The position numbers were made by a program, and so were the translations under genes. The notes beneath the pieces were generated by a model that did no database searches, was not told where the DNA came from, and saw only the letters and a program-made list of their open reading frames with translations. Below, in pieces: positions 1-64,000 of a stretch of DNA of 64,000 nt. This stretch comes from an uncultured Eubacteriales bacterium (GTDB lineage Bacteria > Bacillota > Clostridia > Lachnospirales > CAZQDT01). The stretch lies in contig CAZQDT010000001.1 in the NCBI GenBank assembly GCA_964592005.1, positions 602-64,601 on the forward strand. The letters run 5' to 3'. The first letter of the stretch is position 1. The number at the start of each line of letters is the position of its first letter.

Positions 1-1
1 A

Positions 2-439
2 GTTGTAATTATTTATTATTCAAAACATCACGAAAATACAAAGAAATTAATAGATGCTGTTTCAAGTCAAAATGAAATAGATTTAATTGATGTAACAAAA
101 ATGAAATCATCTGACCTTAGTAAATATGATATAATTGGTTTTGCGTCAGGAATATATTATTCAAAATTTCATAAACAGGTTTTGGAATTTGCACAAAATA
201 ACCTTCCAGAAAATAAAAAGGTATTTTTCTTTTATACATATGGGGCAAAGAAAGATGGCTACACAAATGCTATAAGTAAAGTTGTAGCTGGGAAAAATGC
301 AAAGATTTTAGGTGAATACGGTTGTTATGGTTTTAATACTTTTGGTCCATTTAAATTAATTGGAGGGATTGCTAAAAATCATCCTAATAAAGAAGAATTA
401 GAAGAAGCTAAGAATTTTTATGAAAATATTATAAATTAA
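2..439 (+). CDS. flavodoxin-family protein, 5' end cut by window edge
   Basis: The frame of the tracked ORF 101..439 stays open back to nt 2 (VVIIYYSKHHENTKKLIDAV...). The sequence is a short flavodoxin-like alpha/beta protein (IIGFASGIYY, VFFFYTYG). Confidence 0.55.
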   Translation, partial: VVIIYYSKHHENTKKLIDAVSSQNEIDLIDVTKMKSSDLSKYDIIGFASGIYYSKFHKQVLEFAQNNLPENKKVFFFYTYGAKKDGYTNAISKVVAGKNAKILGEYGCYGFNTFGPFKLIGGIAKNHPNKEELEEAKNFYENIIN

Positions 440-571
440 AAATGTATTTTGCATTTTTGAAAAATATATATATTAATAAAAACTGATACATTGGAATAAA
501 ATGGTATTCTATGTGTATTAGTTTTTTTATTAAAAAATTTTGATTTTTCCTGTATTAGTAAAATATTTCTA

Positions 572-600
572 TTGACAAGGATATAGTTTTATCATAAACT
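572..600 (+). promoter_or_regulatory. sigma-A type promoter of the marR-RND operon
   Basis: TTGACA (572-577), 17-nt spacer, TAAACT (595-600), located 78 nt upstream of the marR ATG. Confidence 0.5.
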
Positions 601-654
601 AAAATAGTTTTAAACTAAAAAAGTTTTATAGTAAAACAGTTTAAATATTAAACT
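585..654 (+). promoter_or_regulatory. array of AGTTT(T)A / TAAA(A)CT palindromes, candidate MarR operator sites
   Basis: Four related palindromic units lie at 585-600, 606-616, 622-637 and 638-654 (AGTTTA-N5-TAAACT). They span the -10 box and the leader. Confidence 0.35.
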
Positions 655-677
655 TTTTTAAAGAAAAGGAGTATATT

Positions 678-1151
678 ATGAAAGAAATTTCAGGGGGACA
701 GGATTTAGCTTATAAAGTCTTAGAATTAAGAATTAAGCTGGGAAGATGGATGACTTCTAATTATGATTGTAATTTTAATAAAAATGGTAAAAATAAATTG
801 CCACTTACTTCAAGACAGTATGACATATTAGTTGCTGTAAATGAATGGAATTTACATACTATATCAGATATGAATAAATTAATAGTATTGAGTAAGAGCA
901 GTTTATCAATTACTTTGAATAAAATGGTAGAGGAGGGGTATTTGGTAAGAGAACAGGCATCTAAAAAAGAGGATAAAAGAAAAGTTTATTTCAATATAAC
1001 AGAAAAAGGGATAGAGATATATAATGAGCTGAATAAAACTATAATTTCAGCAATGTCAGAATTTTACAATAAACTTAGTGATAAGCAAAAGAAAGATATA
1101 GAAGCCTGCATTGAAAGTGCAAATAAATTATTTAATGAAATTGACCAATAA
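678..1151 (+). CDS. MarR-family transcriptional regulator
   Basis: 157 aa with an AAAGGAG RBS. Winged-HTH MarR core: LTSRQYDILVAV...LSKSSLSITLNKMVEEGYLVRE...DKRKVYFNITEKG. First gene upstream of the RND genes. Confidence 0.8.
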   Translation: MKEISGGQDLAYKVLELRIKLGRWMTSNYDCNFNKNGKNKLPLTSRQYDILVAVNEWNLHTISDMNKLIVLSKSSLSITLNKMVEEGYLVREQASKKEDKRKVYFNITEKGIEIYNELNKTIISAMSEFYNKLSDKQKKDIEACIESANKLFNEIDQ

Positions 1152-1170
1152 TAAAGAAAGGATAGGAAAT

Positions 1171-2631
1171 ATGAAACGAAAAATATCAATTATACTTTGT
1201 TTAATGTTATTATTGATGTCAGGCTGTTCGAGTGTTACATCTTCAAATAATGAGCAGTCTACTATGCAAAAAACAGTGGTTTCAGTAGAGGTAATGGAAA
1301 TTGAAAAAGCAGATATAAGCAGTGAATACATATATTCAGGTAAAGTTACTCCAGCAAATGAAGTAAATGTATTTAGTACAGTTTCAGGAAAAGTATCTCA
1401 GGTAAATTTTGATATAGGTGATAATGTTAAAAAAGATGATATACTTTTTACAATGGATACGGAAGATATTGTAAATAATATAAATATTGCAAAGGCATCT
1501 TTGGTATCCGCTGAAGCAAATATAAATTCAGCTAAGACAAGTCTTGAACTTGTAAATGGTGCAAGTATGCAGACGCAGATTGCAAATGTTAAGGCAGGAG
1601 TAGAAAATGCAAAATCTGGTGTAGCGAGTGCAGAGGCGGGAATTTCTAATGCCAATATAGCTTTGGAAAATGCCAAACTTACATTGGAAAATGCTGAACT
1701 TGTATTTAATGATACTAAAAAGAGTTATGAAGATACTAAAAAGCTTTTTGAAAGTGGAGCGGTTTCTCAAAGTGTTTTAGATCAAGCAAAAACAGGATAT
1801 AATCAGGCGGAAATAGGTTATTCACAGGCAAAGCTGGCATATGAACAAGCAAAAGTGGCATACAGTCAAGCGGAAGTTGGATATCAACAGGCAAATACTG
1901 CATTGACTCAAGCAGAGGAATTGTATGATATAACAGTAAATCAAGCACCCTCAGAAAATCAGAAACAAGCAGAAAATGCTTTGAAAATAGCAGAAGCGTC
2001 TAAAGCATCTGTCGAAGCACAGCTTGTAAGTTATGAAAAAATGCTTAAAGATGCAGTTATTAAAGCTCCGATAAATGGAATAGTAACAGCTGCAAATCTT
2101 AAAGAAGATACACTTCTTTCAACTTCAAGTATACCATTTACTATTATTGATATAGATAAAGTCAATATTAAGGTAAGTATTTCAGAGCAGCTTATAAATA
2201 GTCTGAAATTAAATCAGGAAGTTGAAGTAAAAGTTTCAAGTGTTTCACAAGATAAGTTTAAAGGGAAGATTGTTTCAATAAATCCAGCAGCTAATGCTTA
2301 TGGTACTTATGATATAAAGATAGAAATAGAAAATACAGATCATACTTTAAAAGCAGGTATGTTAGGAGAGGTATATTTTACAAAAGAAAAGAAAGAAAAT
2401 GTAGTTGTAATTCCAAGAAATGCAGTGATTTCAAAAAGCAATGAAGATTATGTGTTTGTGGAAGAAAATGGAACTGCTAGAAAGGTGATAGTTTCTTTAG
2501 GTATAGATAGCGGAGAAAATATAGAAATAACAGAGGGACTTGAAAGTGGAATGAAGCTTATTGTAAAAGGTCAAAGTTATGTATCCGATGGCAGTGAAAT
2601 ACAGGTTTCACCTGCTTTAAAGGAGGAATAA
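1171..2631 (+). CDS. efflux RND transporter periplasmic adaptor (MFP/HlyD family) lipoprotein
   Basis: The internal ATG at 1171 gives the lipoprotein signal MKRKISIILCLMLLLMSGC. The protein has a long Ala/Gln-rich coiled-coil hairpin plus beta-barrel regions typical of membrane fusion proteins. It ends 3 nt before the pump gene. The track start at 1111 overlaps marR and is less likely. Confidence 0.85.
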   Translation: MKRKISIILCLMLLLMSGCSSVTSSNNEQSTMQKTVVSVEVMEIEKADISSEYIYSGKVTPANEVNVFSTVSGKVSQVNFDIGDNVKKDDILFTMDTEDIVNNINIAKASLVSAEANINSAKTSLELVNGASMQTQIANVKAGVENAKSGVASAEAGISNANIALENAKLTLENAELVFNDTKKSYEDTKKLFESGAVSQSVLDQAKTGYNQAEIGYSQAKLAYEQAKVAYSQAEVGYQQANTALTQAEELYDITVNQAPSENQKQAENALKIAEASKASVEAQLVSYEKMLKDAVIKAPINGIVTAANLKEDTLLSTSSIPFTIIDIDKVNIKVSISEQLINSLKLNQEVEVKVSSVSQDKFKGKIVSINPAANAYGTYDIKIEIENTDHTLKAGMLGEVYFTKEKKENVVVIPRNAVISKSNEDYVFVEENGTARKVIVSLGIDSGENIEITEGLESGMKLIVKGQSYVSDGSEIQVSPALKEE

Positions 2632-2634
2632 TTT

Positions 2635-5600
2635 ATGCTTTCAAAAATTTCAATAAAAAGACCTGTAACTACGGTAATGCTTATACTTATGGTATTTTTG
2701 GGAGGAATTTTAGCCTACAGCACTTTAAATCTTGAACTTATGCCTTCTATGAATATACCTATGGCGGTAGTAAGTACTACTTATACCGGAGCAGGACCAG
2801 AGGAAATAGAAAACCTTATAACAAAACCTATTGAATCGACTATGGGAACAGTAACTAATGTAGAAACAGTAAGTTCAATTTCTTCAAGTGGTTCTTCAAT
2901 AGTAATGATAGAGTTTGTTGATGGAACGGATGTAGATATGGCAGCTTTGGATATGCGTGAAAAGATAGATATGATAAAAGGTTATCTTCCTGATGATGCA
3001 GATGATCCTATGGTGCTTAAAATAGATATCAATGCAGAACCTATAACTATCGGCATTACAAGTGATAAAATGGATTTGAAAGAGCTTAATACTCTTATAA
3101 ATGATGAAATATCCAATACAATAGAAAAAATAGAGGGTGTATCTTCAGTAAGTGTTTCAGGTGGTCTTGAAGATGAAATAGAAATAGTTATAAATCCTGA
3201 AAAATTGCAGGGATATGGATTAAGTGCAATGCAAATAGTTCAAAGCCTTGCATCAGAAAATCTCAATTATCCTGCCGGAAATGTAATGCAGGGTGAAACT
3301 AAATTACAGGTTAGACTTTTGGGTGAGTTTGAGTCAATAGATGATATAAAATATTTGCCGATAACAACGCCAACAGGGGCAGTAATATATTTAGATGATA
3401 TAGCAGAAATTAATCAAACTTCAAAAGATGTAGAAGCAGTAAGTATAATAAATGGAGTTAGGGGAGTAACCCTTTCCATAGATAAACAGTCTACTGCAAA
3501 TTTGGTTGAAGTTTCTGATAAAATTACAGAAACAATACAAAAGCTTAATAAAGAATATCCTAATATAACCATAAAGATGATTTCTAGTAGCGCAGGTTAT
3601 ATAAGATATTCTATAAATAATGTTGTTTCAACAGCATTTCAAAGTGCTTTGGTTGCTGTCATCGTTTTGGTGATATTTTTGAAAGACCCAAAGACTTCTT
3701 TAGTAATAGGTATGTCAATACCCGCATCAATAATGGCTACTTTTGCACTTATGTATTTAAAAGGAATGAGTATGAATATTATTTCTATGGGCGGTATTAC
3801 CATAGGAATAGGTATGCTTGTAGATAACTCGGTTGTTGTACTTGAAAATATATTTACACATTGGAAAAATGGAGAAGAACCGAAAGAAGCATCTTATAAA
3901 GGTGCATCAGAAGTTGCAATGGCGGTTACAGCGTCTACTCTTACAACAGTAGCGGTATTTTTGCCATTGGCATTTTCGAGTGGAATAGTAGGACAGATAT
4001 TCCAGGATTTGTCATTTACAATATGCTTTGCACTTTTATCATCATTAGTAGTATCCCTTACATTTGTACCAATGATGTGTTCAAGACTTCTTAGTGAGGA
4101 TAAAAGAGGAACACAGCCTAAGAAGGGTTGGTTTACAAAATTTTTGGATGCTTGGGAAAGAGGGCTTGATGGAATAAATAATTTCTATCAAAAGGTTCTG
4201 AAATGGTGTCTTAAAAATCAAAAGAAAACGATTGCAATAGTATTGGCAGTATTTTTTGGAACTTTAGCAATTACTCCGATTATGGGATTTGATTTTATGC
4301 CGGAGATGGACGAAGGTTCAGCAAGTATAACTATTGAAATGCCAAAAGGTACGGTATTGGATAAAACAATAGAAGTGGTAGATATAGTGCTTGAAAGAAT
4401 ATCTGATATACCTGAATTGAATTTGATATATGCAAATATTGGTGGTGGAAGTAGTTTTTCGGCAGGTTCAGCTGATTCTGCAACGGTTACAGTATCTCTT
4501 GTAGGAAAAACTCAAAGAGAAAAAAGTACAAAAGAGGTTGTAAAAGAAATAGAGCAAAGACTTTCTGGTGTAGCAGGAGCAGAAATTACAGTAGCTGCTT
4601 CTGATGCAGCTATGGGACAGCTTGCAGGTTCGACTCTTTCTTTACAGATTTCTGGTGATGATATAGATGTGCTTAAGGAAATAAGTAATGATGTTATAGC
4701 ACTTATAAATGAAATACCGGGAGCAAAAGATATTGAATCTTCAGCAGGTGAAACTGTTTCTGAAACTAACATAGTAATTAACAGAGCAAAAGCTTCTCAA
4801 TATGGTGTAACTGCATCTTCGATATCAAGTGCTTTGAGTAGTGCGGTCAAGGGTACAACTGCTACGCAATATAAGGTAGATGGTACGGAGATAGATGTTA
4901 CAATTAGATATGACAAAGAAAGAGTAAATTATATAAATGACCTTAAAAATATAACTGTAATGACTTCAACAGGTGCGTCAGTACCTATAACGGAAGTAGC
5001 AGATATTGTAGTAGAAGATAGTGCGGTTTCCATTTCAAGAGAAAATCAGCACAGATATATTACAATAGAGGGAAATATAGAAGGGAAAGATACAAGTACA
5101 ATAGAAAAGCTTGTAGAAGAAAAACTTTCTGGTTATGATATGCCAGATGGTTACAGTTATAGTTTTACAGGAATTATGGAACAGATGGAAGAAGCTTTCA
5201 ACAGTCTGTTTTTGGTTTTGATTGTAGCAATACTTTTAGTATATATGATAATGGCATCACAGTTTGAGTCACTTGTATATCCTTTTATAGTTATGTTTTC
5301 AATGCCAATTGCTATTACAGGAGGAATTTTAGGATTATTTATTACAGGAAATACAATTACGGTAGTATCTTTTATGGGCTTTATAATGCTTGTAGGTATG
5401 GTTGTAAATAATGCCATTGTGCTTATAGATTATACAAATCAGATAATAGAGCAGAAACATATTAAATGTGAAGAAGCTTTGCTTGAAGCTGGTCCAAATA
5501 GATTAAGACCTATTCTTATGACAACGCTTACTACAATAGTAGGTTTAGTACCTATGGCAATAGGCTCGGCAGAAGGTATGGAAATGGAAAAACCTTTGGC

Positions 5601-5739
5601 AATAGTTGTTATATTTGGACTTCTGATGTCTACTATTATAACGCTCGTATTTATACCGGTATTGTACTCTATGATAGATAAATTGAGATTGAGAAATAGA
5701 AAAAAACGTAATAAATATAATGTAATAGTAGAAGAATAA
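2635..5739 (+). CDS. RND efflux pump permease (AcrB/HAE1-like)
   Basis: 1034 aa with an AAGGAGG RBS. Twelve-TM layout with two large extracytoplasmic loops. Conserved TM4/TM10-type segments: GITIGIGMLVDNSVVVLENI and LVGMVVNNAIVLIDY. Confidence 0.9.
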   Translation: MLSKISIKRPVTTVMLILMVFLGGILAYSTLNLELMPSMNIPMAVVSTTYTGAGPEEIENLITKPIESTMGTVTNVETVSSISSSGSSIVMIEFVDGTDVDMAALDMREKIDMIKGYLPDDADDPMVLKIDINAEPITIGITSDKMDLKELNTLINDEISNTIEKIEGVSSVSVSGGLEDEIEIVINPEKLQGYGLSAMQIVQSLASENLNYPAGNVMQGETKLQVRLLGEFESIDDIKYLPITTPTGAVIYLDDIAEINQTSKDVEAVSIINGVRGVTLSIDKQSTANLVEVSDKITETIQKLNKEYPNITIKMISSSAGYIRYSINNVVSTAFQSALVAVIVLVIFLKDPKTSLVIGMSIPASIMATFALMYLKGMSMNIISMGGITIGIGMLVDNSVVVLENIFTHWKNGEEPKEASYKGASEVAMAVTASTLTTVAVFLPLAFSSGIVGQIFQDLSFTICFALLSSLVVSLTFVPMMCSRLLSEDKRGTQPKKGWFTKFLDAWERGLDGINNFYQKVLKWCLKNQKKTIAIVLAVFFGTLAITPIMGFDFMPEMDEGSASITIEMPKGTVLDKTIEVVDIVLERISDIPELNLIYANIGGGSSFSAGSADSATVTVSLVGKTQREKSTKEVVKEIEQRLSGVAGAEITVAASDAAMGQLAGSTLSLQISGDDIDVLKEISNDVIALINEIPGAKDIESSAGETVSETNIVINRAKASQYGVTASSISSALSSAVKGTTATQYKVDGTEIDVTIRYDKERVNYINDLKNITVMTSTGASVPITEVADIVVEDSAVSISRENQHRYITIEGNIEGKDTSTIEKLVEEKLSGYDMPDGYSYSFTGIMEQMEEAFNSLFLVLIVAILLVYMIMASQFESLVYPFIVMFSMPIAITGGILGLFITGNTITVVSFMGFIMLVGMVVNNAIVLIDYTNQIIEQKHIKCEEALLEAGPNRLRPILMTTLTTIVGLVPMAIGSAEGMEMEKPLAIVVIFGLLMSTIITLVFIPVLYSMIDKLRLRNRKKRNKYNVIVEE

Positions 5740-6060
5740 ATATTTTGCCGTTTTTTGGTAAAAATCATATAAAATTTAAAAATGGTTTGAGATTAATTTT
5801 ATAAGGTATTAAGGAAAACGACAATATTAGAAGAATTTATCTAAAGATTGATAAAATTATAGTAGTTGTTTGTGCAAATTACCTTGTGATGAGTAATCAT
5901 TATGGTAAAGTTATGAAATATGGCGAGTTGATTTTGATAGAAAAGAGAAGTCAATAAAAATAATTTTAAGCGTTTTGGTATGTGGGTTGCTTGTATTGTT
6001 TGGCTTACAGAAATTTAATATGTAAAATATATTTTCTTAAATTTTATTAGATAAAAATCA

Positions 6061-6105
6061 ATAGAAAGACTTTTTCATATTAATTTTTAATAAAAGTCTT
6101 TCTAT
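6061..6105. other. perfect 14-bp stem-loop in a non-coding spacer
   Basis: ATAGAAAGACTTTT (6061-6074) pairs with AAAAGTCTTTCTAT (6092-6105) across a 17-nt loop. A U-rich tail is seen only when read on the minus strand (TGATTTTTATC). Confidence 0.5.
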
Positions 6106-6284
6106 TCATAGCGAGTATGCGTCAAGAAATAGTTATTATATATAATTCAATAAAGTTTTGCTTAACTCGCAAAAGTTTTTGTATTTGAATTAAATTGAAT
6201 TATATTATATAAATTCAAAGAATTTAACTATTTCTTAGCAACGGAGCTTAGTATTGTAATAGTTTAAAAATACGAAGCGAAAGC

Positions 6285-6330
6285 GTTTTCTGGAAGAATG
6301 TCAAAAATTGGTTTTGAAAATGACATTCGT
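6285..6330 (+). promoter_or_regulatory. 46-nt conserved palindrome-bearing element, copy A (upstream of marR-ABC operon)
   Basis: GTTTTCTGGAAGAATGTCAAAAATTGGTTTTGAAAATGACATTCGT is 39/46 identical to the reverse complement of 32401-32446. Arms GAATGTCA/TGACATTC are separated by 17 nt, followed by a T-run (GTACGTTTTTTC). Confidence 0.6.
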
Positions 6331-6361
6331 ACGTTTTTTCTGTTGTATAGCAAAAAAATTA

Positions 6362-6390
6362 TTGACAAATGTTATATAAGTAATTATAAT
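6362..6390 (+). promoter_or_regulatory. consensus sigma-A promoter of the marR-ABC operon
   Basis: TTGACA (6362-6367), 17-nt spacer, TATAAT (6385-6390). Confidence 0.65.
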
Positions 6391-6409
6391 TTCAATTAAT
6401 AAATATAAT

Positions 6410-6422
6410 CTAACCCGGTTAG
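6410..6422 (+). promoter_or_regulatory. CTAAC-N3-GTTAG palindrome, site 1 (candidate MarR operator)
   Basis: ATCTAACCCGGTTAGCAAAATGT lies between the -10 box and the marR RBS. The same motif recurs at 6932-6944. Confidence 0.4.
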
Positions 6423-6448
6423 CAAAATGTATTATAGGAGGATATTTT

Positions 6449-6883
6449 ATGGCGACTCAAGAGCAGATTGAAGCCTTGTTAAGTGAACTTAGAAAAGCCC
6501 CGCCTTCAGATTGCTTTCAAAATATTGATAAAAATGCTGCTGGTTTTCGTGCTATTTTACAATATTTATATCATTCCACTAGTACTGTTACAGCAGGTAA
6601 AATCAGTGAGCATATGAATGTTAGTACTGCAAGAGTGGCTGTGTTGTTAAAAAAAATGGTTGCAAAAGGATTGATTAAAAAAGAGAGTGATTCTAACGAT
6701 GCAAGAGTGGTGGTTGTTAAGCTTTCAGAACAAGGATTAAAAATTGCAGAGGAAATGCATAATAGTGTTTTTACACAGGTAGGTAAAATGATTGATAAAA
6801 TTGGTATGGAGCGAATGATGGAATTTGCAGCCATAGCAAACGAAGTACATTCTATTATGTCACCATCGGATTTACAATTATAA
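6449..6883 (+). CDS. MarR-family transcriptional regulator
   Basis: 144 aa with a GGAGG RBS. wHTH core: ISEHMNVSTARVAVLLKKMVAKGLIKKESDSNDARVVVVKLSEQG. Confidence 0.8.
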   Translation: MATQEQIEALLSELRKAPPSDCFQNIDKNAAGFRAILQYLYHSTSTVTAGKISEHMNVSTARVAVLLKKMVAKGLIKKESDSNDARVVVVKLSEQGLKIAEEMHNSVFTQVGKMIDKIGMERMMEFAAIANEVHSIMSPSDLQL

Positions 6884-6931
6884 TATAAAAGAAATCGGCA
6901 GAGAGATTCTGCTTTTCTTTTAGAAAATTAT

Positions 6932-6944
6932 CTAACTGAGTTAG
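6932..6944 (+). promoter_or_regulatory. CTAAC-N3-GTTAG palindrome, site 2
   Basis: TATCTAACTGAGTTAGAAATGTT (arms TCTAAC/GTTAGA) lies 30 nt upstream of the ABC gene start, and its flanks also match site 1. Confidence 0.4.
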
Positions 6945-6973
6945 AAATGTTTTAGATTAAAGGAGATTGTAAT

Positions 6974-8734
6974 ATGTTAAAATTACTAAAAAAGCTTACA
7001 AAGCGTGATTGGTGCTATGTGGCTGTTAGCATTGCATTTATTGTTGTACAGGTATGGCTTGATATGACAATGCCTGATTATATGAGTAAAATTACGGTGC
7101 TTGTAGAAACAAAAGGTAGTGTTATGTCAGATATATGGAATGCAGGCTGTATGATGTTACTTTGTGCGTTGGGTAGTCTTGTTGCATCAATAATTACAGC
7201 AATTTTTACAGCAAGAATTGGTAGTAATCTGGCGGCTTCACTCAGGGAGGCTATGTTTAAAAAAGTACAAACTTTTTCAATGGAGGAAATTGGAAAATTT
7301 TCGACTGCAAGCCTTATTACACGTTCTACTAATGATATTCAGCAAGTGCTGATGTTTATTGTAATGGGTTTACAGATGCTTGTTAAAGCTCCTATTACTG
7401 CAATTTGGGCTATTTTTAAAATTGCAGATAAGGAATGGCAATGGACAATATCAGTAGCTGTGGCTGTTGTTATTTTGCTTGTTGTTATTAGCATTTGTAT
7501 TACACTTACCATGCCGAAATTTCGTAAAATGCAGAAATTAACGGATGATTTAAACCGTGTGACACGTGAAAACTTAAATGGTTTGCGAGTAGTTAGGGCT
7601 TACAATGCAGAAAGTTATCAGGAGGAAAAATTTGAAGGTGCAAATGATGCACTTACAAGAACACAGTTATTTACGCAAAGAACTATGGCTTTTATGATGC
7701 CATCAATGCAGTTAGTAATGAGTGGTCTTTCTCTTTCAGTTTATTGGATTGGGGCATATTTGTTAAGTAACGTTGTTACTACTGATGAAAGAATTTCTAT
7801 GTTTGGGGATATGATGGTATTTACCCAATATGGTATGATGGTTGTTTCTTCATTTATGATGTTAGTTATGATTTTTATGATGTTGCCAAGGGCTTCTGTT
7901 TCTGCAAAACGTGTAAATGAGGTGCTTGATACGGTTCCAACCATTCATAATGGTACAGTTACTAAAGGAAAAAGTGGAATAACTGGAGAAATTGAGTTTA
8001 AAAAGGTATCTTTTAGATATCCTGATGCTGATGAAGATATTCTTCATGATATTTCATTTACTGTTAAGAAAGGTGAAACTGTTGCCTTTATCGGTTCTAC
8101 TGGTTGCGGTAAGAGTACAGTTGTTAATCTTATTCCACGTTTTTACGATGTGAGTGAAGGAGAAGTTTTAGTTGATGGAGTTAATGTCTGTGAATATGAT
8201 GAGTGTGCACTTCGTAACAAGATTGCTTATGTTTCACAAAAAGCAATCCTATTTTCGGGAACGATTCGTTCTAATATTGCTTATGGTGAAAACGGTGGAA
8301 ATTTAATTACTGAAGAAGATATTGCAAATGCAATAGATACTTCTCAAGCAAAAGAATTTGTAGATAGTCTTGACTATTCTTATGATGCTTATGTAGCACA
8401 AGGGGGAACAAATTTCTCAGGTGGACAAAAGCAGAGATTGTCAATAGCTCGTGCGATTGCAAGAAAGGCGGAAATTATAATTTTTGATGATTCATTTTCT
8501 GCTCTTGACTATAAAACTGATCGTGCACTTAGAAAAAGGCTTGATGAAAAATGTAGCGATATAACAAGAATTGTTGTTGCACAGCGTATTGGCACTATTC
8601 GTGATGCAGATAAAATTATAGTTTTGGAAGATGGAAAAATTGTTGGTATGGGTAAGCATAATGAATTGATGGAAAATTGTGAGGTTTACCAGCAAATTGC
8701 TTTTTCACAACTTTCAAAGGAGGAATTAGAGTAA
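6974..8734 (+). CDS. ABC exporter permease/ATPase, subunit 1 of a heterodimer (degenerate Walker B half)
   Basis: 586 aa: 6-TM exporter domain plus NBD. Walker A GSTGCGKST and signature FSGGQKQR. Walker B is IIIFDDS, with Asp where the catalytic Glu is expected. Confidence 0.9.
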   Translation: MLKLLKKLTKRDWCYVAVSIAFIVVQVWLDMTMPDYMSKITVLVETKGSVMSDIWNAGCMMLLCALGSLVASIITAIFTARIGSNLAASLREAMFKKVQTFSMEEIGKFSTASLITRSTNDIQQVLMFIVMGLQMLVKAPITAIWAIFKIADKEWQWTISVAVAVVILLVVISICITLTMPKFRKMQKLTDDLNRVTRENLNGLRVVRAYNAESYQEEKFEGANDALTRTQLFTQRTMAFMMPSMQLVMSGLSLSVYWIGAYLLSNVVTTDERISMFGDMMVFTQYGMMVVSSFMMLVMIFMMLPRASVSAKRVNEVLDTVPTIHNGTVTKGKSGITGEIEFKKVSFRYPDADEDILHDISFTVKKGETVAFIGSTGCGKSTVVNLIPRFYDVSEGEVLVDGVNVCEYDECALRNKIAYVSQKAILFSGTIRSNIAYGENGGNLITEEDIANAIDTSQAKEFVDSLDYSYDAYVAQGGTNFSGGQKQRLSIARAIARKAEIIIFDDSFSALDYKTDRALRKRLDEKCSDITRIVVAQRIGTIRDADKIIVLEDGKIVGMGKHNELMENCEVYQQIAFSQLSKEELE

Positions 8735-10584
8735 TGGAAAAGAAAGAATATGAATTCGGCCAAGCAACTCAAAAACCGATGCGACGTGGTCCAGGAGGTC
8801 CGGGAGGACGAATGGGTAATGGTGAAAAAGCCAAGGATTTAGTTGGTACTTGGAAAAAGTTATTGGGTTATTGCAAAAAATATAGTATTGCATTTATAAT
8901 AGCTATCATATGTGCGATTATAGGTACAGTATTACAATTGTTAGGACCTGATAAGCTTTCGGATATTGCAAAATATATTGAAGAAGGTTTGTTTACAGGT
9001 AATATTGACCTTGATGCTATTTTTGATGTAGGCATTATACTTATTTGTTTTTATGCTGCAAGCTGGATACTTGCGACAACTCAACATTGGATTATGGCAA
9101 CTGTTACGCAGCGAGTATCTAAAACGATGCGTTGTGATATTTCTGAAAAAATTAATCGTTTGCCAATGTGGTACTATAATAGCCATTCAACTGGTGATGT
9201 ACTGTCACGTGTAACAAACGATGTGGATACAATTGGTCAGTCTTTAAACCAAAGTATTGGTAATTTGATTTCACAAATTGTTTTATTTGTTGGAAGTCTA
9301 TTTATGATGTTTATTACAAACTGGGTTATGGCATTTACGGCGGTATTATCAACTCTTATTGGTTTTGTATTTATGATGGTTGTTATGAGTAAAAGCCAGA
9401 AGTATTTTATGCAGCAACAGCGAAATTTAGGTGCTTTAAATGGACATATTGAGGAAATTTATGCAGGTCATACAGTTGTTAAGGCTTATAATGGTGAAGA
9501 ACAGGAAAATAAAAAATTTGATGAATTAAATGCAAAGCTTAGAGATAGCGGATTTAAAGCACATTGCCTTTCCGGACTTATGCAACCATTTATGGCTTTT
9601 ATTGGCAATTTTGCTTATGTGGCAGTTTGTATTGTTGGTGGTGCTTTAGCACTGAATGGTAATATTGATTTTTCAGTTATTGTAGCATTTGTTATGTATG
9701 TACGTTATTTTACACAGCCACTTTCTCAGATTGCACAATCAATGCAAACGTTACAGTCAGCCGCTGCTGCTGGAGAAAGAGTTTTTGAATTCCTTGAAGC
9801 TGAAGAAATGGAAGACGAAAGCCAAAAGACAAAGCGTCTTGAAAATGTAAAAGGTGCTGTTGAATTTAAACATGTTAAATTTGGATACGAAGATTCTGAT
9901 AAGACTATAATCCATGATTTTTCAGCAATAGCGAAGCCGGGACAAAAGATTGCGATTGTTGGTCCTACGGGAGCAGGAAAGACAACTATGGTTAATCTTC
10001 TTATGCGTTTTCATGAAATACAAAGTGGCGAAATTTGTATTGATGGAATATCTACAAAAGATGTTAAACGTGAGGATGTTCATGAACAATTCTGTATGGT
10101 TTTACAGGATACATGGTTATTTGAAGGGACTATTCGTGAAAATCTTGTATATTCGACATCTAATGTATCGGATGAAAAAATTAAAGAAGCATGTAAGGCA
10201 GTTGGTTTGCATCACTTTATAAAAACACTTCCGCAAGGATATGATACAGTTTTATCGGACCAAGTTAATCTTTCGCAGGGGCAAAAACAACAGCTTACGA
10301 TTGCTCGTGCTATGATTGCAGATAAGCCAATGCTAATTTTGGATGAAGCGACATCGTCAGTAGACACCCGTACTGAGTTGCAAATTCAAGATGCTATGGA
10401 TAAGCTTATGCACGGAAGAACTTCGTTTGTTATTGCACATCGTCTTTCTACGATTAAAAATTCTGACCTCATTCTTGTAATGAAAGATGGTGATATTATA
10501 GAAAGTGGTAATCATGAAGAATTGCTTAAAAAAGGTGGATTTTATGCAGAACTTTATAATAGTCAATTTGAACAGGTATCATAA
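8734..10584 (+). CDS. ABC exporter permease/ATPase, subunit 2 of a heterodimer
   Basis: 616 aa. The start overlaps the upstream stop (TAATG). Walker A GPTGAGKTT, variant signature LSQGQKQQ, Walker B LILDEATS with a consensus Glu. The N-terminal tail is Gly/Pro/Arg-rich (RRGPGGPGGRMG). Confidence 0.9.
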   Translation: MEKKEYEFGQATQKPMRRGPGGPGGRMGNGEKAKDLVGTWKKLLGYCKKYSIAFIIAIICAIIGTVLQLLGPDKLSDIAKYIEEGLFTGNIDLDAIFDVGIILICFYAASWILATTQHWIMATVTQRVSKTMRCDISEKINRLPMWYYNSHSTGDVLSRVTNDVDTIGQSLNQSIGNLISQIVLFVGSLFMMFITNWVMAFTAVLSTLIGFVFMMVVMSKSQKYFMQQQRNLGALNGHIEEIYAGHTVVKAYNGEEQENKKFDELNAKLRDSGFKAHCLSGLMQPFMAFIGNFAYVAVCIVGGALALNGNIDFSVIVAFVMYVRYFTQPLSQIAQSMQTLQSAAAAGERVFEFLEAEEMEDESQKTKRLENVKGAVEFKHVKFGYEDSDKTIIHDFSAIAKPGQKIAIVGPTGAGKTTMVNLLMRFHEIQSGEICIDGISTKDVKREDVHEQFCMVLQDTWLFEGTIRENLVYSTSNVSDEKIKEACKAVGLHHFIKTLPQGYDTVLSDQVNLSQGQKQQLTIARAMIADKPMLILDEATSSVDTRTELQIQDAMDKLMHGRTSFVIAHRLSTIKNSDLILVMKDGDIIESGNHEELLKKGGFYAELYNSQFEQVS

Positions 10585-10954
10585 GATGTAAAAATAATAC
10601 AGAGATTATATAAAAATTGGTGTGGTTAAAAATCAAATGTCATTAAGTTTACAGTGTTGACAGCTGCAAACCCCAAAAGAGGTAGAAAGTTTTAATCTTT
10701 TTGCCTCTTTTCTTTGTTTTTGAGCAACACAAATAGACAGATTTTCATCTGTCAAAAAAATAATTATTCAAATATGTAAATTTATGACATTGGGTTAAAA
10801 ATCACACTAATTTTTTTAAAATAAAGATGATTGTTTAAATAAAGTTAAATTAGTAATATATTAAAAACTAAAGAAAAAATATTAAAAAAAGGACAAGAAA
10901 AATATCAAATTAGCAAAATAAAGCAATAAATAGGTAAAAAATGATAAAAAATGC

Positions 10955-10985
10955 TTGAAAACTGGGGGGGGGGGGGTGGTATAAT
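10955..10985 (+). promoter_or_regulatory. chemoreceptor promoter with a poly-G spacer
   Basis: TTGAAA (10955-10960), then a 19-nt spacer ACT-G13-TGG, then TATAAT (10980-10985) preceded by TG at 10977-10978 (extended -10). It sits 51 nt upstream of the MCP ATG. Confidence 0.55.
10964..10976 (+). repeat. G13 homopolymer
   Basis: Thirteen consecutive G were counted directly (7 in block 10961-10970 and 6 in block 10971-10980). It is the only long G/C homopolymer seen in the window. Confidence 0.95.
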
Positions 10986-11035
10986 AAAACGATGTATAGT
11001 TTTGCAGTAAAATTATTGAAAGGGGTAAAACACAA

Positions 11036-12751
11036 ATGAATTTGGAAAGCCGATTGAAAAATTTAAAAGTGGCAGAGAAATTGAAAGTTTATCGAATTAG
11101 TACTATTGTATTAATTTTAGGTATGGGAATTGTATCAGCAGTATTGAGTTTTGTGATGTATTTAAATATTAAAAACATTACAGAAGTATGGTCGCCTTCC
11201 TTAGCATATGTACAGGAATGGGATACACTTGCTTCTGATTATCGTTTGAAACAGTACGGACATTTGGTGGCTGCTGATGAAGAAACTATGAAATCATATG
11301 AGCAAGAGATGGCAGTCGTAGAAAAGAATATGGAAGAAGTACGTGCAGAGTTTAAAAATTTAATTTCTACGGAAGTAGAACAAAAAGAATATAATAATAT
11401 AATTGAAAAATGGGAAGAGTATGTAAAACAGTCAGAAAAAATACTTGAACTTAGTCGTGCAGGTAAACCTGAAGAAGGCGGACTGTTGATGGTGGGTGAA
11501 ATTTATGATACATATAAAGATTTTTGTAAAAGTTTTGATGAACTTGAAAATTATGAGAATAATGAATTATCAAAAGCTAAAACTATAATAAAAGTGGTAT
11601 TTATTATAATGATTATAATTATTGCTATTGTAGTAATTTTTGCTGTTTTTGCAGCGACTTCTATTGGTAAAGTGATTGGAAAGATGATTACAGAGCCGGT
11701 AGCACAGATAGAAAAAGCAATAGTTGCCATGAGAGATGGAGATTTTTCTAAAGAAAACTTACTTACTTATGAATCAGAAGATGAGCTTGGTGTAGTAGAA
11801 AAGAAATTGAAAGAAGCTTTGATAAATTTAACTAACTATGTAAAAGAAATTTCAGATGAATTGAAAAAAATTGCAAAAGGTGATTTGACTAGAAATGGTG
11901 AGGATATCACAGACTTTTTAGGAGAGTTTTCTAGTATAAAGGAATCACTTATGTATATTTTGAAAAAACTTAATGTTGCACTTAATCAAATTCAGGATTC
12001 TTCAGTTCAGGTTGCAAATGAATCAGAAGAAATTTCAAAGGCATCACAATCACTTGCAGAGATAGCAAATGACCAGGCAAGTGCAATTGAAGAATTAACA
12101 GCTACTGTGAATACTGTGGCTAGTTTAGCAACAGAAAGTGCAAAAACATCACAGGAAGCCTATGAAAAGGTTAAAAATTCTACAATCAAAGCTGAAGATG
12201 AAAAGCGTAAAATGGAAGAATTGACAGAGGAAATGAAATATATTACAGAAATTTCCAAGGAAATTGGAAATATTATTACTGCAATAGAAGATATTGCATC
12301 TCAGACAAATTTATTGTCTTTGAATGCGTCTATTGAGTCGGCTAGAGCGGGAGAGGCAGGCAAAGGATTTGCGGTTGTTGCAGACCAGATTGGTAAATTG
12401 GCATTGGATAGTGCACAATCGGCTGTAAATACAAGAAATCTTATAAATAAGACTTTGATAGAGATTGAAAAAGGTAATGCGATTACAATATCTACTTCAG
12501 AATCTTTTGACCAGATTATAGAAGAAATGAAATCTTTTGCAGAAGTAGCAAATCAAACTATGCAAAATGCAAATGCTCAAGCAAGTGCATTGGAACAGAT
12601 AGAAAATGGTATAGAGCATGTTTCGGCATCTATACAAAATACATCTGCATCAGCGGAAGAAAATTTTGCAATAAGTGAAAATTTATCAGATAAATCATTG
12701 CAATTAGATGAATTAGTAAAGAGATTTGATTTATTTGAAAATAAAAAATAA
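11036..12751 (+). CDS. methyl-accepting chemotaxis protein
   Basis: 571 aa. An N-terminal TM, a helical sensor domain and a second TM are followed by a HAMP region and a highly conserved signalling hairpin ([37 protein letters not shown]). Confidence 0.9.
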
Positions 12752-12768
12752 ATGTTTTATTAAAAATG

Positions 12769-12802
12769 AGGTTTACTTTATTGAGTAAGCCTTATTTTTT
12801 TT
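12769..12802 (+). terminator. rho-independent terminator after the MCP gene
   Basis: AGGTTTACT / AGTAAGCCT stem (one G-U pair), 6-nt loop, then TATTTTTTTT. Confidence 0.6.
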
Positions 12803-12911
12803 ATTTTAATATTTCTTTAACATTTCTTAAAAAAATCATAAACAAATAAAAACTATAATTAAAACATAAATTAAATGAATTAAAAATAAATCAAGAAAGG
12901 GAGAAATTAAA

Positions 12912-13121
12912 ATGTCAAAATTAGCAGATACAAATGAAAAAATTGCAGAAGTTGTAGTAGAAGGTTATAAAAAAATTGAAGATGGTTTTGTTGGAGGGTA
13001 CAAGAAAATTGAGAATGGTGCAGTCGAGGGTTTTACAAAAGTAATGGATAAATGTGTAGAAGTATTGTTTGCAAAAGAGGGTGAAACAGTGGAAGAAGCA
13101 AAGAAAAGGCTTTCAAGATAA
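12912..13121 (+). CDS. small soluble protein of unknown function
   Basis: 69 aa with a GGGAG RBS. Contains an internal duplicated motif, EGYKKIEDGFVGGYKKIENGAVEGF. Confidence 0.5.
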   Translation: MSKLADTNEKIAEVVVEGYKKIEDGFVGGYKKIENGAVEGFTKVMDKCVEVLFAKEGETVEEAKKRLSR

Positions 13122-13192
13122 AAGTAATTTTAACAAAACTTAAACATTTTATAAAAAATTATAAATATTAATAAAAAAAGAAAGAGGTAATA

Positions 13193-13564
13193 ATGATGAA
13201 TAAGAATGACCAAGAATTTTTAGTACAAAAAATCCGTACACAGTATACAGAAAAGGAGTATACACAGCTTGATGAACTGAAAGCATTAGATGCCAAAGTA
13301 AAAAATCCGGCAAATGCTTTTGCATACATATTTGGAAGTTTGGGAGCAATTATTATGGGAGCTGGAATGAGCCTTGTAATGACAGATATAGGTTCAAGTA
13401 TTGGTATTGAAAATGCAATGACACCGGGTATTATTATAGGAGTTATAGGAATGCTTATCGCAATTATCAACTATCCAGTTTATAAAAATATCCTTAATTC
13501 ACGTAGAAAAAAATATGCAGACCAAGTTATGAAACTTAGTGATAAGATTATGAGTAATAAATAA
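13193..13564 (+). CDS. small two-TM membrane protein, paralog of 16424..16801
   Basis: 123 aa with an AGAGG RBS. Shares KIR.QY, LD..V, G.GMS..M and PGII.GVIG....I..YPVY blocks with the 125-aa ORF at 16424. Confidence 0.55.
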   Translation: MMNKNDQEFLVQKIRTQYTEKEYTQLDELKALDAKVKNPANAFAYIFGSLGAIIMGAGMSLVMTDIGSSIGIENAMTPGIIIGVIGMLIAIINYPVYKNILNSRRKKYADQVMKLSDKIMSNK

Positions 13565-13609
13565 TTATTTTTGTAAGAAGATAACTAGAATATTTTATTA
13601 TTAATGAAA

Positions 13610-13646
13610 AAAGTGGAGTATATGAAAAATATAACTCCACTTTTTA
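13610..13646 (+). terminator. rho-independent terminator
   Basis: 10-bp stem AAAGTGGAGT / ACTCCACTTT, 14-nt loop, T-run. Confidence 0.6.
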
Positions 13647-13773
13647 CAGTTTTTTATAAAAAATATAAAATAGAAACAAAACTTTAACATTTCTATTGTA
13701 TAATTATTAAAGGAAACAAAATTTCTGCTAAAGTCGCAAAAGTTTTTAAAAATAATATATGGGAGATATGGAA

Positions 13774-14445
13774 ATGTTTAAGATATTAGTGGTGGAAGAT
13801 GAAAAAGAAATGAATAAAACTGTATGCTCGTTTTTAAATCAAAGTGGTTATGAAGCTATTGGTTGTTTAAATGCGACAGATGCCTATGATGTACTTACTG
13901 ATAATGTTATTGATTTAATTGTTTCAGATATTATGATGCCAAATATAGATGGTTTTGAATTTGCAAGTAATGTACGTGAATTGAATGAGAATATACCTAT
14001 CCTTTTTATGACTGCACGTGATGATATTGCATCTAAACAAAGAGGTTTTCGTATCGGTGTAGATGATTATATGGTAAAGCCGATAGACTTAGATGAATTA
14101 TTTTTGCGAATAGGTGCACTTCTTCGCAGGGCAAAGATTGCGGCAAATCGAAAACTGGAAATTGGTAAATTTGTAATGGATGCTGATGAACATACAGCAT
14201 ATTTTGAAGGAGAAGAAATATCAATGACTAATAGAGAATTTAGTATTCTTTATAAATTATTATCTTATCCTAAAAAAACTTTTACAAGAACACAGCTTAT
14301 GGATGAATTTTGGGATGCCGATACAGAAACTGCACCGAGAGCGGTAGATGTCTATATGACAAAACTCAGAGGAAAACTTTCAAAATGTAATGATTTTGAA
14401 ATTGTGACAGTCCATGGATTGGGATATAAGGTGGTGCTGAAGTGA
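13774..14445 (+). CDS. OmpR/PhoB-family response regulator
   Basis: Receiver domain (MFKILVVEDE...DLIVSDIMMP...MVKP) plus a winged-helix output domain (REFSILYKLL...VDVYMTKLRGKL...VHGLGYK). The ATG at 13774 is preferred over the track start at 13759. Confidence 0.9.
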   Translation: MFKILVVEDEKEMNKTVCSFLNQSGYEAIGCLNATDAYDVLTDNVIDLIVSDIMMPNIDGFEFASNVRELNENIPILFMTARDDIASKQRGFRIGVDDYMVKPIDLDELFLRIGALLRRAKIAANRKLEIGKFVMDADEHTAYFEGEEISMTNREFSILYKLLSYPKKTFTRTQLMDEFWDADTETAPRAVDVYMTKLRGKLSKCNDFEIVTVHGLGYKVVLK

Positions 14446-15515
14446 AAAAAGCAGATTTTTGGAGTAAAATCTTAAAGGCTATTTATAGATGTTTACTGTT
14501 TTTTCTTTTGGTTGCATTTCTTGTTACAAGTTCAACTATGTTATTTGTTTCTGTATTATCGGAAAGTTTGGAATTACAACTTACTGAAGCTAATATGAAT
14601 ATGGCTGCAAAGTTGACATTTGGAAATGTTATATTTTTAAGTATTTTATTTACTGTAATTGATGCTGTACGCAGAAAATTTACGACTGAAAAAGCTACAA
14701 AACATATAGCGAAAGCAGCAAAGAAAGTAGTTGAAGGGGATTTTAGCGTAAGAATTTCACCTATGAACAGATTGGGAACAGATGAAAATTTTAATGAAAT
14801 TATTAAATGTTTTAATACTATGACAGAAGAACTTGCAGGTGTTGAAACGCTTCGTACGGATTTCATTGCAAATGTATCGCATGAGATGAAAACACCTCTT
14901 GCTGTTATGCAGAATTACGGAACACTGTTACAGACTCCTAATCTAGCTGAAGAAAAAAGAATTGAGTATGCAAAAGGAATTACAGAAAGTTCACATCGTT
15001 TGGCTGATATGATGACTAATATTTTAAAGCTTAATCGTCTTGAAAAACAGCAGATTTATCCTAAAAGAGAAGAATATGATTTAGGTGAGCAGCTTTGTGC
15101 CTGCCTTTTAAATTATGAAACTGTATGGGAAAAGAAAAATATAGAAATTGAGGTAGAAATGGCAGAAAATGTAAAAGTGAATGCGGATAGTGAACTTTTA
15201 TCACTTGTCTGGAATAATCTTTTTTCAAATGCTTTTAAATTTACTCCTGATGGTGGTAAAGTATCAGTTTCTCTTGAAGATGTGAATGATTGTGCAGTGG
15301 TTAAAGTCGGGGATTCTGGCTGTGGTATGACATCTGAAGTAGGAGCACATATTTTTGAGAAATTTTATCAGGGAGATACATCTCATGCAACACAAGGAAA
15401 TGGTTTGGGACTTGCCTTAGTTAAACGTGTGGTAGACATTTTGCAGGGTGAAATAAGTGTAGAAAGTGAACTTGGAAAAGGTAGTGTTTTTACGGTAAAA
15501 TTTTGGAGGATTTAA
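14442..15515 (+). CDS. sensor histidine kinase, intramembrane-sensing type
   Basis: 357 aa. The GTG start overlaps the RR stop (GTGA). Two TM helices are separated by only about 20 aa. HAMP region, H-box SHEMKTPLA, and N/G boxes (WNNLFSNAFKFT, DSGCGM, GNGLGLALV). Confidence 0.9.
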   Translation: MKKADFWSKILKAIYRCLLFFLLVAFLVTSSTMLFVSVLSESLELQLTEANMNMAAKLTFGNVIFLSILFTVIDAVRRKFTTEKATKHIAKAAKKVVEGDFSVRISPMNRLGTDENFNEIIKCFNTMTEELAGVETLRTDFIANVSHEMKTPLAVMQNYGTLLQTPNLAEEKRIEYAKGITESSHRLADMMTNILKLNRLEKQQIYPKREEYDLGEQLCACLLNYETVWEKKNIEIEVEMAENVKVNADSELLSLVWNNLFSNAFKFTPDGGKVSVSLEDVNDCAVVKVGDSGCGMTSEVGAHIFEKFYQGDTSHATQGNGLGLALVKRVVDILQGEISVESELGKGSVFTVKFWRI

Positions 15516-15516
15516 T

Positions 15517-16410
15517 ATGAAAGATTGGAAATCAATATGTAAAAAATTACTATTTTTGCCCATATGGTTAATTATTATTTTAACAGTTGTGAGTACAATA
15601 GCATTGGTTGCAGTTTTTATAAATAAATTAAGTGCATCGCCTGTAGCTTATATAGTCTATATTGTTTCATTCTATACACTTACAGTGCTTTGCATTGCCT
15701 GTTGTTACACAATTCCTAGGTATTATAAAAGTATTAGAAAAAAACTATATGAAAATAAGTATGCAAATCGTTATTTGACAGATGTGGCTTTTAAAACTCA
15801 TGTAAGTCTTTACAGTTCTCTTGTTATAAATTTAATTTATGTAGCAATAAAGGGAGTTTCAGCAGTTGTATATCGTACATATTGGTTTGCGATATTTGCT
15901 GTTTATTATGCTATAATGGCAATAATGCGTTTTTTGCTGGTTCGATATGTAGGAAAAAATAATATTGGCGAAAGTCGCTTGAAAGAGTTGCAACGTTCAC
16001 GTCTGTGTTCATATATATTGCTGACGGTTAATCTTGTACTTTCTGCTGTAGTGCTTATGATGGTTTATTATAATCGTGGATTTCATTATAAGGGATTTTT
16101 GATTTATGTAATAGCACTATATACTTTTTATATTACTATCACAGCTATTAAAGATATTGTTAAATATCGGAAATATAATAGTCCGGTTATGTCAGTTTCT
16201 AAAATAATTAAGTTTGCATCAGCGTTATTTTCTATGCTTTTTCTTGAAACAGCAATGTTTTCACAATTTGGTGGAGATACTTCATTAGAAACTCAACGTA
16301 TAATGATTATGGCAACAGGTGCAGGCATTTGTGTAATAGTGGTTGGAATGTCAGTATATGTGATTATAAAGGCGACAAAAGAGATAAAAGTAATAAAACA
16401 AAATAATTAA
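15517..16410 (+). CDS. polytopic membrane protein of unknown function, co-operonic with the TCS
   Basis: 297 aa. It starts 1 nt after the HK stop. About 8 hydrophobic segments and no recognisable catalytic motif. Confidence 0.6.
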   Translation: MKDWKSICKKLLFLPIWLIIILTVVSTIALVAVFINKLSASPVAYIVYIVSFYTLTVLCIACCYTIPRYYKSIRKKLYENKYANRYLTDVAFKTHVSLYSSLVINLIYVAIKGVSAVVYRTYWFAIFAVYYAIMAIMRFLLVRYVGKNNIGESRLKELQRSRLCSYILLTVNLVLSAVVLMMVYYNRGFHYKGFLIYVIALYTFYITITAIKDIVKYRKYNSPVMSVSKIIKFASALFSMLFLETAMFSQFGGDTSLETQRIMIMATGAGICVIVVGMSVYVIIKATKEIKVIKQNN

Positions 16411-16423
16411 ATGAGGTGTAAAT

Positions 16424-16801
16424 ATGGATAATCAAAGTGATGAAAAAAGTTTTAAATTTACATATTCTGCAAAAGAACAAGATGAAATAAAAAAAATACG
16501 ACAAAAATATATACTTGAAGATGATAAAGTAGAAAAACTCCGCCGTTTAGACAAGAATGTAACTAAAAAAGGAACAATGTATTCCGTTATTATTGGAGTG
16601 GTTGGAAGTTTGCTTTTAGGAGTAGGAATGAGTTGTACAATGGTATTAAATAAGATTTGGTTTATACCTGGTATTATTGTTGGTGTGATAGGAATAGCTT
16701 TAATAATTGCCGCATATCCGGTATATAATTATATTACTCAAAAAGAACGTGAAAAAATAGCTCCTGAAATTATCAGGCTTACAGATGAGTTAATGAAATG
16801 A
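16424..16801 (+). CDS. small two-TM membrane protein, paralog of 13193..13564
   Basis: 125 aa with a GAGGTG RBS, starting 13 nt after the preceding gene. See the paralog blocks listed for 13193..13564. Confidence 0.55.
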   Translation: MDNQSDEKSFKFTYSAKEQDEIKKIRQKYILEDDKVEKLRRLDKNVTKKGTMYSVIIGVVGSLLLGVGMSCTMVLNKIWFIPGIIVGVIGIALIIAAYPVYNYITQKEREKIAPEIIRLTDELMK

Positions 16802-16891
16802 AAGAGCAATAAAAGAACTTGAAATTCTAGTGCTATGGAATGGGTAGATAATGTATAAAAGTTAGGAAAAATAAAAGATTTGCATAAAATT

Positions 16892-16955
16892 AACATCCTA
16901 AGTGTTGTATAAATCTTATTGGTTTTACAATATTTAGGATGTTTTGTGTTGTTTA
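16892..16955 (+). terminator. long hairpin terminator of the TCS operon
   Basis: AACATCCTAA (16892-16901) pairs with TTAGGATGTT (16934-16943), followed by TTTGTGTTGTTTATT. Confidence 0.5.
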
Positions 16956-17139
16956 TTAAAAAATTTTATTTCAAAATATTTTAATATATGTTAAAAATTA
17001 AAAAATTTAATTGATTTTGCATTTAAAGTGTGATAATATACAGAAAATAGTACTATTTAATATTTATCAAAACAATTCAAAAAAATTCCCGGAATAAAAT
17101 TTAAAGTAAGGCTTGAAACCCAAAAGATAGGAGAATACA

Positions 17140-17994
17140 ATGAAAGAAATAATAAAATTAAAAAATGATTTAATGTTTAAAATAATGTTTATGAAAGAGG
17201 AAAATAGAGATATATTGCAGGATTTTATAGCATCGGTGTTGAATATTCCATATGAAAGCATAAAAAATATTTCGATAAAAAATTCAGAATTGTTGCCGGA
17301 TATGGTAGTAAATAAATTTAGCAGACTGGATATAAATCTTGAATTAAATAATGAAAAACTTATAAATATAGAAATGCAGGTGCGAAGTCAGGATTATTTC
17401 AATGACAGAACATTGTTTTATCTTGCTAAATTGTATACTTCAAAATTAAAAAAAGGGGAAGAATATGATAGACTGCAACAGAGTATTTCGATAAATATAG
17501 TGGCATTTGATATATTTGAATGCGAAGAGTATCATTCGGAATTTTTGATGATGGAAAAGAACAGACATGAAGTATTTACGGACAAATTTTGTATACATTT
17601 TTTAGAATTAAATAAAATAAACAACAAGACTGGTGAAGATAACCATTTAGAATTGTGGTTAAAATTGATAAATGCTGAAAGCGAGGAGGAATTGAAGATG
17701 ATAGAGCAGGCGGATGTTCCGATGTTGTTAAAAGCGGTGAATGTAGTGAAACAGATGAGCGAAGACGAAAGATTGAAAGAAATTGAGAGAATGAGAGATA
17801 AGGCATTGCACGATGAAGCGAGTGAATTGGGAAGTGCGAGAAGAAAAGGAATGAGTGAAGGGATAAGTATAGGAATAAGTAAGGGCAAAATTGAAGGAAG
17901 AAATGAGGGAATAAGCAAATTTATGGAAACAATGAGAAAATTGGGATATGCAGAAGAAGAAATAAAGAAGATATTGATGAATATTTCTGATTGA
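17140..17994 (+). CDS. Rpn/YhgA-like PD-(D/E)xK recombination-promoting nuclease (putative transposase family)
   Basis: 284 aa with a GGAG RBS. N-terminal family core: KNDLMFKIMF, FSRLDINLEL, INIEMQV, FYLAKLY. C-terminal Gly-spaced repeats (GMSEGISIGISKGKIEGRNEGI) and an LGY..EEI tail. Confidence 0.8.
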   Translation: MKEIIKLKNDLMFKIMFMKEENRDILQDFIASVLNIPYESIKNISIKNSELLPDMVVNKFSRLDINLELNNEKLINIEMQVRSQDYFNDRTLFYLAKLYTSKLKKGEEYDRLQQSISINIVAFDIFECEEYHSEFLMMEKNRHEVFTDKFCIHFLELNKINNKTGEDNHLELWLKLINAESEEELKMIEQADVPMLLKAVNVVKQMSEDERLKEIERMRDKALHDEASELGSARRKGMSEGISIGISKGKIEGRNEGISKFMETMRKLGYAEEEIKKILMNISD

Positions 17995-18017
17995 TAAAAA
18001 TAATTATGATGGGAATG

Positions 18018-18279
18018 AAAAGCGGTGAATGTGGTGAAACAGATGAGTGAAGACGAGAGATTGAAAGAAATTGAGAGAATGAGAGATAAGGCATTGCACG
18101 ATGAAGCGAGTGAATTGGGAAGTACAAGAAGAAAAGGAATAAGTAAGGGTAAGATTGAAGAAAGAAGTAAATTTATAGGAATAATGAGAAAATTAGGAAT
18201 TTTAGAGGTGTAATTAAACAGGCAATAAAAATGAGTAGAAATATTATAGTTAAAATTGATAAATGCTGAAAGCAAGGAG
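18018..18279 (+). pseudogene. scrambled partial copies of the rpn 3' end (may encode a 56-62 aa tail-only protein, 18025/18043..18213)
   Basis: 18018-18139 nearly repeats 17730-17851. Similarity continues with deletions to about 18200. 18249-18273 is a perfect 25-nt copy of 17658-17682, out of order. No N-terminal nuclease part is present. Confidence 0.6.
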
Positions 18280-18692
18280 AAATAGAAAATAATAAAAAAA
18301 TTGTAATTAAAGACAAGAAATCAATTGTCATTATATTAATATTGTTTTAATTTTTTTAATTTAAAGATATTTTAAATTAATATATAATTAATAAAACTGC
18401 AAATTTTTAAAGGTTTTATGAATAGAAAATACATAAAAGTGAGCTTTTTAAGAAAAAATAAAAATTTAAAAAATTTTATTTTTATCTCTTTACTAAAAAG
18501 CAAAATAGTTATAAAATATAAACAGATTGGGTATTTTTTATAAATAAATAATTGTAAGATAAATTATGCCTAGTAAAAATTACAATTAAAAATAAGAAAT
18601 TTTTTTGGAAAGGGGTGTTTTTGGAGAGAAAACTCTTCTAAAATGTTTTAAAGTTAAGCATTTTATGCAAAGTAAAAAGGAGGAAAAGAGAA

Positions 18693-21600
18693 ATGAAAAG
18701 TGTTCAGATTAAGAACAGAGTAATTGCGATTCTGCTCTCATTTGCTATGGTATTGGGAATTATGCCGGTGAATGTGGTATGGGCAGATGAAACAGTGAGT
18801 AAGTACATATTTAATCACGATGGAGAAACAGCAAAAGAAGTTATTGATGAGTTAAAAGATTGTTTTAATTTAGTAACTAATTATGGGAAAACAGGTGCTT
18901 TACAATTTAAAGCTAAAGACGGAAGTGTTGACGTAAAGGATTTAGGAATAAGTTCGGGTATTGCTGTATTTGAAATTGAATTTTGTCCAGCTGGTAAAAC
19001 TGTACAGACAGCATTGTTTAAAAACAGTAAAGATGAAACTTTATTTGCAATAAGTTATGTATATCCTCAAAAAGGGACAACGGGATTATATTTAGCTAGT
19101 GCGGCAAGTAAAACAGAAGTAAAATTGCAAGATGCTAAAAGTAATATGTGGTCAAGGGTAAAGGTTGAAATTGACTTAGAAACTTCTAAAAAATTAGGAG
19201 TATTACAATATAGAATAAGTTCAGCATACTATAATACAAAATCAAGTTATAGTGAAGATTATTCGACTTGGACTAAAAATTCTGATGTAACACAAGATAA
19301 AGTGGTAGCATTAGGGAATGATAATGGTACATTTACTAGTGCAATAGATGGAACAACAGACCATCCTTTTGATTTAGGTAAGATAACTCTTTCTTCTTCA
19401 ACAAATACTCGTTGGCTTGGAGATATCAGTCTTTATAACGTTACCTCCATTGACTGGGCAACAGCTCCTACTACACAGTATGTAGGAACTTCCACAATAG
19501 TTCCTAATGGCAATGAGGAATTAAAGCTTACATATTCAACAGGAGCTACTGAAACTGTAAAATTATCAGATTTATCAGCAGATGATTATACAGTAGATTT
19601 TGATAACAGTAAAGTAGCAGCTTCTGTACCTCTTACTCTTACATATAAGGGATTAAAAACACCAGCAGTAAATGTTGAAGTAAAAGAAGCAGATGTAACA
19701 GCTATGGAAATAGTGGATAAAGCTAATGCACAAAAAATATATTATGTAGGAAAGCCATTCCAAGATGATTTAATGCTTAAATTAACCTGTAAAGCTGTAG
19801 ATGTAACATTTAATACAACAGTAAGTTTGGCAGAAAAAATAAAAGAAGGTACTGCTTCAGTTGATTTTACTTCAGCTGAACCAACAGGAGAAGAAGGTAA
19901 AACTGTTACAGTAACATATGGTAGTTTTAAAGATACAATAGAAAATGTAGTAGTTAAGACACCTACTGTTAAAGAATTTAAAGTTATACCTAATAAAACA
20001 CATTATACTATTGGTGAAAAGTTAGATTTAACAGTAAAATTGGTTTATGATAGTGGAGATGAGGAAATTCTTGAAGAGGGTACAGGATATACTGTATCAG
20101 AATTTGATAATACAAAACCGGGCATTGTATTACCAACAATATATTCTCTTAAAGGTGATAATAATGTAACTCTTTCATTGGTAATTATGATATCTGGAGA
20201 TAAAGCTTCGTTTGAGTATGTTGATGGAACAACAACAGATATAACTGGTTTTACCATTGATAGTACAACCCAAAAAACAAATAGCAGTAATAAGCTTAAA
20301 GTAGAAACAGCAGTAAGTGATAAGACTTGTAATATCAAAAAAGAAATAGGTACATTGGAAAGTGGTAAGGTAGTAATAAACACAGAGATGTATGTAGCAA
20401 AAGGTAAAGCTGCATTTTATAAAATACTCGATAAAGATGGAAATGCACTTATAAATTTTGGAAACTGGTCTAAATTTAACTTATATGAGGGAGAGGTTTC
20501 AGGAGGTTCTCCAAGTTTAGATGTAAGCAATGAAACAGAAACAAGAGGTAAATATTGGCTTAGAGTTAAAACAGTAATAGATTTGGACAAATCTAATGTT
20601 GATGGAATATTAAATTTTAAAGCAAATATATATTACTATAATGGAGCTTGGATTTTCTTAAAGACTGTAACTCAAGATGACTATATAGGAAGTACATTTG
20701 AGAATGCAAATGGCTGTGCGACAGACTCTCTTAAAAGCTTCAGTATAGGTTCTTTAGCATTTGGAGGAGATTCGACAGATACATATTTTGACAATATCGA
20801 AGTATATACAATACCATTAAAATCTTTTGCAATTAATACATTTCCAAAACAAACATATATGGTAAATGAAAAAACATTAGACCTTACAGGTATTGTAATT
20901 GATGAGGAGTATGAATATATAGATAATGAGCAGATATCAGATGTTGATTTGATTAAACAGAAATATGATATATCAGGCTTTGATACTTCGACAGTAGGAA
21001 CAAAAACGATAGTTATAAAAAGTAAAGCGGATAATACTAAACAGACGAGTTACGATATAAACGTAACAGAGGCAACGTTGACTGATATTTCCGTTACTAC
21101 AAAACCTGACAAGGTAGATTATTTTGTAGGGGAAACATTTGATAAGACAGGAATAGTGGTAAAGGGAACTTACTCAGACAAGACTACAAGGCCTTTATCA
21201 GAAAGTGAATATGAAATAGGAACGGTAGATTTATCATCAAAAGGAACAAAGACGATTACTGTTACAGCAGTAGCAAAGAATGAAAAGGGTGAAGATGTTA
21301 CAACTACTTTTGATGTGGAAGCAATTTCCATAGAAAGTATTGAAGTGACAACACTTCCTACAAAATCAGAGTATTATGTAGGAGAAACACTTAATACCAA
21401 TGGAATGGTTGTTAAAGCTACACCAAGTAAAGGTGAAGTGTTTGAAATGGCTGTTTCAGATTATGAAGTGGAAACAGTTGAATTATCAGAAGCAGGTACA
21501 AAGCCTGTTAAAGTAAAAGCAATAGCTAAGGTAGAAAGCGGAAAAACAGTAGAAACGACATTCAATATAACTGTAAAAGAACCAGAACTTGTAAGTATTA

Positions 21601-24443
21601 AAGCAACAGCTTCTAAGACAACTTACAAAATAGGAGATACTTTTGATAAATCAAAAGTTGAAGTAAAAGCTACTTATAGTAATGAAACAACAAAAACTAT
21701 TGCAGCAGATGATTTTGAAGTATCAGGATTTGACAGTACAAAAGTGGCAGAATCTCAAGAAATAACAGTTACTTATAAAGGAAAAACGGATAAATTTACA
21801 ATTAAAATAATAGAGGCTTCAGCTATAAAAAATCAGTCATTCTACTATATTGACCAAGAAACAACAGATGAAACAGTATTTACAGGAAATGCAGATGGAG
21901 TATTTGCAATAGCAACAGGTGAAAAAGGTGGAAATACAACACCTAAGATTTCTGTTAAGAATGGTATAGTTTCTAAGACTTTTGATTCACCTATTACAAG
22001 TGGAACAGTTACATTTGAAACAGTAACTTATCATAATTCTGCTATATTTGCTACAAGAATAGTAGATAGTGAAGGAAAAGGCTTGATAAATTATTCACAA
22101 CAGACAAGTGGTAATCTTAATCTTTATGAAGGTGTTGCAACCACAGGTTCAGTAAAATATATGAATTTAGCATCAAAAGATAAAGTTAAAAATAAATGGG
22201 TTAAAACAGTTACAGAAATAGATTTAGATGCTTCAAATACAAAAGGTATTTTACAATTTACACTTGATGTATATTATAAATCAGCTTATACAGATGAAGA
22301 GTGGACAAAATTGGGAACATTTACACAAAATGACACATATGTATCTTCAAGTTTTGGATTTGCAAATGGTGCGGCTGATAGTACAATTACCACATTTGAT
22401 ATAGGTGGAATTGCATTCGAGTCAGCAGGTACATCTTATGCAGATGATGTTTTATTTAATGATGGAAATGGTATTGAAGGTATTGTTACAGTAACTTCTA
22501 AAGAACTTACAAAAGTAGAAGTTACAAGCGAGCCAACTATTAAAGAGTTCCAGCAGGGAGCTAAATTAAATACAACAGGTTTAGTGCTTACAGGTACATA
22601 TTTATGGACTTATTCAGATGGAAGTACAACAGAAAAGACAAAAGAAGTAACAATATTTAAAACAGATTATGATTTTAGTAAAGTTGCAAATGATGTTCCT
22701 GTAACAATTACGGTTGAAGCAGGCACAGATGGGTTGAAAAAAGCATTTACATATATTTACAAAGTAAATGTAATTGAAAAAGCAGACAGTTCCTTTATAA
22801 CATTTGAATATACAGATGATGATAATGTAGGAATTGTAGGATTTGACGGAAGTAAAGTAAGTGTTACACGTACTGATATATCAGGTAATGAAAGTAATAA
22901 AATTACAGTAGCAAAAGGTACTACAACAAAGACTTTAGATGAAACAGCTACGACAGGTATAGTACATTTTGAAACAGATTTCCTTACAACTGCTACAAGT
23001 AAAGCGTCACTTTTCCTTAGAATACTTAATAGTGAAGGCTTACCTATGGTAGATATAGGACAATATGGAAGTTCAAATTTAAATCTTTATTTAGATAAAG
23101 CTACAAGTGGAACAACAGCAGGACAATTTAAAGGTCTTACAGTTAATAAATGGGCTAAAGTAGCAATGGATATAGATTTAAATGCTTCAGCAACAGCAGG
23201 ACATCTTGTTTTTGATGCAGAAGTTTGGACAACAGATGATTATGAAGCGGGCAACTGGAAAGAATTTGCTAAATTTGATGAAACATTGTATCTTAATAGT
23301 ACAACAGCAGCAAGTGCAACAGGAGCAGCTTCGACAAAAGCAACAGTATTTGATGTGGCAGCAGTAGAAATCCAAAATGCAGGAAGTGCAACAATTTACT
23401 TTGATGATATGTATTTTGAAGCTGTTCAAGATGGAGCAACAAAGACATTTACAAATTTGGAATTAACATCAGCACCTTCTAAGAAAGAATATTTTGTAGG
23501 TGACACACTTAATACAAATGGGCTTGTACTTACAGGCACATATGTAATTAAGACAGCAAACGGAAAAGAATATACAAGAACAGCAAGAGTTTTACAATAT
23601 GATGTTGATTTTAACAGCCAGCAAGAGGCAGAAGAAACAACAGTAACAATTTCCGTAGGCGGTAAGAGTGTAGCATTTACAGTTGTTGTAAAAGCTAATG
23701 CAGCACTTGATGGTATAGAACAATATTTGGTAGATTATGTGAATAACAAATTGGTAAAATTACAAGATGATAATTCGATATACTTGAACAAGAGAAATAT
23801 ATTACTTCCATCAGACAGAGGCGATTTTGTGACATTGACATGGAGTATAGATTCTGATATAGCAAGTATCAATGAAAGAGTGCTTACAGTAGTTCCTTCT
23901 ATAAAAGAAGAACTTACAGCAGACCTTGTGGTAGAAATGTATACAAAGAATGAGTCGGGGGATAAAGTTTTAGTTAAGAAAACTATTAAATTGGTAATTC
24001 CTCAGGCTTCTTCAAAAGATACACCTACTACTGACCTTTTGACAGATGAAGCTTTAAAGGAAGCTATTGAATATATGGTAGAAAGAGGTTTGTTTGATAA
24101 TCAGGGTAGCCTTTTAAATTCAGAAGATATTTTGGGACAACTTGACAGAAATGTTCTTGTAGAAGAGATGGTTTCAGTAATAGTGAAGTTATTTGATATT
24201 GATACAACGTATACAGATACAGAAATCAGCAGAGATGATATAAATTATTTCTCATGGTATAAAGATGCTGTTGTAGCAGCTTTCCAGCTTAGTGTTGAAA
24301 CACAGGCAAGTCGTGAAAATAAAGATAATTATGGTATTGGTGATGAAATTACAAAAGCAGATATTGAATATATGCTTTCAAGAATAGTTGCCATAGACCA
24401 AACAACTTTGCCATCAGATTACTTTAGTCAGATGTTTGAGTAA
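18693..24443 (+). CDS. giant secreted/cell-surface protein with Big_3-like Ig repeats and four copies of an unassigned ~210-aa module
   Basis: 1916 aa with an AAGGAGG RBS and the signal peptide MKSVQIKNRVIAILLSFAMVLGIMPVNVVWA. Many Y(F/Y)VG(E/D)T(F/L)(D/N)..G..V..TY units resemble bacterial Ig-like group 3 domains. The C-terminal ~120 aa are weakly SLH-like. Confidence 0.85.
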   Translation: MKSVQIKNRVIAILLSFAMVLGIMPVNVVWADETVSKYIFNHDGETAKEVIDELKDCFNLVTNYGKTGALQFKAKDGSVDVKDLGISSGIAVFEIEFCPAGKTVQTALFKNSKDETLFAISYVYPQKGTTGLYLASAASKTEVKLQDAKSNMWSRVKVEIDLETSKKLGVLQYRISSAYYNTKSSYSEDYSTWTKNSDVTQDKVVALGNDNGTFTSAIDGTTDHPFDLGKITLSSSTNTRWLGDISLYNVTSIDWATAPTTQYVGTSTIVPNGNEELKLTYSTGATETVKLSDLSADDYTVDFDNSKVAASVPLTLTYKGLKTPAVNVEVKEADVTAMEIVDKANAQKIYYVGKPFQDDLMLKLTCKAVDVTFNTTVSLAEKIKEGTASVDFTSAEPTGEEGKTVTVTYGSFKDTIENVVVKTPTVKEFKVIPNKTHYTIGEKLDLTVKLVYDSGDEEILEEGTGYTVSEFDNTKPGIVLPTIYSLKGDNNVTLSLVIMISGDKASFEYVDGTTTDITGFTIDSTTQKTNSSNKLKVETAVSDKTCNIKKEIGTLESGKVVINTEMYVAKGKAAFYKILDKDGNALINFGNWSKFNLYEGEVSGGSPSLDVSNETETRGKYWLRVKTVIDLDKSNVDGILNFKANIYYYNGAWIFLKTVTQDDYIGSTFENANGCATDSLKSFSIGSLAFGGDSTDTYFDNIEVYTIPLKSFAINTFPKQTYMVNEKTLDLTGIVIDEEYEYIDNEQISDVDLIKQKYDISGFDTSTVGTKTIVIKSKADNTKQTSYDINVTEATLTDISVTTKPDKVDYFVGETFDKTGIVVKGTYSDKTTRPLSESEYEIGTVDLSSKGTKTITVTAVAKNEKGEDVTTTFDVEAISIESIEVTTLPTKSEYYVGETLNTNGMVVKATPSKGEVFEMAVSDYEVETVELSEAGTKPVKVKAIAKVESGKTVETTFNITVKEPELVSIKATASKTTYKIGDTFDKSKVEVKATYSNETTKTIAADDFEVSGFDSTKVAESQEITVTYKGKTDKFTIKIIEASAIKNQSFYYIDQETTDETVFTGNADGVFAIATGEKGGNTTPKISVKNGIVSKTFDSPITSGTVTFETVTYHNSAIFATRIVDSEGKGLINYSQQTSGNLNLYEGVATTGSVKYMNLASKDKVKNKWVKTVTEIDLDASNTKGILQFTLDVYYKSAYTDEEWTKLGTFTQNDTYVSSSFGFANGAADSTITTFDIGGIAFESAGTSYADDVLFNDGNGIEGIVTVTSKELTKVEVTSEPTIKEFQQGAKLNTTGLVLTGTYLWTYSDGSTTEKTKEVTIFKTDYDFSKVANDVPVTITVEAGTDGLKKAFTYIYKVNVIEKADSSFITFEYTDDDNVGIVGFDGSKVSVTRTDISGNESNKITVAKGTTTKTLDETATTGIVHFETDFLTTATSKASLFLRILNSEGLPMVDIGQYGSSNLNLYLDKATSGTTAGQFKGLTVNKWAKVAMDIDLNASATAGHLVFDAEVWTTDDYEAGNWKEFAKFDETLYLNSTTAASATGAASTKATVFDVAAVEIQNAGSATIYFDDMYFEAVQDGATKTFTNLELTSAPSKKEYFVGDTLNTNGLVLTGTYVIKTANGKEYTRTARVLQYDVDFNSQQEAEETTVTISVGGKSVAFTVVVKANAALDGIEQYLVDYVNNKLVKLQDDNSIYLNKRNILLPSDRGDFVTLTWSIDSDIASINERVLTVVPSIKEELTADLVVEMYTKNESGDKVLVKKTIKLVIPQASSKDTPTTDLLTDEALKEAIEYMVERGLFDNQGSLLNSEDILGQLDRNVLVEEMVSVIVKLFDIDTTYTDTEISRDDINYFSWYKDAVVAAFQLSVETQASRENKDNYGIGDEITKADIEYMLSRIVAIDQTTLPSDYFSQMFE

Positions 24444-24451
24444 TAAATTTA

Positions 24452-24475
24452 CCACTGTGGCTTTGTCCACAGTGG
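24452..24475 (+). other. GC-rich intercistronic hairpin
   Basis: CCACTGTGG / CCACAGTGG perfect 9-bp stem with a 6-nt loop and no T-run. It lies between the giant protein gene and the pectate lyase gene. Confidence 0.45.
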
Positions 24476-24487
24476 AACTTAAAAGAA

Positions 24488-27400
24488 ATGAAAGGAGTGT
24501 TTCTCTTGAAAGATAAAAGATTTATGGCGGCTTTACTTGCAGGAACTATGGTATTATCCAATGGTGCAGTAGTTAATGCCGATATGAAATATGAAGCAGG
24601 ACTTCCAGCACAAAGTGACTCGTCAACCCAGTTGGTAGATGTTCTTGAGCCGCTTTCAGATATTCCTGCTTTCCCGGGAGCTGATGGATATGCTAAATAT
24701 GTTACAGGTGGACGTGGAGGAAAAATTATTCATGTAACTAATTTGAATGCTTCAGGAGAAGGTTCGTTGACTGCGGCATTAGAAAATGGTGGTAAAACAA
24801 GCGAGCCTAGAATTATTGTATTTGATGTGTCGGGTACTATTGTTATAGGAAAAGAATTATATAAGAAAAGCTATTCAAATGTTACTATTGCAGGTCAAAC
24901 AGCACCGGGCGAAGGTATTACAATAACAAATGAAAACTTTTATTTAGCACATTCTGATAATGTTATTATAAGATTTATTAAATTTAGGCATGGTCAGGCG
25001 ACAGCAAAAGATGACTCTTTCTATGTACAAAACAGTACAAATATTATGATTGACCATTGTTCATTTGAATATGGTAGTGATGAATCCTGTTCTGCAAGAG
25101 AGAATTCTAATCTTACTTTCCAGTGGTCAATATTGACTAATGGCGTAAGAACTCACTCAATGGGTGGTTTACAGGAATGGAATTCAGAAACAATTCACCA
25201 TTGTTTAATGGGTAACCAGAATGACCGTAACCCTAAAGCCAAAGGTATTATGGATTTTACAAATAATGTAGTTTATAACTGGGGTGATTATCCTTTTGTT
25301 GCAGGTGGTAACTCAGGTGGTCAAGGCTGGGGTAATGTTGTAAATAACTACTTTATAGCTGGTTCAGATACAAAAGACCCAAATCATGCTATTACAAGAA
25401 GTAATGGTAAATATTTCTTGCATTTGGCAGGAAATTTAATTGATTCAAATAAGAATGGTAAATTAGATGGTGTAAATACAGGTATTGATATGATTGCAAC
25501 CTATAATGATGCTAAATATCCTGATAGATTTACATTCCCTGATGATTATACCCTTCCATTGGTGTTGATTAAAAATCGTATGGCTATGGCTGAATTGGAT
25601 TATGTTGACAGTGCAGAAGATGCCTACTATAAAGTAATGGATTTTGCGGGAGATTCAGTATATTATAATACAGATGGTACAACAAAATTATTCCATGATG
25701 ATATAGATACGGAAATTTTATCAGGTGTTCAAAATCAGACTGGAAAACTTCTTCTTCATAATAAAGAAAGTCATAATGAAAAAGGAGAAATCTTTGACCA
25801 AAACTTTATAAATAATCGTCCTCAAATAAATGTAAATGACCCATCTTCAGAGTGGTATCGTCCTGATACTGACCAAGATGGTATGCCAGATGCTTGGGAA
25901 TTGGCTAATGGATTAGACCCTAATAATGCGGAAGACAGAAATAATAAAAATGATGCAGGATATACAATGATAGAAGTATATTTGAATGAATTGGCAGAAC
26001 CGGCATTCCCTGACAATACATATTCTACTGAAGATAAAAAAATAGCAGAAATTATGAAACCTGGTAGAAAAAATGTTCTTGTTTTAGAAAAACAAGGGAA
26101 AGAATATTACTATGATGTTATTAATGGTAAAAATCAGTTAATGATTCCATTAGCACCAGTGGCTGAATATTTAGGATATAAAATGATTAATGTAGCAGAA
26201 GATACAGTAACTATGAGATATCCAGAAGAATTTCCATTAGGTGGTCTTAACTGTGAAGGTAATAATGATGTTATTACGTTTTCGGCAGGAGATGTTAAAT
26301 TCAATGAAACTCTTGTAACTTATGAAGGAAAGTTGTATATGCCTATCAATTATGTATCCTATGGTATGGTAGGTGTTTATGACCAAGTATTGGTAAGTAA
26401 AGAGGATAATATAGTTAATATTTATATAAAAGATGCAGAATTTTATAAAGATTGGCATAAAAATGATGCAAGACAAGAACGTTTAAAATCTGCACCATCT
26501 ATGCTGGCAGAATTTGTAGAAAATAAAACAGAAGATAATACAGAAGTTAAACAACTTAAGATTACTTTTGATAAAGAAGCAGCTTTGGCAGATAATACAA
26601 CAGCAACAATAAGTATTACAAAGAAGACACCATCTTTGACAGTATCAGAAAGTGTATATAATAATGTCTATTCAACATCTACATTTACTGCAAATATAAG
26701 TGATGTGGATATTTGGGGTTCAAATAAGGTTGCGGTTATTAATTTTGAGAATTTTAGAAGTGTTAAAGGAAAATCTTTAAGTGATGATTTTGATGAAACA
26801 GCAACTTATACTGTAAAAATAGATGCAGGTGCTTTTGCTGATTATTACAATGATTATTATGGAACAGATTATGTTACAGATGAAAAAGAATTTGAAATAA
26901 GTTCTATAACAAAAACAACGAATAATCCATCGAACAAAGAGGTTAATGGAGAAACAGAAAATGAATATTTTGTGCAGGAAGATACTTCAACAGTGACAGT
27001 TAAAGAACTTATGCAGGCAGTTTATAAATTGCTTGCTATGAAAGAAGTAAATGCTTCTAACTATGACCAGATTAATGATGGAACAGTAATAGAACCAGAT
27101 GATGCCAATAAAGATGATGACGGAAAAGATGATGACAATAAAGATGATGACGGAAAAGATGATGACGGAAAAGATGATGACAATAAAGATGATGACGGAA
27201 AAGATGATGACGGAAAAGATAATGACGGAAAAGACGATGACGGAAAAGATGATGACAACAATGACGATGACTACGATAGTGATGATGAAACAGAGCCAGA
27301 AGAGCCACAATTACCTACAATGATTGGTAAGGAGACAGTGGAAGAAGCAGGGAATGTTTCTGGAACAGATTCTAAAGAAATTGAAATTATTGTAGATGAA

Positions 27401-28219
27401 AAGGTTGAAGTTACTAAAGAAGCAGTAGAAGAAATTATTAAGCAGGAGAAAGATTTAGTAATAAACACAGGAAATACATCATTGATTATAAGTAATAGTA
27501 CATTTGTTTCAGAAAATGTTGAAACGAAGATTGAAGCAAGTATTGAAAATCCTTCAAGTAAAGATTTGAAAGAAATCAAAAATGATATTAAGAATGATTC
27601 AAATATCACAGAATTGATTAGTTCTAAAGAAATAAGTATTACAACTGATGGTAATGAAGTAGACCTTGTGAATAAAGAACCATTGACAGTATCTGTAAAA
27701 ATACCAAATAATGTTAAAGATACAGATAAACTTACAGCTGTAAGATATGAAGAACAGGAAGATGGAAGTCTTAAAGCTGTTAAGATAGGTGGTACATACG
27801 ATGCTGAAACAAAGAGCTTTACATATCGTACAGATAAGACTGGTATAATAGCAATTGTAAAAGCAGAAGAGGTAAAACAGGTAAAACTTACAATAGGAGC
27901 TAATGAAATGAATATTAATGGACAAAACATAGTAAATGATGTTGCACCTATTGTAGAAAATGATAGAACATATTTACCAATAAGAGTTATAGCAGAAAGT
28001 TTAGGTGCTGAAGTTGGTTGGGAGCAGGAAACACAGTCTGTAACAGTTACTTTAAATGGTAAAGTACTTAGATTTAATGTAAATGAAGAGATAGAAGGAT
28101 ATGGAAAACCATTAGTTATAAATCAAAGAACATTAGTACCTGTAAGATATATAGCTGAACAGTTGGGTGCAAATGTATTGTGGGTACCTTCTACAAATGA
28201 AATTGAAATTGTAAGATAA
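24488..28219 (+). CDS. multidomain secreted pectate lyase (PL1-like catalytic domain)
   Basis: 1243 aa with a signal peptide. A TTG at 24506 behind AAGGAG is an alternative start. PL1-type motifs are present: IMIDHCSF, and RNPKAKG matching the R.P..R region. Also a DTDQDGMPDAWE calcium-binding-type motif and an acidic D/K repeat. Two copper-amine-oxidase-N-terminal-like domains include the C-terminus (DRTYLPIRVIAESLGAEV...RTLVPVRYIAEQLGANV). Confidence 0.8.
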   Translation: MKGVFLLKDKRFMAALLAGTMVLSNGAVVNADMKYEAGLPAQSDSSTQLVDVLEPLSDIPAFPGADGYAKYVTGGRGGKIIHVTNLNASGEGSLTAALENGGKTSEPRIIVFDVSGTIVIGKELYKKSYSNVTIAGQTAPGEGITITNENFYLAHSDNVIIRFIKFRHGQATAKDDSFYVQNSTNIMIDHCSFEYGSDESCSARENSNLTFQWSILTNGVRTHSMGGLQEWNSETIHHCLMGNQNDRNPKAKGIMDFTNNVVYNWGDYPFVAGGNSGGQGWGNVVNNYFIAGSDTKDPNHAITRSNGKYFLHLAGNLIDSNKNGKLDGVNTGIDMIATYNDAKYPDRFTFPDDYTLPLVLIKNRMAMAELDYVDSAEDAYYKVMDFAGDSVYYNTDGTTKLFHDDIDTEILSGVQNQTGKLLLHNKESHNEKGEIFDQNFINNRPQINVNDPSSEWYRPDTDQDGMPDAWELANGLDPNNAEDRNNKNDAGYTMIEVYLNELAEPAFPDNTYSTEDKKIAEIMKPGRKNVLVLEKQGKEYYYDVINGKNQLMIPLAPVAEYLGYKMINVAEDTVTMRYPEEFPLGGLNCEGNNDVITFSAGDVKFNETLVTYEGKLYMPINYVSYGMVGVYDQVLVSKEDNIVNIYIKDAEFYKDWHKNDARQERLKSAPSMLAEFVENKTEDNTEVKQLKITFDKEAALADNTTATISITKKTPSLTVSESVYNNVYSTSTFTANISDVDIWGSNKVAVINFENFRSVKGKSLSDDFDETATYTVKIDAGAFADYYNDYYGTDYVTDEKEFEISSITKTTNNPSNKEVNGETENEYFVQEDTSTVTVKELMQAVYKLLAMKEVNASNYDQINDGTVIEPDDANKDDDGKDDDNKDDDGKDDDGKDDDNKDDDGKDDDGKDNDGKDDDGKDDDNNDDDYDSDDETEPEEPQLPTMIGKETVEEAGNVSGTDSKEIEIIVDEKVEVTKEAVEEIIKQEKDLVINTGNTSLIISNSTFVSENVETKIEASIENPSSKDLKEIKNDIKNDSNITELISSKEISITTDGNEVDLVNKEPLTVSVKIPNNVKDTDKLTAVRYEEQEDGSLKAVKIGGTYDAETKSFTYRTDKTGIIAIVKAEEVKQVKLTIGANEMNINGQNIVNDVAPIVENDRTYLPIRVIAESLGAEVGWEQETQSVTVTLNGKVLRFNVNEEIEGYGKPLVINQRTLVPVRYIAEQLGANVLWVPSTNEIEIVR
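27110..27259 (+). repeat. 10 tandem copies of a 15-bp unit (AAAGATGATGACGGA / ...AAT) inside the lyase gene
   Basis: Read directly: units start at 27110, 27125, 27140 ... 27245 and encode (KDDDG/KDDDN)n. The last units carry point changes. Confidence 0.9.
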
Positions 28220-28228
28220 ATAAAAAAA

Positions 28229-28261
28229 ATCAGCTTCTCTAAAGAGAAGTTGATTTTTTTT
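28229..28261 (+). terminator. rho-independent terminator of the lyase gene
   Basis: 11-bp stem ATCAGCTTCTC / GAGAAGTTGAT (one G-U pair), 4-nt loop, T7 run. Confidence 0.8.
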
Positions 28262-28270
28262 AAAATAATA

Positions 28271-28299
28271 TTGAAATAAATACAAAACTATGATATAGT
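28271..28299 (+). promoter_or_regulatory. promoter of the candidate antisense sRNA
   Basis: TTGAAA (28271-28276), 17-nt spacer, TGaTATAGT extended -10 (28291-28299). Confidence 0.5.
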
Positions 28300-28305
28300 A
28301 AATAT

Positions 28306-28406
28306 AAAGAAAGCATCCACTCCAAAGTGGATTGCCTACCGAATGAAGATTTTGTTTTTAAGACGCTACCTATTCTGTGGCTAGACAGGATAGGTAGTAT
28401 TTATTT
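28306..28406 (+). ncRNA. candidate antitoxin sRNA, convergent with and overlapping the 3' end of the small toxin gene
   Basis: It lies between the promoter above and a terminator: CTACCTATTCTGT 28366-28378 pairs with ACAGGATAGGTAG 28385-28397, then TATTTATTT. It also contains a 7-bp hairpin, ATCCACT-CCAA-AGTGGAT. The 3' end covers the toxin stop codon (28401-28403). Confidence 0.4.
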
Positions 28407-28517
28407 GTGCTTATTATTCCTATCTATGTAGGTAAGCAACGCAAGTAACAAACTGCCAAAAGCAATCAATAACATTAATATGTTTATAAATGTGGATATG
28501 ATTTCAAAGTTTGTCAT
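28401..28517 (-). CDS. 38-aa hydrophobic peptide, Hol-Tox-like (putative holin-like / type I toxin)
   Basis: Hand translation gives MTNFEIISTFINILMLLIAFGSLLLALLTYIDRNNKHK*. A GGGAGG RBS lies 7 nt upstream of the ATG. The peptide has one TM helix and a basic tail, the pattern of the Firmicutes Hol-Tox family (Pfam Hol_Tox). It is below the ORF-track size cutoff. Confidence 0.6.
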   Translation of the reverse strand: MTNFEIISTFINILMLLIAFGSLLLALLTYIDRNNKHK

Positions 28518-28588
28518 AGCATTACCTCCCTTCTTATATTCTAAGTTCGGGAGGCTACCACCCTGTCATGGATGACTTTCATAGGAGC

Positions 28589-28617
28589 ATTTTAACATAT
28601 TATTGTAAATTTTGCAA
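28589..28617 (-). promoter_or_regulatory. promoter of the small toxin gene
   Basis: On the minus strand: TTGCAA (28617-28612), 17-nt spacer, TAAAAT (28594-28589). The leader contains CCTCCC (28552-28547), complementary to the GGGAGG SD (28529-28524). Confidence 0.5.
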
Positions 28618-28657
28618 TCAAAAAGATGGTTTTCAAACAGCAAAAACCATCTTTTTG
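28618..28657 (-). terminator. terminator of ABC exporter operon 2
   Basis: Perfect 16-bp stem TCAAAAAGATGGTTTT / AAAACCATCTTTTTGA with an 8-nt loop, directly after the stop at 28668. Confidence 0.6.
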
Positions 28658-28667
28658 ATTATATATT

Positions 28668-30518
28668 TTATGTTTCAATTCCTGCAAATTGATTTTGATA
28701 AAGGTTATAATAACAACCTTTCTGTTTGAGCAATTCTTCGTGACTTCCTGCCTCTGCAACTACTCCCTTATCTATAACAACGATGATATCGGCATCACGT
28801 ATAGTTGAAAGTCTATGAGCTATGATAAAACTTGTTCTGCCTTTCATAAGTGAAATCATAGCATTTTGTATGTGCATTTCCGTACGTGTATCTATGGAAG
28901 AAGTAGCCTCATCAAGTATAAGTATTTTAGGGTCTGCAAGTACAGCTCTTGCAATGGATATAAGCTGACGCTGTCCCTGACTAAGATTGCTTCCATTTTC
29001 TGTAAGCATTGTGTTGTAGCCATCTGCAAGTTTTTCTGCAAATTTATCTACATTGGCTGTTATAGCCGCTTTTTTGATATCTTCATCTGTTGCATTAAGA
29101 TTACCATAACGTATATTAGCGGCTATGGTATCTGAAAATATTATAGTGTCCTGAAGAACAATAGCAATACTTTTTCTTAAAGTTTCTTTAGGAATATCAT
29201 TTATATTTATACCATCAAGCTTAATAGTGCCACTATCGACATCATAAAAACGTGTAAGAAGATTTACGACAGTAGTTTTTCCTGAACCGGTAGCACCTAC
29301 AATGGCAATCTTTTGACCACTTTTTACATTAAGGTTAAAACCTTTTAAAACAGGTTCATTAGGAACATAAGAAAATTTTATATCTTTAAATTCAAGATTT
29401 CCTTTTACATCTTCAACTTTGAAATTAGCTTTTCCTGCATCTAATTCAGGTTCTGCATCTATTATTTCAAATACACGTTCAGCACAGGCAATTGCTGTCT
29501 GAATTGAAGCATATTGATTTGCAATTTCATTTATAGGTCTTGTAAACTGTTTGGAATATAAAATAAAAGCTTGAATAATACCTATTGTGATAACACCTTC
29601 AATAGCAAGCCAACCGCCAAAACCGGCAATTATCAAAAAGCTTAGATTTCCTATGACATTCATAAGAGGTCCCATACAACCACCGACAGCTTGAGCTTTA
29701 ATTGCACATATTTTATATTCCTGACTTAATTCATTAAATTGTGCTTGAGATTTTTCTTCTTTCCCAAAAGCAATAACTGTTTTGTAACCACTTACCATTT
29801 CTTCTACATGGCCATTTACACGTCCGAGTATTCGTTGTTGTTCAGGAAAATATTTTCTCATAAATTTTGTCATATATTTTGTGGTAATTACTGTAAATAC
29901 AATAGTAATCATACTTATAAAAGTAAGTAAAGGACTGTAATACAACATAATTGCAAAACAACCTATAAGAGTAATTACACCCGAAAATAAAGAAGCAATT
30001 GACTGTGAAATAGTGTTTGAAATATTTTCAACATCATTTGTCATACGGCTCATAATATCTCCGTGTTTATGGGTATCTACATATTTAATAGGAAGATATT
30101 CAATTTTTGAAAATAAATCCTGACGCATCTTTTTGACAGTAGACTGTGACAATTTCGCAGCTGTAATACCTTGTATATAGGTAAGTGCAGAAGAAATCAA
30201 GTAAGTTAAAAGTAAAATTACTAGGGTGCTTATAAGACCTTCTTTATCTATATGTAAAGTATTCTCATCAATGGTTATTTTATCTATTGCCATACCCTGT
30301 AAAGATGGTGCGGCAAGTGAAAGTAAAGTAGTTGCTAACATAATTACAATTAAGGTTATAACTAAATATTTGTTGCTACCAACATAGGCAACAAGTTTTT
30401 TGATAGTGCCTTTGGCATCTTTTGCTTTTTCAACAGGCATTCCTCTTCCTGGACCGCCCGGTCCTCTTCCACCCGGTCTTAATGGAACGGTAGGAGTTTC
30501 TCTTCTTTCTTCAGCCAT
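28668..30518 (-). CDS. ABC exporter permease/ATPase, subunit 2 of heterodimer (paralog of 8734..10584)
   Basis: 616 aa. Walker A GATGSGKTT, variant signature LSQGQRQL, Walker B LILDEATS. Same Gly/Pro/Arg-rich N-terminal tail (RPGGRGPGGPGRGMP...EKAKD). Confidence 0.9.
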   Translation of the reverse strand: MAEERRETPTVPLRPGGRGPGGPGRGMPVEKAKDAKGTIKKLVAYVGSNKYLVITLIVIMLATTLLSLAAPSLQGMAIDKITIDENTLHIDKEGLISTLVILLLTYLISSALTYIQGITAAKLSQSTVKKMRQDLFSKIEYLPIKYVDTHKHGDIMSRMTNDVENISNTISQSIASLFSGVITLIGCFAIMLYYSPLLTFISMITIVFTVITTKYMTKFMRKYFPEQQRILGRVNGHVEEMVSGYKTVIAFGKEEKSQAQFNELSQEYKICAIKAQAVGGCMGPLMNVIGNLSFLIIAGFGGWLAIEGVITIGIIQAFILYSKQFTRPINEIANQYASIQTAIACAERVFEIIDAEPELDAGKANFKVEDVKGNLEFKDIKFSYVPNEPVLKGFNLNVKSGQKIAIVGATGSGKTTVVNLLTRFYDVDSGTIKLDGININDIPKETLRKSIAIVLQDTIIFSDTIAANIRYGNLNATDEDIKKAAITANVDKFAEKLADGYNTMLTENGSNLSQGQRQLISIARAVLADPKILILDEATSSIDTRTEMHIQNAMISLMKGRTSFIIAHRLSTIRDADIIVVIDKGVVAEAGSHEELLKQKGCYYNLYQNQFAGIET

Positions 30519-32251
30519 TATTTATCCTCCTCCTTTTTCATCTGAGAGTTATAAATATCTTGATATACTTCACAGCTTTTCATAAGATTTTCGTGATTAT
30601 CAAATGCGACAAGGTTTCCGTTTTCGATTACCGCTATTCTGTCAGCATTCATAACACTTGCAATACGTTGTGCAATCATAATTATTGTAGTATCTTTTAA
30701 ATTTTCACGAAGAGCTTTTTGAAGTTTAGCTTCTGTTGCGAGGTCTAAAGCAGAGGTACTATCGTCAAAAATAAGTATTTCGGGATTTTTTAAAATAGCC
30801 CTTGCGATTGACATACGTTGCTTCTGACCTCCTGAAAGAGAAGCACCTTTTTCGCTTACGTAAGCATTATAAGTACCATTAAATTTAGCGATAAATTCAG
30901 AAGCTTGTGCAATTTCGGCAGCTTTAGCAACTTCCTTATCAGTTGCTTTTTCATTTCCCCAGCGAATATTTTCAGCTATTGTTCCTGAAAATAATTCACT
31001 TTTTTGTAAAACAAATCCTATTTTGTTTCTTAAATAATCGAGAGAATATTCTTTTATATTTACTCCGTCAATAAATATTTCTCCGTCAGTAGCATCATAA
31101 AAACGTGGTATAAGATTTACAAGTGAAGTTTTTCCGCAACCCGTAGCACCTAATATAGCGATAGTTTCGCCATGTTTTATATCAAATGAAATATTGTTTA
31201 ATACAGGTTTTGATGAAAAATTAGGGTAATGGAAATTTACATTTTTAAAACTTACAGTACCAACAGAAGTTTCTTTATTATTTTTGCCATCGTAATTTCC
31301 ACTTTTTACAGCTGGTTCTGTATCAAGAACTTCAATAATTCTTTTTGCAGAAGCACTTGCACGGGAAACGCTTTGGAACATATTTCCAAGCATCATAACA
31401 GACATCAAAATTTGTGTTATATATGTAATAGCAGCCATTACTTCTCCGACTTGCATATTTCTTGCTTCTACCTGCATACCGCCCATATAGATTATAGCGA
31501 TTACTGATACATTCATTATTACCATAAGTATAGGGTTAAGTGTAGCCATAAGTTTTTGAACTTTTAAAGTATGATTTATAAGGTCATCATTTGCTTCTGA
31601 AAAACGGTTTATTTCATAATCTTCTCTTACATATGCTTTTACAACTCTTGCACCTGAAACATTTTCCTGTACAACAGAGTTTACTTTATCAAGCTTTGAT
31701 TGAACTATTCCGAAAAGAGGACTTGCTTTTGAGAGAAGCAGCCATAAAAAACAAAGCTGAATAGGAAGTGAAACTGCCATTATTAAGGCAAAATTTACAT
31801 TAAGTGAAAGAGCCATTACTATACCGCCCACAAACTGCATGGTTGTTCTTACAAACATTCTTAATGCCATTCCGACAAAATCCTGAGTAGCGGTAATATC
31901 ATTTGTAAGACGTGTAACAAGTGAACCAGTGGTGAATTTATCAGTCTGTTGATAAGATAAATTCATTACACTTTTGAAAGTATCTTTACGTAAATCATTT
32001 CCAAAACTCATAGCGGATATATTGCCAAAAAGGCTGGAAAGAATACCGCCAAGACACCCTAAAAGCACAAGTCCAAACATTAAAATTCCGGTTTTGAGAA
32101 TTAATTCCATATTTCCAGCGAGTACACCATCATCTACTATCTTTGACATAAGTTTAGGTTGCAAGAGGTCCATAGATACCTCTAACACCATAGCCAAAGG
32201 AGATAGAAGGGCAAAAAGCCAATATGGTTTTAAATATTTTTTTAGTTTCAT
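30518..32251 (-). CDS. ABC exporter permease/ATPase, subunit 1 of heterodimer (paralog of 6974..8734)
   Basis: 577 aa. Walker A GATGCGKTS and signature LSGGQKQR. Walker B is ILIFDDS, with Asp instead of the catalytic Glu. Its stop overlaps the downstream start by 1 nt, as in operon 1. Confidence 0.9.
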   Translation of the reverse strand: MKLKKYLKPYWLFALLSPLAMVLEVSMDLLQPKLMSKIVDDGVLAGNMELILKTGILMFGLVLLGCLGGILSSLFGNISAMSFGNDLRKDTFKSVMNLSYQQTDKFTTGSLVTRLTNDITATQDFVGMALRMFVRTTMQFVGGIVMALSLNVNFALIMAVSLPIQLCFLWLLLSKASPLFGIVQSKLDKVNSVVQENVSGARVVKAYVREDYEINRFSEANDDLINHTLKVQKLMATLNPILMVIMNVSVIAIIYMGGMQVEARNMQVGEVMAAITYITQILMSVMMLGNMFQSVSRASASAKRIIEVLDTEPAVKSGNYDGKNNKETSVGTVSFKNVNFHYPNFSSKPVLNNISFDIKHGETIAILGATGCGKTSLVNLIPRFYDATDGEIFIDGVNIKEYSLDYLRNKIGFVLQKSELFSGTIAENIRWGNEKATDKEVAKAAEIAQASEFIAKFNGTYNAYVSEKGASLSGGQKQRMSIARAILKNPEILIFDDSTSALDLATEAKLQKALRENLKDTTIIMIAQRIASVMNADRIAVIENGNLVAFDNHENLMKSCEVYQDIYNSQMKKEEDK

Positions 32252-32400
32252 TAAAACCCTTCTTTCTACATAAAATATATTTAATATCCAATTACTTATT
32301 TTATCATATAAAAATTAGGATAACAAATGTTTTAAAAAATTTAATTAAACTTTAATATTAAAGTGTTAATGATAGGTTATGCTTTAACCATGACAAATAC

Positions 32401-32446
32401 ACAAATGTCATTTTTTGCCCCAATTTTTGACATTATTCCAGAAAAC
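32401..32446 (-). promoter_or_regulatory. 46-nt conserved palindrome-bearing element, copy B (upstream of ABC operon 2)
   Basis: The reverse complement, GTTTTCTGGAATAATGTCAAAAATTGGGGCAAAAAATGACATTTGT, is 39/46 identical to 6285-6330. It lies 150 nt upstream of the ABC start and has the same orientation relative to the operon. Confidence 0.6.
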
Positions 32447-32589
32447 AGAATGCCCATATAATATAGATTAATGCGTTCTTCTTAGAGAGGACGTTTTGAA
32501 ATATTTACAAAAATCAAGAATTATGGTATTATCCTATAATAATATAAAAATGACATATTTTTATATATTTTAATAAGGGGGTTATTGTA

Positions 32590-34146
32590 ATGGATGGTAA
32601 TACAATCCAAATTTTAATAGCTATGATAATATATATGGCTATTGTAATTATTATTGGACTTGTTTTTGCCAAAAGAGCAAATCAAAGTTCAGATGATTAT
32701 TTTTTAGGAGGGCGTTCGCTTGGACCATGGGTAACAGCAATGAGTGCAGAAGCATCTGATATGAGCGGCTGGCTTCTTATGGGTTTACCTGGTTTAGCTT
32801 ATTGGTGTGGTTTAGCAGATGCTGCTTGGACAGCCATAGGTCTTGCGGTTGGTACATATCTTAACTGGCTTATTGTTTCAAAAAGACTTCGTCGTTATAG
32901 TATAAGAGCAAATAATTCAATTACTCTTCCTGATTTCTTTTCAAATAGATTTCGTGAAGACAAAAAAGTAATTATGACATTATCAGCATTATTTATTCTT
33001 ATTTTCTTTACCGTTTATGCGGCAAGCTGTTTTGTTACTTGTGGTAAATTATTTGCTACGCTTTTTGATATGCCTTATGTATCAATGATGATTGTAGGAG
33101 CAGTATTTGTGTTATTATACACAATACTTGGTGGATTTTTGGCTGAAAGTGCTTCAGATTTTATGCAGAGTATAGTGATGATTGTAGCACTTATTGTTAT
33201 TGTGGTGGTAAGTACAGTAAATGCAGGTGGCATAGGTGAAGTTATTGAAAATGCAAAGTCTATACCGGGATTTTTTGAATTTTTTGGATTGGCAAATCCT
33301 ACACTTGGTACAGATAATTTACAGATAGTTGAAGCTGGTAAGCCAGTGTTTGGTGAGTCTTTGAATTATGGTTTGTTAAAGATTTTTTCAATGCTTGCAT
33401 GGGGATTGGGATATTTTGGAATGCCACAGGTATTACTTCGTTTTATGGCAATTCGTAAAGAAGAAGAACTTGTTCGTTCAAGAAGAATAGCAATGGTATG
33501 GGTAGTTATATCTTTGACAGTTGCTATATTTATCGGTATTGTAGGAAGAAGGCTTTTCCCAACAGTACATTTAACAGCATCTGATGCAGAAAATATATTT
33601 ATTACACTTGCTACAAATTCATTGCCTCCTATTTTAGCAGGTTTTGTAATGGCAGGTATTCTTGCGGCAACTATAAGTTCATCAGATTCATATCTTTTGA
33701 TTGCGGCATCTGCTGTTGCTAAGAATATTTATCAAGGTATGTTTAATAAAAAAGCAACTGATAAACAGGTTATGAATGTTTCAAGAATTACATTGCTTGC
33801 TATTGCTTTGATTGCGATTGTGATTGCTATGGACGAAAATAGTGTTATTTTTAAAGTGGTTTCATTTGCATGGGCAGGTTTTGGTGCTACATTTGGTCCT
33901 ATTATGCTGTTTTCTCTTTTCTGGAAGAGAACAAATAGTGCAGGAGCTATTGCTGGTATGGTAGGTGGTGCAGGAATGGTATTTTTATGGAAACTTGTAA
34001 TTAGTAATTTGGGTGGAATATTTGGAATATATGAATTACTTCCTGCATTTATTTTCTCTGCAATCTGCATTGTTGTTGTTTCTCTTTTGACAGCACCTCC
34101 TTCAAAAGAAATTGAAGAAGATTTTGAAGCTGTCAAAGTAAAATAA
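32590..34146 (+). CDS. putP: sodium:proline symporter (SSS family)
   Basis: 518 aa with a GGGGG RBS. About 13 TM segments and a PutP-type N-terminus (DDYFLGGRSLGPWVTAMSAEASDMSGWLLMGLPG). Confidence 0.85.
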   Translation: MDGNTIQILIAMIIYMAIVIIIGLVFAKRANQSSDDYFLGGRSLGPWVTAMSAEASDMSGWLLMGLPGLAYWCGLADAAWTAIGLAVGTYLNWLIVSKRLRRYSIRANNSITLPDFFSNRFREDKKVIMTLSALFILIFFTVYAASCFVTCGKLFATLFDMPYVSMMIVGAVFVLLYTILGGFLAESASDFMQSIVMIVALIVIVVVSTVNAGGIGEVIENAKSIPGFFEFFGLANPTLGTDNLQIVEAGKPVFGESLNYGLLKIFSMLAWGLGYFGMPQVLLRFMAIRKEEELVRSRRIAMVWVVISLTVAIFIGIVGRRLFPTVHLTASDAENIFITLATNSLPPILAGFVMAGILAATISSSDSYLLIAASAVAKNIYQGMFNKKATDKQVMNVSRITLLAIALIAIVIAMDENSVIFKVVSFAWAGFGATFGPIMLFSLFWKRTNSAGAIAGMVGGAGMVFLWKLVISNLGGIFGIYELLPAFIFSAICIVVVSLLTAPPSKEIEEDFEAVKVK

Positions 34147-34161
34147 ATATTATATTTAAAA

Positions 34162-34196
34162 AAGCAGCCAAACATTAATTATGAATGGCTGCTTTA
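34162..34196. terminator. bidirectional terminator between putP and the CNNM genes
   Basis: AAAGCAGCCA / TGGCTGCTTT 10-bp stem with a 15-nt loop, flanked by an A-run and a T-rich tail. Confidence 0.6.
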
Positions 34197-34199
34197 GTT

Positions 34200-35465
34200 T
34201 TATATTAACTCTTCCTCTTCTTCTACTGGCTCATTTACTTTTACAGAAAGTTTGACAACTCTCAGATTGTCCATTTCCTTAACTGTAATTTCAAGATTTT
34301 TATATTCAAATTTATCGCCTTCATTTGGATAATCGCCGAGCATTTGGATTGCCCAGCCACCTAATGTAGCGTTGTCATCGTCAAAGTCTTTATCATCAAT
34401 ATCCATTTCATCAAAGAAGTCGTATATACGCATATCACCATCGACTTCATAGAAATCATCAGATACTTCCTTGACTTCATCTTCTATTATATCTGATTCA
34501 TCCCAGATATCACCGACAAGCTGTTCTAAGACATCTTCCATTGTAAGTATACCCATTGTTCCGCCATATTCATCAGTAACTATGACTATATGGGATTTTT
34601 TGGATTTCATAATTGTAAATACTTCAGAAATCTGCATAGTCTTGTGAACAAAAACAGCAGGCATTAAAAGTTCTTGAATATTAATTTTTTGTTCATCGAC
34701 AAGCTCTTTAAATACACTGTTAAGATGAAGTATACCTATAATATTATCTGGAGTATCCGAGTAAACAGGTATACGTGAACGAGGTGAATTTTTAATAGTT
34801 TCAATTATTTTATCATAATCATCTTCTATGTCTATGGCAATCATATCGACACGAGGTGTTATGATTTCATATGCCAAAACATCATTGAAATCTAAAGCAC
34901 TTTGGAAAAGTTCACTTTGTTCTTCGTCAAGAACTCCCTCATCTTCAGCAGTATCTATAATACTCTCTAAATCATCTTCAGTAACAGATGGTCCTTTAGG
35001 AAGAAGACCTTCCCATAATTTGGATACTAATTTTACGAAAGATAATATCAACCATACAAAAGGTGTTAATACAGTCATAAGAATTCTTAAAGGTACGGCA
35101 GCAATTATTACAAATGTATTAAAAAATTGATTTGCAAGTATTTTAGGGAAGATTTCACCAAAAATAAGTATTACTACCGTCATTATTAAGGTAGATGCCC
35201 AAGCAAAATTTTCTCCTAAAATTTCAATTATTATTACTGTTGCAACTGATGAAGATGCAATATTAACAAGGTTATTTCCTAACAATATAGTTGTCAGTGC
35301 CTTATCATAATTTTTATATATATAGTAAGCAAATTTTGCGACAATATTGTTGCCATTTTCTGCCTTGTTTTTTAAACGATTTTCATTTACTAAGGTGTAG
35401 GAAAGCTCAGAAGCTGAAAAGAATGCAGAAAAAGCAATAAATATAACTATTAAAAGGTAACTCAT
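34200..35465 (-). CDS. CNNM/CorC-family membrane protein (DUF21 + CBS pair + CorC_HlyC)
   Basis: 421 aa. N-terminal 4-TM DUF21 (SASELSY, LLGNNLVNI), a CBS pair, and a C-terminal transporter-associated domain (GGWAIQMLGDYPNEGDKFEY). Confidence 0.8.
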   Translation of the reverse strand: MSYLLIVIFIAFSAFFSASELSYTLVNENRLKNKAENGNNIVAKFAYYIYKNYDKALTTILLGNNLVNIASSSVATVIIIEILGENFAWASTLIMTVVILIFGEIFPKILANQFFNTFVIIAAVPLRILMTVLTPFVWLILSFVKLVSKLWEGLLPKGPSVTEDDLESIIDTAEDEGVLDEEQSELFQSALDFNDVLAYEIITPRVDMIAIDIEDDYDKIIETIKNSPRSRIPVYSDTPDNIIGILHLNSVFKELVDEQKINIQELLMPAVFVHKTMQISEVFTIMKSKKSHIVIVTDEYGGTMGILTMEDVLEQLVGDIWDESDIIEDEVKEVSDDFYEVDGDMRIYDFFDEMDIDDKDFDDDNATLGGWAIQMLGDYPNEGDKFEYKNLEITVKEMDNLRVVKLSVKVNEPVEEEEELI

Positions 35466-36475
35466 TATTTAACACCTCCTAATTCTAAGTCATATTCATC
35501 ATAAATTTCTCCTACAAGCTCTTCAAGAATATCTTCCATTGTAAGTATTCCTAATACTTTATTTCCTTCATAAATAAACACTAAGTGAGTTTTACTACTG
35601 CTCATTTTTGATAAAAGGTCATCAATAGGAGTATTCGCATCTATTTTCTTTGTTTTGTACATAATATTTAAAACTTTAGGATTATGTTCTTTATTGTTCA
35701 TATAGGCTTTAAGATATGCTCTTATCTGTAATACTCCAATAGGATTATCATTTTTGTCAACTACTACAAGTCTTGAGTAAGTAGTTTCTTTAATTATTTT
35801 TACAATTTCTTCAGGGCTCATATCTGAAGTTATTTTCATAACTTTATTCCAAGGTGTAGCAATATCTTTTGCAATAGTGCCAGAAAATTCAACAGCACTT
35901 TGTATAAGTTCACTTTGCTGTTCATCTAAAGCACCTTCTTCTACGGCAGTTTCAATCATATCATAAAGTTCATCTTCAGTAACGGTAGGTTCTTCTTCAG
36001 CAGAACTTTTAAAATGTTTGCTTATAAAATCCGTTATAGTTGAAAAAATAAATGATATTGGTTTTAGTATTTTCATTAAAAACATTAATGAAGAGGCTAT
36101 CGTTAAAGCAAAAGTTTCGTTGCAGGCTTTCGCAAAATATTTTGGTATCATTTCTGAAAGCAGAAAGACTACAAATGTCGTAACAAGTGTTCCATATGCC
36201 ACAGCACCGCTTCCCCACATTTTAGTAACTAAGACCGTAGATATTGTAGCAACACCTATGTGCATTATATTGTTTCCAATAAGGATAGTAGTTAAAGCAT
36301 CATCAAAATTATCAAGTATGTATAATACTTTTTTTGCTTTTTTATTTCCATCATCTGCATAACTTTTCATACGAATTTTGTTTACAGAAGCAAGGGAAAT
36401 TTCAGCACCTGCGAAATAACCACCACCAATAAGTAATGCAACCAATAAAATTATCGAACTACTGACGTCGTCCAT
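35465..36475 (-). CDS. CNNM-family membrane protein (DUF21 + CBS pair, no CorC_HlyC tail)
   Basis: Its stop overlaps the next start by 1 nt. The ATG at 36475 is preferred, because the track TTG at 36487 abuts the AAGGAG SD. DUF21 motifs are present (GAEISLASV, LIGNNIMHI). Confidence 0.75.
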   Translation of the reverse strand: MDDVSSSIILLVALLIGGGYFAGAEISLASVNKIRMKSYADDGNKKAKKVLYILDNFDDALTTILIGNNIMHIGVATISTVLVTKMWGSGAVAYGTLVTTFVVFLLSEMIPKYFAKACNETFALTIASSLMFLMKILKPISFIFSTITDFISKHFKSSAEEEPTVTEDELYDMIETAVEEGALDEQQSELIQSAVEFSGTIAKDIATPWNKVMKITSDMSPEEIVKIIKETTYSRLVVVDKNDNPIGVLQIRAYLKAYMNNKEHNPKVLNIMYKTKKIDANTPIDDLLSKMSSSKTHLVFIYEGNKVLGILTMEDILEELVGEIYDEYDLELGGVK

Positions 36476-36580
36476 TAAAAAAACCAACTCCTTAAAATTA
36501 TTTATTTAGGGTAAAACCCTAGTATTTTTAATTATACTATGAAATTGCTTAATTCGTCAAAGTTCGATTTTGACGTAAAT

Positions 36581-36616
36581 ATAAAAAATAACCCTAAAAC
36601 TGATTTTTTTAGGGTT
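36581..36616 (-). terminator. terminator after the DUF815-type ATPase gene
   Basis: AACCCTAAA / TTTAGGGTT perfect 9-bp stem, followed on the minus strand by ATTTTTTAT. Confidence 0.6.
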
Positions 36617-36716
36617 TATTTAGAATTTAGGTATATCTTTTCTAGGATAAATTAGTTGTATCGCTGAATTACTCATTTTTTTCAAAAGAAAACATATTAG
36701 TTTATACTAACTTTTT

Positions 36717-38009
36717 CTATAACACTTGAGATTTAGATGTATATGAATAACTATTTATAAATTGTCTAGCAGTTCTTCCTGAACGTCCTTTTTGTGAAAG
36801 TTCCCAAGCAATAGCAGCTTTTTGCATTTCTTCGTTGTATTCCAGTCCTTCTTTTACAGCAATAGCCTCTACCATTTGTAAATACTGCTGTTGGCTAGGT
36901 TTATCATAAGTTAAAGTAAGACCAAAACGGTCAGAAAGAGAAATTTTTTCATTAAGAGAATCAGCAGCATGGACTTCTTCATTTGGATTTCCGCCTCTGT
37001 CAGACCAATTTTCCTGTATAATATGTCTTCTGTTTGAAGTTGCATAAAATAACACATTATCGGGTTTCTTTTCTGTACTTCCTTCTAAAAGAGATTTCAT
37101 ATATTTATATTCTACTTCAAAATTATCAAAAGACAAATCATCTAAGAATATAATGAATTTTTTACCTCTTTTGGCAATATATTTAAGAATATTAGGAAAT
37201 TGAATTATTTGTTCTTTAGAAATTTCGAGCAAACGTAGTCCTTGTTCAAAATATTCATTTGCAAGTGCTTTTACAGAAGAAGATTTTCCAGTTCCTCTCG
37301 AACCTACTAAAAGGACATTATTTGCAGAATAACCATTTAAAAAGGCTTCGGTATTTTCTACAAGTTCTTTACGCTGTGCTTCGTATCCTATCAAATCATC
37401 AAAAGTTATGGTATCAATATTGCTTATACCGACTATTCCTTTTTCGTTGTCCCAGCGGAACATTTTGTATTCAGCAAGCTGACCACAGCCATATTTGCTG
37501 TAATGCTCACCCATTGCTGCTGCCTTATCTTCCAAATCCGAGCATTTTAAGAATAATTCTTCATATTTTCTTGTGCGTTTATTTATTGCTCTATAATGTT
37601 CGATGTCAAATACTTTTCCAAAAAGTTCGGATACTTCTGTCATATCAAATTCCATAAGTTCTGTCATAATCTGTACATCGTTTAAAACAGCATTATAAAG
37701 GCTTGTTCTTACTTTTTCATTATATTTTTCACATTGAAGGGTATAGATGTTTTCGTCATAAAAGAAAAGATACATTATGTAATCTCTTAAAATATTTCCT
37801 GAAAAACTATGATGTTCAGCTTTTGTAATAAGTCGGCTGCACATATCAAAGTAGCAGGCACGAAGTGTGGATAAATCTACCATTTTATTGCTGGACATAA
37901 GTTCACAAATATTTTTTAAATCCTGTATTATATCATCATTTATTATATTTCGGTATACCAAAAGGCTATCTATGCCAGTGGATATTTTTTTGTAGTAATC
38001 ACGTTCCAT
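36717..38009 (-). CDS. ATP-binding protein, DUF815-type AAA ATPase
   Basis: 430 aa. Walker A LLVGSRGTGKSS and Walker B IIFLDDLSF, with a C-terminal half typical of DUF815. The N-terminal ~200 aa are unassigned. Confidence 0.7.
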   Translation of the reverse strand: MERDYYKKISTGIDSLLVYRNIINDDIIQDLKNICELMSSNKMVDLSTLRACYFDMCSRLITKAEHHSFSGNILRDYIMYLFFYDENIYTLQCEKYNEKVRTSLYNAVLNDVQIMTELMEFDMTEVSELFGKVFDIEHYRAINKRTRKYEELFLKCSDLEDKAAAMGEHYSKYGCGQLAEYKMFRWDNEKGIVGISNIDTITFDDLIGYEAQRKELVENTEAFLNGYSANNVLLVGSRGTGKSSSVKALANEYFEQGLRLLEISKEQIIQFPNILKYIAKRGKKFIIFLDDLSFDNFEVEYKYMKSLLEGSTEKKPDNVLFYATSNRRHIIQENWSDRGGNPNEEVHAADSLNEKISLSDRFGLTLTYDKPSQQQYLQMVEAIAVKEGLEYNEEMQKAAIAWELSQKGRSGRTARQFINSYSYTSKSQVL

Positions 38010-38032
38010 TATTTTTCTTCCTTTCTTTTGTA

Positions 38033-39436
38033 TTAATATATTACTTGCAGCATATCACAATTATAATCCTTTGTTCCTAAAATAGGAATATTATTTCCTT
38101 TATATTTATAAATAATTTCAACAATATTTTGAGTGATAAGCTCACCTGCTGCTAGGATAGGTATTCCCGGAGGATATGGAATTACAGGTTCGGCTGAAAT
38201 CTTTCCAATGCAGTCTTTAAGAGGTAGAAAATGTTTCTCTTTAAACATAGCTTCTCTTGGAGTAATGATAATTTGTGGTATTAAAGATTGTCTGTATACA
38301 GGCTGAATTTCTGAATAGTTTAAAAATTTATCAATATTGTATAAAGCTTCTTCAAAACGGTTAAAACCATCTGCTGTGTCAGCGAATGTAGAAATAGCTA
38401 CTATATGTCTGAAACCGTTCATTTCCATTTGAAGTTTATATTTTTCTCGTAAAAGTTTATTGAGTTTATCGCCATTCATATTTTTATCAAATGAATAAAT
38501 AATTAATTTGCTTATATCTATATCTGTACAGGTATTTCCGATTAAATTTTCCTTTCCCAAAAGTTTTAATACTTTAGTATTTTCAACATTTTTTCTAAAA
38601 TTGTTTAATTTTTCAACATATAAATTGAATTTTTCTTCAGAAATATTTTCTCTGCATATGTCAATGGAGGACATAAAGATATATGAAGGGCTGCTGCTTT
38701 GTACCATGGAAAGCATTTGTTTAAGTCTATCCCTGTCAACACGATTGCCCTGAACGTGTAAAAGAGCTGTTTGGGTAAGAGAACCTAAAGTTTTATGTAC
38801 GCTTTGAATTACTAAGTCCGCTCCCTGTTCTAAGGCTGTTTTAGGAAATTCACTGTGAAATTTAAAATGTGCTCCATGTGCTTCATCTACTATCAAGATA
38901 GAATTATATTTATGAACTGTTTCGGCTATTGACTTTATATCTGAACAAAATCCTTCATAAGTAGGACTTGTTATTATTACAGCTTTAATTTCCTGTTTTT
39001 TTAAAATTTTTTCTATATCATTTGCAGAAACCGCTCCTACAAGGTCGTAAGGTTCGATAATTTGTGGCTGAACATATTTTACAGAAGCACCTGAAAAAAC
39101 CAGTCCACTATAAACAGAACGATGGCAATTTCTGGCGACAAGTAAAGTGTCATTTGGATTACAAACAGAAAGTATTGCTGCCATTATTCCTGAACTTGAA
39201 CCATTTACAAGAAAAAAACTTTCTTCTGCTCCAAAAGTCTGTGCTGTAAGTTTTTGAGCTTCAGCAATTACTCCTTCTGCATGGTGAAGATTGTCTACAC
39301 CTTCAACTTCCGTAATATCTATCTGAAGCATATTTTCTATATCTAATACCCTTCCCTGTTTGTGACCGGGCATATGAAAAGGGTAAATGTCATCTTTTAT
39401 ATATTGCTGTAAAGCATTATAGATTGGGGTGTTCAT
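38033..39436 (-). CDS. PLP-dependent Orn/Lys/Arg decarboxylase-family enzyme
   Basis: FHMPGHKQG N-terminal motif and the PLP-lysine motif SVHKTLGS. The ATG at 39436 (AAAGGA RBS) is preferred, because the longer track start lies inside the pgi terminator. Confidence 0.75.
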   Translation of the reverse strand: MNTPIYNALQQYIKDDIYPFHMPGHKQGRVLDIENMLQIDITEVEGVDNLHHAEGVIAEAQKLTAQTFGAEESFFLVNGSSSGIMAAILSVCNPNDTLLVARNCHRSVYSGLVFSGASVKYVQPQIIEPYDLVGAVSANDIEKILKKQEIKAVIITSPTYEGFCSDIKSIAETVHKYNSILIVDEAHGAHFKFHSEFPKTALEQGADLVIQSVHKTLGSLTQTALLHVQGNRVDRDRLKQMLSMVQSSSPSYIFMSSIDICRENISEEKFNLYVEKLNNFRKNVENTKVLKLLGKENLIGNTCTDIDISKLIIYSFDKNMNGDKLNKLLREKYKLQMEMNGFRHIVAISTFADTADGFNRFEEALYNIDKFLNYSEIQPVYRQSLIPQIIITPREAMFKEKHFLPLKDCIGKISAEPVIPYPPGIPILAAGELITQNIVEIIYKYKGNNIPILGTKDYNCDMLQVIY

Positions 39437-39452
39437 ATTAAAATCCTTTCTT

Positions 39453-39480
39453 AAAAAATCTCCCACCGAAATGGTGAGAG
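39453..39480 (-). terminator. pgi terminator
   Basis: On the minus strand: CTCTCACC-ATTTC-GGTGGGAG stem (one G-U pair) followed by ATTTTTT. Confidence 0.6.
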
Positions 39481-39488
39481 AATAATTA

Positions 39489-40844
39489 TTAAAGACGTTT
39501 CAACAATTCTTCACGTTCTTTTTCATAACCCGGTTTTCCAAGGAGTGCAAACATATTTTTCTTATAGCTTTCTACACCCGGTTGGTTGAATGGATTTACT
39601 CCAAGCATATATCCGCTTATACCGCAAGCAAATTCAAAGAAATAGAATAGCTGACCTAAGAAAAATGGTGTCTGTTCAGGAATATTGAATACAAGATTAG
39701 GTACATTTCCGTCTGTATGTGCTAAAATTGTACCATTCATTGCACTTTTGTTTACAAAATCCATTGTTTTTCCTGCTAAATAATTAAGTCCATCAAGGTC
39801 ATTGTCTTCAAGTTCGATAGTAATATCATCTTTTGGTGTTTCTACATTCAAAACGGTTTCAAATAATGTTCTTGCACCATCTTGGATAAATTGTCCCATA
39901 GAATGTAAGTCAGTAGTTAAATCCACAGATGCAGGGAATATACCTTTTTGGTCTTTTCCTTCGCTTTCGCCATAGAGTTGTTTCCACCATTCGGATACAT
40001 AGTGCATAGAGGGCTCATAATTTGCCATAATTTCAATAGTTTTCCCTTTTCTAAGTAAAATATTTCTTAAAGCTGCATATTGCATAGCTGTATTTTCTTC
40101 AAATTTTGCATTGATACATTCTTCACGAGCTGTTTGAGCACCTTTCATAAGCTCATTTATATCTACACCACTGGCAGCAATAGGTAAAAGACCAACTGCT
40201 GTAAGCACTGAAAATCTTCCGCCTACATCGTCGGGAACGACAAAAGTTTCATAACCCTCTGAGTCAGCAAATTTTTTCAATGCACCTTTAGCTTTGTCAG
40301 TAGTAGCAAAAATTCTATTTTTGGCTTCTTCTTTGCCATATTTTTCTTCAAGTAATTTTTTGAATACTCTGAATGCTATGGCTGGTTCAGTTGTAGTACC
40401 TGATTTTGAAATCATATTTATTGAAAAGTCTTTGCCTTCAACAAGTTTCATAAGATGTTTGAGGTATGTACCGCTTATACTGTTTCCTACAAAATAGATT
40501 TCAGGTGTTTTTCTATCAGCTTTTGAAAGGTTGTTGTAAAAGCTATGGTTTAAAAATTCAATAGCAGCTCTTGCACCAAGGTAAGAACCTCCTATACCAA
40601 TGACTAAAAGTACATCTGAATTTGATTTTATTTTTTCTGCGGCTTTTAAAATTCTGTCAAATTCTTCTTTGTCATAGTTTATAGGTAAATCTATCCAACC
40701 CAAGAAATCATTTCCAGCACCACTTTTGTTAAGAAGAACAGATTTGGCATTTTCTGCAATTCCTTTGATGTTTTCAATTTCACCTTGTGATACGAAATTA
40801 CTTGCCTTTGAATAATCAAATGTAACTTTCATAAAATTAAACAT
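39489..40844 (-). CDS. pgi: glucose-6-phosphate isomerase
   Basis: 451 aa, Firmicutes-type PGI. Motifs: [42 protein letters not shown]. Confidence 0.9.
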
Positions 40845-41058
40845 CTCCTTTAAAAATTTAATTGTATATTACTTTTATTATACTACCATATAGACAAAAT
40901 ATCTATAAAAATAAATTTACATTATTCAAAATTTTTTGAAAAAATAATAAAATAGATTTCAATTTTAAAGATAATAAAATGAGTAGGAATGAATTTGAAT
41001 AAAGCTTTTTTATAAAACATATATTTATATGGAAGATATAGTAAAGAGAGGCTAGTAT

Positions 41059-41259
41059 ATGAGGGAATTTTTGACATTAATGGGAGAACTTTTTCTTATA
41101 ACAATACTACAAAATGTAGTTGTTTTTTTTAATGCTGAAAAATCCTCATATATGAAAGAGTTGATTAATATTGCCTGTTATTTGGGGGCTATGTACTTAA
41201 TACTTCAATTTGCATATGAAAATATTTTTGGTCAGATTATAAATATGTTTAGTTTTTGA
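41059..41259 (+). CDS. small hydrophobic protein, unknown function
   Basis: 66 aa with an AGAGAGG RBS and two hydrophobic helices. It loosely resembles SpoIIIAC/AD-type small membrane proteins; this is not asserted. Confidence 0.4.
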   Translation: MREFLTLMGELFLITILQNVVVFFNAEKSSYMKELINIACYLGAMYLILQFAYENIFGQIINMFSF

Positions 41260-41447
41260 TTTTCAGACAGTTGATGAAATATATTTAAAAAATTTGACTT
41301 TTTTCAAATAAATAAGCAAATAATTAGTGTAGAAAAATTTTTACTTAAAACCTTTGTAAAAAGTTTTTGCTGTGGAATTAAATTTGTTTTTATTTTAAAA
41401 TATGGTATACTTTTTTTTAATGATTAAAATTAGAAAGGATTTTGTAA

Positions 41448-41735
41448 ATGGAAATAACTAATGAAATACTTGATTATATATCAAAACTTGCAAAACTTGA
41501 ACTTACTGATGAAGAAAGAAAACAGGAAATTAAAGATATGCAAAGTATAGTTTCTTATATGGATATATTAAATACTTTAGATACTTCACAGGTAGAAACT
41601 ACAAGTCATATCTATCCTACAAGAAATATATTTAGGGAAGACATTGTAACATCTTCTTATGATAAAGATGAAATTCTTTTAAATGCTGCGGAAAAAAAAG
41701 ATAATTTCTATAAAGTACCTAAAACAGTGGAATAG
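41448..41735 (+). CDS. gatC: Asp/Glu-tRNA amidotransferase subunit C
   Basis: 95 aa (IAKLAKLELTDEE..., ...FYKVPK), located upstream of gatA/gatB. Confidence 0.85.
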   Translation: MEITNEILDYISKLAKLELTDEERKQEIKDMQSIVSYMDILNTLDTSQVETTSHIYPTRNIFREDIVTSSYDKDEILLNAAEKKDNFYKVPKTVE

Positions 41736-41745
41736 GAGGGAAAAT

Positions 41746-43194
41746 ATGACAGCATTAGAACTTGGTAAAAAAATACAGTCAAAAGAAATAGGAGTAGTAG
41801 AGATTACAAAAACTGTTTTAGATAATATAGATAAATTGGATAAAAAATATAATGCTTTTATTACAATAAATGATAATGCCTTAAAACAAGCAGAAATTTT
41901 ACAGAAAAAAATAAATGCAGGGGAATTGAAATCACCTCTTGCAGGTGTTCCCATGGCAGTAAAAGATAATATAAGTACAAAAGGGATACTTACCACTTGT
42001 GCATCAAAGATGTTGGAAAATTACAGACCTATATATAATGCTACTGTAATTGACAGACTTGAAAATCAAGGGGCATTACTTATCGGAAAGCTTAATATGG
42101 ACGAGTTTGCAATGGGGAATACAAGTGAAACTTCTTATTTTGGAGCAGTAAAAAATCCTTGGGATACAAGCAGAGTACCGGGAGGTTCAAGTGGTGGCTC
42201 GGCGGCGGCAGTGGCAGCGGGTGAGGTTTATTATACACTTGGAAGTGATACAGGGGGGTCAATAAGAATACCTGCTTCTTTTTGTGGAGTTACAGGAATA
42301 AAACCTACCTATGGCTCTGTTTCAAGATATGGTCTTATAGCATATGCGTCTTCGCTTGAGCAGATAGGACCTTTAGCAAGAAATGCAGAGGATTGTGCAG
42401 CGGTACTTTCTATTATATCAGGATATGATGAAAATGATGCTACGTGTATGAACAAAAAGCCTTTTGATTTTACGGATTTATTTAAAACGGATATAAAGGG
42501 AATAAAAATAGGTATTCCTTTAGAATATTTTGCAGATGGAGTAGAACCTGATGTTAAAGAAAAAGTTCTTGGAGCGGCTAAAAAATTTGAAGAGCTTGGA
42601 GCAGAAGTAGAGGAGTTTTCGCTTAATTTTACTCAATATGCCATTCCGGCTTATTATATAATAGCATTTGCGGAAGCCAGCTCTAATCTTTCTCGTTATG
42701 ATGGAATTAAATATGGATATAGACCCACAAATATAAAAGATTTGGAAAGTCTTTATATAAAAGCGAGAAGTGAAGGATTTGGAACTGAAGTAAAAAGAAG
42801 AATAATGTTAGGTTCATTTGTTTTAAGTTCAGGCTATTATGAGGCTTATTATAAAAAAGCATTACAGGTGAGAACTTTGATAAAACAGGAATTTGATAAA
42901 GCTTTTGAAAAGTATGATGTAATAATTAGTCCAGTATCGCCTACAACGGCTTTAAAAATAGGACATAGTTTAAGTGACCCTTTAAAAATGTATTTAGGGG
43001 ATATTTATACAGTTTCTTTAAATATAGCAGGACTTCCGGGAATTGTGTTCCCTTGTGGATTTGACAGAAATAATCTTCCTGTCGGAATACAGCTTGTGGG
43101 CAAACATTTTGATGAAAAAACTTTAATACGTACAGCTTATTCGTTTCAGCAGGTTACGGATTTTCACAAAAAAAGTCCTGTACAGGGGGTGTAA
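41746..43194 (+). CDS. gatA: Asp/Glu-tRNA amidotransferase subunit A
   Basis: ATG at 41746 behind GGAGGG. Amidase signature GGSSGGSAAAVA...GSDTGGSIR. The track start at 41683 overlaps gatC and is rejected. Confidence 0.9.
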   Translation: MTALELGKKIQSKEIGVVEITKTVLDNIDKLDKKYNAFITINDNALKQAEILQKKINAGELKSPLAGVPMAVKDNISTKGILTTCASKMLENYRPIYNATVIDRLENQGALLIGKLNMDEFAMGNTSETSYFGAVKNPWDTSRVPGGSSGGSAAAVAAGEVYYTLGSDTGGSIRIPASFCGVTGIKPTYGSVSRYGLIAYASSLEQIGPLARNAEDCAAVLSIISGYDENDATCMNKKPFDFTDLFKTDIKGIKIGIPLEYFADGVEPDVKEKVLGAAKKFEELGAEVEEFSLNFTQYAIPAYYIIAFAEASSNLSRYDGIKYGYRPTNIKDLESLYIKARSEGFGTEVKRRIMLGSFVLSSGYYEAYYKKALQVRTLIKQEFDKAFEKYDVIISPVSPTTALKIGHSLSDPLKMYLGDIYTVSLNIAGLPGIVFPCGFDRNNLPVGIQLVGKHFDEKTLIRTAYSFQQVTDFHKKSPVQGV

Positions 43195-43197
43195 AAA

Positions 43198-44631
43198 ATG
43201 AATTATGAAATGGTCATTGGACTTGAAGTCCATGTGGAACTTGATACAAAAACTAAAATATTTTGTGGTTGTGAAAACAAATTTGGTGGTGAACCAAATA
43301 CTCACTGTTGCCCGATATGTACAGCAATGCCGGGAACACTTCCAAGACTTAATAAAAAGGTAGTGGAGTTTGCAATTTTAACGGGTCTTGCAACTAATTG
43401 TAAAATAACTAAGGAATGTAAATTTGATAGAAAGAATTATTTTTATCCTGATTTACCTAAAGCATATCAGATATCACAGTTATATTTACCGATATGCAGA
43501 GATGGTTATTTAGAGATAGAAACAGATAGTAAGAAGAAAAAAATAAGAATACACGAAATTCATATGGAAGAAGATGCTGGTAAATTAGTGCATAATGCGG
43601 AAGAAGATTATACTTTGATAGATTATAACAGATGCGGGGTACCTCTTTTGGAAATAGTAAGTGAACCGGATATGCGTTCAGCAGAAGAAGTTATTGTGTA
43701 TCTTGAAAAGCTCAAAGCAATTTTACAGTATATAGGAGTTTCGGACTGTAAAATGCAGGAAGGGTCAATAAGGGCAGACATCAATCTTTCTGTAAGACCT
43801 ATTGGACAAGAAGAACTTGGAACAAGGACAGAAATGAAAAATATAAATTCCTTTAAAGCAATATCACGAGCAATAGAAGCAGAGAGAAAGCGTCAGATAG
43901 AAGTATTAGAGGCAGGAGAAAAAGTTATTCAGCAGACAAGACGGTGGGACGATAATAAAAATATGAGTTTTGCAATGCGTTCTAAAGAAGAGGCACAGGA
44001 ATATCGCTATTTTCCAGAACCTGATATTGTCCCTGTCAGTATAAGTGATGAGTGGATAAAAACTTTGAAAGATGAACTGCCGGAACTTCCCGACCAAAAG
44101 AAGCAAAGGTATATGTTGGAATATAAGTTGCCAGAATATGATACATCTATGATAACCAGTTCAAAATATTTGGTGGATATATTTGAAAAAACAGTTGAAA
44201 TTTGTAAAAATGCCAAAGAAACAGCTAATATGATAATGGGTGATGTGATGAGAATGTTAAAGGAAACAGGAAAACTTCCCGAAGATTTGACTTTAAATTC
44301 TGAAAATCTTGCAAAGCTGATAATGCTTATAGATAGCGGAAAAATAAATAGAACTATTGCAAGGGAAATTTTTGATAAGATGTTTTTTGAAGATTTTGAC
44401 CCTGAAAAATATGTAAAAGAAAATGGACTGGAAATTGTAAGAGATGATAAATTGGTGAGGGAAACGGTAAATAATGTTGTACAAAAAAATCCACAGGCAA
44501 TAGAAGATTACAAAGCGGGTAAGGATAGAGCTTTTAAATTTCTGGTAGGACAATCTATGAAAGAACTTAAAGGAAAAGCGGACCCTAAATTAGTTAATGA
44601 AGTACTTAAAAATATATTGGAAAATATTTAA
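43198..44631 (+). CDS. gatB: Asp/Glu-tRNA amidotransferase subunit B
   Basis: 477 aa. Motifs: VIGLEVHVEL.TKTKIFC, RKNYFYPDLPK, HMEEDAGK. Confidence 0.9.
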   Translation: MNYEMVIGLEVHVELDTKTKIFCGCENKFGGEPNTHCCPICTAMPGTLPRLNKKVVEFAILTGLATNCKITKECKFDRKNYFYPDLPKAYQISQLYLPICRDGYLEIETDSKKKKIRIHEIHMEEDAGKLVHNAEEDYTLIDYNRCGVPLLEIVSEPDMRSAEEVIVYLEKLKAILQYIGVSDCKMQEGSIRADINLSVRPIGQEELGTRTEMKNINSFKAISRAIEAERKRQIEVLEAGEKVIQQTRRWDDNKNMSFAMRSKEEAQEYRYFPEPDIVPVSISDEWIKTLKDELPELPDQKKQRYMLEYKLPEYDTSMITSSKYLVDIFEKTVEICKNAKETANMIMGDVMRMLKETGKLPEDLTLNSENLAKLIMLIDSGKINRTIAREIFDKMFFEDFDPEKYVKENGLEIVRDDKLVRETVNNVVQKNPQAIEDYKAGKDRAFKFLVGQSMKELKGKADPKLVNEVLKNILENI

Positions 44632-44772
44632 GAAAGAAAGCCCCAAATTAGTGAAAATATTTCTAATTTAGAGCTTTTGTTATCTTGGAAATAATAAGTT
44701 GAAATTTGTAATGTTAAATATTATAATAATGTGGTATTAAATTAAAAATATTTTAACAGGCAGGTGCAGAGA

Positions 44773-46236
44773 ATGTATATAGGTGTAGATTTAGGAACTT
44801 CAGCGGTAAAGCTTTTACTTATGAAGAAAAATGGTGAAATAGTAAAAATAGTTTCAAAAGAATATCCACTTTATATTAATAATGAGGGTTGGTCCGAGCA
44901 AAATCCGTCTGATTGGTGGAAAGCAGTAAAATCTGGAATAAAAGAACTTTCTGATAGTGTTGATGTTTCATTGATAAAAGCAATAAGTTTCAGTGGACAA
45001 ATGCATGGACTAGTAATATTAGACGAAAAAGACAATATTTTGAGAAATGCAATTCTTTGGAACGACCAGAGAACGCAAAAACAATGTGATTATCTGAATG
45101 GTTTAGGATTGGATAATCTTATAGATAATACAGCTAATATAGCACTTACAGGATTTACAGCACCTAAAATATTATGGGTTAAAGAAAATGAACCTGAAAT
45201 ATTTAATAAAATATCTAAAATAATGCTGCCGAAAGATTACATAGCTTATATGCTTTCAGGTGTATTTGCAACTGATGTTTCAGATGCGTCAGGTATGCTT
45301 TTACTAGATGTAAAAAATAGGAAATGGTCTAAATATATGATGGATTTATTAGATATAAATGAAAATCAATTGCCTAGACTTTTTGAAAGTTATGAAGTGA
45401 TTGGAAATGTGAGTAAAAAAGCGGCAGAAGAAACAGGTTTAAGTACAGATGTAAAAGTGGTTATTGGTGGCGGTGACCAAGCAGTAGGGGCAGTAGGCAC
45501 AGGAACGGTAGAAAATAATATGTGCTCTGTGTCACTTGGTACATCTGGTGTAGTTTATGTGGCGAGTGATAATTTTAAAGTTAAGTATGGAAAAGATATA
45601 CTTCATTCTTTTTGTGACGCAACAGGAAAATATCATATGATGGGTGTTACGCTTTCAGCAGCAGGCTCAAATAAATGGTGGATGGAAGAAATATTAAAAA
45701 CAAAAGATAATCAGGCAGAACAGAAAAATATTACCGAATTAGGCAAAAATAAGGTGTTTTTCTTGCCTTATCTTAATGGAGAACGTTCTCCTCATAATGA
45801 CCCTAATGCAAAGGGGGCATTTATTGGTTTGAATATGACAACGTCAAGAGAAAATATGACACAGGCAGTGCTGGAGGGTGTAGCATTTAGCCTTAGAGAT
45901 AGTCTTGAAACGGTAAGAACTTTAGGAATAGATGTAAAAAAGGTGCGTCTTACAGGTGGCGGGGCAAAAAGTGAATTATGGAGAAATATAATAGCTAATA
46001 TTTTTAATACAGATGTAGAAATAATAAACTGTGAAGAAGGGCCGGCTTTTGGAGCAGCAATCCTTGCAATGACAGGAGATAACGCGTTTGAAAATGTGGA
46101 AGAAGCAGCAAAAAGTTTGATACATGTAGTGGAAACGATAAGCCCATCTGTTGAATTGGTGGAGCTTTATAATAAGAGATATGAAGTTTATAAGAAGCTT
46201 TATCCAAGCTTGAAAGAGTGTTTTAGAGAAATTTGA
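44773..46236 (+). CDS. xylB: xylulokinase-like FGGY carbohydrate kinase
   Basis: MYIGVDLGTSAVK N-terminus, GQMHGLV and GGGDQA motifs. A TTGAAA-17-TATAAT promoter lies upstream (about 44700-44728). Confidence 0.7.
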   Translation: MYIGVDLGTSAVKLLLMKKNGEIVKIVSKEYPLYINNEGWSEQNPSDWWKAVKSGIKELSDSVDVSLIKAISFSGQMHGLVILDEKDNILRNAILWNDQRTQKQCDYLNGLGLDNLIDNTANIALTGFTAPKILWVKENEPEIFNKISKIMLPKDYIAYMLSGVFATDVSDASGMLLLDVKNRKWSKYMMDLLDINENQLPRLFESYEVIGNVSKKAAEETGLSTDVKVVIGGGDQAVGAVGTGTVENNMCSVSLGTSGVVYVASDNFKVKYGKDILHSFCDATGKYHMMGVTLSAAGSNKWWMEEILKTKDNQAEQKNITELGKNKVFFLPYLNGERSPHNDPNAKGAFIGLNMTTSRENMTQAVLEGVAFSLRDSLETVRTLGIDVKKVRLTGGGAKSELWRNIIANIFNTDVEIINCEEGPAFGAAILAMTGDNAFENVEEAAKSLIHVVETISPSVELVELYNKRYEVYKKLYPSLKECFREI

Positions 46237-46262
46237 AATTAGTTATTTTGGAGGAATTTTTA

Positions 46263-47615
46263 ATGGAACAAATTAGAGAAAATAAGATGGGAATAATGCC
46301 TGTAAATAAACTGCTTTTTTCTATGGCATTACCTATTATGATTTCTATGCTTGTGCAGGCTCTTTATAATATAGTGGATAGTGTATTTGTGGCACAATAT
46401 AGTCAAAATGCACTTACAGCAGTTTCGCTAGCATTTCCTGTACAAAATTTGATGACAGCGGTAGGAGTAGGAACAGCAGTAGGACTTAATTCGATGCTTT
46501 CAAGACGTTTGGGAGAAAGAAGATATGAAGATGCTAATAAAATAGCAGAGAATGGAGTATTTTTGGCTATTTTAACGTGGTTGGCATTTGCATTATTTGG
46601 AATTGTTTTTTCAAAAGTTTTCTTTCAAATGTTTACGGAAATAGAAGAAGTAATTGAAATGGGTAAGGAATATATGTTTATATGCTGTGTATTTTCAATT
46701 GGCGTTTTTATGCAGATTATGTTTGAAAGAATAATGCAGGCGACAGGAAATGCAGTATATAGTATGGTTATTCAAGCAGCGGGAGCAATAATAAATATTA
46801 TACTTGACCCAATACTTATTTTTGGTAAACTTGGATTTCCTGAGATGGGCATAGCTGGTGCGGCAATAGCAACTGTTATAGGGCAAATAATAGCGATGCT
46901 TTTAGGAATAATTTTGACTGTTACCAAAATAAAAGAAATTAAACTTGATTTTAGAAAATTCAGACCGGATTTGATGGCAATAAAAGAAATTTATGCAATA
47001 GGAATACCATCTATTATAATGCAGTCGATTGCTTCGGTAATGACTATTGGATTAAATAAAATTTTAGTATCAGAAGTAGCAGTATCTGTGTTTGGAGTAT
47101 ATTTCAAATTACAAAGTTTTGTATTTATGCCTGTTTTTGGAATAACAAATGCACTTATACCAATAGTAGCATTTAATTATGGAGCAGCAAAAAAGTCACG
47201 TATGATTTCTACAATAAAACTTGCAGCAGTTTCCGCAATGAGTATTATGTTTTTAGGTACAATTGTTTTTCAACTTTTTCCTCAATACTTATTGGGATTT
47301 TTTAAAGCAACACCAGAAATGTTAGAAATAGGTATACCAGCACTTAGGATTATAAGTATATGTTTTATATTTGCAGGACTTTGTATAGTGCTTTCATCAG
47401 TGTTTCAAGCACTTGGAAATGGATTTTTGAGTATGATAATGTCAATTACAAGACAGTTAGTAGTTTTACTTCCATGTGCATATTTACTTAAAAGATTTGT
47501 AGGGCGTGATGCACTTTGGTTTGCATTCAGTATATCTGAAATAGTATGTACTATTGTGTGTTTGTGTATGTTTAGGTGGGTATACAATAAATATATAAAA
47601 AAGATACCAAATTAA
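46263..47615 (+). CDS. MATE-family efflux transporter
   Basis: ATG at 46263 behind GGAGG. Twelve hydrophobic segments and a MatE-type N-terminus (PIMISMLVQALYNIVDSVFV). Confidence 0.85.
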   Translation: MEQIRENKMGIMPVNKLLFSMALPIMISMLVQALYNIVDSVFVAQYSQNALTAVSLAFPVQNLMTAVGVGTAVGLNSMLSRRLGERRYEDANKIAENGVFLAILTWLAFALFGIVFSKVFFQMFTEIEEVIEMGKEYMFICCVFSIGVFMQIMFERIMQATGNAVYSMVIQAAGAIINIILDPILIFGKLGFPEMGIAGAAIATVIGQIIAMLLGIILTVTKIKEIKLDFRKFRPDLMAIKEIYAIGIPSIIMQSIASVMTIGLNKILVSEVAVSVFGVYFKLQSFVFMPVFGITNALIPIVAFNYGAAKKSRMISTIKLAAVSAMSIMFLGTIVFQLFPQYLLGFFKATPEMLEIGIPALRIISICFIFAGLCIVLSSVFQALGNGFLSMIMSITRQLVVLLPCAYLLKRFVGRDALWFAFSISEIVCTIVCLCMFRWVYNKYIKKIPN

Positions 47616-47623
47616 AATTATTT

Positions 47624-47660
47624 AATGCTGTCACATTAAGAAAATGTAACAGCATTTTTT
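47624..47660 (+). terminator. rho-independent terminator after the MATE gene
   Basis: AATGCTGTCACATT / AATGTAACAGCATT stem (1 mismatch) followed by a T-run. Confidence 0.7.
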
Positions 47661-47692
47661 AGATATGTAAAAATTAAATAGTTAGAAGATAG

Positions 47693-49105
47693 GTGATTTT
47701 TTTGAATATATTTACAATAGAATTAAGAAATGATGGTAAAGGAACTCTTTATAAGCAGCTTTATGATTTTATTATACAGGAAATAAAAAATGGAAATTTA
47801 AAAGATGGTGAAAAACTTCCGTCTAAAAGGGCATTGGCAAATCATCTTAAAATAAGTATAAATACCATAGAAACTGCGTATGAAATGCTTGTAACGGAAG
47901 GTTATGTACAGGCAAAAAACAGAAGTGGTTTTTATGTGTGTCCATTGGAAAAGTTAGAAATAACTCAAAGCAATAAAAAGCGAGTTCTTTTTGAAGAAGA
48001 AGTAAAGAAAACATATAAATATGACTTTAAGACTAATGTGGTAGATACAAGTGCATTTCCATATTCTACATGGGCAAAAATTACAAAAGAGATAATATAT
48101 AATTCTCCTGAACTTTTGCAGCATGGTGATAGGCAGGGAGATTATTGCCTTAGAGAAGTGCTTGCTAAGTATTTACATGAATTTAGGGGAGTAAATTGTG
48201 TACCAGAGCAGATAATAATTGGTGCTGGAATGGAATATCTTATGAGCCTTATTACAGAAATATTAGGAAATAAAGCTATATTTGCATTTGAAAACCCCGG
48301 ATATTCAAAAATATGTAAAATAATAAAAAATAATGAAAGAAAAGTAAATCCTATAAAAGTAGATGAAGATGGAATATGTCTTGTGGATTTAAAAAACAGT
48401 AACTCAAATATAGCCTATATTACACCATCTCATCAATTCCCAATGGGTGCAATAATGCCAATAGGAAAGAGGATAGAACTTTTGAAATGGGCAAATTTAA
48501 AAAATGACAGATATATAATAGAAGATGATTATGACAGTGAATTTAGATTTAATGGAAAGCCAATACCTTCGCTTCAGGGACTTGATGAAAATGGAAAAGT
48601 TATTTATGTAAGTACATTTTCAAGAAGTATAGCACCATCTATAAGAGTAGCATATATGGTACTTCCACCTAAATTGCTAGAGATATATCATAGAGATTTT
48701 AATTTTTATTCTTCTACAATATCAAGAATGGAACAACATACAATAAGTCGTTTTATAGAAGAAGGACATTTCAGCAGACATATAAACAGAATGAAAAATA
48801 TTTACAGAATAAGAAAAGAAACGCTTATAGATTGTATTAAAAAAAGTTCGTTGAATGAATGTACAAAAATAATAGGAGCAAATGCAGGATTACATTTGAT
48901 TTTAAAGGTAAATAATGGAATGTCAGAAAAGGAGCTTGTAGAAAGTGCAGAAAAGGAAGGAATAAGAGTTTATGGATTATCAGAGTATTGTATAAGTAAT
49001 GAGAAATATATACCTGACAATATGGTAAATTTAGGATATTCGGGTTTGCTTTCTGAAGAAATAATTAAAGCTGTTGAAATTTTAAATAAAGTATGGATGA
49101 TATAG
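47693..49105 (+). CDS. MocR-type regulator (GntR wHTH fused to a PLP aminotransferase-like domain)
   Basis: N-terminal GntR motif (LYKQLYDFI...LPSKRALANHLKISINTIETAYEMLVTEGYV) and a class-I aminotransferase-like C-terminus. The start is uncertain (GTG 47693 or TTG 47702). Confidence 0.8.
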   Translation: MIFLNIFTIELRNDGKGTLYKQLYDFIIQEIKNGNLKDGEKLPSKRALANHLKISINTIETAYEMLVTEGYVQAKNRSGFYVCPLEKLEITQSNKKRVLFEEEVKKTYKYDFKTNVVDTSAFPYSTWAKITKEIIYNSPELLQHGDRQGDYCLREVLAKYLHEFRGVNCVPEQIIIGAGMEYLMSLITEILGNKAIFAFENPGYSKICKIIKNNERKVNPIKVDEDGICLVDLKNSNSNIAYITPSHQFPMGAIMPIGKRIELLKWANLKNDRYIIEDDYDSEFRFNGKPIPSLQGLDENGKVIYVSTFSRSIAPSIRVAYMVLPPKLLEIYHRDFNFYSSTISRMEQHTISRFIEEGHFSRHINRMKNIYRIRKETLIDCIKKSSLNECTKIIGANAGLHLILKVNNGMSEKELVESAEKEGIRVYGLSEYCISNEKYIPDNMVNLGYSGLLSEEIIKAVEILNKVWMI

Positions 49106-49197
49106 TATAATTAAATAATATTGAATTATATGAATATAAAAATTTTTGTTGGTGATAATTTTAATGTAAAAAAAATATCATTGATGGAGGTTTTATT

Positions 49198-49800
49198 ATG
49201 GACTTTAATACAAGTGAAACAAGATTAAATCTTATGAGAGCTTTTGCAGGGGAAAGTCAAGCGAGAAACAGATATACAATTGCAGCTGAACAGGCTAAAA
49301 GTCAAAAATTATATATAGTTTCATATTTGTTTCAATATACTGCTGACCAAGAAAAAACACATGCTAAAGTTTTTTATGAATTTCTTAAAGATTTAGCAGG
49401 TACTACAATAAAAATTGATGGCGGTTATCCAGTAGACATTAATCCAGATATTTCCAAACTTTTGCGTATGGCACAGCATAATGAATTTGAAGAAAATGAC
49501 GATGTATATCCTGCCTTTGCAGAAATTGCCAGAAAAGAAGGGTTTGATATCATTGCCAATAAATTTACAGCTATTGCCAAAATAGAAAAAATACATGGCG
49601 AACGTTTTGGTAAATTTGCAGAACTTATTGAGCAAGATAAACTTTTTGATTCAGGTGATAATGAAACAGAGTGGATTTGTCTTAAATGTGGTCATGTCCA
49701 TAAAGGTCCTAAAGCACCTAAAACTTGTCCAATATGTGGATATGAACAAGGACATTATATAAGAAAAGATATGGCACCATTTTTTATCTGTCAAAAATAA
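49198..49800 (+). CDS. rbr: rubrerythrin
   Basis: 200 aa. Ferritin-like diiron domain (LMRAFAGESQARNRY, EKTHAKVF) plus C-terminal rubredoxin-like CLKCG...CPICG. Confidence 0.85.
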   Translation: MDFNTSETRLNLMRAFAGESQARNRYTIAAEQAKSQKLYIVSYLFQYTADQEKTHAKVFYEFLKDLAGTTIKIDGGYPVDINPDISKLLRMAQHNEFEENDDVYPAFAEIARKEGFDIIANKFTAIAKIEKIHGERFGKFAELIEQDKLFDSGDNETEWICLKCGHVHKGPKAPKTCPICGYEQGHYIRKDMAPFFICQK

Positions 49801-49803
49801 AAA

Positions 49804-49849
49804 AATAACAGATGCTGTTTTGATTAATTTCAAAGCAGCATTTGTTATT
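49804..49849. terminator. bidirectional terminator
   Basis: About 20-bp stem (49804-49823 with 49830-49849, two wobble/mismatch positions), with an A-run before and a T-run after. Confidence 0.65.
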
Positions 49850-49856
49850 TTATATT

Positions 49857-49916
49857 GGGGGAGAAAGTTAGAGAAAGAAAAAAAGGGGGGAGAAAAATAA
49901 AACCTTTCTCTAACTT
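49857..49916. other. G-run direct repeat plus 13-bp hairpin, unknown function
   Basis: GGGGGAGAAA occurs at 49857-49866 and 49886-49895. The perfect stem AAGTTAGAGAAAG (49865-49877) / CTTTCTCTAACTT (49904-49916) encloses the second G-run. Confidence 0.5.
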
Positions 49917-50038
49917 GGATTGTTTATATCTTACCATGGACTTGTGAATAAAGTTTATATAAGATGTGAACATTTTGTAAATAAATTTTATTTTTAAATG
50001 TAAATAACCCCCGCTAATAATAACGGAGGTTTAAAATA

Positions 50039-51286
50039 TTATCTCTTACTTAATACGTCTTTTTCGTATTTTTCAATTTCGTCAAACCATTTTTCGTCGC
50101 CTATAACGCCACAGCTTTCGCAATATTGTTTCCAGATGTCACCAAATGGTAATGTTTTCATTTCTTCCTGAAGAACCATAAGTTTTGTGAAGTTTCCTTC
50201 GTCTTGAAGTTTTTTCAACATATCATGTGGAGTACACAATGCTGAAAGAAGGCATTTTTGTAAGCTTCTTAAACCTACTGTCCAAGCTGAAATACGGTTG
50301 ATGCTTGCATCAAAGAAATCTAATGCCATATATACACGGTCAAGAGCATCACAACGAACGATTTCTTTTGCAATTTCTTTTGTTTCATCATCAAATATTA
50401 CAACATGGTCTGAATCCCATCTAACACCACGAGTAATGTGGAGAGCTATTTCTGGGAAGAAGCACAAAAGAGCAGGAATCTTGTCAGAAACAACTTCTGT
50501 TGGGTGGTAATGTCCATTATCCATAAGAGGTAAGCAACCATCATGTGTAGCTGCAAATGACAATGTAAATTCAGCTGAACCAGATGTGAAAGATTCTACA
50601 CCTATACCAAATACTTTAGATTCTACACAAGGTTTAACAAGATTTTTGTCAAATGGCTCTGAAAGAATTGCCTCGATGGATTCTTTGTAACGCATTCTAG
50701 GGCCCATACGGTCAGCAGGAATATCTTTGAAACCGTCACCAGTCCAGATATTCATAACACAAGGCATACCTGTTTCTTTAGCAAAATATTCAGAAATACG
50801 TACACAAGCCTTACCATGTTCAATCCAGAAATTACGAACATTTGCATCTGGACTTGAAAGAGTAAGCCCATCTTTGATATTTGGGTGTGAGAAGAAAGTA
50901 GGGTTAAAATCTATACCCATATTTCGTGCTTTTGCAAATTCAACCCATTTTTTGAAATGTTTTGGTTCTAATTTATCTCTGTCTGCAAATTCACCAGGTT
51001 CGAAAATTGCATAACTTGCATGTAAATTTAATTTTTTTGCACCAGGACAAAGAGCCAATACTTTATCAATATCAGCCATTAATTGTTCAGGTGTTGTAGC
51101 TTTTCCAGGATAATTTCCTGTTGTTTGAATACCACCTGTAAGAGGACCATCATGGTCAAAACCTATAACGTCATCTCCCTGCCAGCAATGTAAGGAAACA
51201 GGAACAGTTTTTAATTTTTCGATAGCTGCATCTGTATCTACACCAAATGCTGCATAAATTTTTTTAGCATCTTCGTATCTGCTCAT
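50039..51286 (-). CDS. rhaA: L-rhamnose isomerase
   Basis: 415 aa. The N-terminal region (VPVSLHCWQGDDVIGFD) and overall length match RhaA. Confidence 0.85.
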   Translation of the reverse strand: MSRYEDAKKIYAAFGVDTDAAIEKLKTVPVSLHCWQGDDVIGFDHDGPLTGGIQTTGNYPGKATTPEQLMADIDKVLALCPGAKKLNLHASYAIFEPGEFADRDKLEPKHFKKWVEFAKARNMGIDFNPTFFSHPNIKDGLTLSSPDANVRNFWIEHGKACVRISEYFAKETGMPCVMNIWTGDGFKDIPADRMGPRMRYKESIEAILSEPFDKNLVKPCVESKVFGIGVESFTSGSAEFTLSFAATHDGCLPLMDNGHYHPTEVVSDKIPALLCFFPEIALHITRGVRWDSDHVVIFDDETKEIAKEIVRCDALDRVYMALDFFDASINRISAWTVGLRSLQKCLLSALCTPHDMLKKLQDEGNFTKLMVLQEEMKTLPFGDIWKQYCESCGVIGDEKWFDEIEKYEKDVLSKR

Positions 51287-51405
51287 AAATCATTCTCCTT
51301 TATGTAATATTTATTTCTAATTCACCATTTAAAATCAAGTGATAATATCATTCTAAATAAAAAAAATAATAAAAAAAAGACATTAAAATGACTAAAAAAG
51401 TGTCC

Positions 51406-52365
51406 TTATTTGCATTTGCGGTATTTATGAGGAGAAATACCGTATTTTTTTTGAAAGATGCGGTGAAAATAGCTAAAATTTTCATAACCGACTCGTTCGC
51501 TTATTTCGGAAACTTTCATAGAGGTAGTTTTTAAAAGAAATATTGCCTGATTTAGTCTTTTGTCCTGCATAAGCTGGGTAAAAGTTTTGCCTGATTGACG
51601 TTTGATTTCTCTGCTTAACCAGCATTCGTCATAATGAAGTTCATTTGCAATATTTTTTAGTTGTCCATCGTTATAGTGTTCTTCTATATATCTGAAAACT
51701 TTAAGCATAAGCTGTTGCTCTGTAAAAAGTGAATTTGTATGCAACAGCTCTGTGTGATTTATAAGTTGTAAAAATAAAAGTCCCATAGTAAATTGATTTA
51801 TACTTCGTTTGTTAGTCTGTGGATTTACAAGGGTCCATATTAAATTTTCTATTAAATTTTGAATAGGCAGTATTTCAGCAACTCTGAAGTGTAAATATCC
51901 AGTACCATTGTTTTCTCCTTTAAAACAATCTGTAAGAAAGTTACGGATTGGATTACTTTCTTCACCCATTAATTGAATAGTAGTATCAAAAAATTGTGGT
52001 AAAATAATAAAATTAACAGCAATATCGTCTTTATTGGCTGCAAGTATTTCTTGGGTTGCTCCTGGACTTAAAATCAGAAGTTCGCCTGCTTGAAGGAGTA
52101 TTTCGTTATCATTTACAAAATGTTTTGTCTGTCCACTGCACATATATACCATTTCAATGTAATTATGGGTATGTTTGGGAAAATGAATAAAACGTGTATG
52201 AGGACGTAATGTAATCAATTTTCCCTGTTCTAAAAGTAAAGAAGAATCGACCTTTGTAGAATTATCTGTCATATACATACTTCTATTGATTTCGTTTCTT
52301 CCAGACAAAATTTCTTTTTCTTCTTCAGTGATTTTGCTTAATTGTTCAAGTAAAAGACTATTCAT
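51406..52365 (-). CDS. AraC-family transcriptional regulator (cupin + HTH)
   Basis: 319 aa with a C-terminal AraC HTH (ISERVGYENFSYFHRIFQKKYGISPHKYR). Confidence 0.8.
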   Translation of the reverse strand: MNSLLLEQLSKITEEEKEILSGRNEINRSMYMTDNSTKVDSSLLLEQGKLITLRPHTRFIHFPKHTHNYIEMVYMCSGQTKHFVNDNEILLQAGELLILSPGATQEILAANKDDIAVNFIILPQFFDTTIQLMGEESNPIRNFLTDCFKGENNGTGYLHFRVAEILPIQNLIENLIWTLVNPQTNKRSINQFTMGLLFLQLINHTELLHTNSLFTEQQLMLKVFRYIEEHYNDGQLKNIANELHYDECWLSREIKRQSGKTFTQLMQDKRLNQAIFLLKTTSMKVSEISERVGYENFSYFHRIFQKKYGISPHKYRKCK

Positions 52366-52386
52366 AATGGATTTCCTTTCGGATTT

Positions 52387-53439
52387 TTATTTCTTCAGTT
52401 CTGTCCACATAGCATCATATATAGAAAGTTTATCGCCTACTTCTTTTGTGTATTCAGCTTTTGATATTATTTCCTTTGGAGGATTGGCAGCGGGATTGTT
52501 TACAAATTCTTCATCAAGTATTTCTAAAGCCGCTTTATTTGGGCAAAGATAAGGAAATTCTTCAGCAATCATTTTAGCCACATCAGCTCTTAAAATGAAA
52601 TCTATAAATTGATGAGCATATTCTGCATTTTTAGAGCCTTTTGGTATACATAGATTATCCATAAAACGATACATTCCTTCTTCTGGAAAAACTATCTCTA
52701 TATTTGGATTTTCACGCATTGAAAGAGCAATTTCAGCTGCCCACATATAGCCTAAAGAGGTAGAGCCATCTATCATAGAAGATTTAGGGCTGTCGCTGTC
52801 ATAAGCTTTAATGATTGGTTTCAATTGAAGAAGTCTGTTTTTTATTTCTGTAAGCTTTGTATCATCTGTTTCACTTATAGAATATCCTAAAGATTTTGCA
52901 GCTAAACCGATGACAGCACGCATATCATCAAGAGCTACCATAGAATTTTCATATTTGTTGTCAAAAATTTGTGAAAAACTTGTAATTTCTTCGCTTATTT
53001 TCTTTTTATTTACACATAGGGTTGCTACTCCACCAAAAAATGGAACAGAATATTTATTGTTTTCATCATAATATTCATTCATATAAAATTCATCTATATT
53101 TGAAAGATTTGAAAGTTTAGTTAAATCAATTTCTTCAAGCATTCCTTGTTTTGTCATCATAAGCACCATATAGTCACTTGGTGTAATTATGTCATAAGTG
53201 CCATTTACTTCAGATTTGACTTTTGCAAGCATATCTTCATTTGAAGAAAAAGTTGAACAGTTTACTCTTATACCTGTTTCTTCCTGAAATAATTCAAGGA
53301 CTGAATCGGGTATATAAGAAGTCCATATAAAAAGATTGATTTCACCTATAATTTTACGTGAAGAACAACCACTTAATGTTCCAAGACATAATATCAATAT
53401 TAATAAAATACTTAAAAATTTTTTAAGTTTAATATTCAA
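52387..53439 (-). CDS. potD: spermidine/putrescine ABC transporter substrate-binding lipoprotein
   Basis: 350 aa with lipobox LSGCSS. PotD-like sequence, last gene of the potABCD order. Confidence 0.8.
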   Translation of the reverse strand: MNIKLKKFLSILLILILCLGTLSGCSSRKIIGEINLFIWTSYIPDSVLELFQEETGIRVNCSTFSSNEDMLAKVKSEVNGTYDIITPSDYMVLMMTKQGMLEEIDLTKLSNLSNIDEFYMNEYYDENNKYSVPFFGGVATLCVNKKKISEEITSFSQIFDNKYENSMVALDDMRAVIGLAAKSLGYSISETDDTKLTEIKNRLLQLKPIIKAYDSDSPKSSMIDGSTSLGYMWAAEIALSMRENPNIEIVFPEEGMYRFMDNLCIPKGSKNAEYAHQFIDFILRADVAKMIAEEFPYLCPNKAALEILDEEFVNNPAANPPKEIISKAEYTKEVGDKLSIYDAMWTELKK

Positions 53440-53496
53440 AACTTATCACCCCGGCTAAAATATTTTAGTAAAATATATAGTTTATGAATAAATCTA

Positions 53497-54294
53497 TCAT
53501 TCTTTATGTTTTTTTGAAGCAATTATTGTATATATTGTTATTGCAATTACTAAAAACAAAAGTATCAAAGTTGATAAAGCATTTACCATAGGTGATACAC
53601 CCTGTTTTATACTATCCATTACTTTTAATGGAAAAGTTTTGACTGTTCCATTTACAAAATAACTTATGATAACATCGTCTATGGATAAAGTAAAAGCTAA
53701 CATACCACCTGAAAATATTCCAGGAGAAATAATTGGAAGAGTTACATGGAAAAAAGTTTTAATTCGGTTTGCACCTAAATCCATGGCAGCTTCTTCGTAA
53801 GTATTGTCATAGCCATCAAGTCTTGCTTTGAGTGTAAAAATTACAAAAGGTGTACAAAATACCACATGGGAGATAATGAGTGTAATAAGTCCTCTTGGTA
53901 TTTTTACCAGTGCAAAAAGTGAGAGCAGAGAAATTCCAAGTATAATTTCAGGAATTACTACGGGTACATAAAGCAGAGCATCAATAATTCCTTTTCCTTT
54001 AAATTTATATTTAGTCATTCCTAAAGCAGCTAAAGTACCTATTATTACTGATAAAATTGTACTTGAAACGGATACAATTATGGTGTTTTTGAAAGAATCA
54101 AGTAAAGAGGTACTTTTAAAAAGCTTAAAATACCAATCGAGAGTAAAACCTTTGAAAGTAATGTAAGGTTTTACAGTATTAGCATTAAAAGAATTGATTA
54201 TAATTACAAATATTGGTAAAAATAAAAATAAATATATAAAACATACAAAAATTGTACTTAATATTCTTGGTTTTGATTTATCCACTGCAATCAC
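53497..54294 (-). CDS. potC: spermidine/putrescine ABC transporter permease
   Basis: 265 aa, 6 TM, with an EAA-loop-type motif (EEAAMDLGANRIKTFFHVTLP). Confidence 0.8.
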   Translation of the reverse strand: MIAVDKSKPRILSTIFVCFIYLFLFLPIFVIIINSFNANTVKPYITFKGFTLDWYFKLFKSTSLLDSFKNTIIVSVSSTILSVIIGTLAALGMTKYKFKGKGIIDALLYVPVVIPEIILGISLLSLFALVKIPRGLITLIISHVVFCTPFVIFTLKARLDGYDNTYEEAAMDLGANRIKTFFHVTLPIISPGIFSGGMLAFTLSIDDVIISYFVNGTVKTFPLKVMDSIKQGVSPMVNALSTLILLFLVIAITIYTIIASKKHKE

Positions 54295-54301
54295 TCCTTT
54301 A

Positions 54302-55156
54302 TTATTGCTGTCCTAAGTCTTCAAGTTTTCCGCCAAGTTTGGTGTATAATTTTACAAGTAATAATGTCAATATTATAAGTCCTATTGACAATGCTGAACC
54401 TAAAGGCCAGTTGTTTGAAGACTGAAATTGGCGTTCTATTAAGTTTCCTATCAATTCTGATTTTCCGCCGCCTAAGATATCGGAAATGAAAAAATATCCA
54501 AGAGAGGGGATAAATACCATTATTGCACCTGCAAATATACCTGAAGAAGTTAAAGGAAGGATTACTTTTGTAAAAGCAGATATTTTATTTGCACCTAAAT
54601 CTTTAGCGGCTTCAACTAAAGTCATATCAAGCTTTTCAATAGAGGTATATAAAGGTAATACCATAAAAGGAAACAGCGTATAAGTCATACCAAGTATAAC
54701 AGTTCCTTTGTTATATAAAAATTCAATAGGTTCTTCAATAAGTCCTATATTAATCAAAAAACTATTTAAAAAACCACTTGCTCCTAAAAAACTTTTCCAA
54801 CCATATATACGAATAAGTGAATTTGTCCAAAAGGGAATAATTACCATTAAATACAGTATATTACGCATTGCGGGTTTGGAAGTTGCAATATAATATGCAA
54901 ATGGATAACCTAAGACTATACATAAAATAGTGGTTATTGCTGCTATTAATATAGAATAGGCATAAATCTGCAAATAATTAGGGTCAAATAGTTTTAAATA
55001 ATTATCCAAATTGAAAGAAAAAACTATCTGATAATTTTCATTTGTAGTACAAAAACTAAGTACAAGCACATATATAAGAGGAAGTGCTACAAAAAACATA
55101 ACTAAAAATATTACGGGTGAAAGCATTGTAATCATAGGAAGATTTAATTTTTTCAT
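54302..55156 (-). CDS. potB: spermidine/putrescine ABC transporter permease
   Basis: The ATG at 55156 lies 1 nt after the potA stop and behind GGGAGG. EAA loop VEAAKDLGANKISAFTKVILP. The longer track start at 55186 overlaps potA. Confidence 0.8.
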   Translation of the reverse strand: MKKLNLPMITMLSPVIFLVMFFVALPLIYVLVLSFCTTNENYQIVFSFNLDNYLKLFDPNYLQIYAYSILIAAITTILCIVLGYPFAYYIATSKPAMRNILYLMVIIPFWTNSLIRIYGWKSFLGASGFLNSFLINIGLIEEPIEFLYNKGTVILGMTYTLFPFMVLPLYTSIEKLDMTLVEAAKDLGANKISAFTKVILPLTSSGIFAGAIMVFIPSLGYFFISDILGGGKSELIGNLIERQFQSSNNWPLGSALSIGLIILTLLLVKLYTKLGGKLEDLGQQ

Positions 55157-55157
55157 A

Positions 55158-56270
55158 TTAATTTTCCTCCCAGTCGAAGTTTTCATTTTCCATAAGTTTC
55201 ATAATAACTGCATCTTGAGGATTTTCCCAATGTATATAAATTTTTTGCAATGGTTCAAGTGAAATTTTACCATTTAAACGTTGTATTTTTAATTCCTGTC
55301 CATTGTTAAGCACACAGATTGTTTTGACAAAAGAGCCTGCGTAAATATTTTCTTTTACTATTGCTTCCATAGAAAAGTTTTCGACAGGTTCAAGGGAGTA
55401 ACGTGTTTTTTCAGGTCTTACAGAAACATAGAGTTTTTCGCCTAAAGAATATTCACAACCTTTGGCAAAAATATTTCCGTTCTGTGTCTGTAAATTCACA
55501 TAATTGTCTTTTATTGACAAGACTTTAGCTTCAAATAGATTAGTTTCTCCTATGAATGTTGCAGCAAATTTACAATTAGGTTTTTCATAGATTTCATCAG
55601 GAGTACCGGATTGTACAATACGTCCATCATTCATAATAACAATACGGTCACTCATAGTAAGGGCCTCTTCTTGGTCGTGTGTTACATATATGAAAGTAAT
55701 TCCCAGTTTTTTTTGTATACGTTTAAGTTCTATCTGCATTTGTTTACGGAGTTTTAAATCTAATGCTGCTAATGGTTCATCTAAAAGTAAAACTTGCGGA
55801 TTATTTACCAAGGCTCGGGCAATGGCAACTCTTTGTTTTTGTCCTCCTGAAAGTTGTTGAGGAAAACGTTTTTCAAAGCCGGCGAGTTGTACAAGCTCAA
55901 GTATTTCTGTTACTTTTTCCTTTATTTCAGATTTTGATATTTTTTTCATTTTAAGGCCAAAAGCAATATTGTCATATATGTTCATATGTGGAAAAAGTGC
56001 ATAATTTTGGAAAACTGTATTTATATTTCTTTGATATGGTTCTTTGTTTATAATATTTTCTCCTTTAATTTCTATACTTCCAGAAGTAGGAGTTACAAAT
56101 CCAGCAATCATACGGAGTGTAGTAGTTTTACCGCAGCCGGAAGAACCAAGTAATGTTAAAAATTCGCCCTCATATACATCAAGGTTGAGGTCTTTTACTA
56201 TGTGTGAATTATCATCTTCAAAATATTTGTTTATGTTTTTTAGTTTAACTAACACTTCTTTCTTATCCAT
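55158..56270 (-). CDS. potA: spermidine/putrescine ABC transporter ATPase
   Basis: 370 aa. Walker A GSSGCGKTT, signature LSGGQKQR, Walker B LLLDEPL, and a PotA-type C-terminal regulatory domain. Confidence 0.85.
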   Translation of the reverse strand: MDKKEVLVKLKNINKYFEDDNSHIVKDLNLDVYEGEFLTLLGSSGCGKTTTLRMIAGFVTPTSGSIEIKGENIINKEPYQRNINTVFQNYALFPHMNIYDNIAFGLKMKKISKSEIKEKVTEILELVQLAGFEKRFPQQLSGGQKQRVAIARALVNNPQVLLLDEPLAALDLKLRKQMQIELKRIQKKLGITFIYVTHDQEEALTMSDRIVIMNDGRIVQSGTPDEIYEKPNCKFAATFIGETNLFEAKVLSIKDNYVNLQTQNGNIFAKGCEYSLGEKLYVSVRPEKTRYSLEPVENFSMEAIVKENIYAGSFVKTICVLNNGQELKIQRLNGKISLEPLQKIYIHWENPQDAVIMKLMENENFDWEEN

Positions 56271-56823
56271 TGTTATTCCCCTTTATAAAAGTTTTAAATA
56301 AAAAATTTTGAACAAATAAAATTTATTTTAAAGAGGTTGAATATGTGGGTCTAAAAAAACGTCAAAGGGGTAGTTTTCCATTGATATTTTCTAAGGCTTA
56401 AATATCTTACTCAATGAGATATTACAGCAACTAAAAGTGATTGTCAAAACAATTTTTTTGGGGTTAAAATTGATGTTTATTTAACATTTTTTTGAGTTGT
56501 GCAAATCTTACAATAAAATTACTTAAAAACTAAAATTATATTAAAAAGTTTTCATTATTTAGGGATTTTTTTAGGTTAAAAATTACTTTAAGTTTGTGAT
56601 ATTTTGTGAAATATGGATAAAATATAGATGTTATTTTTGTTGTTATTGTAATTTTCTTTTTAAGGTATAAAAATAAAATTAAGTATAAAAATTTTTATCG
56701 TGAAAATACGAAATATAATACTATAATCTTTGAAAATTGAGATTATAACAGAAAATAAAAAGATAAATGTAAAAAAATCATAGAATTTTACAAAAATTGT
56801 GATGGTTATTTTTTTAACTTTTA

Positions 56824-56852
56824 TTGAAATTACGTTGTTTATAGGCTATACT
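56824..56852 (+). promoter_or_regulatory. promoter of the gltD-like gene
   Basis: TTGAAA (56824-56829), 17-nt spacer, TATACT (56847-56852). Confidence 0.45.
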
Positions 56853-56938
56853 TATTTATAGAAAAAATTTTCGTTATTGGAATAAACCTTTATTATTTCA
56901 ATATAAAAAATGGCAGTTTATAGAGGAGGATGTAAAAA

Positions 56939-58192
56939 ATGGGAGATATAACTTTACAGGAAGCAAAAAGATGTCTTAAATGTAAAAAACCTAAGTGTAA
57001 AGAAGGGTGTCCGATAGGTACGCCAGTCAATGAAGTTTTTAAACTTTTGGTAGATGGTCATATTGAAGAAGCAGGGGAAATGCTTTTTGAAAATAATCCG
57101 CTTTCGATAGTATGTTCAATGGTTTGTTATCATGAAAATCAATGTGAGGGGCATTGTGTTTTGAATGCTAAGAATGCACCTATCCATGTAAGTACGGTAG
57201 AGAATTATATTTCAAATTATTATCTTGATGTTATGAAATTTAATATAGATAAAGACCCTGAAAAGAAAGTTGCTATAATAGGAGCAGGACCAGCAGGTAT
57301 AACAATTGCAATTATATTGGCTAAGAAAGGTTATGATATTACAATATTTGAAGGTCGTGACCAAATAGGCGGGGTTTTAAGATATGGTATTCCTGAGTTC
57401 AGACTTCCAAAATCGGTTTTGGACAGAATAAAAGTTAAGCTTGAGGAGATGGGAGTTAAAATTCGTCCGAATACTTTGATAGGAAGTACGATTACTATGG
57501 ACGATTTGTTTAGAGATGGCTATAAAGCGGCATTTATTGGTACTGGAGTATGGAAACCTAATAGTCTTAAAATAAAAGGAGAAACTTTAGGACATGTTCA
57601 TTTTGCGATAGATTATCTTAAAAACCCTAAAGTTTATAATCTTGGACATACTGTATGTATTATAGGCGCGGGAAATGTTGCGATGGATGTTGCAAGAACA
57701 GTTTTGAGAAATGGGACAAGAGAAGTAATTATTATGTATAGAAAAGGCGAAGGAGATATTACAGCATCAAGAAGTGAAGTTGAATACGCTATTTTTGATG
57801 GAGTAAAATTTGAGTTTTATAAATCCCCACTTGAAATTACTGACAAGGGTATAAGATACATGAATATGAAAGAAGTTACTGATGAGGAAGGAAATGTAAA
57901 TATAGAAGAAACAGGTGAAGAAGGATTTCTTAATTGTGATTCCATTATAGTTTCTATAAGTCAAGGACCAAGAGCTAATATTGTTTCAAGTACAAAAGGA
58001 ATTGATATAAATAATAGAGGTCTTGTAATAACAGATGAGTATGGTCATACAACAAAAGAAGGAGTATTTGCTTCAGGTGATGTTGTTACAGGAGCAAAGA
58101 CAGTGGTTCAGGCGGTTGCAAATTCTAAAAAAGTTGCACAGGCAATAGATGAATATGTAACAGGGCTTTTAGAAAAGAAAAAAGGGGAATAA
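56939..58192 (+). CDS. NAD(P)H-dependent glutamate synthase small-subunit-like oxidoreductase (homotetrameric GltA/GltD type)
   Basis: 417 aa. N-terminal Cys clusters (CLKCKKPKCKEGCP; CSMVC...CEGHC) and two dinucleotide folds (IIGAGPAG; IIGAGNVAMD). Confidence 0.75.
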   Translation: MGDITLQEAKRCLKCKKPKCKEGCPIGTPVNEVFKLLVDGHIEEAGEMLFENNPLSIVCSMVCYHENQCEGHCVLNAKNAPIHVSTVENYISNYYLDVMKFNIDKDPEKKVAIIGAGPAGITIAIILAKKGYDITIFEGRDQIGGVLRYGIPEFRLPKSVLDRIKVKLEEMGVKIRPNTLIGSTITMDDLFRDGYKAAFIGTGVWKPNSLKIKGETLGHVHFAIDYLKNPKVYNLGHTVCIIGAGNVAMDVARTVLRNGTREVIIMYRKGEGDITASRSEVEYAIFDGVKFEFYKSPLEITDKGIRYMNMKEVTDEEGNVNIEETGEEGFLNCDSIIVSISQGPRANIVSSTKGIDINNRGLVITDEYGHTTKEGVFASGDVVTGAKTVVQAVANSKKVAQAIDEYVTGLLEKKKGE

Positions 58193-58193
58193 T

Positions 58194-58228
58194 AAAAAGA
58201 CGGCTGAATAGATTGAAGCCGTCTTTTT
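58194..58228. terminator. bidirectional terminator
   Basis: AAAAAGACGGC / GCCGTCTTTTT 11-bp perfect stem with a 13-nt loop, lying between convergent genes. Confidence 0.75.
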
Positions 58229-58497
58229 CATATTTTATATTTATAAAGTTTCCAAGGTATTCTTTCAAGTTTCATTGTCATTATTAAATCAATAAGTTCA
58301 GGTTTACCGTAAAGTATAGGTTTTCCGTTTCGGTGAAATGAAATCAGTACAATGGGATAGCTTGGAAATAAAAAAGAATTTTGATTTATAACAGCCATAG
58401 CTTTAGATTCATCATCAATAATTTCTTTACTTACTTCAATAATTGCAAATATAGACTCTTTATATTTTATTAATGAACCTTTGACTTCTACATTCAT
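58228..58497 (-). CDS. 89-aa protein of unknown function, paralog B
   Basis: AAGGTGA RBS, starting 9 nt after paralog A. Shares KGS.IK, F.I.E.S..II, SYPIVL, YGKPE and I.WK.Y.Y blocks with 58507..58776. Confidence 0.55.
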   Translation of the reverse strand: MNVEVKGSLIKYKESIFAIIEVSKEIIDDESKAMAVINQNSFLFPSYPIVLISFHRNGKPILYGKPELIDLIMTMKLERIPWKLYKYKI

Positions 58498-58506
58498 GAT
58501 GTCACC

Positions 58507-58776
58507 TTACTTTCTGTAATGATATATTTTCCAGGAAATTTGGTCTGGGTGCACATTAACTAATAGTTTAACTATTTCAGGTTTTCCATAGTATACAGGG
58601 TGATGAGCATCGTTGTAAGCAAATAGAACTATGGGATAGCTGCCAAAAATAAAAGCGAAACTTTTAATAAAATTGTTTGCTTTTGGAGGATTTGAGATTA
58701 TGTCACAACTGGTTTCTAAAATGCCAAATGAAATATTTTGAATTTTTATAAAAGAACCTTTAATTTTACCTGTCAT
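58507..58776 (-). CDS. 89-aa protein of unknown function, paralog A
   Basis: AGGGGA RBS, with a TTGACT-17-TATGCT promoter about 55 nt upstream. Same length as paralog B, and roughly one third of positions are identical by eye. Confidence 0.55.
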   Translation of the reverse strand: MTGKIKGSFIKIQNISFGILETSCDIISNPPKANNFIKSFAFIFGSYPIVLFAYNDAHHPVYYGKPEIVKLLVNVHPDQISWKIYHYRK

Positions 58777-58986
58777 ATAATCCCCTAATTTTCCCCTATA
58801 TTTAGAACAATATAAGCATACAATATAAAAATTAAAAAGTCAACTAAATAAAACAAAGAAATTATAATTGGTGTTTAGAGTTGTATTGAAAAATTTTTAA
58901 TTTAAATGAATTATTTTAACATCTTTTTTAATAGGTAGAAACCAGTAAAAGCTTGTATATAAAGTATAGTTTTTTGATAAATAAGC

Positions 58987-59015
58987 TTGACATTATTGAG
59001 ATATTAACATAAAAT
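58987..59015 (+). promoter_or_regulatory. candidate promoter of the V-ATPase operon
   Basis: TTGACA (58987-58992), 17-nt spacer, TAAAAT (59010-59015). It would give a leader of about 215 nt. Confidence 0.4.
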
Positions 59016-59238
59016 TTATTATGAAACATTCTAATAAATTTTTAATATGGAATTTATTTTTCCGAATTTTACAAGAAATATGTTGTGATTTATTGGTTGT
59101 AATTACAAAAGGAAAAATTATTTCGATTTTATATAAAATATTTAGAAGAATTTTTCAAATAGACATTGCAATATATAGATGATGTATATTGGATGTAGAT
59201 ATGAAAGTTTTTAAAATTTAAAGCAAGAAGGTGATAGA

Positions 59239-59551
59239 ATGGCTTTAGAAATCATCAAAAATATTGCTGAGGCTGAACAAAAAGGTGACAATATAAAAAA
59301 TGATGCAATCCATGAAGCAGAGAAATTAAAAACAGAAGCAGATGCTAAATGTAGACAAATTTTTTCTGATGCTCATAAAGAAGCAAAAAAAGCAGCTGAT
59401 AAGCTTATAGAACAAGCAATACAGTCTGCTCAGGGAGATGTTGAAAGTATATTGTCTAAGGCAGATGTTAAATGTGATGAAATCGGTGAGAAAGCATTGC
59501 AGAATATGTCAGCAGCAGTTGAGGCAGTAATTGGAAAGGTAGTGGGAACAT

Positions 59552-59565
<14 letters not shown>
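59239..59565 (+). CDS. V-type ATPase small coiled-coil subunit (G/H-like peripheral stalk; NtpF position)
   Basis: 108 aa, Ala/Lys/Glu-rich helix. First gene of the ntp-type order and overlaps the subunit I gene by 14 nt. Confidence 0.6.
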
Positions 59566-61958
<2,393 letters not shown>

Positions 61959-61995
61959 TTATAGACTGAAGAATTAACTAATATTGAGGAAGGAG

Positions 61996-62571
61996 ATGAA
62001 TACTCCTGTGAATAATGAGAGTAAAATAATTGATAAGATAATTGCAGATGCAAATGCTAAGAAAGATGAAATTTTAGCACAAGCAAATGAAGAAGTAAAT
62101 GCAAAGATAGAAGAAGCTAAAGTTAAAGCACAGAAAGAAACTAATGCAGCTATGGAAATAGCTAAAGTTGAAGCAGAAAAGGCTAAAGCTAAAGAAATTT
62201 CCGGTGCTGATATGCAGGCTAAGAAGAAAATTCTTACTAAAAAACAGGAATTGATTGAGCAGACAATACAAAAAGCAAAAGAAAAATTATTATCATTGAA
62301 TGAAGCAGAAAATGAAAAGACTGTACTTTCAATGCTTTCTAAAGTAGGAGTAAATAGCACAACAGAAGTGGTATTATCTTCAAAAGCTAAAGAAAGTTTG
62401 AAGACAGCAATAAAAAAAGCAGGATATAAAATTTCGACTGAAACAAGAGATATTTCAGGTGGATTTATTCTTAAAGACGGTGATATAGAATATAATTATT
62501 CTTTTGAATCTATGATTATTGTAGAAAGAGAACAATTAGAACAGACAGCAGCAAAAATATTATTTAGTTAA
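61996..62571 (+). CDS. ntpE: V-type ATPase subunit E
   Basis: ATG at 61996 behind GAGGAAGGAG. Lys/Glu/Ala-rich N-terminal helix plus a globular C-terminus. Sits at the operon position of NtpE. Confidence 0.75.
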   Translation: MNTPVNNESKIIDKIIADANAKKDEILAQANEEVNAKIEEAKVKAQKETNAAMEIAKVEAEKAKAKEISGADMQAKKKILTKKQELIEQTIQKAKEKLLSLNEAENEKTVLSMLSKVGVNSTTEVVLSSKAKESLKTAIKKAGYKISTETRDISGGFILKDGDIEYNYSFESMIIVEREQLEQTAAKILFS

Positions 62572-62583
62572 GGGGGCAGAAAG

Positions 62584-63561
62584 ATGGCTGAAAAGACATA
62601 TAATTATGCCGTTGCCCGTATAAGGGTGCTTGAGAAAAATCTCCTTAATAAACAGACATTAAATAATATGGCAGAAGCAAAATCTGCTGAGGAAGCTTTA
62701 AAAGTTTTGATTGATGCCGGATATGGTGATGCTACTGAACAAATAAATGTACATGATTATGAAACTTTACTTTCAAAAGAAGTAGAAAAAACATATGCAC
62801 TTATGAAAGAGTTAGCACCTGATGAAGATATGTTTAATGTATTTTTATATAAAAATGATTATCAAAATTTGAAAGTTTTGGTAAAACAGGAAGTTTCAGG
62901 AGTAAATGGAGAGGCTTATCTTGTAGATGGTGGAACTATTAGTTTGTCAAAGATTAAAGATAGCTTACTTGACAGAAGATTTAATGAACTTCCTGAAATA
63001 ATGGGCAAGGCAGCAGAAGAAGCTTTAGTGGCTTATGGAAAAACTCAAAATGGTCAAATCATAGATATTATATTGGATAAAGCTACATATGAAAATATGA
63101 GTGATACAGCAAGAAAAAGTAAAAATTCTTTTGTAATACAACTTGTAGAAACTATGTGTGATTTGGCAAATATAAAGACTCTTATGAGAGTTCGTGCCAT
63201 GAAAAAAGGTTATGAGGTATTTGAAACTGCTTTTTTGCCGGGCGGAAGTATCAGAAAGGATATGTTTGCAGATGCTTTTAAATCGGATACACCAGCAGCA
63301 GTATTCTATACAACACGTTATGGAAATATATGTGAACAGGGATTTGCAGGAAGCTTTACAGAATTTGAAAGACTTTGCGATAATTTCCTTATAGAATATA
63401 TAAAGCAGGCAAAATATATTCATTTGACAATAGAGCCACTGATAGCTTATCTTTTTGCAAGAGAAGCTGAAATAAAAATGGCAAGAATTATTATGACAAG
63501 TAAACTTAACGGTATAAGTACAGAGAAAATTAAAGAAAGGCTGAGGGAGTCTTATGTATAA
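62584..63561 (+). CDS. ntpC: V-type ATPase subunit C (d-type)
   Basis: 325 aa. YNYAVARIRVLE N-terminus typical of the V0 d/C subunit. Confidence 0.8.
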   Translation: MAEKTYNYAVARIRVLEKNLLNKQTLNNMAEAKSAEEALKVLIDAGYGDATEQINVHDYETLLSKEVEKTYALMKELAPDEDMFNVFLYKNDYQNLKVLVKQEVSGVNGEAYLVDGGTISLSKIKDSLLDRRFNELPEIMGKAAEEALVAYGKTQNGQIIDIILDKATYENMSDTARKSKNSFVIQLVETMCDLANIKTLMRVRAMKKGYEVFETAFLPGGSIRKDMFADAFKSDTPAAVFYTTRYGNICEQGFAGSFTEFERLCDNFLIEYIKQAKYIHLTIEPLIAYLFAREAEIKMARIIMTSKLNGISTEKIKERLRESYV

Positions 63562-63871
63562 GGTAGGAGTTATAGGAGATCAGGACAGTGTATTAGGTTT
63601 TATGGCTCTTGGTATAGATATATTCCCTGCACATGACAGTGATACAATAAGACAGACCATAAATAAATTGGCAGCAGAGGAATATGCCATAATCTATATT
63701 ACAGAGCAGGCTTCTTTAATGGCAAAAGAAACAATAAGCAGATATAAAGATCAAAATTTGCCAGCAATAATTGTTATTCCGGGTATACAGGGAAGTATGG
63801 GTATAGGAATGACTGAGATAAGAGAATCGGCAAAACGTGCCATTGGTGCAGATATACTTTTTAATAATTAA
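63554..63871 (+). CDS. ntpG: V-type ATPase subunit F
   Basis: 105 aa. MYKVGVIGDQDSVLGFMALGI N-terminus typical of subunit F. Overlaps ntpC by 8 nt. Confidence 0.8.
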   Translation: MYKVGVIGDQDSVLGFMALGIDIFPAHDSDTIRQTINKLAAEEYAIIYITEQASLMAKETISRYKDQNLPAIIVIPGIQGSMGIGMTEIRESAKRAIGADILFNN

Positions 63872-63936
63872 CAGAAAGGAGGAGTCAGCTCCTCCGCTAA
63901 CTTAAAAGTTGGTGGTTTCCGCTGACAGAGAATTTT

Positions 63937-64000
63937 ATGAAAAAAGGTACAATAGTTAAAGTTTCCGGACCGCTTGTTGTTGCGGAAGGAATGAGAGATG
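63937..64000 (+). CDS. ntpA: V-type ATPase catalytic subunit A, 5' end only (runs off the window)
   Basis: Hand translation gives MKKGTIVKVSGPLVVAEGMRD, the canonical A-subunit N-terminus. Confidence 0.8.
   Translation, partial: MKKGTIVKVSGPLVVAEGMRD

Follow-up and report, generated by a model that had tools for sequence, protein, structure and literature searches.

The window, that is, the whole 64-kb stretch of DNA analysed here, carries two operons for heterodimeric ABC exporters, the only ones of this kind annotated in it. Operon A (6449..10584, + strand) begins with a marR gene (6449-6883) and continues with the genes of two ABC half-transporters (6974-8734 and 8734-10584); operon B (28668..32251, - strand) consists of two ABC half-transporter genes (32251-30518 and 30518-28668) and contains no marR gene. 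The two ABC pairs are paralogues, their proteins being 39% and 41% identical. The G+C content of the window is about 31%, and the nearest relatives of the ABC-B protein are encoded by gut MAGs labelled Oscillospiraceae or Ruminiclostridium (62-70% identity). Upstream of operon A lies a MarR-MFP-RND pump operon, which ends at 5739 and is followed by a long spacer with an 18-bp, 94%-complementary hairpin (6057-6109, ATCAATAGAAAGACTTTT/AAAAGTCTTTCTATTCAT); this is likely a terminator, which would separate upstream transcription from the repeat copy described below. The pump operon opens with a second marR gene (678-1151), and the region upstream of it (560-660) holds AAACT-N5-AGTTT-type palindromes after a TTGACA. 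This array probably represents the own operators of the second MarR and is unlike both the CTAAC boxes and the 46-nt element that are treated in the following paragraphs.

Each exporter operon is preceded by one copy of a 46-nt element. Copy A (6285..6330, + strand) is organised as GTTTTCTGGAA-G-AATGTCA-(17 nt)-TGACATT-CGT (full sequence GTTTTCTGGAAGAATGTCAAAAATTGGTTTTGAAAATGACATTCGT), and copy B (32401..32446, - strand; reverse complement GTTTTCTGGAATAATGTCAAAAATTGGGGCAAAAAATGACATTTGT) is identical to it at 39 of the 46 positions, as the sequence-only reading of this DNA had claimed. The palindromic cores span 6297..6327 in A (AATGTCA at 6297-6303, TGACATT at 6321-6327) and 32404..32434 in B (arms at 32428-32434 and 32404-32410). 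The arms are perfect 7-bp inverted half-sites in both copies, with 17 nt between them and 24 bp from centre to centre, and the left flank GTTTTCTGGAA, an 11-bp asymmetric stretch that includes a small TTC-N2-GAA dyad, is preserved as well; both features had been described correctly. The clustering of the differences, also pointed out beforehand, is confirmed: five of the seven are consecutive and lie at the centre, where the 5 nt of the A spacer are unlike those of B, an arrangement reached by about 6e-4 of random placements of seven. The longest exact run common to the two copies is 15 nt.

The 46-nt repeat is real and sharply bounded. Among all inverted-repeat pairs in the window, the one formed by its copies ranks first, and the degenerate pattern of their shared bases is matched twice there, versus no match in 100 dinucleotide shuffles. 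Within the 64 kb, the pattern ATGTCA-N(10-30)-TGACAT, or the left flank plus an arm, occurs at these two sites only, and no third copy, half copy or partial copy of the element was found in the window. The surrounding sequence had been called otherwise unrelated, and indeed no significant similarity is present on either side: the left flanks of A and B are identical at 9 of 40 positions and the right flanks at 19 of 40 in register (p ~0.01-0.07), a count that other offsets equal or exceed. An extension of the homology into the right flank, including the TTGACA/TTAACA found there at equal distance, was considered and rejected as not significant.

Both copies have the same orientation relative to the exporter operon downstream, in agreement with the earlier description. 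That description placed both copies 120-150 nt upstream of the first gene of a two-subunit ABC exporter operon. For copy B, this gene is the ABC gene starting at 32251, 150 nt away, but the 119 nt that follow copy A lead to the marR gene at 6449 and not to an ABC gene; the first ABC gene of operon A (6974) is 644 nt from copy A, behind what is apparently its own MarR-controlled internal promoter. Copy B is also located 144 nt upstream of a divergent putP-like sodium:solute symporter gene (32590). The predicted sigma-70 promoter of marR-A (6362..6390, + strand; TTGACA-17-TATAAT, 12/12) begins downstream of copy A, 31 nt beyond its end, and the MarR box at 6410-6422 directly adjoins a second TATAAT (6404-6409). 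The predicted promoter of operon B (32298..32326, - strand; TTGTTA-17-TAAAAT plus an upstream TG) starts 74 nt downstream of copy B and is retained in L003 and L004, two loci whose ABC-B proteins are 92% and 99% identical to that of the window. Relative to these predicted promoters, the centre of the element falls at about -90 for copy A and at about -133 for copy B, positions that are 43 bp apart. Since the predicted promoters are downstream of both copies, the element is, on these predictions, outside both transcripts.

The MarR encoded at 6449 (MarR-A) has a clear phylogenetic footprint of its own, of textbook MarR type, with two CTAAC-N3-GTTAG boxes per operon, which is a more solid by-product of this analysis than the reading of the 46-mer. 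Both putative boxes are outside the 46-mer: box 1 (6410..6422, CTAACCCGGTTAG) directly follows the -10 element, and box 2 (6932..6944, CTAACTGAGTTAG) is located in the marR-ABC spacer. Orthologous A-type loci were gathered via MarR homologues at 77% (L005-L008), 67% (L181) and 65% identity (L183 and L184). Specifically, CTAACC(N)GGTTAG followed by CAA stands directly after the -10 hexamer in L181, L183 and L184, as at 6410-6422 in the window, and L005 has a lone GTTAG only at the position of box 1. The CTAAC-N3-GTTAG of box 2 is exact in the window, L005, L183 and L184, and L181 carries the one-base variant CTAAGTGAGTTAG; the boxes map to 873 in L005, 1461 in L181, 1461 and 1987 in L183, and 1470 and 1982 in L184. 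Ahead of box 2, the marR-ABC spacer contains a hairpin that is terminator-like and conserved, and also an ATTAT motif. In the window, this hairpin is found at 6897-6913, between marR-A and box 2, as GGCAGAGAGATTCTGCT followed by TTTCTTTT, and L005, L181, L183 and L184 have hairpin-like sequence of a similar kind at the corresponding place.

The two boxes of each A-type operon are likely the operators of the MarR at 6449, and they imply that the ABC genes have an internal promoter of their own under MarR control. The layout recalls that of MepR of S. aureus, for which inverted GTTAG repeats cover the -10 element and the TSS of mepR and two further sites lie at mepA (PMC3936728). Likewise, one CTAAC-N3-GTTAG box of the window follows a hexamer resembling a -10 element at the marR promoter, and the other stands before the pump genes. 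In contrast, the half-sites of MarR-A have the opposite arrangement and a 3-bp linker, while the solved MepR complex has two GTTAG half-sites with 4 bp between them (PMC3936728).

Three explanations of the 46-mer had been put forward from the letters of the DNA: a shared operator for one regulator, with the MarR at 6449 as an example, an attenuator hairpin, and a short leader ORF. The general idea of the first, one common cis site, stands as the best explanation, but its proposed binder does not, as this MarR has its own, different operator. An additional operator of MarR-A at the 46-mer would fit the adjacency of the marR gene to copy A, the absence of a MarR gene proper to operon B and the fact that palindromes are targets of MarR proteins; we nevertheless judge it very unlikely, because the CTAAC-N3-GTTAG operator, conserved in the window and at orthologous loci of 65-77% MarR identity, is absent from the 46-mer, as is anything like it. 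Moreover, no match to this box within 3 mismatches is found upstream of operon B, the exact box is present in 0 of 80 B-type loci, and orthologous MarR-A loci are, conversely, devoid of the 46-mer. A single MarR dimer covers roughly one helical turn. The arms of the 46-mer, at 24 bp from centre to centre, are spaced much more widely than the half-sites of the MepR operator with their 4-bp linker (PMC3936728), and the element further differs from MepR-type operators in its half-sites, in its place upstream of the promoter and in not being conserved together with the MarR. Such an operator would overlap the -35, the -10 or the TSS, whereas the 46-mer ends 31 nt (A) and 74 nt (B) before the predicted promoters begin. 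MarR 6449 is accounted for by other sites, and the shared-operator explanation is disfavoured in the form in which it was written.

The other two explanations place the function of the 46-mer in a leader transcript, and both are at odds with the position of the two copies upstream of the best predicted promoters. An RNA hairpin acting there as an attenuator or terminator, to which we give a slim chance, would build on the perfect 7-8 bp stem with a variable loop in both copies and has a precedent in bmrCD of B. subtilis, which is under attenuation control (PMC4191407). In that system, the leader-peptide attenuator bmrB is co-transcribed immediately upstream of bmrC, its translation is required, and three alternative stem-loops are formed, including an intrinsic terminator (PMC4191407). 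The 46-mer resembles bmrB in lying upstream of a heterodimeric multidrug-type ABC exporter and in combining a hairpin with a possible short ORF, but its one hairpin is weak, neither a Shine-Dalgarno sequence nor a terminator is present, and it is located upstream of the predicted promoters. The T-rich sequence said to follow both copies is a real run (T6) in A only, where it starts 5 nt after the stem. On the sense strand, the stem of 7-8 A/T-rich pairs with its 17-nt loop has a folding energy of -8.1 (A) and -6.6 (B) kcal/mol, with z-scores against shuffles of +0.13 and +0.38, respectively; in copy B, moreover, the fold of lowest energy is a different one. The putative leaders from the element to the start codon likewise score z 0.03 (A) and -0.64 (B) against shuffles. 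A terminator scan called none at either copy, and a comparison with Rfam 15 gave no gathering-score match in the window and none at E <= 1 in either intergenic region. Furthermore, in operon A the element is set apart from the ABC genes by the entire marR gene, another hairpin and MarR box 2. As for the leader ORF, the ATG in the left arm does open sense ORFs, namely MSKIGFENDIRTF... in A (MSKIGFENDIRTFFLLY..., 33 aa) and MSKIGAKNDICVF... in B (MSKIGAKNDICVFVMVKA, 18 aa), but that a short leader peptide begins within the 46-mer is scarcely credible: four codons differ between the two ORFs, one synonymously and three with a change of amino acid, and the peptides diverge in sequence and length right after the repeat (33 vs 18 aa). 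The mini-ORFs had been noted to be without a good Shine-Dalgarno sequence, and this is the case, the GGAAG ending 1 nt before the ATG and offering no usable one. In copy A, the left flank is upstream of the ATG, and a stop codon is found 11 codons upstream with no start between; therefore, coding cannot explain the conservation of the left flank.

The distribution of the 46-mer is narrow. No match to the strict element pattern is found in 185,579 species genomes. The gap between ATGTCAAAAA and AAAATGACAT is 9; a metagenome scan with a gap of N{10,14}, which excludes the element's own 9-nt gap, returned 90 matches, which are chance palindromes without the left flank, and the corrected element patterns gave chance matches only in viral contigs. 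Comparison with plasmids and phages by blastn yielded partial matches only, with E of at least 0.09 among the matches listed. A protein-anchored scan retrieved 80 B-type loci (L101-L180), and the check suggested earlier, namely whether the element always precedes this ABC pair in relatives, has a negative outcome: the 46-mer is absent from the 80 B-type loci and from the recovered A-type loci (65-77% MarR identity). The best ungapped match to the element in the 80 B-type loci covers 26 of 39 specified bases, versus 22 in coding controls, and the best Smith-Waterman score of the element against them is 31, versus a shuffled maximum of 30. An apparent diverged copy in L002 was discarded, as its score of 24 is inside the null range. 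Among the loci recovered, the 46-mer thus appears to be lineage-specific and absent outside this lineage.

The same loci are informative about the regulation of B-type operons. In 56 of the 80, an ORF of ~105-230 aa (typically ~157 aa) abuts the ABC gene, and the abutting ORF of L002, the one that was family-scanned, is a MarR. Since operon B of the window has no such ORF, it has lost its dedicated regulator and, being without an adjacent one, needs another input. In at least 26 B-type loci from species-level genomes, the motif CAATTTTCATCAATTTTTCAC is located 10 nt upstream of TTATTGACA (-35); this non-palindromic motif is probably a control site of MarR-ABC-ABC (B-type) operons. The form (G)TCAATTTTCATCAATTTTTCAC is seen in L102-L160 at ~590-730 nt upstream of the ABC start (e.g., in L106, L123, L133 and L160). 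By eye, GTGAAAAATTGATGAAAAT resembles GTCAAAAATTGGTTTTGAAAATGAC, which raised the idea that the 46-mer is a diverged inverted copy of CAATTTTCATCAATTTTTCAC, but an nhmmer profile of that motif had neither copy among its matches in the window, the Smith-Waterman scores against the 80 loci are hardly above those of shuffles, and the idea was rejected as unproven. Two or three direct repeats of GGTTACAAA(A) are present in L103, L104, L105, L108, L112, L115, L133 and L138, at ~700-780 nt upstream of the ABC start; they adjoin a divergent opposite-strand TTGACAT...TATAAT promoter and recur in many B-type loci.

A near-identical strain, represented by two contigs of sample SRR33013266, gives a closer view of the copy B region. 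L004, on the ABC-B side, encodes a 99%-identical ABC-B protein and does not differ from the window between the start codon and about -118; its last 58 nt are unrelated, and the contig ends at -163. L190, on the putP side, encodes a PutP from the cluster of the window protein (clusters built at 90% identity); its identity with the window reaches from the start codon as far as about -94, beyond which it diverges up to the contig end at -115. Neither flank is significantly similar to the 58 divergent nucleotides of L004. In comparison with the window at ~32370-32496, the divergence (L004 1-58, L190 1-21) and the contig ends both fall in the central part of the intergenic region, the part that copy B occupies, which suggests that this stretch is a strain-variable block or that the assembly breaks there. 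The copy B region is replaced or unassembled in this strain, and both core promoters are unchanged; therefore, the block would be young and dispensable for basal expression.

The age of the repeat is addressed by a further comparison. The copies are 85% identical over exactly 46 nt, between unrelated flanks, the operons they precede encode proteins of ~40% identity, and the element is missing from the orthologues, which together argues for a recent common origin and not for an ancient operon duplication. Such identity, apparently too high for an independent origin, implies that the element was copied recently or is under strong selection, in either case in connection with the two promoter regions.

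Our preferred explanation, held tentatively and with rather less than even confidence, is that the 46-mer is a protein-binding regulatory DNA site of a putative factor that couples both operons. The preservation of the arms and the left flank around a replaced centre, and the placement of both copies in the same orientation before the only two exporter operons, argue for a link to these operons, and this link favours a protein-binding regulatory site. Moreover, a position upstream of the core promoters is the place of upstream regulator sites and not of leader RNAs. The 46-mer would act as DNA, not as RNA; its inverted half-sites, its centre that is free to vary and its asymmetric 11-bp flank would fit binding upstream of the -35 by an oligomer, or by two factors side by side, and the bound factor could be an upstream activator or use the site as a distal operator. 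In this way, operon A, with its own MarR repressor and separate operators, and operon B, whose MarR has been lost in this lineage, could come under common control. Protein binding, the identity of the regulator, the sign of the regulation and the promoters as predicted are all what we infer, and two copies only make covariation or motif statistics impossible. Known small-regulon upstream sites, such as those of response regulators or activators before transporter operons, share with the 46-mer the palindrome, the variable spacer, the position upstream of the -35 and the repetition before related operons, but the 85% identity of its copies over 46 nt is higher than usual and their distance from the promoter differs by 43 bp. 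To our knowledge, a half-site spacing of 24 bp with an 11-bp asymmetric flank fits no regulator family or consensus; among the consensus sites known to us, none of those of CodY, CcpA (cre), TnrA/GlnR, PadR (ATGT-N8-ACAT), the Pho box, CtsR, ComK, sigma-54 and ECF promoters fits the spacing.

Some observations weigh against a regulatory site. The identity of 39/46, which includes the asymmetric flank, exceeds the usual constraint on transcription-factor sites and points to recent copying, which a mobile or dispersed repeat would explain just as well. The two copies are not equally far from their core promoters. In addition, the strain with the 99%-identical ABC-B protein has an identical core promoter and diverges from -119 upward, and the operon of this close relative can therefore do without the block adjoining the element. 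The main rival is accordingly a small dispersed palindromic repeat (REP-like, or a miniature mobile element) or a recombination scar, free of any dedicated regulatory role and placed where it is by coincidence or insertion-site preference, an explanation that is possible, although on the whole unlikely. The 46-mer is short, palindromic, sharply bounded, intergenic and lineage-specific as REP-like and miniature palindromic repeats are, its arms resemble terminal inverted repeats between unrelated flanks, its identity extends to the non-palindromic flank, and all orthologous loci examined are without it. In copy A, the palindrome is enclosed by an imperfect direct repeat (CGTTTTCTG/CGTTTTTTCTG), but copy B has no bracketing direct repeat. 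Near the genes, the SRR33013266 contigs agree with the window at ~100%, and around the element they depart from it and come to an end; two copies per 64 kb would be compatible with ~80 copies per genome. Yet the 64-kb window is free of additional copies, whole or partial, the phage and plasmid collections and the viral contigs gave nothing related, and the strict pattern is equally without a match in the species genomes; no family of such repeats is seen in the collections searched. No transposase gene with matching ends is present among the annotated proteins of the window. At variance with REP-like repeats, both copies are promoter-proximal at paralogous operons, the only two of their type, in the same orientation, for which the chance with two random intergenic insertions is ~1e-3 (a rough estimate).

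Recent copying and regulation may also be combined. A portable cassette may have been copied recently between the paralogous promoters, rewiring the MarR-less operon B onto a regulator shared with A, or the 26-kb segment may flip between the inverted copies; taken together, these variants are distinctly unlikely. The inversion taken separately, in which the inverted copies 26 kb apart serve as recombination substrates that invert the segment with both exporter operons, is highly improbable. The copies are indeed inverted and bracket 6331-32400, and contigs of the closely related strain break at copy B, but the proteins of the window that were scanned include no serine or tyrosine site-specific recombinase, the only transposase-family protein annotated in the window is a PDDEXK_2 protein (17140-17994), and the longest exact run shared by the copies is no more than 15 nt. 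Inversion would leave both operons on their own core promoters, and there is therefore no obvious switch.

If a protein does bind the 46-mer, as the preferred reading of a regulatory site supposes, the site would define a small and very young regulon that joins two ABC exporters of the multidrug type in an uncultured gut bacterium resembling Oscillospiraceae, and it would be an example of an operon gaining new control after the loss of its dedicated MarR repressor. If the cassette or the flip were true, the locus would show that drug-efflux genes of an uncultured gut anaerobe had their cis-regulation rewired very recently. As a private upstream site in two copies, the 46-mer would be nothing out of the ordinary; its interest is local, for efflux regulation and for the spread of regulatory sites, and it opens no long-standing question.

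Other repeats are found elsewhere in the window. In the region 17140-18300, a 153-nt direct repeat (17730-17882 and 18018-18170, 90% identical) and a 52-nt repeat come after the PDDEXK_2 gene (17140-17994); they may represent a duplicated or decayed second copy. At 27052-27306, twelve tandem 15-nt units encode an Asp-rich repeat (roughly K-D-D-D-G/N) in a 1243-aa protein with copper amine oxidase N-terminal-like domains.

Follow-up and report, generated by a model that had tools for sequence, protein, structure and literature searches.

Promoter repeats and chemoreceptor genes

To our knowledge, work on contingency loci based on simple-sequence repeats has dealt almost exclusively with host-adapted pathogens (Neisseria, Haemophilus, Helicobacter, Campylobacter, Treponema and Mycoplasma), mostly at genes for surface antigens, and phase variation in Clostridia has mainly been described through invertible DNA switches. 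In Mycoplasma hyorhinis, poly-A tracts located in the promoter spacers of the vlp genes switch transcription by changing the distance from the -35 to the -10 box. TA repeats in the promoter spacer of hifA/hifB alter the same distance in Haemophilus influenzae (cited in PMC2791445). Unstable promoter homopolymers are also present at porA, fetA and opc of Neisseria meningitidis, the poly-G tract of porA lying between -35 and -10: length changes of the porA type, around a 17-nt optimum, result in high, intermediate or no transcription (PMC2791445; PMC7864442). The tp0126 gene of Treponema pallidum, which encodes an OmpW homologue, likewise has a poly-G tract between its -35 and -10 boxes and is optimally transcribed at 17 nt, and tprL of the same organism displays 7–11 G within isolates (PMC7864442). 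As regards chemoreceptors, the tlpB gene of Helicobacter pylori is associated with a variable G-repeat (6–16 G, 12 G in strain 26695) that sets the receptor level gradually (PMC8295292), and a C9 tract at the 5' end of an MCP gene figures in a list of candidate phase-variable genes of Helicobacter bizzozeronii (PMC3234257).

The locus described here is a G13 homopolymer lying upstream of a gene for a methyl-accepting chemotaxis protein (MCP), in a stretch of DNA of 64,000 nucleotides that we call the window. Like the porA, fetA and opc tracts, it is a homopolymer placed between a -35 and a -10 box. These genes, however, encode outer-membrane antigens that are under immune selection in Gram-negative pathogens, and the variation and its effects on expression have been demonstrated experimentally, whereas the G13 locus belongs to a Lachnospiraceae-like Firmicute, precedes a gene for a cytoplasmic-membrane chemoreceptor, has an extended -10 and is known here from sequence alone. 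T. pallidum, a spirochaete, differs in that its genome is dotted with many tracts of this kind, at genes for outer-membrane proteins; here there is one in 64 kb, at a chemoreceptor gene. The vlp and hifA/hifB repeats are poly-A or TA dinucleotides and control surface lipoproteins or fimbriae. With tlpB the locus shares a G-repeat just upstream of a chemotaxis-receptor gene, but the tlpB repeat is part of the transcribed 5'UTR, where it is engaged in antisense pairing with the C/U-rich loop of RepG; by contrast, the G13 tract is enclosed by the promoter boxes and precedes the predicted transcription start, and a search of the window revealed no C/U-rich partner. The H. bizzozeronii tract, for its part, is a genomic prediction in an Epsilonproteobacterium with about 80 simple-sequence repeats, and no promoter-spacer position is stated for it.

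Full-text literature searches turned up no promoter switch based on simple-sequence repeats for Clostridium, Clostridia or Lachnospiraceae, and the only repeat-linked chemoreceptor genes found were those of Helicobacter. An earlier note on this DNA had put forward control of a chemotaxis receptor by promoter-tract length as undescribed in clostridia-type bacteria. The taxonomic part of this claim agrees with our searches, but for chemoreceptors as such it has precedents in tlpB (PMC8295292) and in the H. bizzozeronii C9 tract (PMC3234257). By analogy with the systems above, the mechanism would be a familiar one, in an unfamiliar taxon and gene class. If real, it would be the first promoter switch based on a simple-sequence repeat that we could find for Clostridia. 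After tlpB/RepG, it would also add a second way, with a different mechanism, of controlling a chemoreceptor through a G-repeat; spacer switching would then extend to an abundant group of anaerobes and to a behavioural trait, the chemoreceptor repertoire.

The G13 tract and the predicted promoter around it

The MCP gene and its upstream region comprise the following features, where L004 designates a contig from a second lineage (see below):

10675..10711, + strand: terminator-like hairpin with a 15-pair stem and a T-rich tail, after the upstream ABC-transporter genes
10935..10954, + strand: two phased A6 tracts (TAAAAAATGATAAAAAATGC), a possible UP-like element judging from the sequence, just 5' of the -35 box
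10955..10960, + strand: -35 box TTGAAA, a 5/6 match to TTGACA, aligning with TTGAAA, TTGACA or TTGACG in the orthologues
10961..10979, + strand: promoter spacer of 19 nt, made of ACT, G13 and TGG; orthologue spacers are 17–18 nt
10964-10976, + strand: G13 homopolymer as read in the sequence, the putative mutable element; a counterpart of at least 11 G begins L004
10977..10985, + strand: perfect extended -10, TGgTATAAT (TGG at 10977-10979, TATAAT at 10980-10985), the same in L004
10991..10993, + strand: predicted transcription start, 6–8 nt past the -10 according to standard sigma-70/sigma-A geometry
11020..11025, + strand: ribosome-binding site AAGGGG, 10 nt before the ATG; the orthologues have an AAAGGA-type motif at the same place
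11036..12751, + strand: MCP gene (571 aa, ATG at 11036) with 4HB_MCP_1 sensor, HAMP and MCPsignal domains
12762..12799, + strand: terminator-like hairpin with a T run, directly 3' of the MCP gene

The tract is thus flanked by a recognisable -35 box and a recognisable -10 box, 5' of the MCP gene, and its placement by the earlier note, at 10964-10976 between TTGAAA and TGgTATAAT, is correct to the base; the 19-nt spacer that the note had counted is likewise found at 10961-10979. There are only 11 perfect copies of TGNTATAAT on the two strands of the window, one of which directly abuts the tract. The -10 box ends 50 nt upstream of the MCP gene, and the 5'UTR counted from the predicted start would be about 44 nt long. 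The upstream ABC gene ends at 10584. Since terminator-like hairpins stand on both sides of the MCP gene, the gene is expected to form a monocistronic unit needing its own promoter. The note had called the downstream gene a chemoreceptor gene, rightly so: the open reading frame has 4HB_MCP_1, HAMP and MCPsignal domains (PF00015, 1.2e-32; PF12729, 3.1e-16; PF00672, 2.4e-07), and its product is a transmembrane methyl-accepting chemotaxis protein.

The tract is an outlier in its context. The window has 31.5% GC overall, and the intergenic stretch around the tract, said by the note to be AT-rich, has 20–22%. G13 is the only run of G or C longer than 6 in the 64 kb, the next longest being two G6 runs, and C runs reach 5 at most, with a single C5; the absence of a comparable tract elsewhere in the window, another point of the note, is thus borne out. 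Runs of at least 13 G are expected 2e-5 times (independent bases) to 5e-5 times (first-order Markov model) per 64 kb, and the 281 kb of loci that were fetched contain a sole other G/C run of 8 or more, namely the homologous tract in L004. The presence of G13 is therefore far beyond chance. With 13 G in the window and at least 11 G in L004, the homopolymer exceeds in both cases the 8–9 nt or so from which slippage may be considered.

Conservation of the tract and spacing of the boxes

The species of the window is represented by a single assembly: the exact MCP and six neighbouring proteins are found on one NCBI contig (69,574 bp). The closest MCP (P0002, 85% amino-acid identity) is encoded on the Logan contig L004, from SRR33013276, which is 90.7% identical to the window in DNA across the block that runs from the MCP gene to the two-component-system genes. 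This contig opens with GGGGGGGGGGG-TGGTATAATAA, 58 nt ahead of the start codon, and the G11 plus TGGTATAATAA at its start match the window at 22 of 22 positions. By contrast with this identity, the rest of the L004 5'UTR has diverged through substitutions and several indels. Over its first 600 nt, the MCP gene is only 67–85% identical per 60-nt segment. The tract thus comprises 13 G in the window and, as a lower bound set by the contig end, at least 11 G in L004. As a long pure G run is present at the same site in two independent assemblies of diverged lineages, a poly-G artefact is excluded, and the tract would seem to be an ancestral one that both lineages have retained. As far as the sequences tell, it has remained uninterrupted across about 10% DNA divergence, while G runs otherwise stop at 6.

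The strain of L004 recurs, 100% identical, in two further runs (contigs L009 and L010). These two contigs begin inside the MCP gene, without the promoter, and break at arbitrary places. The break of L004 inside the tract fits length heterogeneity, but it could just as well stem from low coverage or from read errors at poly-G; in the window, too, the true number of G may differ from the assembled 13 by one or more. Should the proposed switch be real, metagenome contigs of Clostridia that break at promoter homopolymers might reveal more loci. We used the upstream ABC transporter to look for the -35 side of the promoter in the L004 strain, but its closest homologues (L044-L047, 87–88% identity) are not syntenic and have no MCP gene downstream. 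The N-terminal 160 residues of the MCP, used as a query for contig-end fragments, retrieved three distant proteins only, and an MCP scan of genome contigs gave only distant MCPs, with 28–51% identity.

The upstream regions of more distant MCP orthologues (68–70% identity) were fetched from five lineages. A G tract is present in none of them, and their promoter elements, found 38–95 nt 5' of the start codon, read as follows:

L005-L007: -35 TTGAAA, spacer of 18 nt, -10 TGaTATATT
L008: -35 TTGACA, spacer of 18 nt, -10 TATAAT without the TG
L048: -35 TTGACA, spacer of 18 nt, -10 TGtTAAAAT
L049: -35 TTGACG, spacer of 17 nt, -10 TGgTAAAAT
L050-L059: -35 TTGACA, spacer of 18 nt, -10 TGcTATATT

The TGn extension of the -10 box is thus found in four of the five lineages. 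A MAFFT alignment of the upstream regions has 15 invariant columns, including the TG in both the -35 box and the extended -10, together with the A, A and T of the -10 hexamer, and the first T of the -35 box is nearly invariant; TTG and TG-TAnnnT are in this way among the few upstream columns that are invariant or nearly so. In the same alignment, the window has one extra spacer column as compared to the orthologues with an 18-nt spacer. The promoter assignment is well supported by this comparison, even though the start itself is a predicted one. Contigs L050-L059 represent one Lachnospiraceae species, in nine metagenome assemblies, where the promoter is invariant and lies about 100 nt upstream of the MCP start. 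The spacer of this species has GAGGGG where the window has G13, a sequence that may have been the evolutionary seed of the homopolymer. Database entries for the orthologues with 68% identity bear the name MCP [Lachnospiraceae bacterium], and the names attached to the homologues of the neighbouring ABC transporter (76–79% identity) and to the MCP orthologues are 'Lachnospiraceae bacterium' and 'Eubacteriales bacterium'; judging from these relatives, the host organism is Lachnospiraceae-like.

The preferred distance between the boxes was estimated in three ways, which agree. The orthologue spacers, as listed above, are 17–18 nt long. TTGnnn/TAnnnT pairs are in excess in the window at 17 nt (14, vs 7.8 in shuffles) and at 18 nt (12 vs 7.2), with no excess at 19 nt (9 vs 7.6). 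Finally, metagenomes were scanned with the pattern GCTTGAAAACT-N8-20-TGGTATAAT; the 33 matches are generic promoters, useful only as a spacing control, and their modal gap, 11, corresponds to a 17-nt spacer. A gap of 13, as in the window, was found once among these 33 instances of GCTTGAAAACT...TGGTATAAT, and none of the 33 promoters has a poly-G. These data are in keeping with the earlier proposal that the loss of one or two G would bring the spacer to an optimum of 18 or 17 nt. The tract lengths bracket the 17-nt optimum, G11 giving 17 nt, G12 giving 18 nt and G13 giving 19 nt, and the present 19-nt state would be off-optimum, with 17–18 nt restored by G11–G12. Note that G-rich spacers may adopt a non-B geometry, so that the optimal number of G may not be readable by counting alone.

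A candidate spacer switch, its alternatives and neighbouring features

We consider it probable that G13 is a slipped-strand promoter-spacer switch of the MCP gene, of the porA/tp0126 type. The tract would be the central part of the spacer of a sigma-A-type promoter driving a monocistronic MCP gene. Slipped-strand mispairing during replication would add or remove G units, each 1-bp change altering the distance from the -35 to the -10 box and rotating the boxes relative to each other by roughly 35 degrees. As RNA polymerase with sigma-A is expected to bind best at 17–18 nt, the population would split into heritable, reversible subpopulations making different amounts of receptor. The output would probably be graded, as in a rheostat, rather than clean ON/OFF, because the perfect extended -10 can partly replace the -35 contact and thereby keep some activity at poor spacings. 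The same feature provides a counterpoint: it may make the promoter largely insensitive to the -35 spacing.

The phase or rheostat switch had already been suggested in the earlier note. Its structural half, i.e. that the tract is a promoter spacer, is upheld by the tract and -10 of L004, by the layout of the orthologue promoters and by the preference for 17–18 nt; its functional half keeps the probability just given. What the sequences show is the anatomy of the promoter, a tract that is not random and is conserved in a second lineage, a conserved promoter architecture and the spacing preference. For a switch, the tract would in addition have to be hypermutable in its host and expression from the predicted start would have to depend on the number of G; variation might then have an adaptive value, for instance through bet-hedging. 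On this last point we suggest, tentatively and as a possibility short of probable, that the locus is a selected contingency locus in a commensal Lachnospiraceae-like relative of Clostridium: a hypermutable G tract in the promoter spacer, retained by selection in lineages as far apart as species, would make siblings differ in how much of one chemoreceptor they produce, which would amount to a bet-hedging of chemotactic preference and not to immune evasion.

Of the other explanations, the one that fares best, while still unlikely, is that the tract is real and has no regulatory consequence: it would be a persisting mutational accident, and changes in its length would hardly matter, since the MCP gene would be transcribed from a different promoter or with the extended -10 as the only element needed. 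Extended -10 promoters can function without -35 contact, and the perfect TGnTATAAT found here could do so. The conservation of the -35 TTG across the orthologues argues, on the contrary, that the -35 contact is in use. Several weak promoter-like sites do exist in the AT-rich upstream region, but these alternatives match at 9/12 only and have no TG. Moreover, neutral long homopolymers should shrink or become interrupted, whereas at least 11 pure G are found in two lineages about 10% apart, next to a UTR that has decayed with indels.

The most interesting rival places the tract in the 5'UTR of a transcript initiated at a farther promoter, where it would act post-transcriptionally, through pairing with a C/U-rich sRNA as in the RepG model or through a G-rich RNA structure. 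A chemoreceptor gene, H. pylori tlpB, is controlled in this way through its repeat of 6–16 G (PMC8295292), and weak promoter-like matches are present in the 250-nt AT-rich upstream region. The best -35/extended -10 pair of the region, however, brackets the tract, at the position of the orthologue promoters; the tract would accordingly precede the start and is predicted to be untranscribed. Furthermore, no C/U-rich sRNA complementary to the repeat was found within the 64-kb window, which has no C run longer than 5 and whose single C5 is part of a terminator-like stem, nor were there any Rfam matches or a local structure involving the tract. We therefore regard this explanation as improbable.

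More improbable still is that the G run acts independently of its length, as the site of a regulator that binds G/C tracts or as a structural element such as a two-layer G-quadruplex. Its position inside the promoter would permit modulation, and 13 G plus TGG could in principle make a weak two-tetrad quadruplex; yet the number of G does not suffice for a three-tetrad quadruplex with G-only loops, the vicinity has no other G-rich element, no similar tract at other promoters of the 64 kb hints at a regulon, and the orthologues function without the tract. Two-colour Illumina chemistry is known to produce spurious poly-G, and the last alternative, a sequencing or assembly artefact of this kind or a chimera joined where a read ended in poly-G, is scarcely credible and can be considered essentially excluded: L004 does end exactly in the tract and the window assembly is the sole one for its species, but the same tract and the same TGGTATAATAA are found at the homologous site in an independent assembly of another lineage, with an MCP 85% identical in protein, and both flanks form one coherent promoter that aligns with the orthologues across the junction.

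Several other readings of the region were tried and rejected. The sole candidate for a small open reading frame across the tract is a low-complexity reverse-strand one of 41 aa. As for RNA families, no Rfam match reached the gathering score, and a permissive scan gave one chance-level match (E = 0.23), outside the tract; the tract region folds no better than shuffles. Sigma-D (flagellar) promoters are used for MCP genes in Bacillus, but inspection by eye revealed nothing that convincingly resembles TAAA-N15-GCCGATAT, whose -35 part would have to be located within the run of G. Reiterative transcription from a start within the tract was also discarded, no acceptable -10 box being visible 5' of the tract on inspection.

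The genes around the tract call for a few observations. The block 11036-15515, which comprises the MCP gene, a 69-aa ORF, a 123-aa ORF, and response regulator and histidine kinase genes, is syntenic only with the strain of L004, L009 and L010; in the three further relatives that were looked at (L044-L047), the ABC pair is not followed by this block, and Pfam gave no match for the 69-aa and 123-aa ORFs. The second gene (8734-10584) of the upstream ABC pair, 6974-10584, has its closest relatives, with 87–88% protein identity, on contigs of 41–54% GC, as compared to 31.5% here, which suggests either that the transporter is unusually conserved across very different genomes or that it has been transferred horizontally. 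The same domain architecture recurs in a second ABC_membrane/ABC_tran pair (616 and 577 aa), at 28668-32251 on the - strand. Between the MCP block and this second pair lie a PD-(D/E)XK_2 transposase-family gene (17140-17994) and two giant putative surface proteins (18693-28219), one of 1916 aa with Big_3 repeats and one of 1243 aa with Cu_amine_oxidN1 domains.

A pair of very strong, adjacent hairpins in an intergenic region further downstream (49801-49930, + strand) has a minimum free energy of -45.5 kcal/mol (z = -8.5 vs shuffles) and no Rfam match. Its first member (49802-49851, + strand) is a perfect stem of 22 bp and may serve as terminator for the gene whose end is at 49800; the other (49865-49916, + strand) has a 13-bp stem and a 26-nt purine-rich loop that holds one of the two G6 runs. 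The only C5 of the window belongs to a nearby hairpin, CCCCCG...CGGAGG (50008-50030), which lies between convergent genes and is probably a bidirectional terminator.

Follow-up and report, generated by a model that had tools for sequence, protein, structure and literature searches.

An intergenic locus in a 64,000-nucleotide stretch of DNA from an uncultured Eubacteriales bacterium (hereafter, the window) very probably represents a type I toxin-antitoxin module that is chromosomally encoded and belongs to the TxpA/BsrG/BsrE (Hol_Tox) family, with convergent toxin and antitoxin genes overlapping at their 3' ends. The evidence comes from the sequence elements, the family to which the peptide belongs, the predicted folding and covariation of the RNAs, and conservation across about 100 homologous loci from different species. 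The computational checks suggested in the initial annotation all turned out in its favour. At the sequence level, the whole module is conserved, including the putative toxin promoter, the leader with an anti-Shine-Dalgarno (anti-SD) element, the coding ORF, the hairpins of the 3' UTR, and the putative antisense promoter and terminator. The locus leaves the existing knowledge of type I system function unchanged.

The putative toxin gene and its product

The toxin ORF (28401..28517, minus strand; 38 aa plus stop codon) encodes MTNFEIISTFINILMLLIAFGSLLLALLTYIDRNNKHK and was recognized by its Hol_Tox match, conservation and coding signature. A minus-strand ORF of 38 aa had already been proposed in the initial annotation, and it is indeed present, reading from 28517 to 28401. 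The peptide has the form typical of the family, i.e. fewer than 60 aa, one transmembrane helix and a charged C-terminal tail; the single helix and basic tail described earlier correspond to a Kyte-Doolittle peak of 2.65 (19-residue window) and to the terminal residues DRNNKHK. The hmmscan search against Pfam placed the peptide in Hol_Tox (PF16935) with a score of 35.2 bits (cut-off 23.3; E = 1.1e-8), residues 13-38 being aligned to profile positions 6-34. Two controls also scored above the cut-off, namely BsrG (34.5 bits), the sequence of which was 100% verified in phage SPbeta, and a sequence taken to be that of TxpA (31.3 bits).

The HMMER (phmmer) search revealed 81 homologues sharing 50-68% identity with the peptide, and a profile search extended this set to 1803 proteins, mostly from gut Lachnospiraceae and annotated as "putative holin-like toxin". 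The ORF proved to be conserved, being represented by >1800 proteins and in about 100 species-level genomes, and the entropy of its codon positions follows the order 3>1>2, which is the signature of a coding sequence. Gene finders left the gene uncalled both in the window and in a close relative. In addition, many database entries of the family are mis-called, their extensions being translations of the conserved leader or of the 3' hairpin. Annotation is hence a practical point, as the gene is missed by callers and the family entries are often wrong.

If made, the peptide would be expected to insert into the membrane and to harm or arrest the cell. According to an alternative that seems improbable, the product is a non-toxic regulatory small membrane protein under antisense control, e.g. 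a ComI-like inhibitor of a membrane machine, in which case the same architecture would serve a modulator instead of a toxin, and no addiction or stress-suicide behaviour would be expected. The best NCBIfam match of the peptide is indeed ComI (NF052249), the competence inhibitor of B. subtilis pBS32 (E = 1.1e-5), but at 25 bits the match is far under the 55-bit cut-off. Moreover, several "type I toxins", such as YhzE-2 and BsrE, are toxic only if overproduced, or never (PMC2887945, PMC6562991), the window copy lies amid ordinary chromosomal genes, and the leader matches in IMG/VR number only five. Nevertheless, the Pfam family matched above the threshold includes validated toxins, and heavy layered repression, here SD sequestration combined with an antisense RNA, is typical of harmful products. 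A toxin of the Hol_Tox family is the preferred reading of the ORF.

Promoter, leader and Shine-Dalgarno sequence of the putative toxin gene

The putative toxin promoter (28589..28617, minus strand) is composed of a -35 box TTGCAA (28617-28612), a 17-nt spacer and an extended -10 element TGtTAAAAT (28597-28589). The initial annotation had described it as TTGCAA-17-TAAAAT; the consensus scan recovered both boxes (TAAAAT at 28594-28589) and the TG extension as well. The same scan yielded seven promoter-like matches in the region versus 6.2 expected in such AT-rich DNA, i.e. single matches are at chance level, and the reality of the promoters rests on their conservation in the homologous loci. In these loci a TTGxxx-17-TGnTAxAAT promoter is found equally far from the leader. 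The toxin promoter overlaps the tail of the terminator of the ABC-transporter gene.

The anti-SD element GCCUCCC of the leader (28549..28555, minus strand) has two potential pairing partners, the SD sequence GGGAGGU (28524..28530, minus strand), located 6 nt upstream of the ATG, and the stretch UUCGGUAGGC of the 3' UTR. In the MFE fold, the GCCUCCC:GGGAGGU stem sequesters the toxin SD. This pairing had been noticed before, with slips of 1-2 nt in the coordinates: CCTCCC runs from 28554 to 28549 (not 28552-28547) and GGGAGG from 28530 to 28525 (not 28529-28524). The sequestering leader is kept among the homologues, the anti-SD:SD pairs being present in 43-45 of 45, a conservation that is partly by construction because most of the comparison loci were gathered by an exact leader match. 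No covariation was seen for the anti-SD:SD helix in the 45 homologues because its pairs are invariant. A riboswitch-type leader was rejected as a reading of the locus.

The predicted antisense RNA

The plus strand carries a candidate antisense RNA gene that has its own promoter and terminator and is complementary to the 3' region of the toxin mRNA. The putative antitoxin promoter (28271..28299, plus strand) consists of TTGAAA, a 17-nt spacer and TGaTATAGT; the consensus scan confirmed it where it had been placed initially, with TTGAAA at 28271-28276, TATAGT at 28294-28299 and the TG extension. The antitoxin RNA, of which 44 homologues were aligned, is predicted to span 28306..28408 (plus strand) and to be about 100 nt long. 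As it would start opposite the toxin terminator and end across the stop codon, this RNA would show complete complementarity to the toxin 3' UTR, and likewise to the stop codon and the last two codons. Over its first 36 nt it shares about 75% identity with the 5' leader of the toxin mRNA, and the plus-strand RNA folds far better than its shuffled versions (z = -4.85). The 7-bp hairpin reported earlier was found at 28315-28332, where on the plus strand it would form the 5' hairpin of the antisense RNA.

The intrinsic terminator of the antitoxin gene (28365..28408, plus strand) comprises a 14-bp stem (28365-28398) followed by AUUUAUUUGU. A terminator overlapping the toxin stop codon (28401-28403) had been anticipated, and this stem together with ATTTATTTGT agrees with it. 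In the homologous loci this promoter and terminator, which converge on the toxin gene, keep their positions while the intervening sequence is variable.

It is very unlikely that the toxin gene and its leader alone are functional, with the plus-strand "promoter" and "sRNA" arising incidentally from a terminator region that is bidirectional and lies in AT-rich DNA, and with repression operating purely in cis through SD sequestration and pairing of the 5' and 3' ends of the mRNA. Promoter-like sites do occur here at chance density, and hairpins can be read on both strands; however, the -35 box and the -10 element with its TG extension are conserved at a fixed place, with 17 nt between them. The best antisense promoter match occupies the same position, with a 17-nt spacer, in 90 of 92 homologous loci (TG in 75 of 92), and the TTGAAA-17-TGnTAT..T pattern is kept despite 75 distinct spacers, with a score of 10.7 versus 8.4 +/- 0.8 for shuffles. 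The stop-codon hairpin also favours the antisense strand, on which it is more stable in 62 of 66 distinct family sequences and exhibits U-G wobbles, the toxin strand having C.A mismatches instead; a T-tract follows on the antisense strand only, with a T-rich tail in 82 of 98 loci. Furthermore, antisense RNAs have been detected in relatives of the same layout (PMC6562991, PMC2887945). A separately transcribed antitoxin RNA is favoured over repression in cis.

Genomic setting and distribution

The locus is flanked by genes for an ABC transporter and a secreted protein of 1243 aa, i.e. by ordinary chromosomal genes, and does not lie in a recognisable mobile element. It had been singled out initially as the most GC-rich and most structured intergenic stretch of the window, which is roughly right. 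The former part stands, since the top 250-nt GC content is 0.36 versus a typical 0.20-0.27 (compared with other gaps that are 150 nt or longer and contain no long ORF, the gap at the window edge set aside); as to structure, the fold z-score is the lowest among such gaps, tied with that of 49801-50038. Further copies, the search for which had been proposed, were found by neither tblastn nor blastn elsewhere in the window. A 512-nt segment with the locus is 100% identical in a contig of a related strain, the relative being 98%-identical. Over the whole window, nothing reached the Rfam gathering score; hits at the locus were sub-threshold only, e.g. RefA5 (17 bits versus 91), and Thr_leader was hit on the flanking terminators.

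The DNA pattern scan detected a 22-mer of the leader in at least 119 species genomes, and the toxin ORF follows it in 113 of the 126 leader occurrences examined. In IMG/VR the leader was matched in only 5 contigs, and a tblastn search of a plasmid collection with the window peptide gave no match. That the ORF is what remains of a phage holin, or an intergenic ORF arisen by chance, as the Pfam name "holin-like" and its omission by gene finders in the window and the close relative might suggest, is extremely improbable and was rejected, given that no lysis cassette or phage genes adjoin it, that it was not seen beside an endolysin in complete phage genomes, that tblastn of the peptide gave zero matches in 50,697 phage records, and that the substitution pattern across hundreds of homologues is of the coding type. 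Canonical holins are also larger than a peptide of 38 aa with one transmembrane segment.

Predicted structure of the toxin mRNA and the proposed switch

The toxin mRNA is predicted to cover 28305..28582 (minus strand; about 278 nt), its ends being deduced from the -10 box (5') and the terminator (3'), and it folds far better than shuffled sequences (z = -6.46). In the MFE fold, the 5'-terminal element GAAAGUCAUCCAUGACAGGGUGG (28558..28580, minus strand) pairs with the 3' end of the transcript in a long-distance closing helix. The toxin terminator (28300..28332, minus strand) consists of the hairpin AUCCACUUUGGAGUGGAU (28332-28315) and the tail GCUUUCUUUAUAUUU; in 73 of 78 loci this hairpin has its more stable form on the toxin strand, and its 3' arm and the tail double as the partner of the mRNA 5' end. 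The helix between the 5' end and the 3' UTR is backed by covariation. Compensatory changes affect 8 of its 10 pairs (45 homologues). For the consensus structure, the RNAalifold and pair-count analysis found 96% of the cells paired, with double-sided changes in 15 pairs versus 8.0 +/- 1.4 in shuffled alignments. Both permutation tests, calculated without phylogeny correction, placed cognate duplexes ahead of non-cognate duplexes (0/2000 in either case). The window copy is devoid of the middle hairpin and the leader hairpin, both of which are present in most homologues.

The 3' UTR also contains an apparent SD mimic, UUCGGUAGGC (28334..28343, minus strand), complementary to the anti-SD region GCCUCCCGAA. 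At this position the homologues carry CUCGGAG or UCGGGAG, and the motif covaries with the leader bases after CCUCCC. The first reading of the locus had overlooked the long-distance helix, as well as the 3' UTR as a competitor for the anti-SD.

With the masking of the 3' UTR used as a stand-in for bound antitoxin, the 3' UTR is predicted to compete with the SD for the anti-SD, and its masking to lock the SD. In the full-length RNA of the window, the calculated probability of anti-SD:SD pairing is 0.48 and that of anti-SD:3'UTR pairing 0.43; once the 3' UTR is masked, the anti-SD pairs with the SD with a probability of 1.00. Across 42 homologues, masking raises P(anti-SD:SD) from 0.38 to 0.96 and lowers P(SD unpaired) from 0.18 to 0.01. 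The predicted accessibility of the SD in the homologues is modest (mean 0.18) even when the anti-SD is held by the 3' UTR, and the "on" state of the switch is consequently weakly supported.

Taken together, the covariation and thermodynamic predictions suggest the following mechanism, in which transcription, RNA-RNA binding, mRNA decay and toxicity are steps that we infer. During transcription, the leader anti-SD GCCUCCC would pair with the SD, so that translation is blocked. In the completed mRNA, the extreme 5' end would pair with the extreme 3' end, and the SD-like stretch of the 3' UTR would compete with the true SD for the anti-SD, which would leave an accessible SD in part of the mRNA population. 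Peptide made from these molecules would act on the membrane as outlined above. The leader-like 5' part of the antisense RNA might then bind the 3' UTR and displace the leader; opening of the long-distance helix by the antitoxin is likewise a prediction of the model. The displaced leader would return its anti-SD to the SD and translation would be switched off, while the toxin/antisense duplex, which would measure about 100 bp and is probably a target of RNase III, would lead to decay of the mRNA.

On a broader scale, these loci may form a large RNA family of gut Clostridia, represented in at least 119 species and as yet without an Rfam model, that acts as a three-partner RNA switch, in which a 3'-UTR SD mimic titrates the anti-SD, the 5' end of the antitoxin mimics the leader, and repression is exerted by strand displacement from about 200 nt away. 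This generalization is tentative and should be regarded as somewhat less probable than its opposite. If true, it would turn the single case of bsrG/SR4 into a conserved design principle. About 100 natural variants of one toxin mRNA/antitoxin pair carry sufficient covariation for the RNA structures to be defined, and they are suited to direct tests of whether an antitoxin at the 3' end controls a distant ribosome-binding site. [quoted passage not shown]

Comparison with known type I systems

The comparison with txpA/RatA and bsrG/SR4 made in the initial annotation is apt, as both BsrG and TxpA match Hol_Tox and the bsrG mRNA exhibits the same 5'-3' helix and SD logic. A close parallel is bsrG/SR4 of the B. 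subtilis prophage SPbeta, where the toxin is likewise a 38-aa member of Pfam Hol_Tox, a convergent antisense RNA covers the 3' end, and the toxin mRNA is about 280-300 nt long, with its 5' ∼35 nt paired to the 3' UTR and the SD located in a stem. In bsrG mRNA, nt 1-35 pair with nt 232-262, and the binding of SR4 opens this helix and lengthens the SD helix from 4 to 8 bp (PMC3834814). Strengthening of SD sequestration by an antitoxin bound at the 3' end is hence experimental for bsrG (PMC3834814), whereas it is predicted for the window locus. Several differences are also evident. The two loci have no relationship at the nucleotide level: the Rfam model RF01412 BsrG (cut-off 55 bits) had no match at E <= 10 in positions 27700-29200, and none in two Lachnospiraceae loci, in contrast to 210 bits for the SPbeta positive control. 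Peptide identity is low and confined to a 12-residue BLASTP segment, and SR4 is about 180 nt long, compared with about 100 nt predicted for the antisense RNA of the window. In the window locus, the 3' sequence to which the mRNA 5' end pairs coincides in part with the terminator hairpin and tail, whereas in bsrG it is situated upstream of the terminator hairpin. Finally, bsrG resides in a prophage, while the window copy is found in no recognisable one.

A similar relationship holds for txpA/RatA of the B. subtilis skin element and EF3263/RatA-like RNA of Enterococcus faecalis, which make up the TxpA family of Fozo et al. 2010; TxpA is a member of the same Pfam family, and the antisense RNA likewise overlaps the 3' UTR of the toxin. 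TxpA differs in its length of 59 aa and its long C-terminal tail. For EF3263 of the TxpA family, an antisense RNA of about 110 nt over the 3' UTR and toxicity upon overproduction have been described, and TxpA-like sequences have already been reported in Clostridiales, including C. bolteae (PMC2887945). In the literature searched, these Clostridiales members lacked characterisation at the RNA level.

The C-terminal two-thirds of the window peptide (..FGSLLLALLTYIDR..) resemble IGSFIIALLTYIEK, a sequence taken to be BsrE-like. A tblastn search with the latter matched 510 plasmids, in which the genes are annotated as "putative holin-like toxin". Compared with BsrE and these plasmid-encoded holin-like toxins of Bacillus and Lactobacillaceae, the window peptide has about 7 extra N-terminal residues. 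BsrE is only weakly toxic, and for txpA/RatA and bsrE/SR5 no such conformational change at the SD helix was seen experimentally (PMC6562991). ComI of pBS32 gives the best NCBIfam match and yet remains under the cut-off.

A long-distance 5'-3' interaction is also shared with mRNAs of the hok/Sok (fold-back inhibition) and aapA/IsoA types, the peptide families of which are unrelated to the window peptide. As summarised in PMC3834814, the 5'-3' interaction of hok mRNA (fbi element) governs its translatability. In hok, however, the mRNA paired in this way stays inert until its 3' end is trimmed, and Sok targets the 5' region, whereas in the window locus the pairing is predicted to loosen the SD block and the antisense RNA would bind the 3' region.

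Locus organization

A type I toxin-antitoxin-like locus had been proposed at 28270-28620, and both the observation and its interpretation are upheld: the locus is very probably a type I toxin-antitoxin module, a judgement that concerns the assignment alone and does not extend to the switch mechanism. The unannotated gene pair falls within a known family, and its predicted mode of action resembles that of a known member. Beyond the initial annotation, the analysis adds family-wide evidence for the antisense gene, a 5'-3' helix with covariation, and competition between the 3' UTR and the anti-SD.

The locus lies in a 448-nt intergenic gap between the ORF of a secreted-looking 1243-aa protein on the left (24488-28219, plus strand) and an ABC-transporter gene on the right (28668-30518, minus strand). 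The gap is bracketed by a pair of near-perfect inverted repeats with 20-nt and 28-nt arms (28221-28262 and 28606-28670), which look like bidirectional terminators of the adjoining genes; the tail of the right-hand repeat is overlapped by the toxin -35 box. Within the 1243-aa ORF, a repeated Asp-rich low-complexity tract (27070-27300, DDDGKDDDNKDDDGK...) is the source of long spurious ORFs in other frames.

The toxin ORF of 38 codons (MTNFEIISTFINILMLLIAFGSLLLALLTYIDRNNKHK) runs from 28517 to 28401 on the minus strand. A consensus scan recovered both promoters and both terminator-like hairpins proposed before, namely a toxin promoter TTGCAA-17-TAAAAT with a TG extension (28617-28589, minus strand), an antisense promoter TTGAAA-17-TATAGT with TG (28271-28299, plus strand), a 14-bp stem (28365-28398) followed by ATTTATTTGT on the plus strand, and a 7-bp hairpin (28332-28315) followed by GCTTTCTTTA on the minus strand. 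Since the scan found promoter-like sites only at the chance density of AT-rich DNA (7 against 6.2 expected), the window alone is no proof of promoters. The Shine-Dalgarno (SD) and anti-SD motifs are also present on the minus strand, with their coordinates corrected by 1-2 nt to 28530-28525 (GGGAGG) and 28554-28549 (CCTCCC), respectively. The putative toxin mRNA and plus-strand RNA fold far more stably than shuffled controls, with z = -6.46 and -4.85, respectively. Among the true intergenic stretches of the window, the gap does rank as the most GC-rich, while for the claim of strongest structure only a tie was found.

Another gap without an ORF, 49801-50038, matches the toxin locus in folding strength (z of roughly -9.8, estimated from 12 shuffles); by eye it contains two long hairpins that resemble terminators, AACAGATGCTG...CAGCATTTGTT and GAGAAAGTTAGAGAAAG...CTTTCTCTAACTT, and it matches no Rfam family.

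The peptide and its family

The sequence-level tests place the peptide in the Hol_Tox toxin family. It has one transmembrane segment by hydropathy profile and scores 35.2 bits on Pfam Hol_Tox (PF16935; cut-off 23.3 bits), as the initial annotation had anticipated. The 38-aa BsrG toxin (its sequence confirmed by tblastn at 100% identity in phage SPbeta) scores 34.5 bits and TxpA 31.3 bits, so that Hol_Tox corresponds to the TxpA/BsrG family, a group of validated type I toxins. Some TxpA-family members have been annotated as "holin-like toxins" (Fozo et al. 2010, PMC2887945), and TxpA-like sequences in Clostridiales have already been reported (PMC2887945; PMC6563280).

Exhaustive HMMER searching yielded 81 representatives of 50-68% identity, and a profile search 1803 proteins, largely from Lachnospiraceae, whose NCBI name, where there is one, is "putative holin-like toxin". 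Among 46 distinct 38-codon homologues, entropy is 0.94, 0.60 and 0.28 bits at third, first and second codon positions and 40% of codon differences are synonymous, which constitutes a coding signature.

A phage holin context, which the family name might suggest, was rejected: no phage genes are found among the neighbours, the peptide has no tblastn match in phage and plasmid collections, and the leader has only 5 matches in IMG/VR. The peptide as a ComI equivalog was dismissed as well, ComI being its top NCBIfam match yet under the cut-off.

Conservation of the module

Many database entries among the homologous proteins P0001-P0081 are wrongly called: the spurious N-terminal extensions, in which ESTHDRVVASR, MTGWQPP and QGGSLP recur, are translations in all three frames of a single conserved leader, CAUGACAGGGUGGUAGCCUCCCG, and the C-terminal read-throughs (KMPILSANRIG) are the translated conserved 3' hairpin. 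P0045 ends in GRASCRERV, which we take to be a known rRNA-translation artefact; if so, a chimeric contig is suggested.

Sixteen loci reached via identical proteins (L001-L016) have the same layout as the window. With one genome taken for each species, scanning for a leader 22-mer revealed at least 119 loci, almost all in Lachnospiraceae and allied Clostridia, and among the matches listed several genomes carry two copies (e.g. L024 and L058, L025 and L073). A Hol_Tox ORF lies downstream in 113 of 126 leader occurrences examined (listed scan matches, L011-L016 and the window), which, together with the profile matches, bears out conservation of the ORF in relatives. On a close relative's contig (L137, Logan SRR25400500, 3500-4011) the whole 512-nt locus is 100% identical, next to an ABC transporter 98% identical in protein sequence; no gene is called there, as in the window.

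The commonest variant, represented by P0082 (on 844 contigs; L001-L010, 1051-1701), directly adjoins a tyrosine recombinase/integrase gene, and its leader is interrupted by an insertion of ~50 nt of GC-rich sequence. L018, L026, L029, L043, L050 and others have an additional small covarying hairpin (e.g. GUGGCGAGAGCCAC, GUGAUGAUGAGUCAC) that follows the -10 box and precedes the GGAAAG 5' element, ~25 nt ahead of the leader; as a 5' stem-loop it may be protective, and it is missing from the window copy.

A predicted convergent antisense gene

The best sigma-70-type match on the antisense strand, with a 17-nt spacer, occupies the same position downstream of the toxin terminator in 90 of 92 loci. 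Its -35 box is TTGAAA/T/C and its -10 box is TG-extended in 75/92, with 75 distinct spacer sequences among the 92 loci; the mean score is 10.7, against 8.4 +/- 0.8 in shuffles and 8.0 on the toxin strand of the same DNA. For the hairpin near the stop codon, the antisense strand gives the more stable fold in 62 of 66 distinct sequences; the U-G wobbles found there are C.A mismatches on the toxin strand (the window included), and a T-rich tail follows on the antisense strand only (82/98 loci). For the distal hairpin, the toxin strand gives the more stable fold (73/78 loci) and also carries the U-tract. Asymmetries of this kind would be expected from a pair of convergent transcripts, each with its own terminator.

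Promoter placement and strand-specific terminators support the convergent antisense gene proposed earlier, and at the sequence level the locus conforms to the convergent, 3'-overlapping type I class. The predicted antisense RNA (~28306-28408, plus strand) would be complementary to the whole 3' UTR of the toxin mRNA as well as to its stop codon and final two codons.

Predicted structure of the toxin mRNA and a possible switch

For 45 non-redundant full-length toxin mRNAs, RNAalifold predicts a closing helix in which GGAAAGUACC at the very 5' end pairs with GGUGCUUUCC at the very 3' end, in addition to an anti-SD:SD helix, two 3'-UTR hairpins and a terminal hairpin. On this consensus 96% of cells are paired, and double-sided changes occur in 15 pairs (8.0 +/- 1.4 in shuffles; slid controls all far lower), the 5'-3' helix having compensatory changes in 8 of 10 pairs. 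The anti-SD:SD pairs are invariant, partly by construction because the loci were found via the leader, and are uninformative either way on covariation.

In an alignment-free test, duplexes within a locus were compared with those between segments of different loci. Cognate duplexes were stronger for the 5' end with the 3' tail (-11.8 against -9.7 kcal/mol) and for the leader just after the anti-SD with the part of the 3' UTR preceding the last hairpin (-12.3 against -10.4 kcal/mol); in each case 0 of 2000 permutations, uncorrected for phylogeny, did as well. Together with the 5'-3' helix, these results indicate that the first ~39 nt of the predicted mRNA are complementary to the last ~37 nt. 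The latter include an SD-like stretch (UUCGGUAGGC in the window, 28343-28334, minus strand) able to pair with the anti-SD.

According to partition functions of 42 homologues, the leader of the full-length mRNA is bistable, with mean probabilities of 0.38 for anti-SD:SD and 0.49 for anti-SD:3' UTR and with the SD unpaired at 0.18. If the 3' UTR is barred from pairing, which imitates a nascent transcript or the binding of the antisense RNA, the probability of anti-SD:SD climbs to 0.96 and that of an accessible SD drops to 0.01. For the window copy, the full-length values are 0.48 and 0.43, and anti-SD:SD reaches 1.00 on masking. SD exposure in the predicted "open" state is modest. Over its first 36 nt the predicted antitoxin shares ~75% identity with the toxin leader, as would be expected of two competitors for one 3'-UTR partner.

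Comparison with known systems

Membership in the Rfam BsrG RNA family was rejected, as the model, which gives 210 bits on SPbeta, matches neither the window nor either of two Lachnospiraceae loci. In bsrG mRNA, nt 1-35 pair with nt 232-262 (PMC3834814); when SR4 binds, the 5' part becomes single-stranded and the SD helix grows from 4 to 8 bp, and SR4 also acts through RNase III-dependent decay (PMC3834814; PMC6562991). By analogy, and from the modelled pairing, we infer a similar dual action here: the antisense RNA would form a duplex with the toxin mRNA that triggers decay and, bound at the 3' UTR, would re-lock the SD via the anti-SD. This specific switch is offered tentatively, as a plausible reading with somewhat less than even chances. 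Its logic is that of bsrG/SR4, where it is demonstrated, while for the present locus it is predicted; txpA/RatA and bsrE/SR5 differ from it in that RatA and SR5 cause no such SD change in their targets (PMC6562991).
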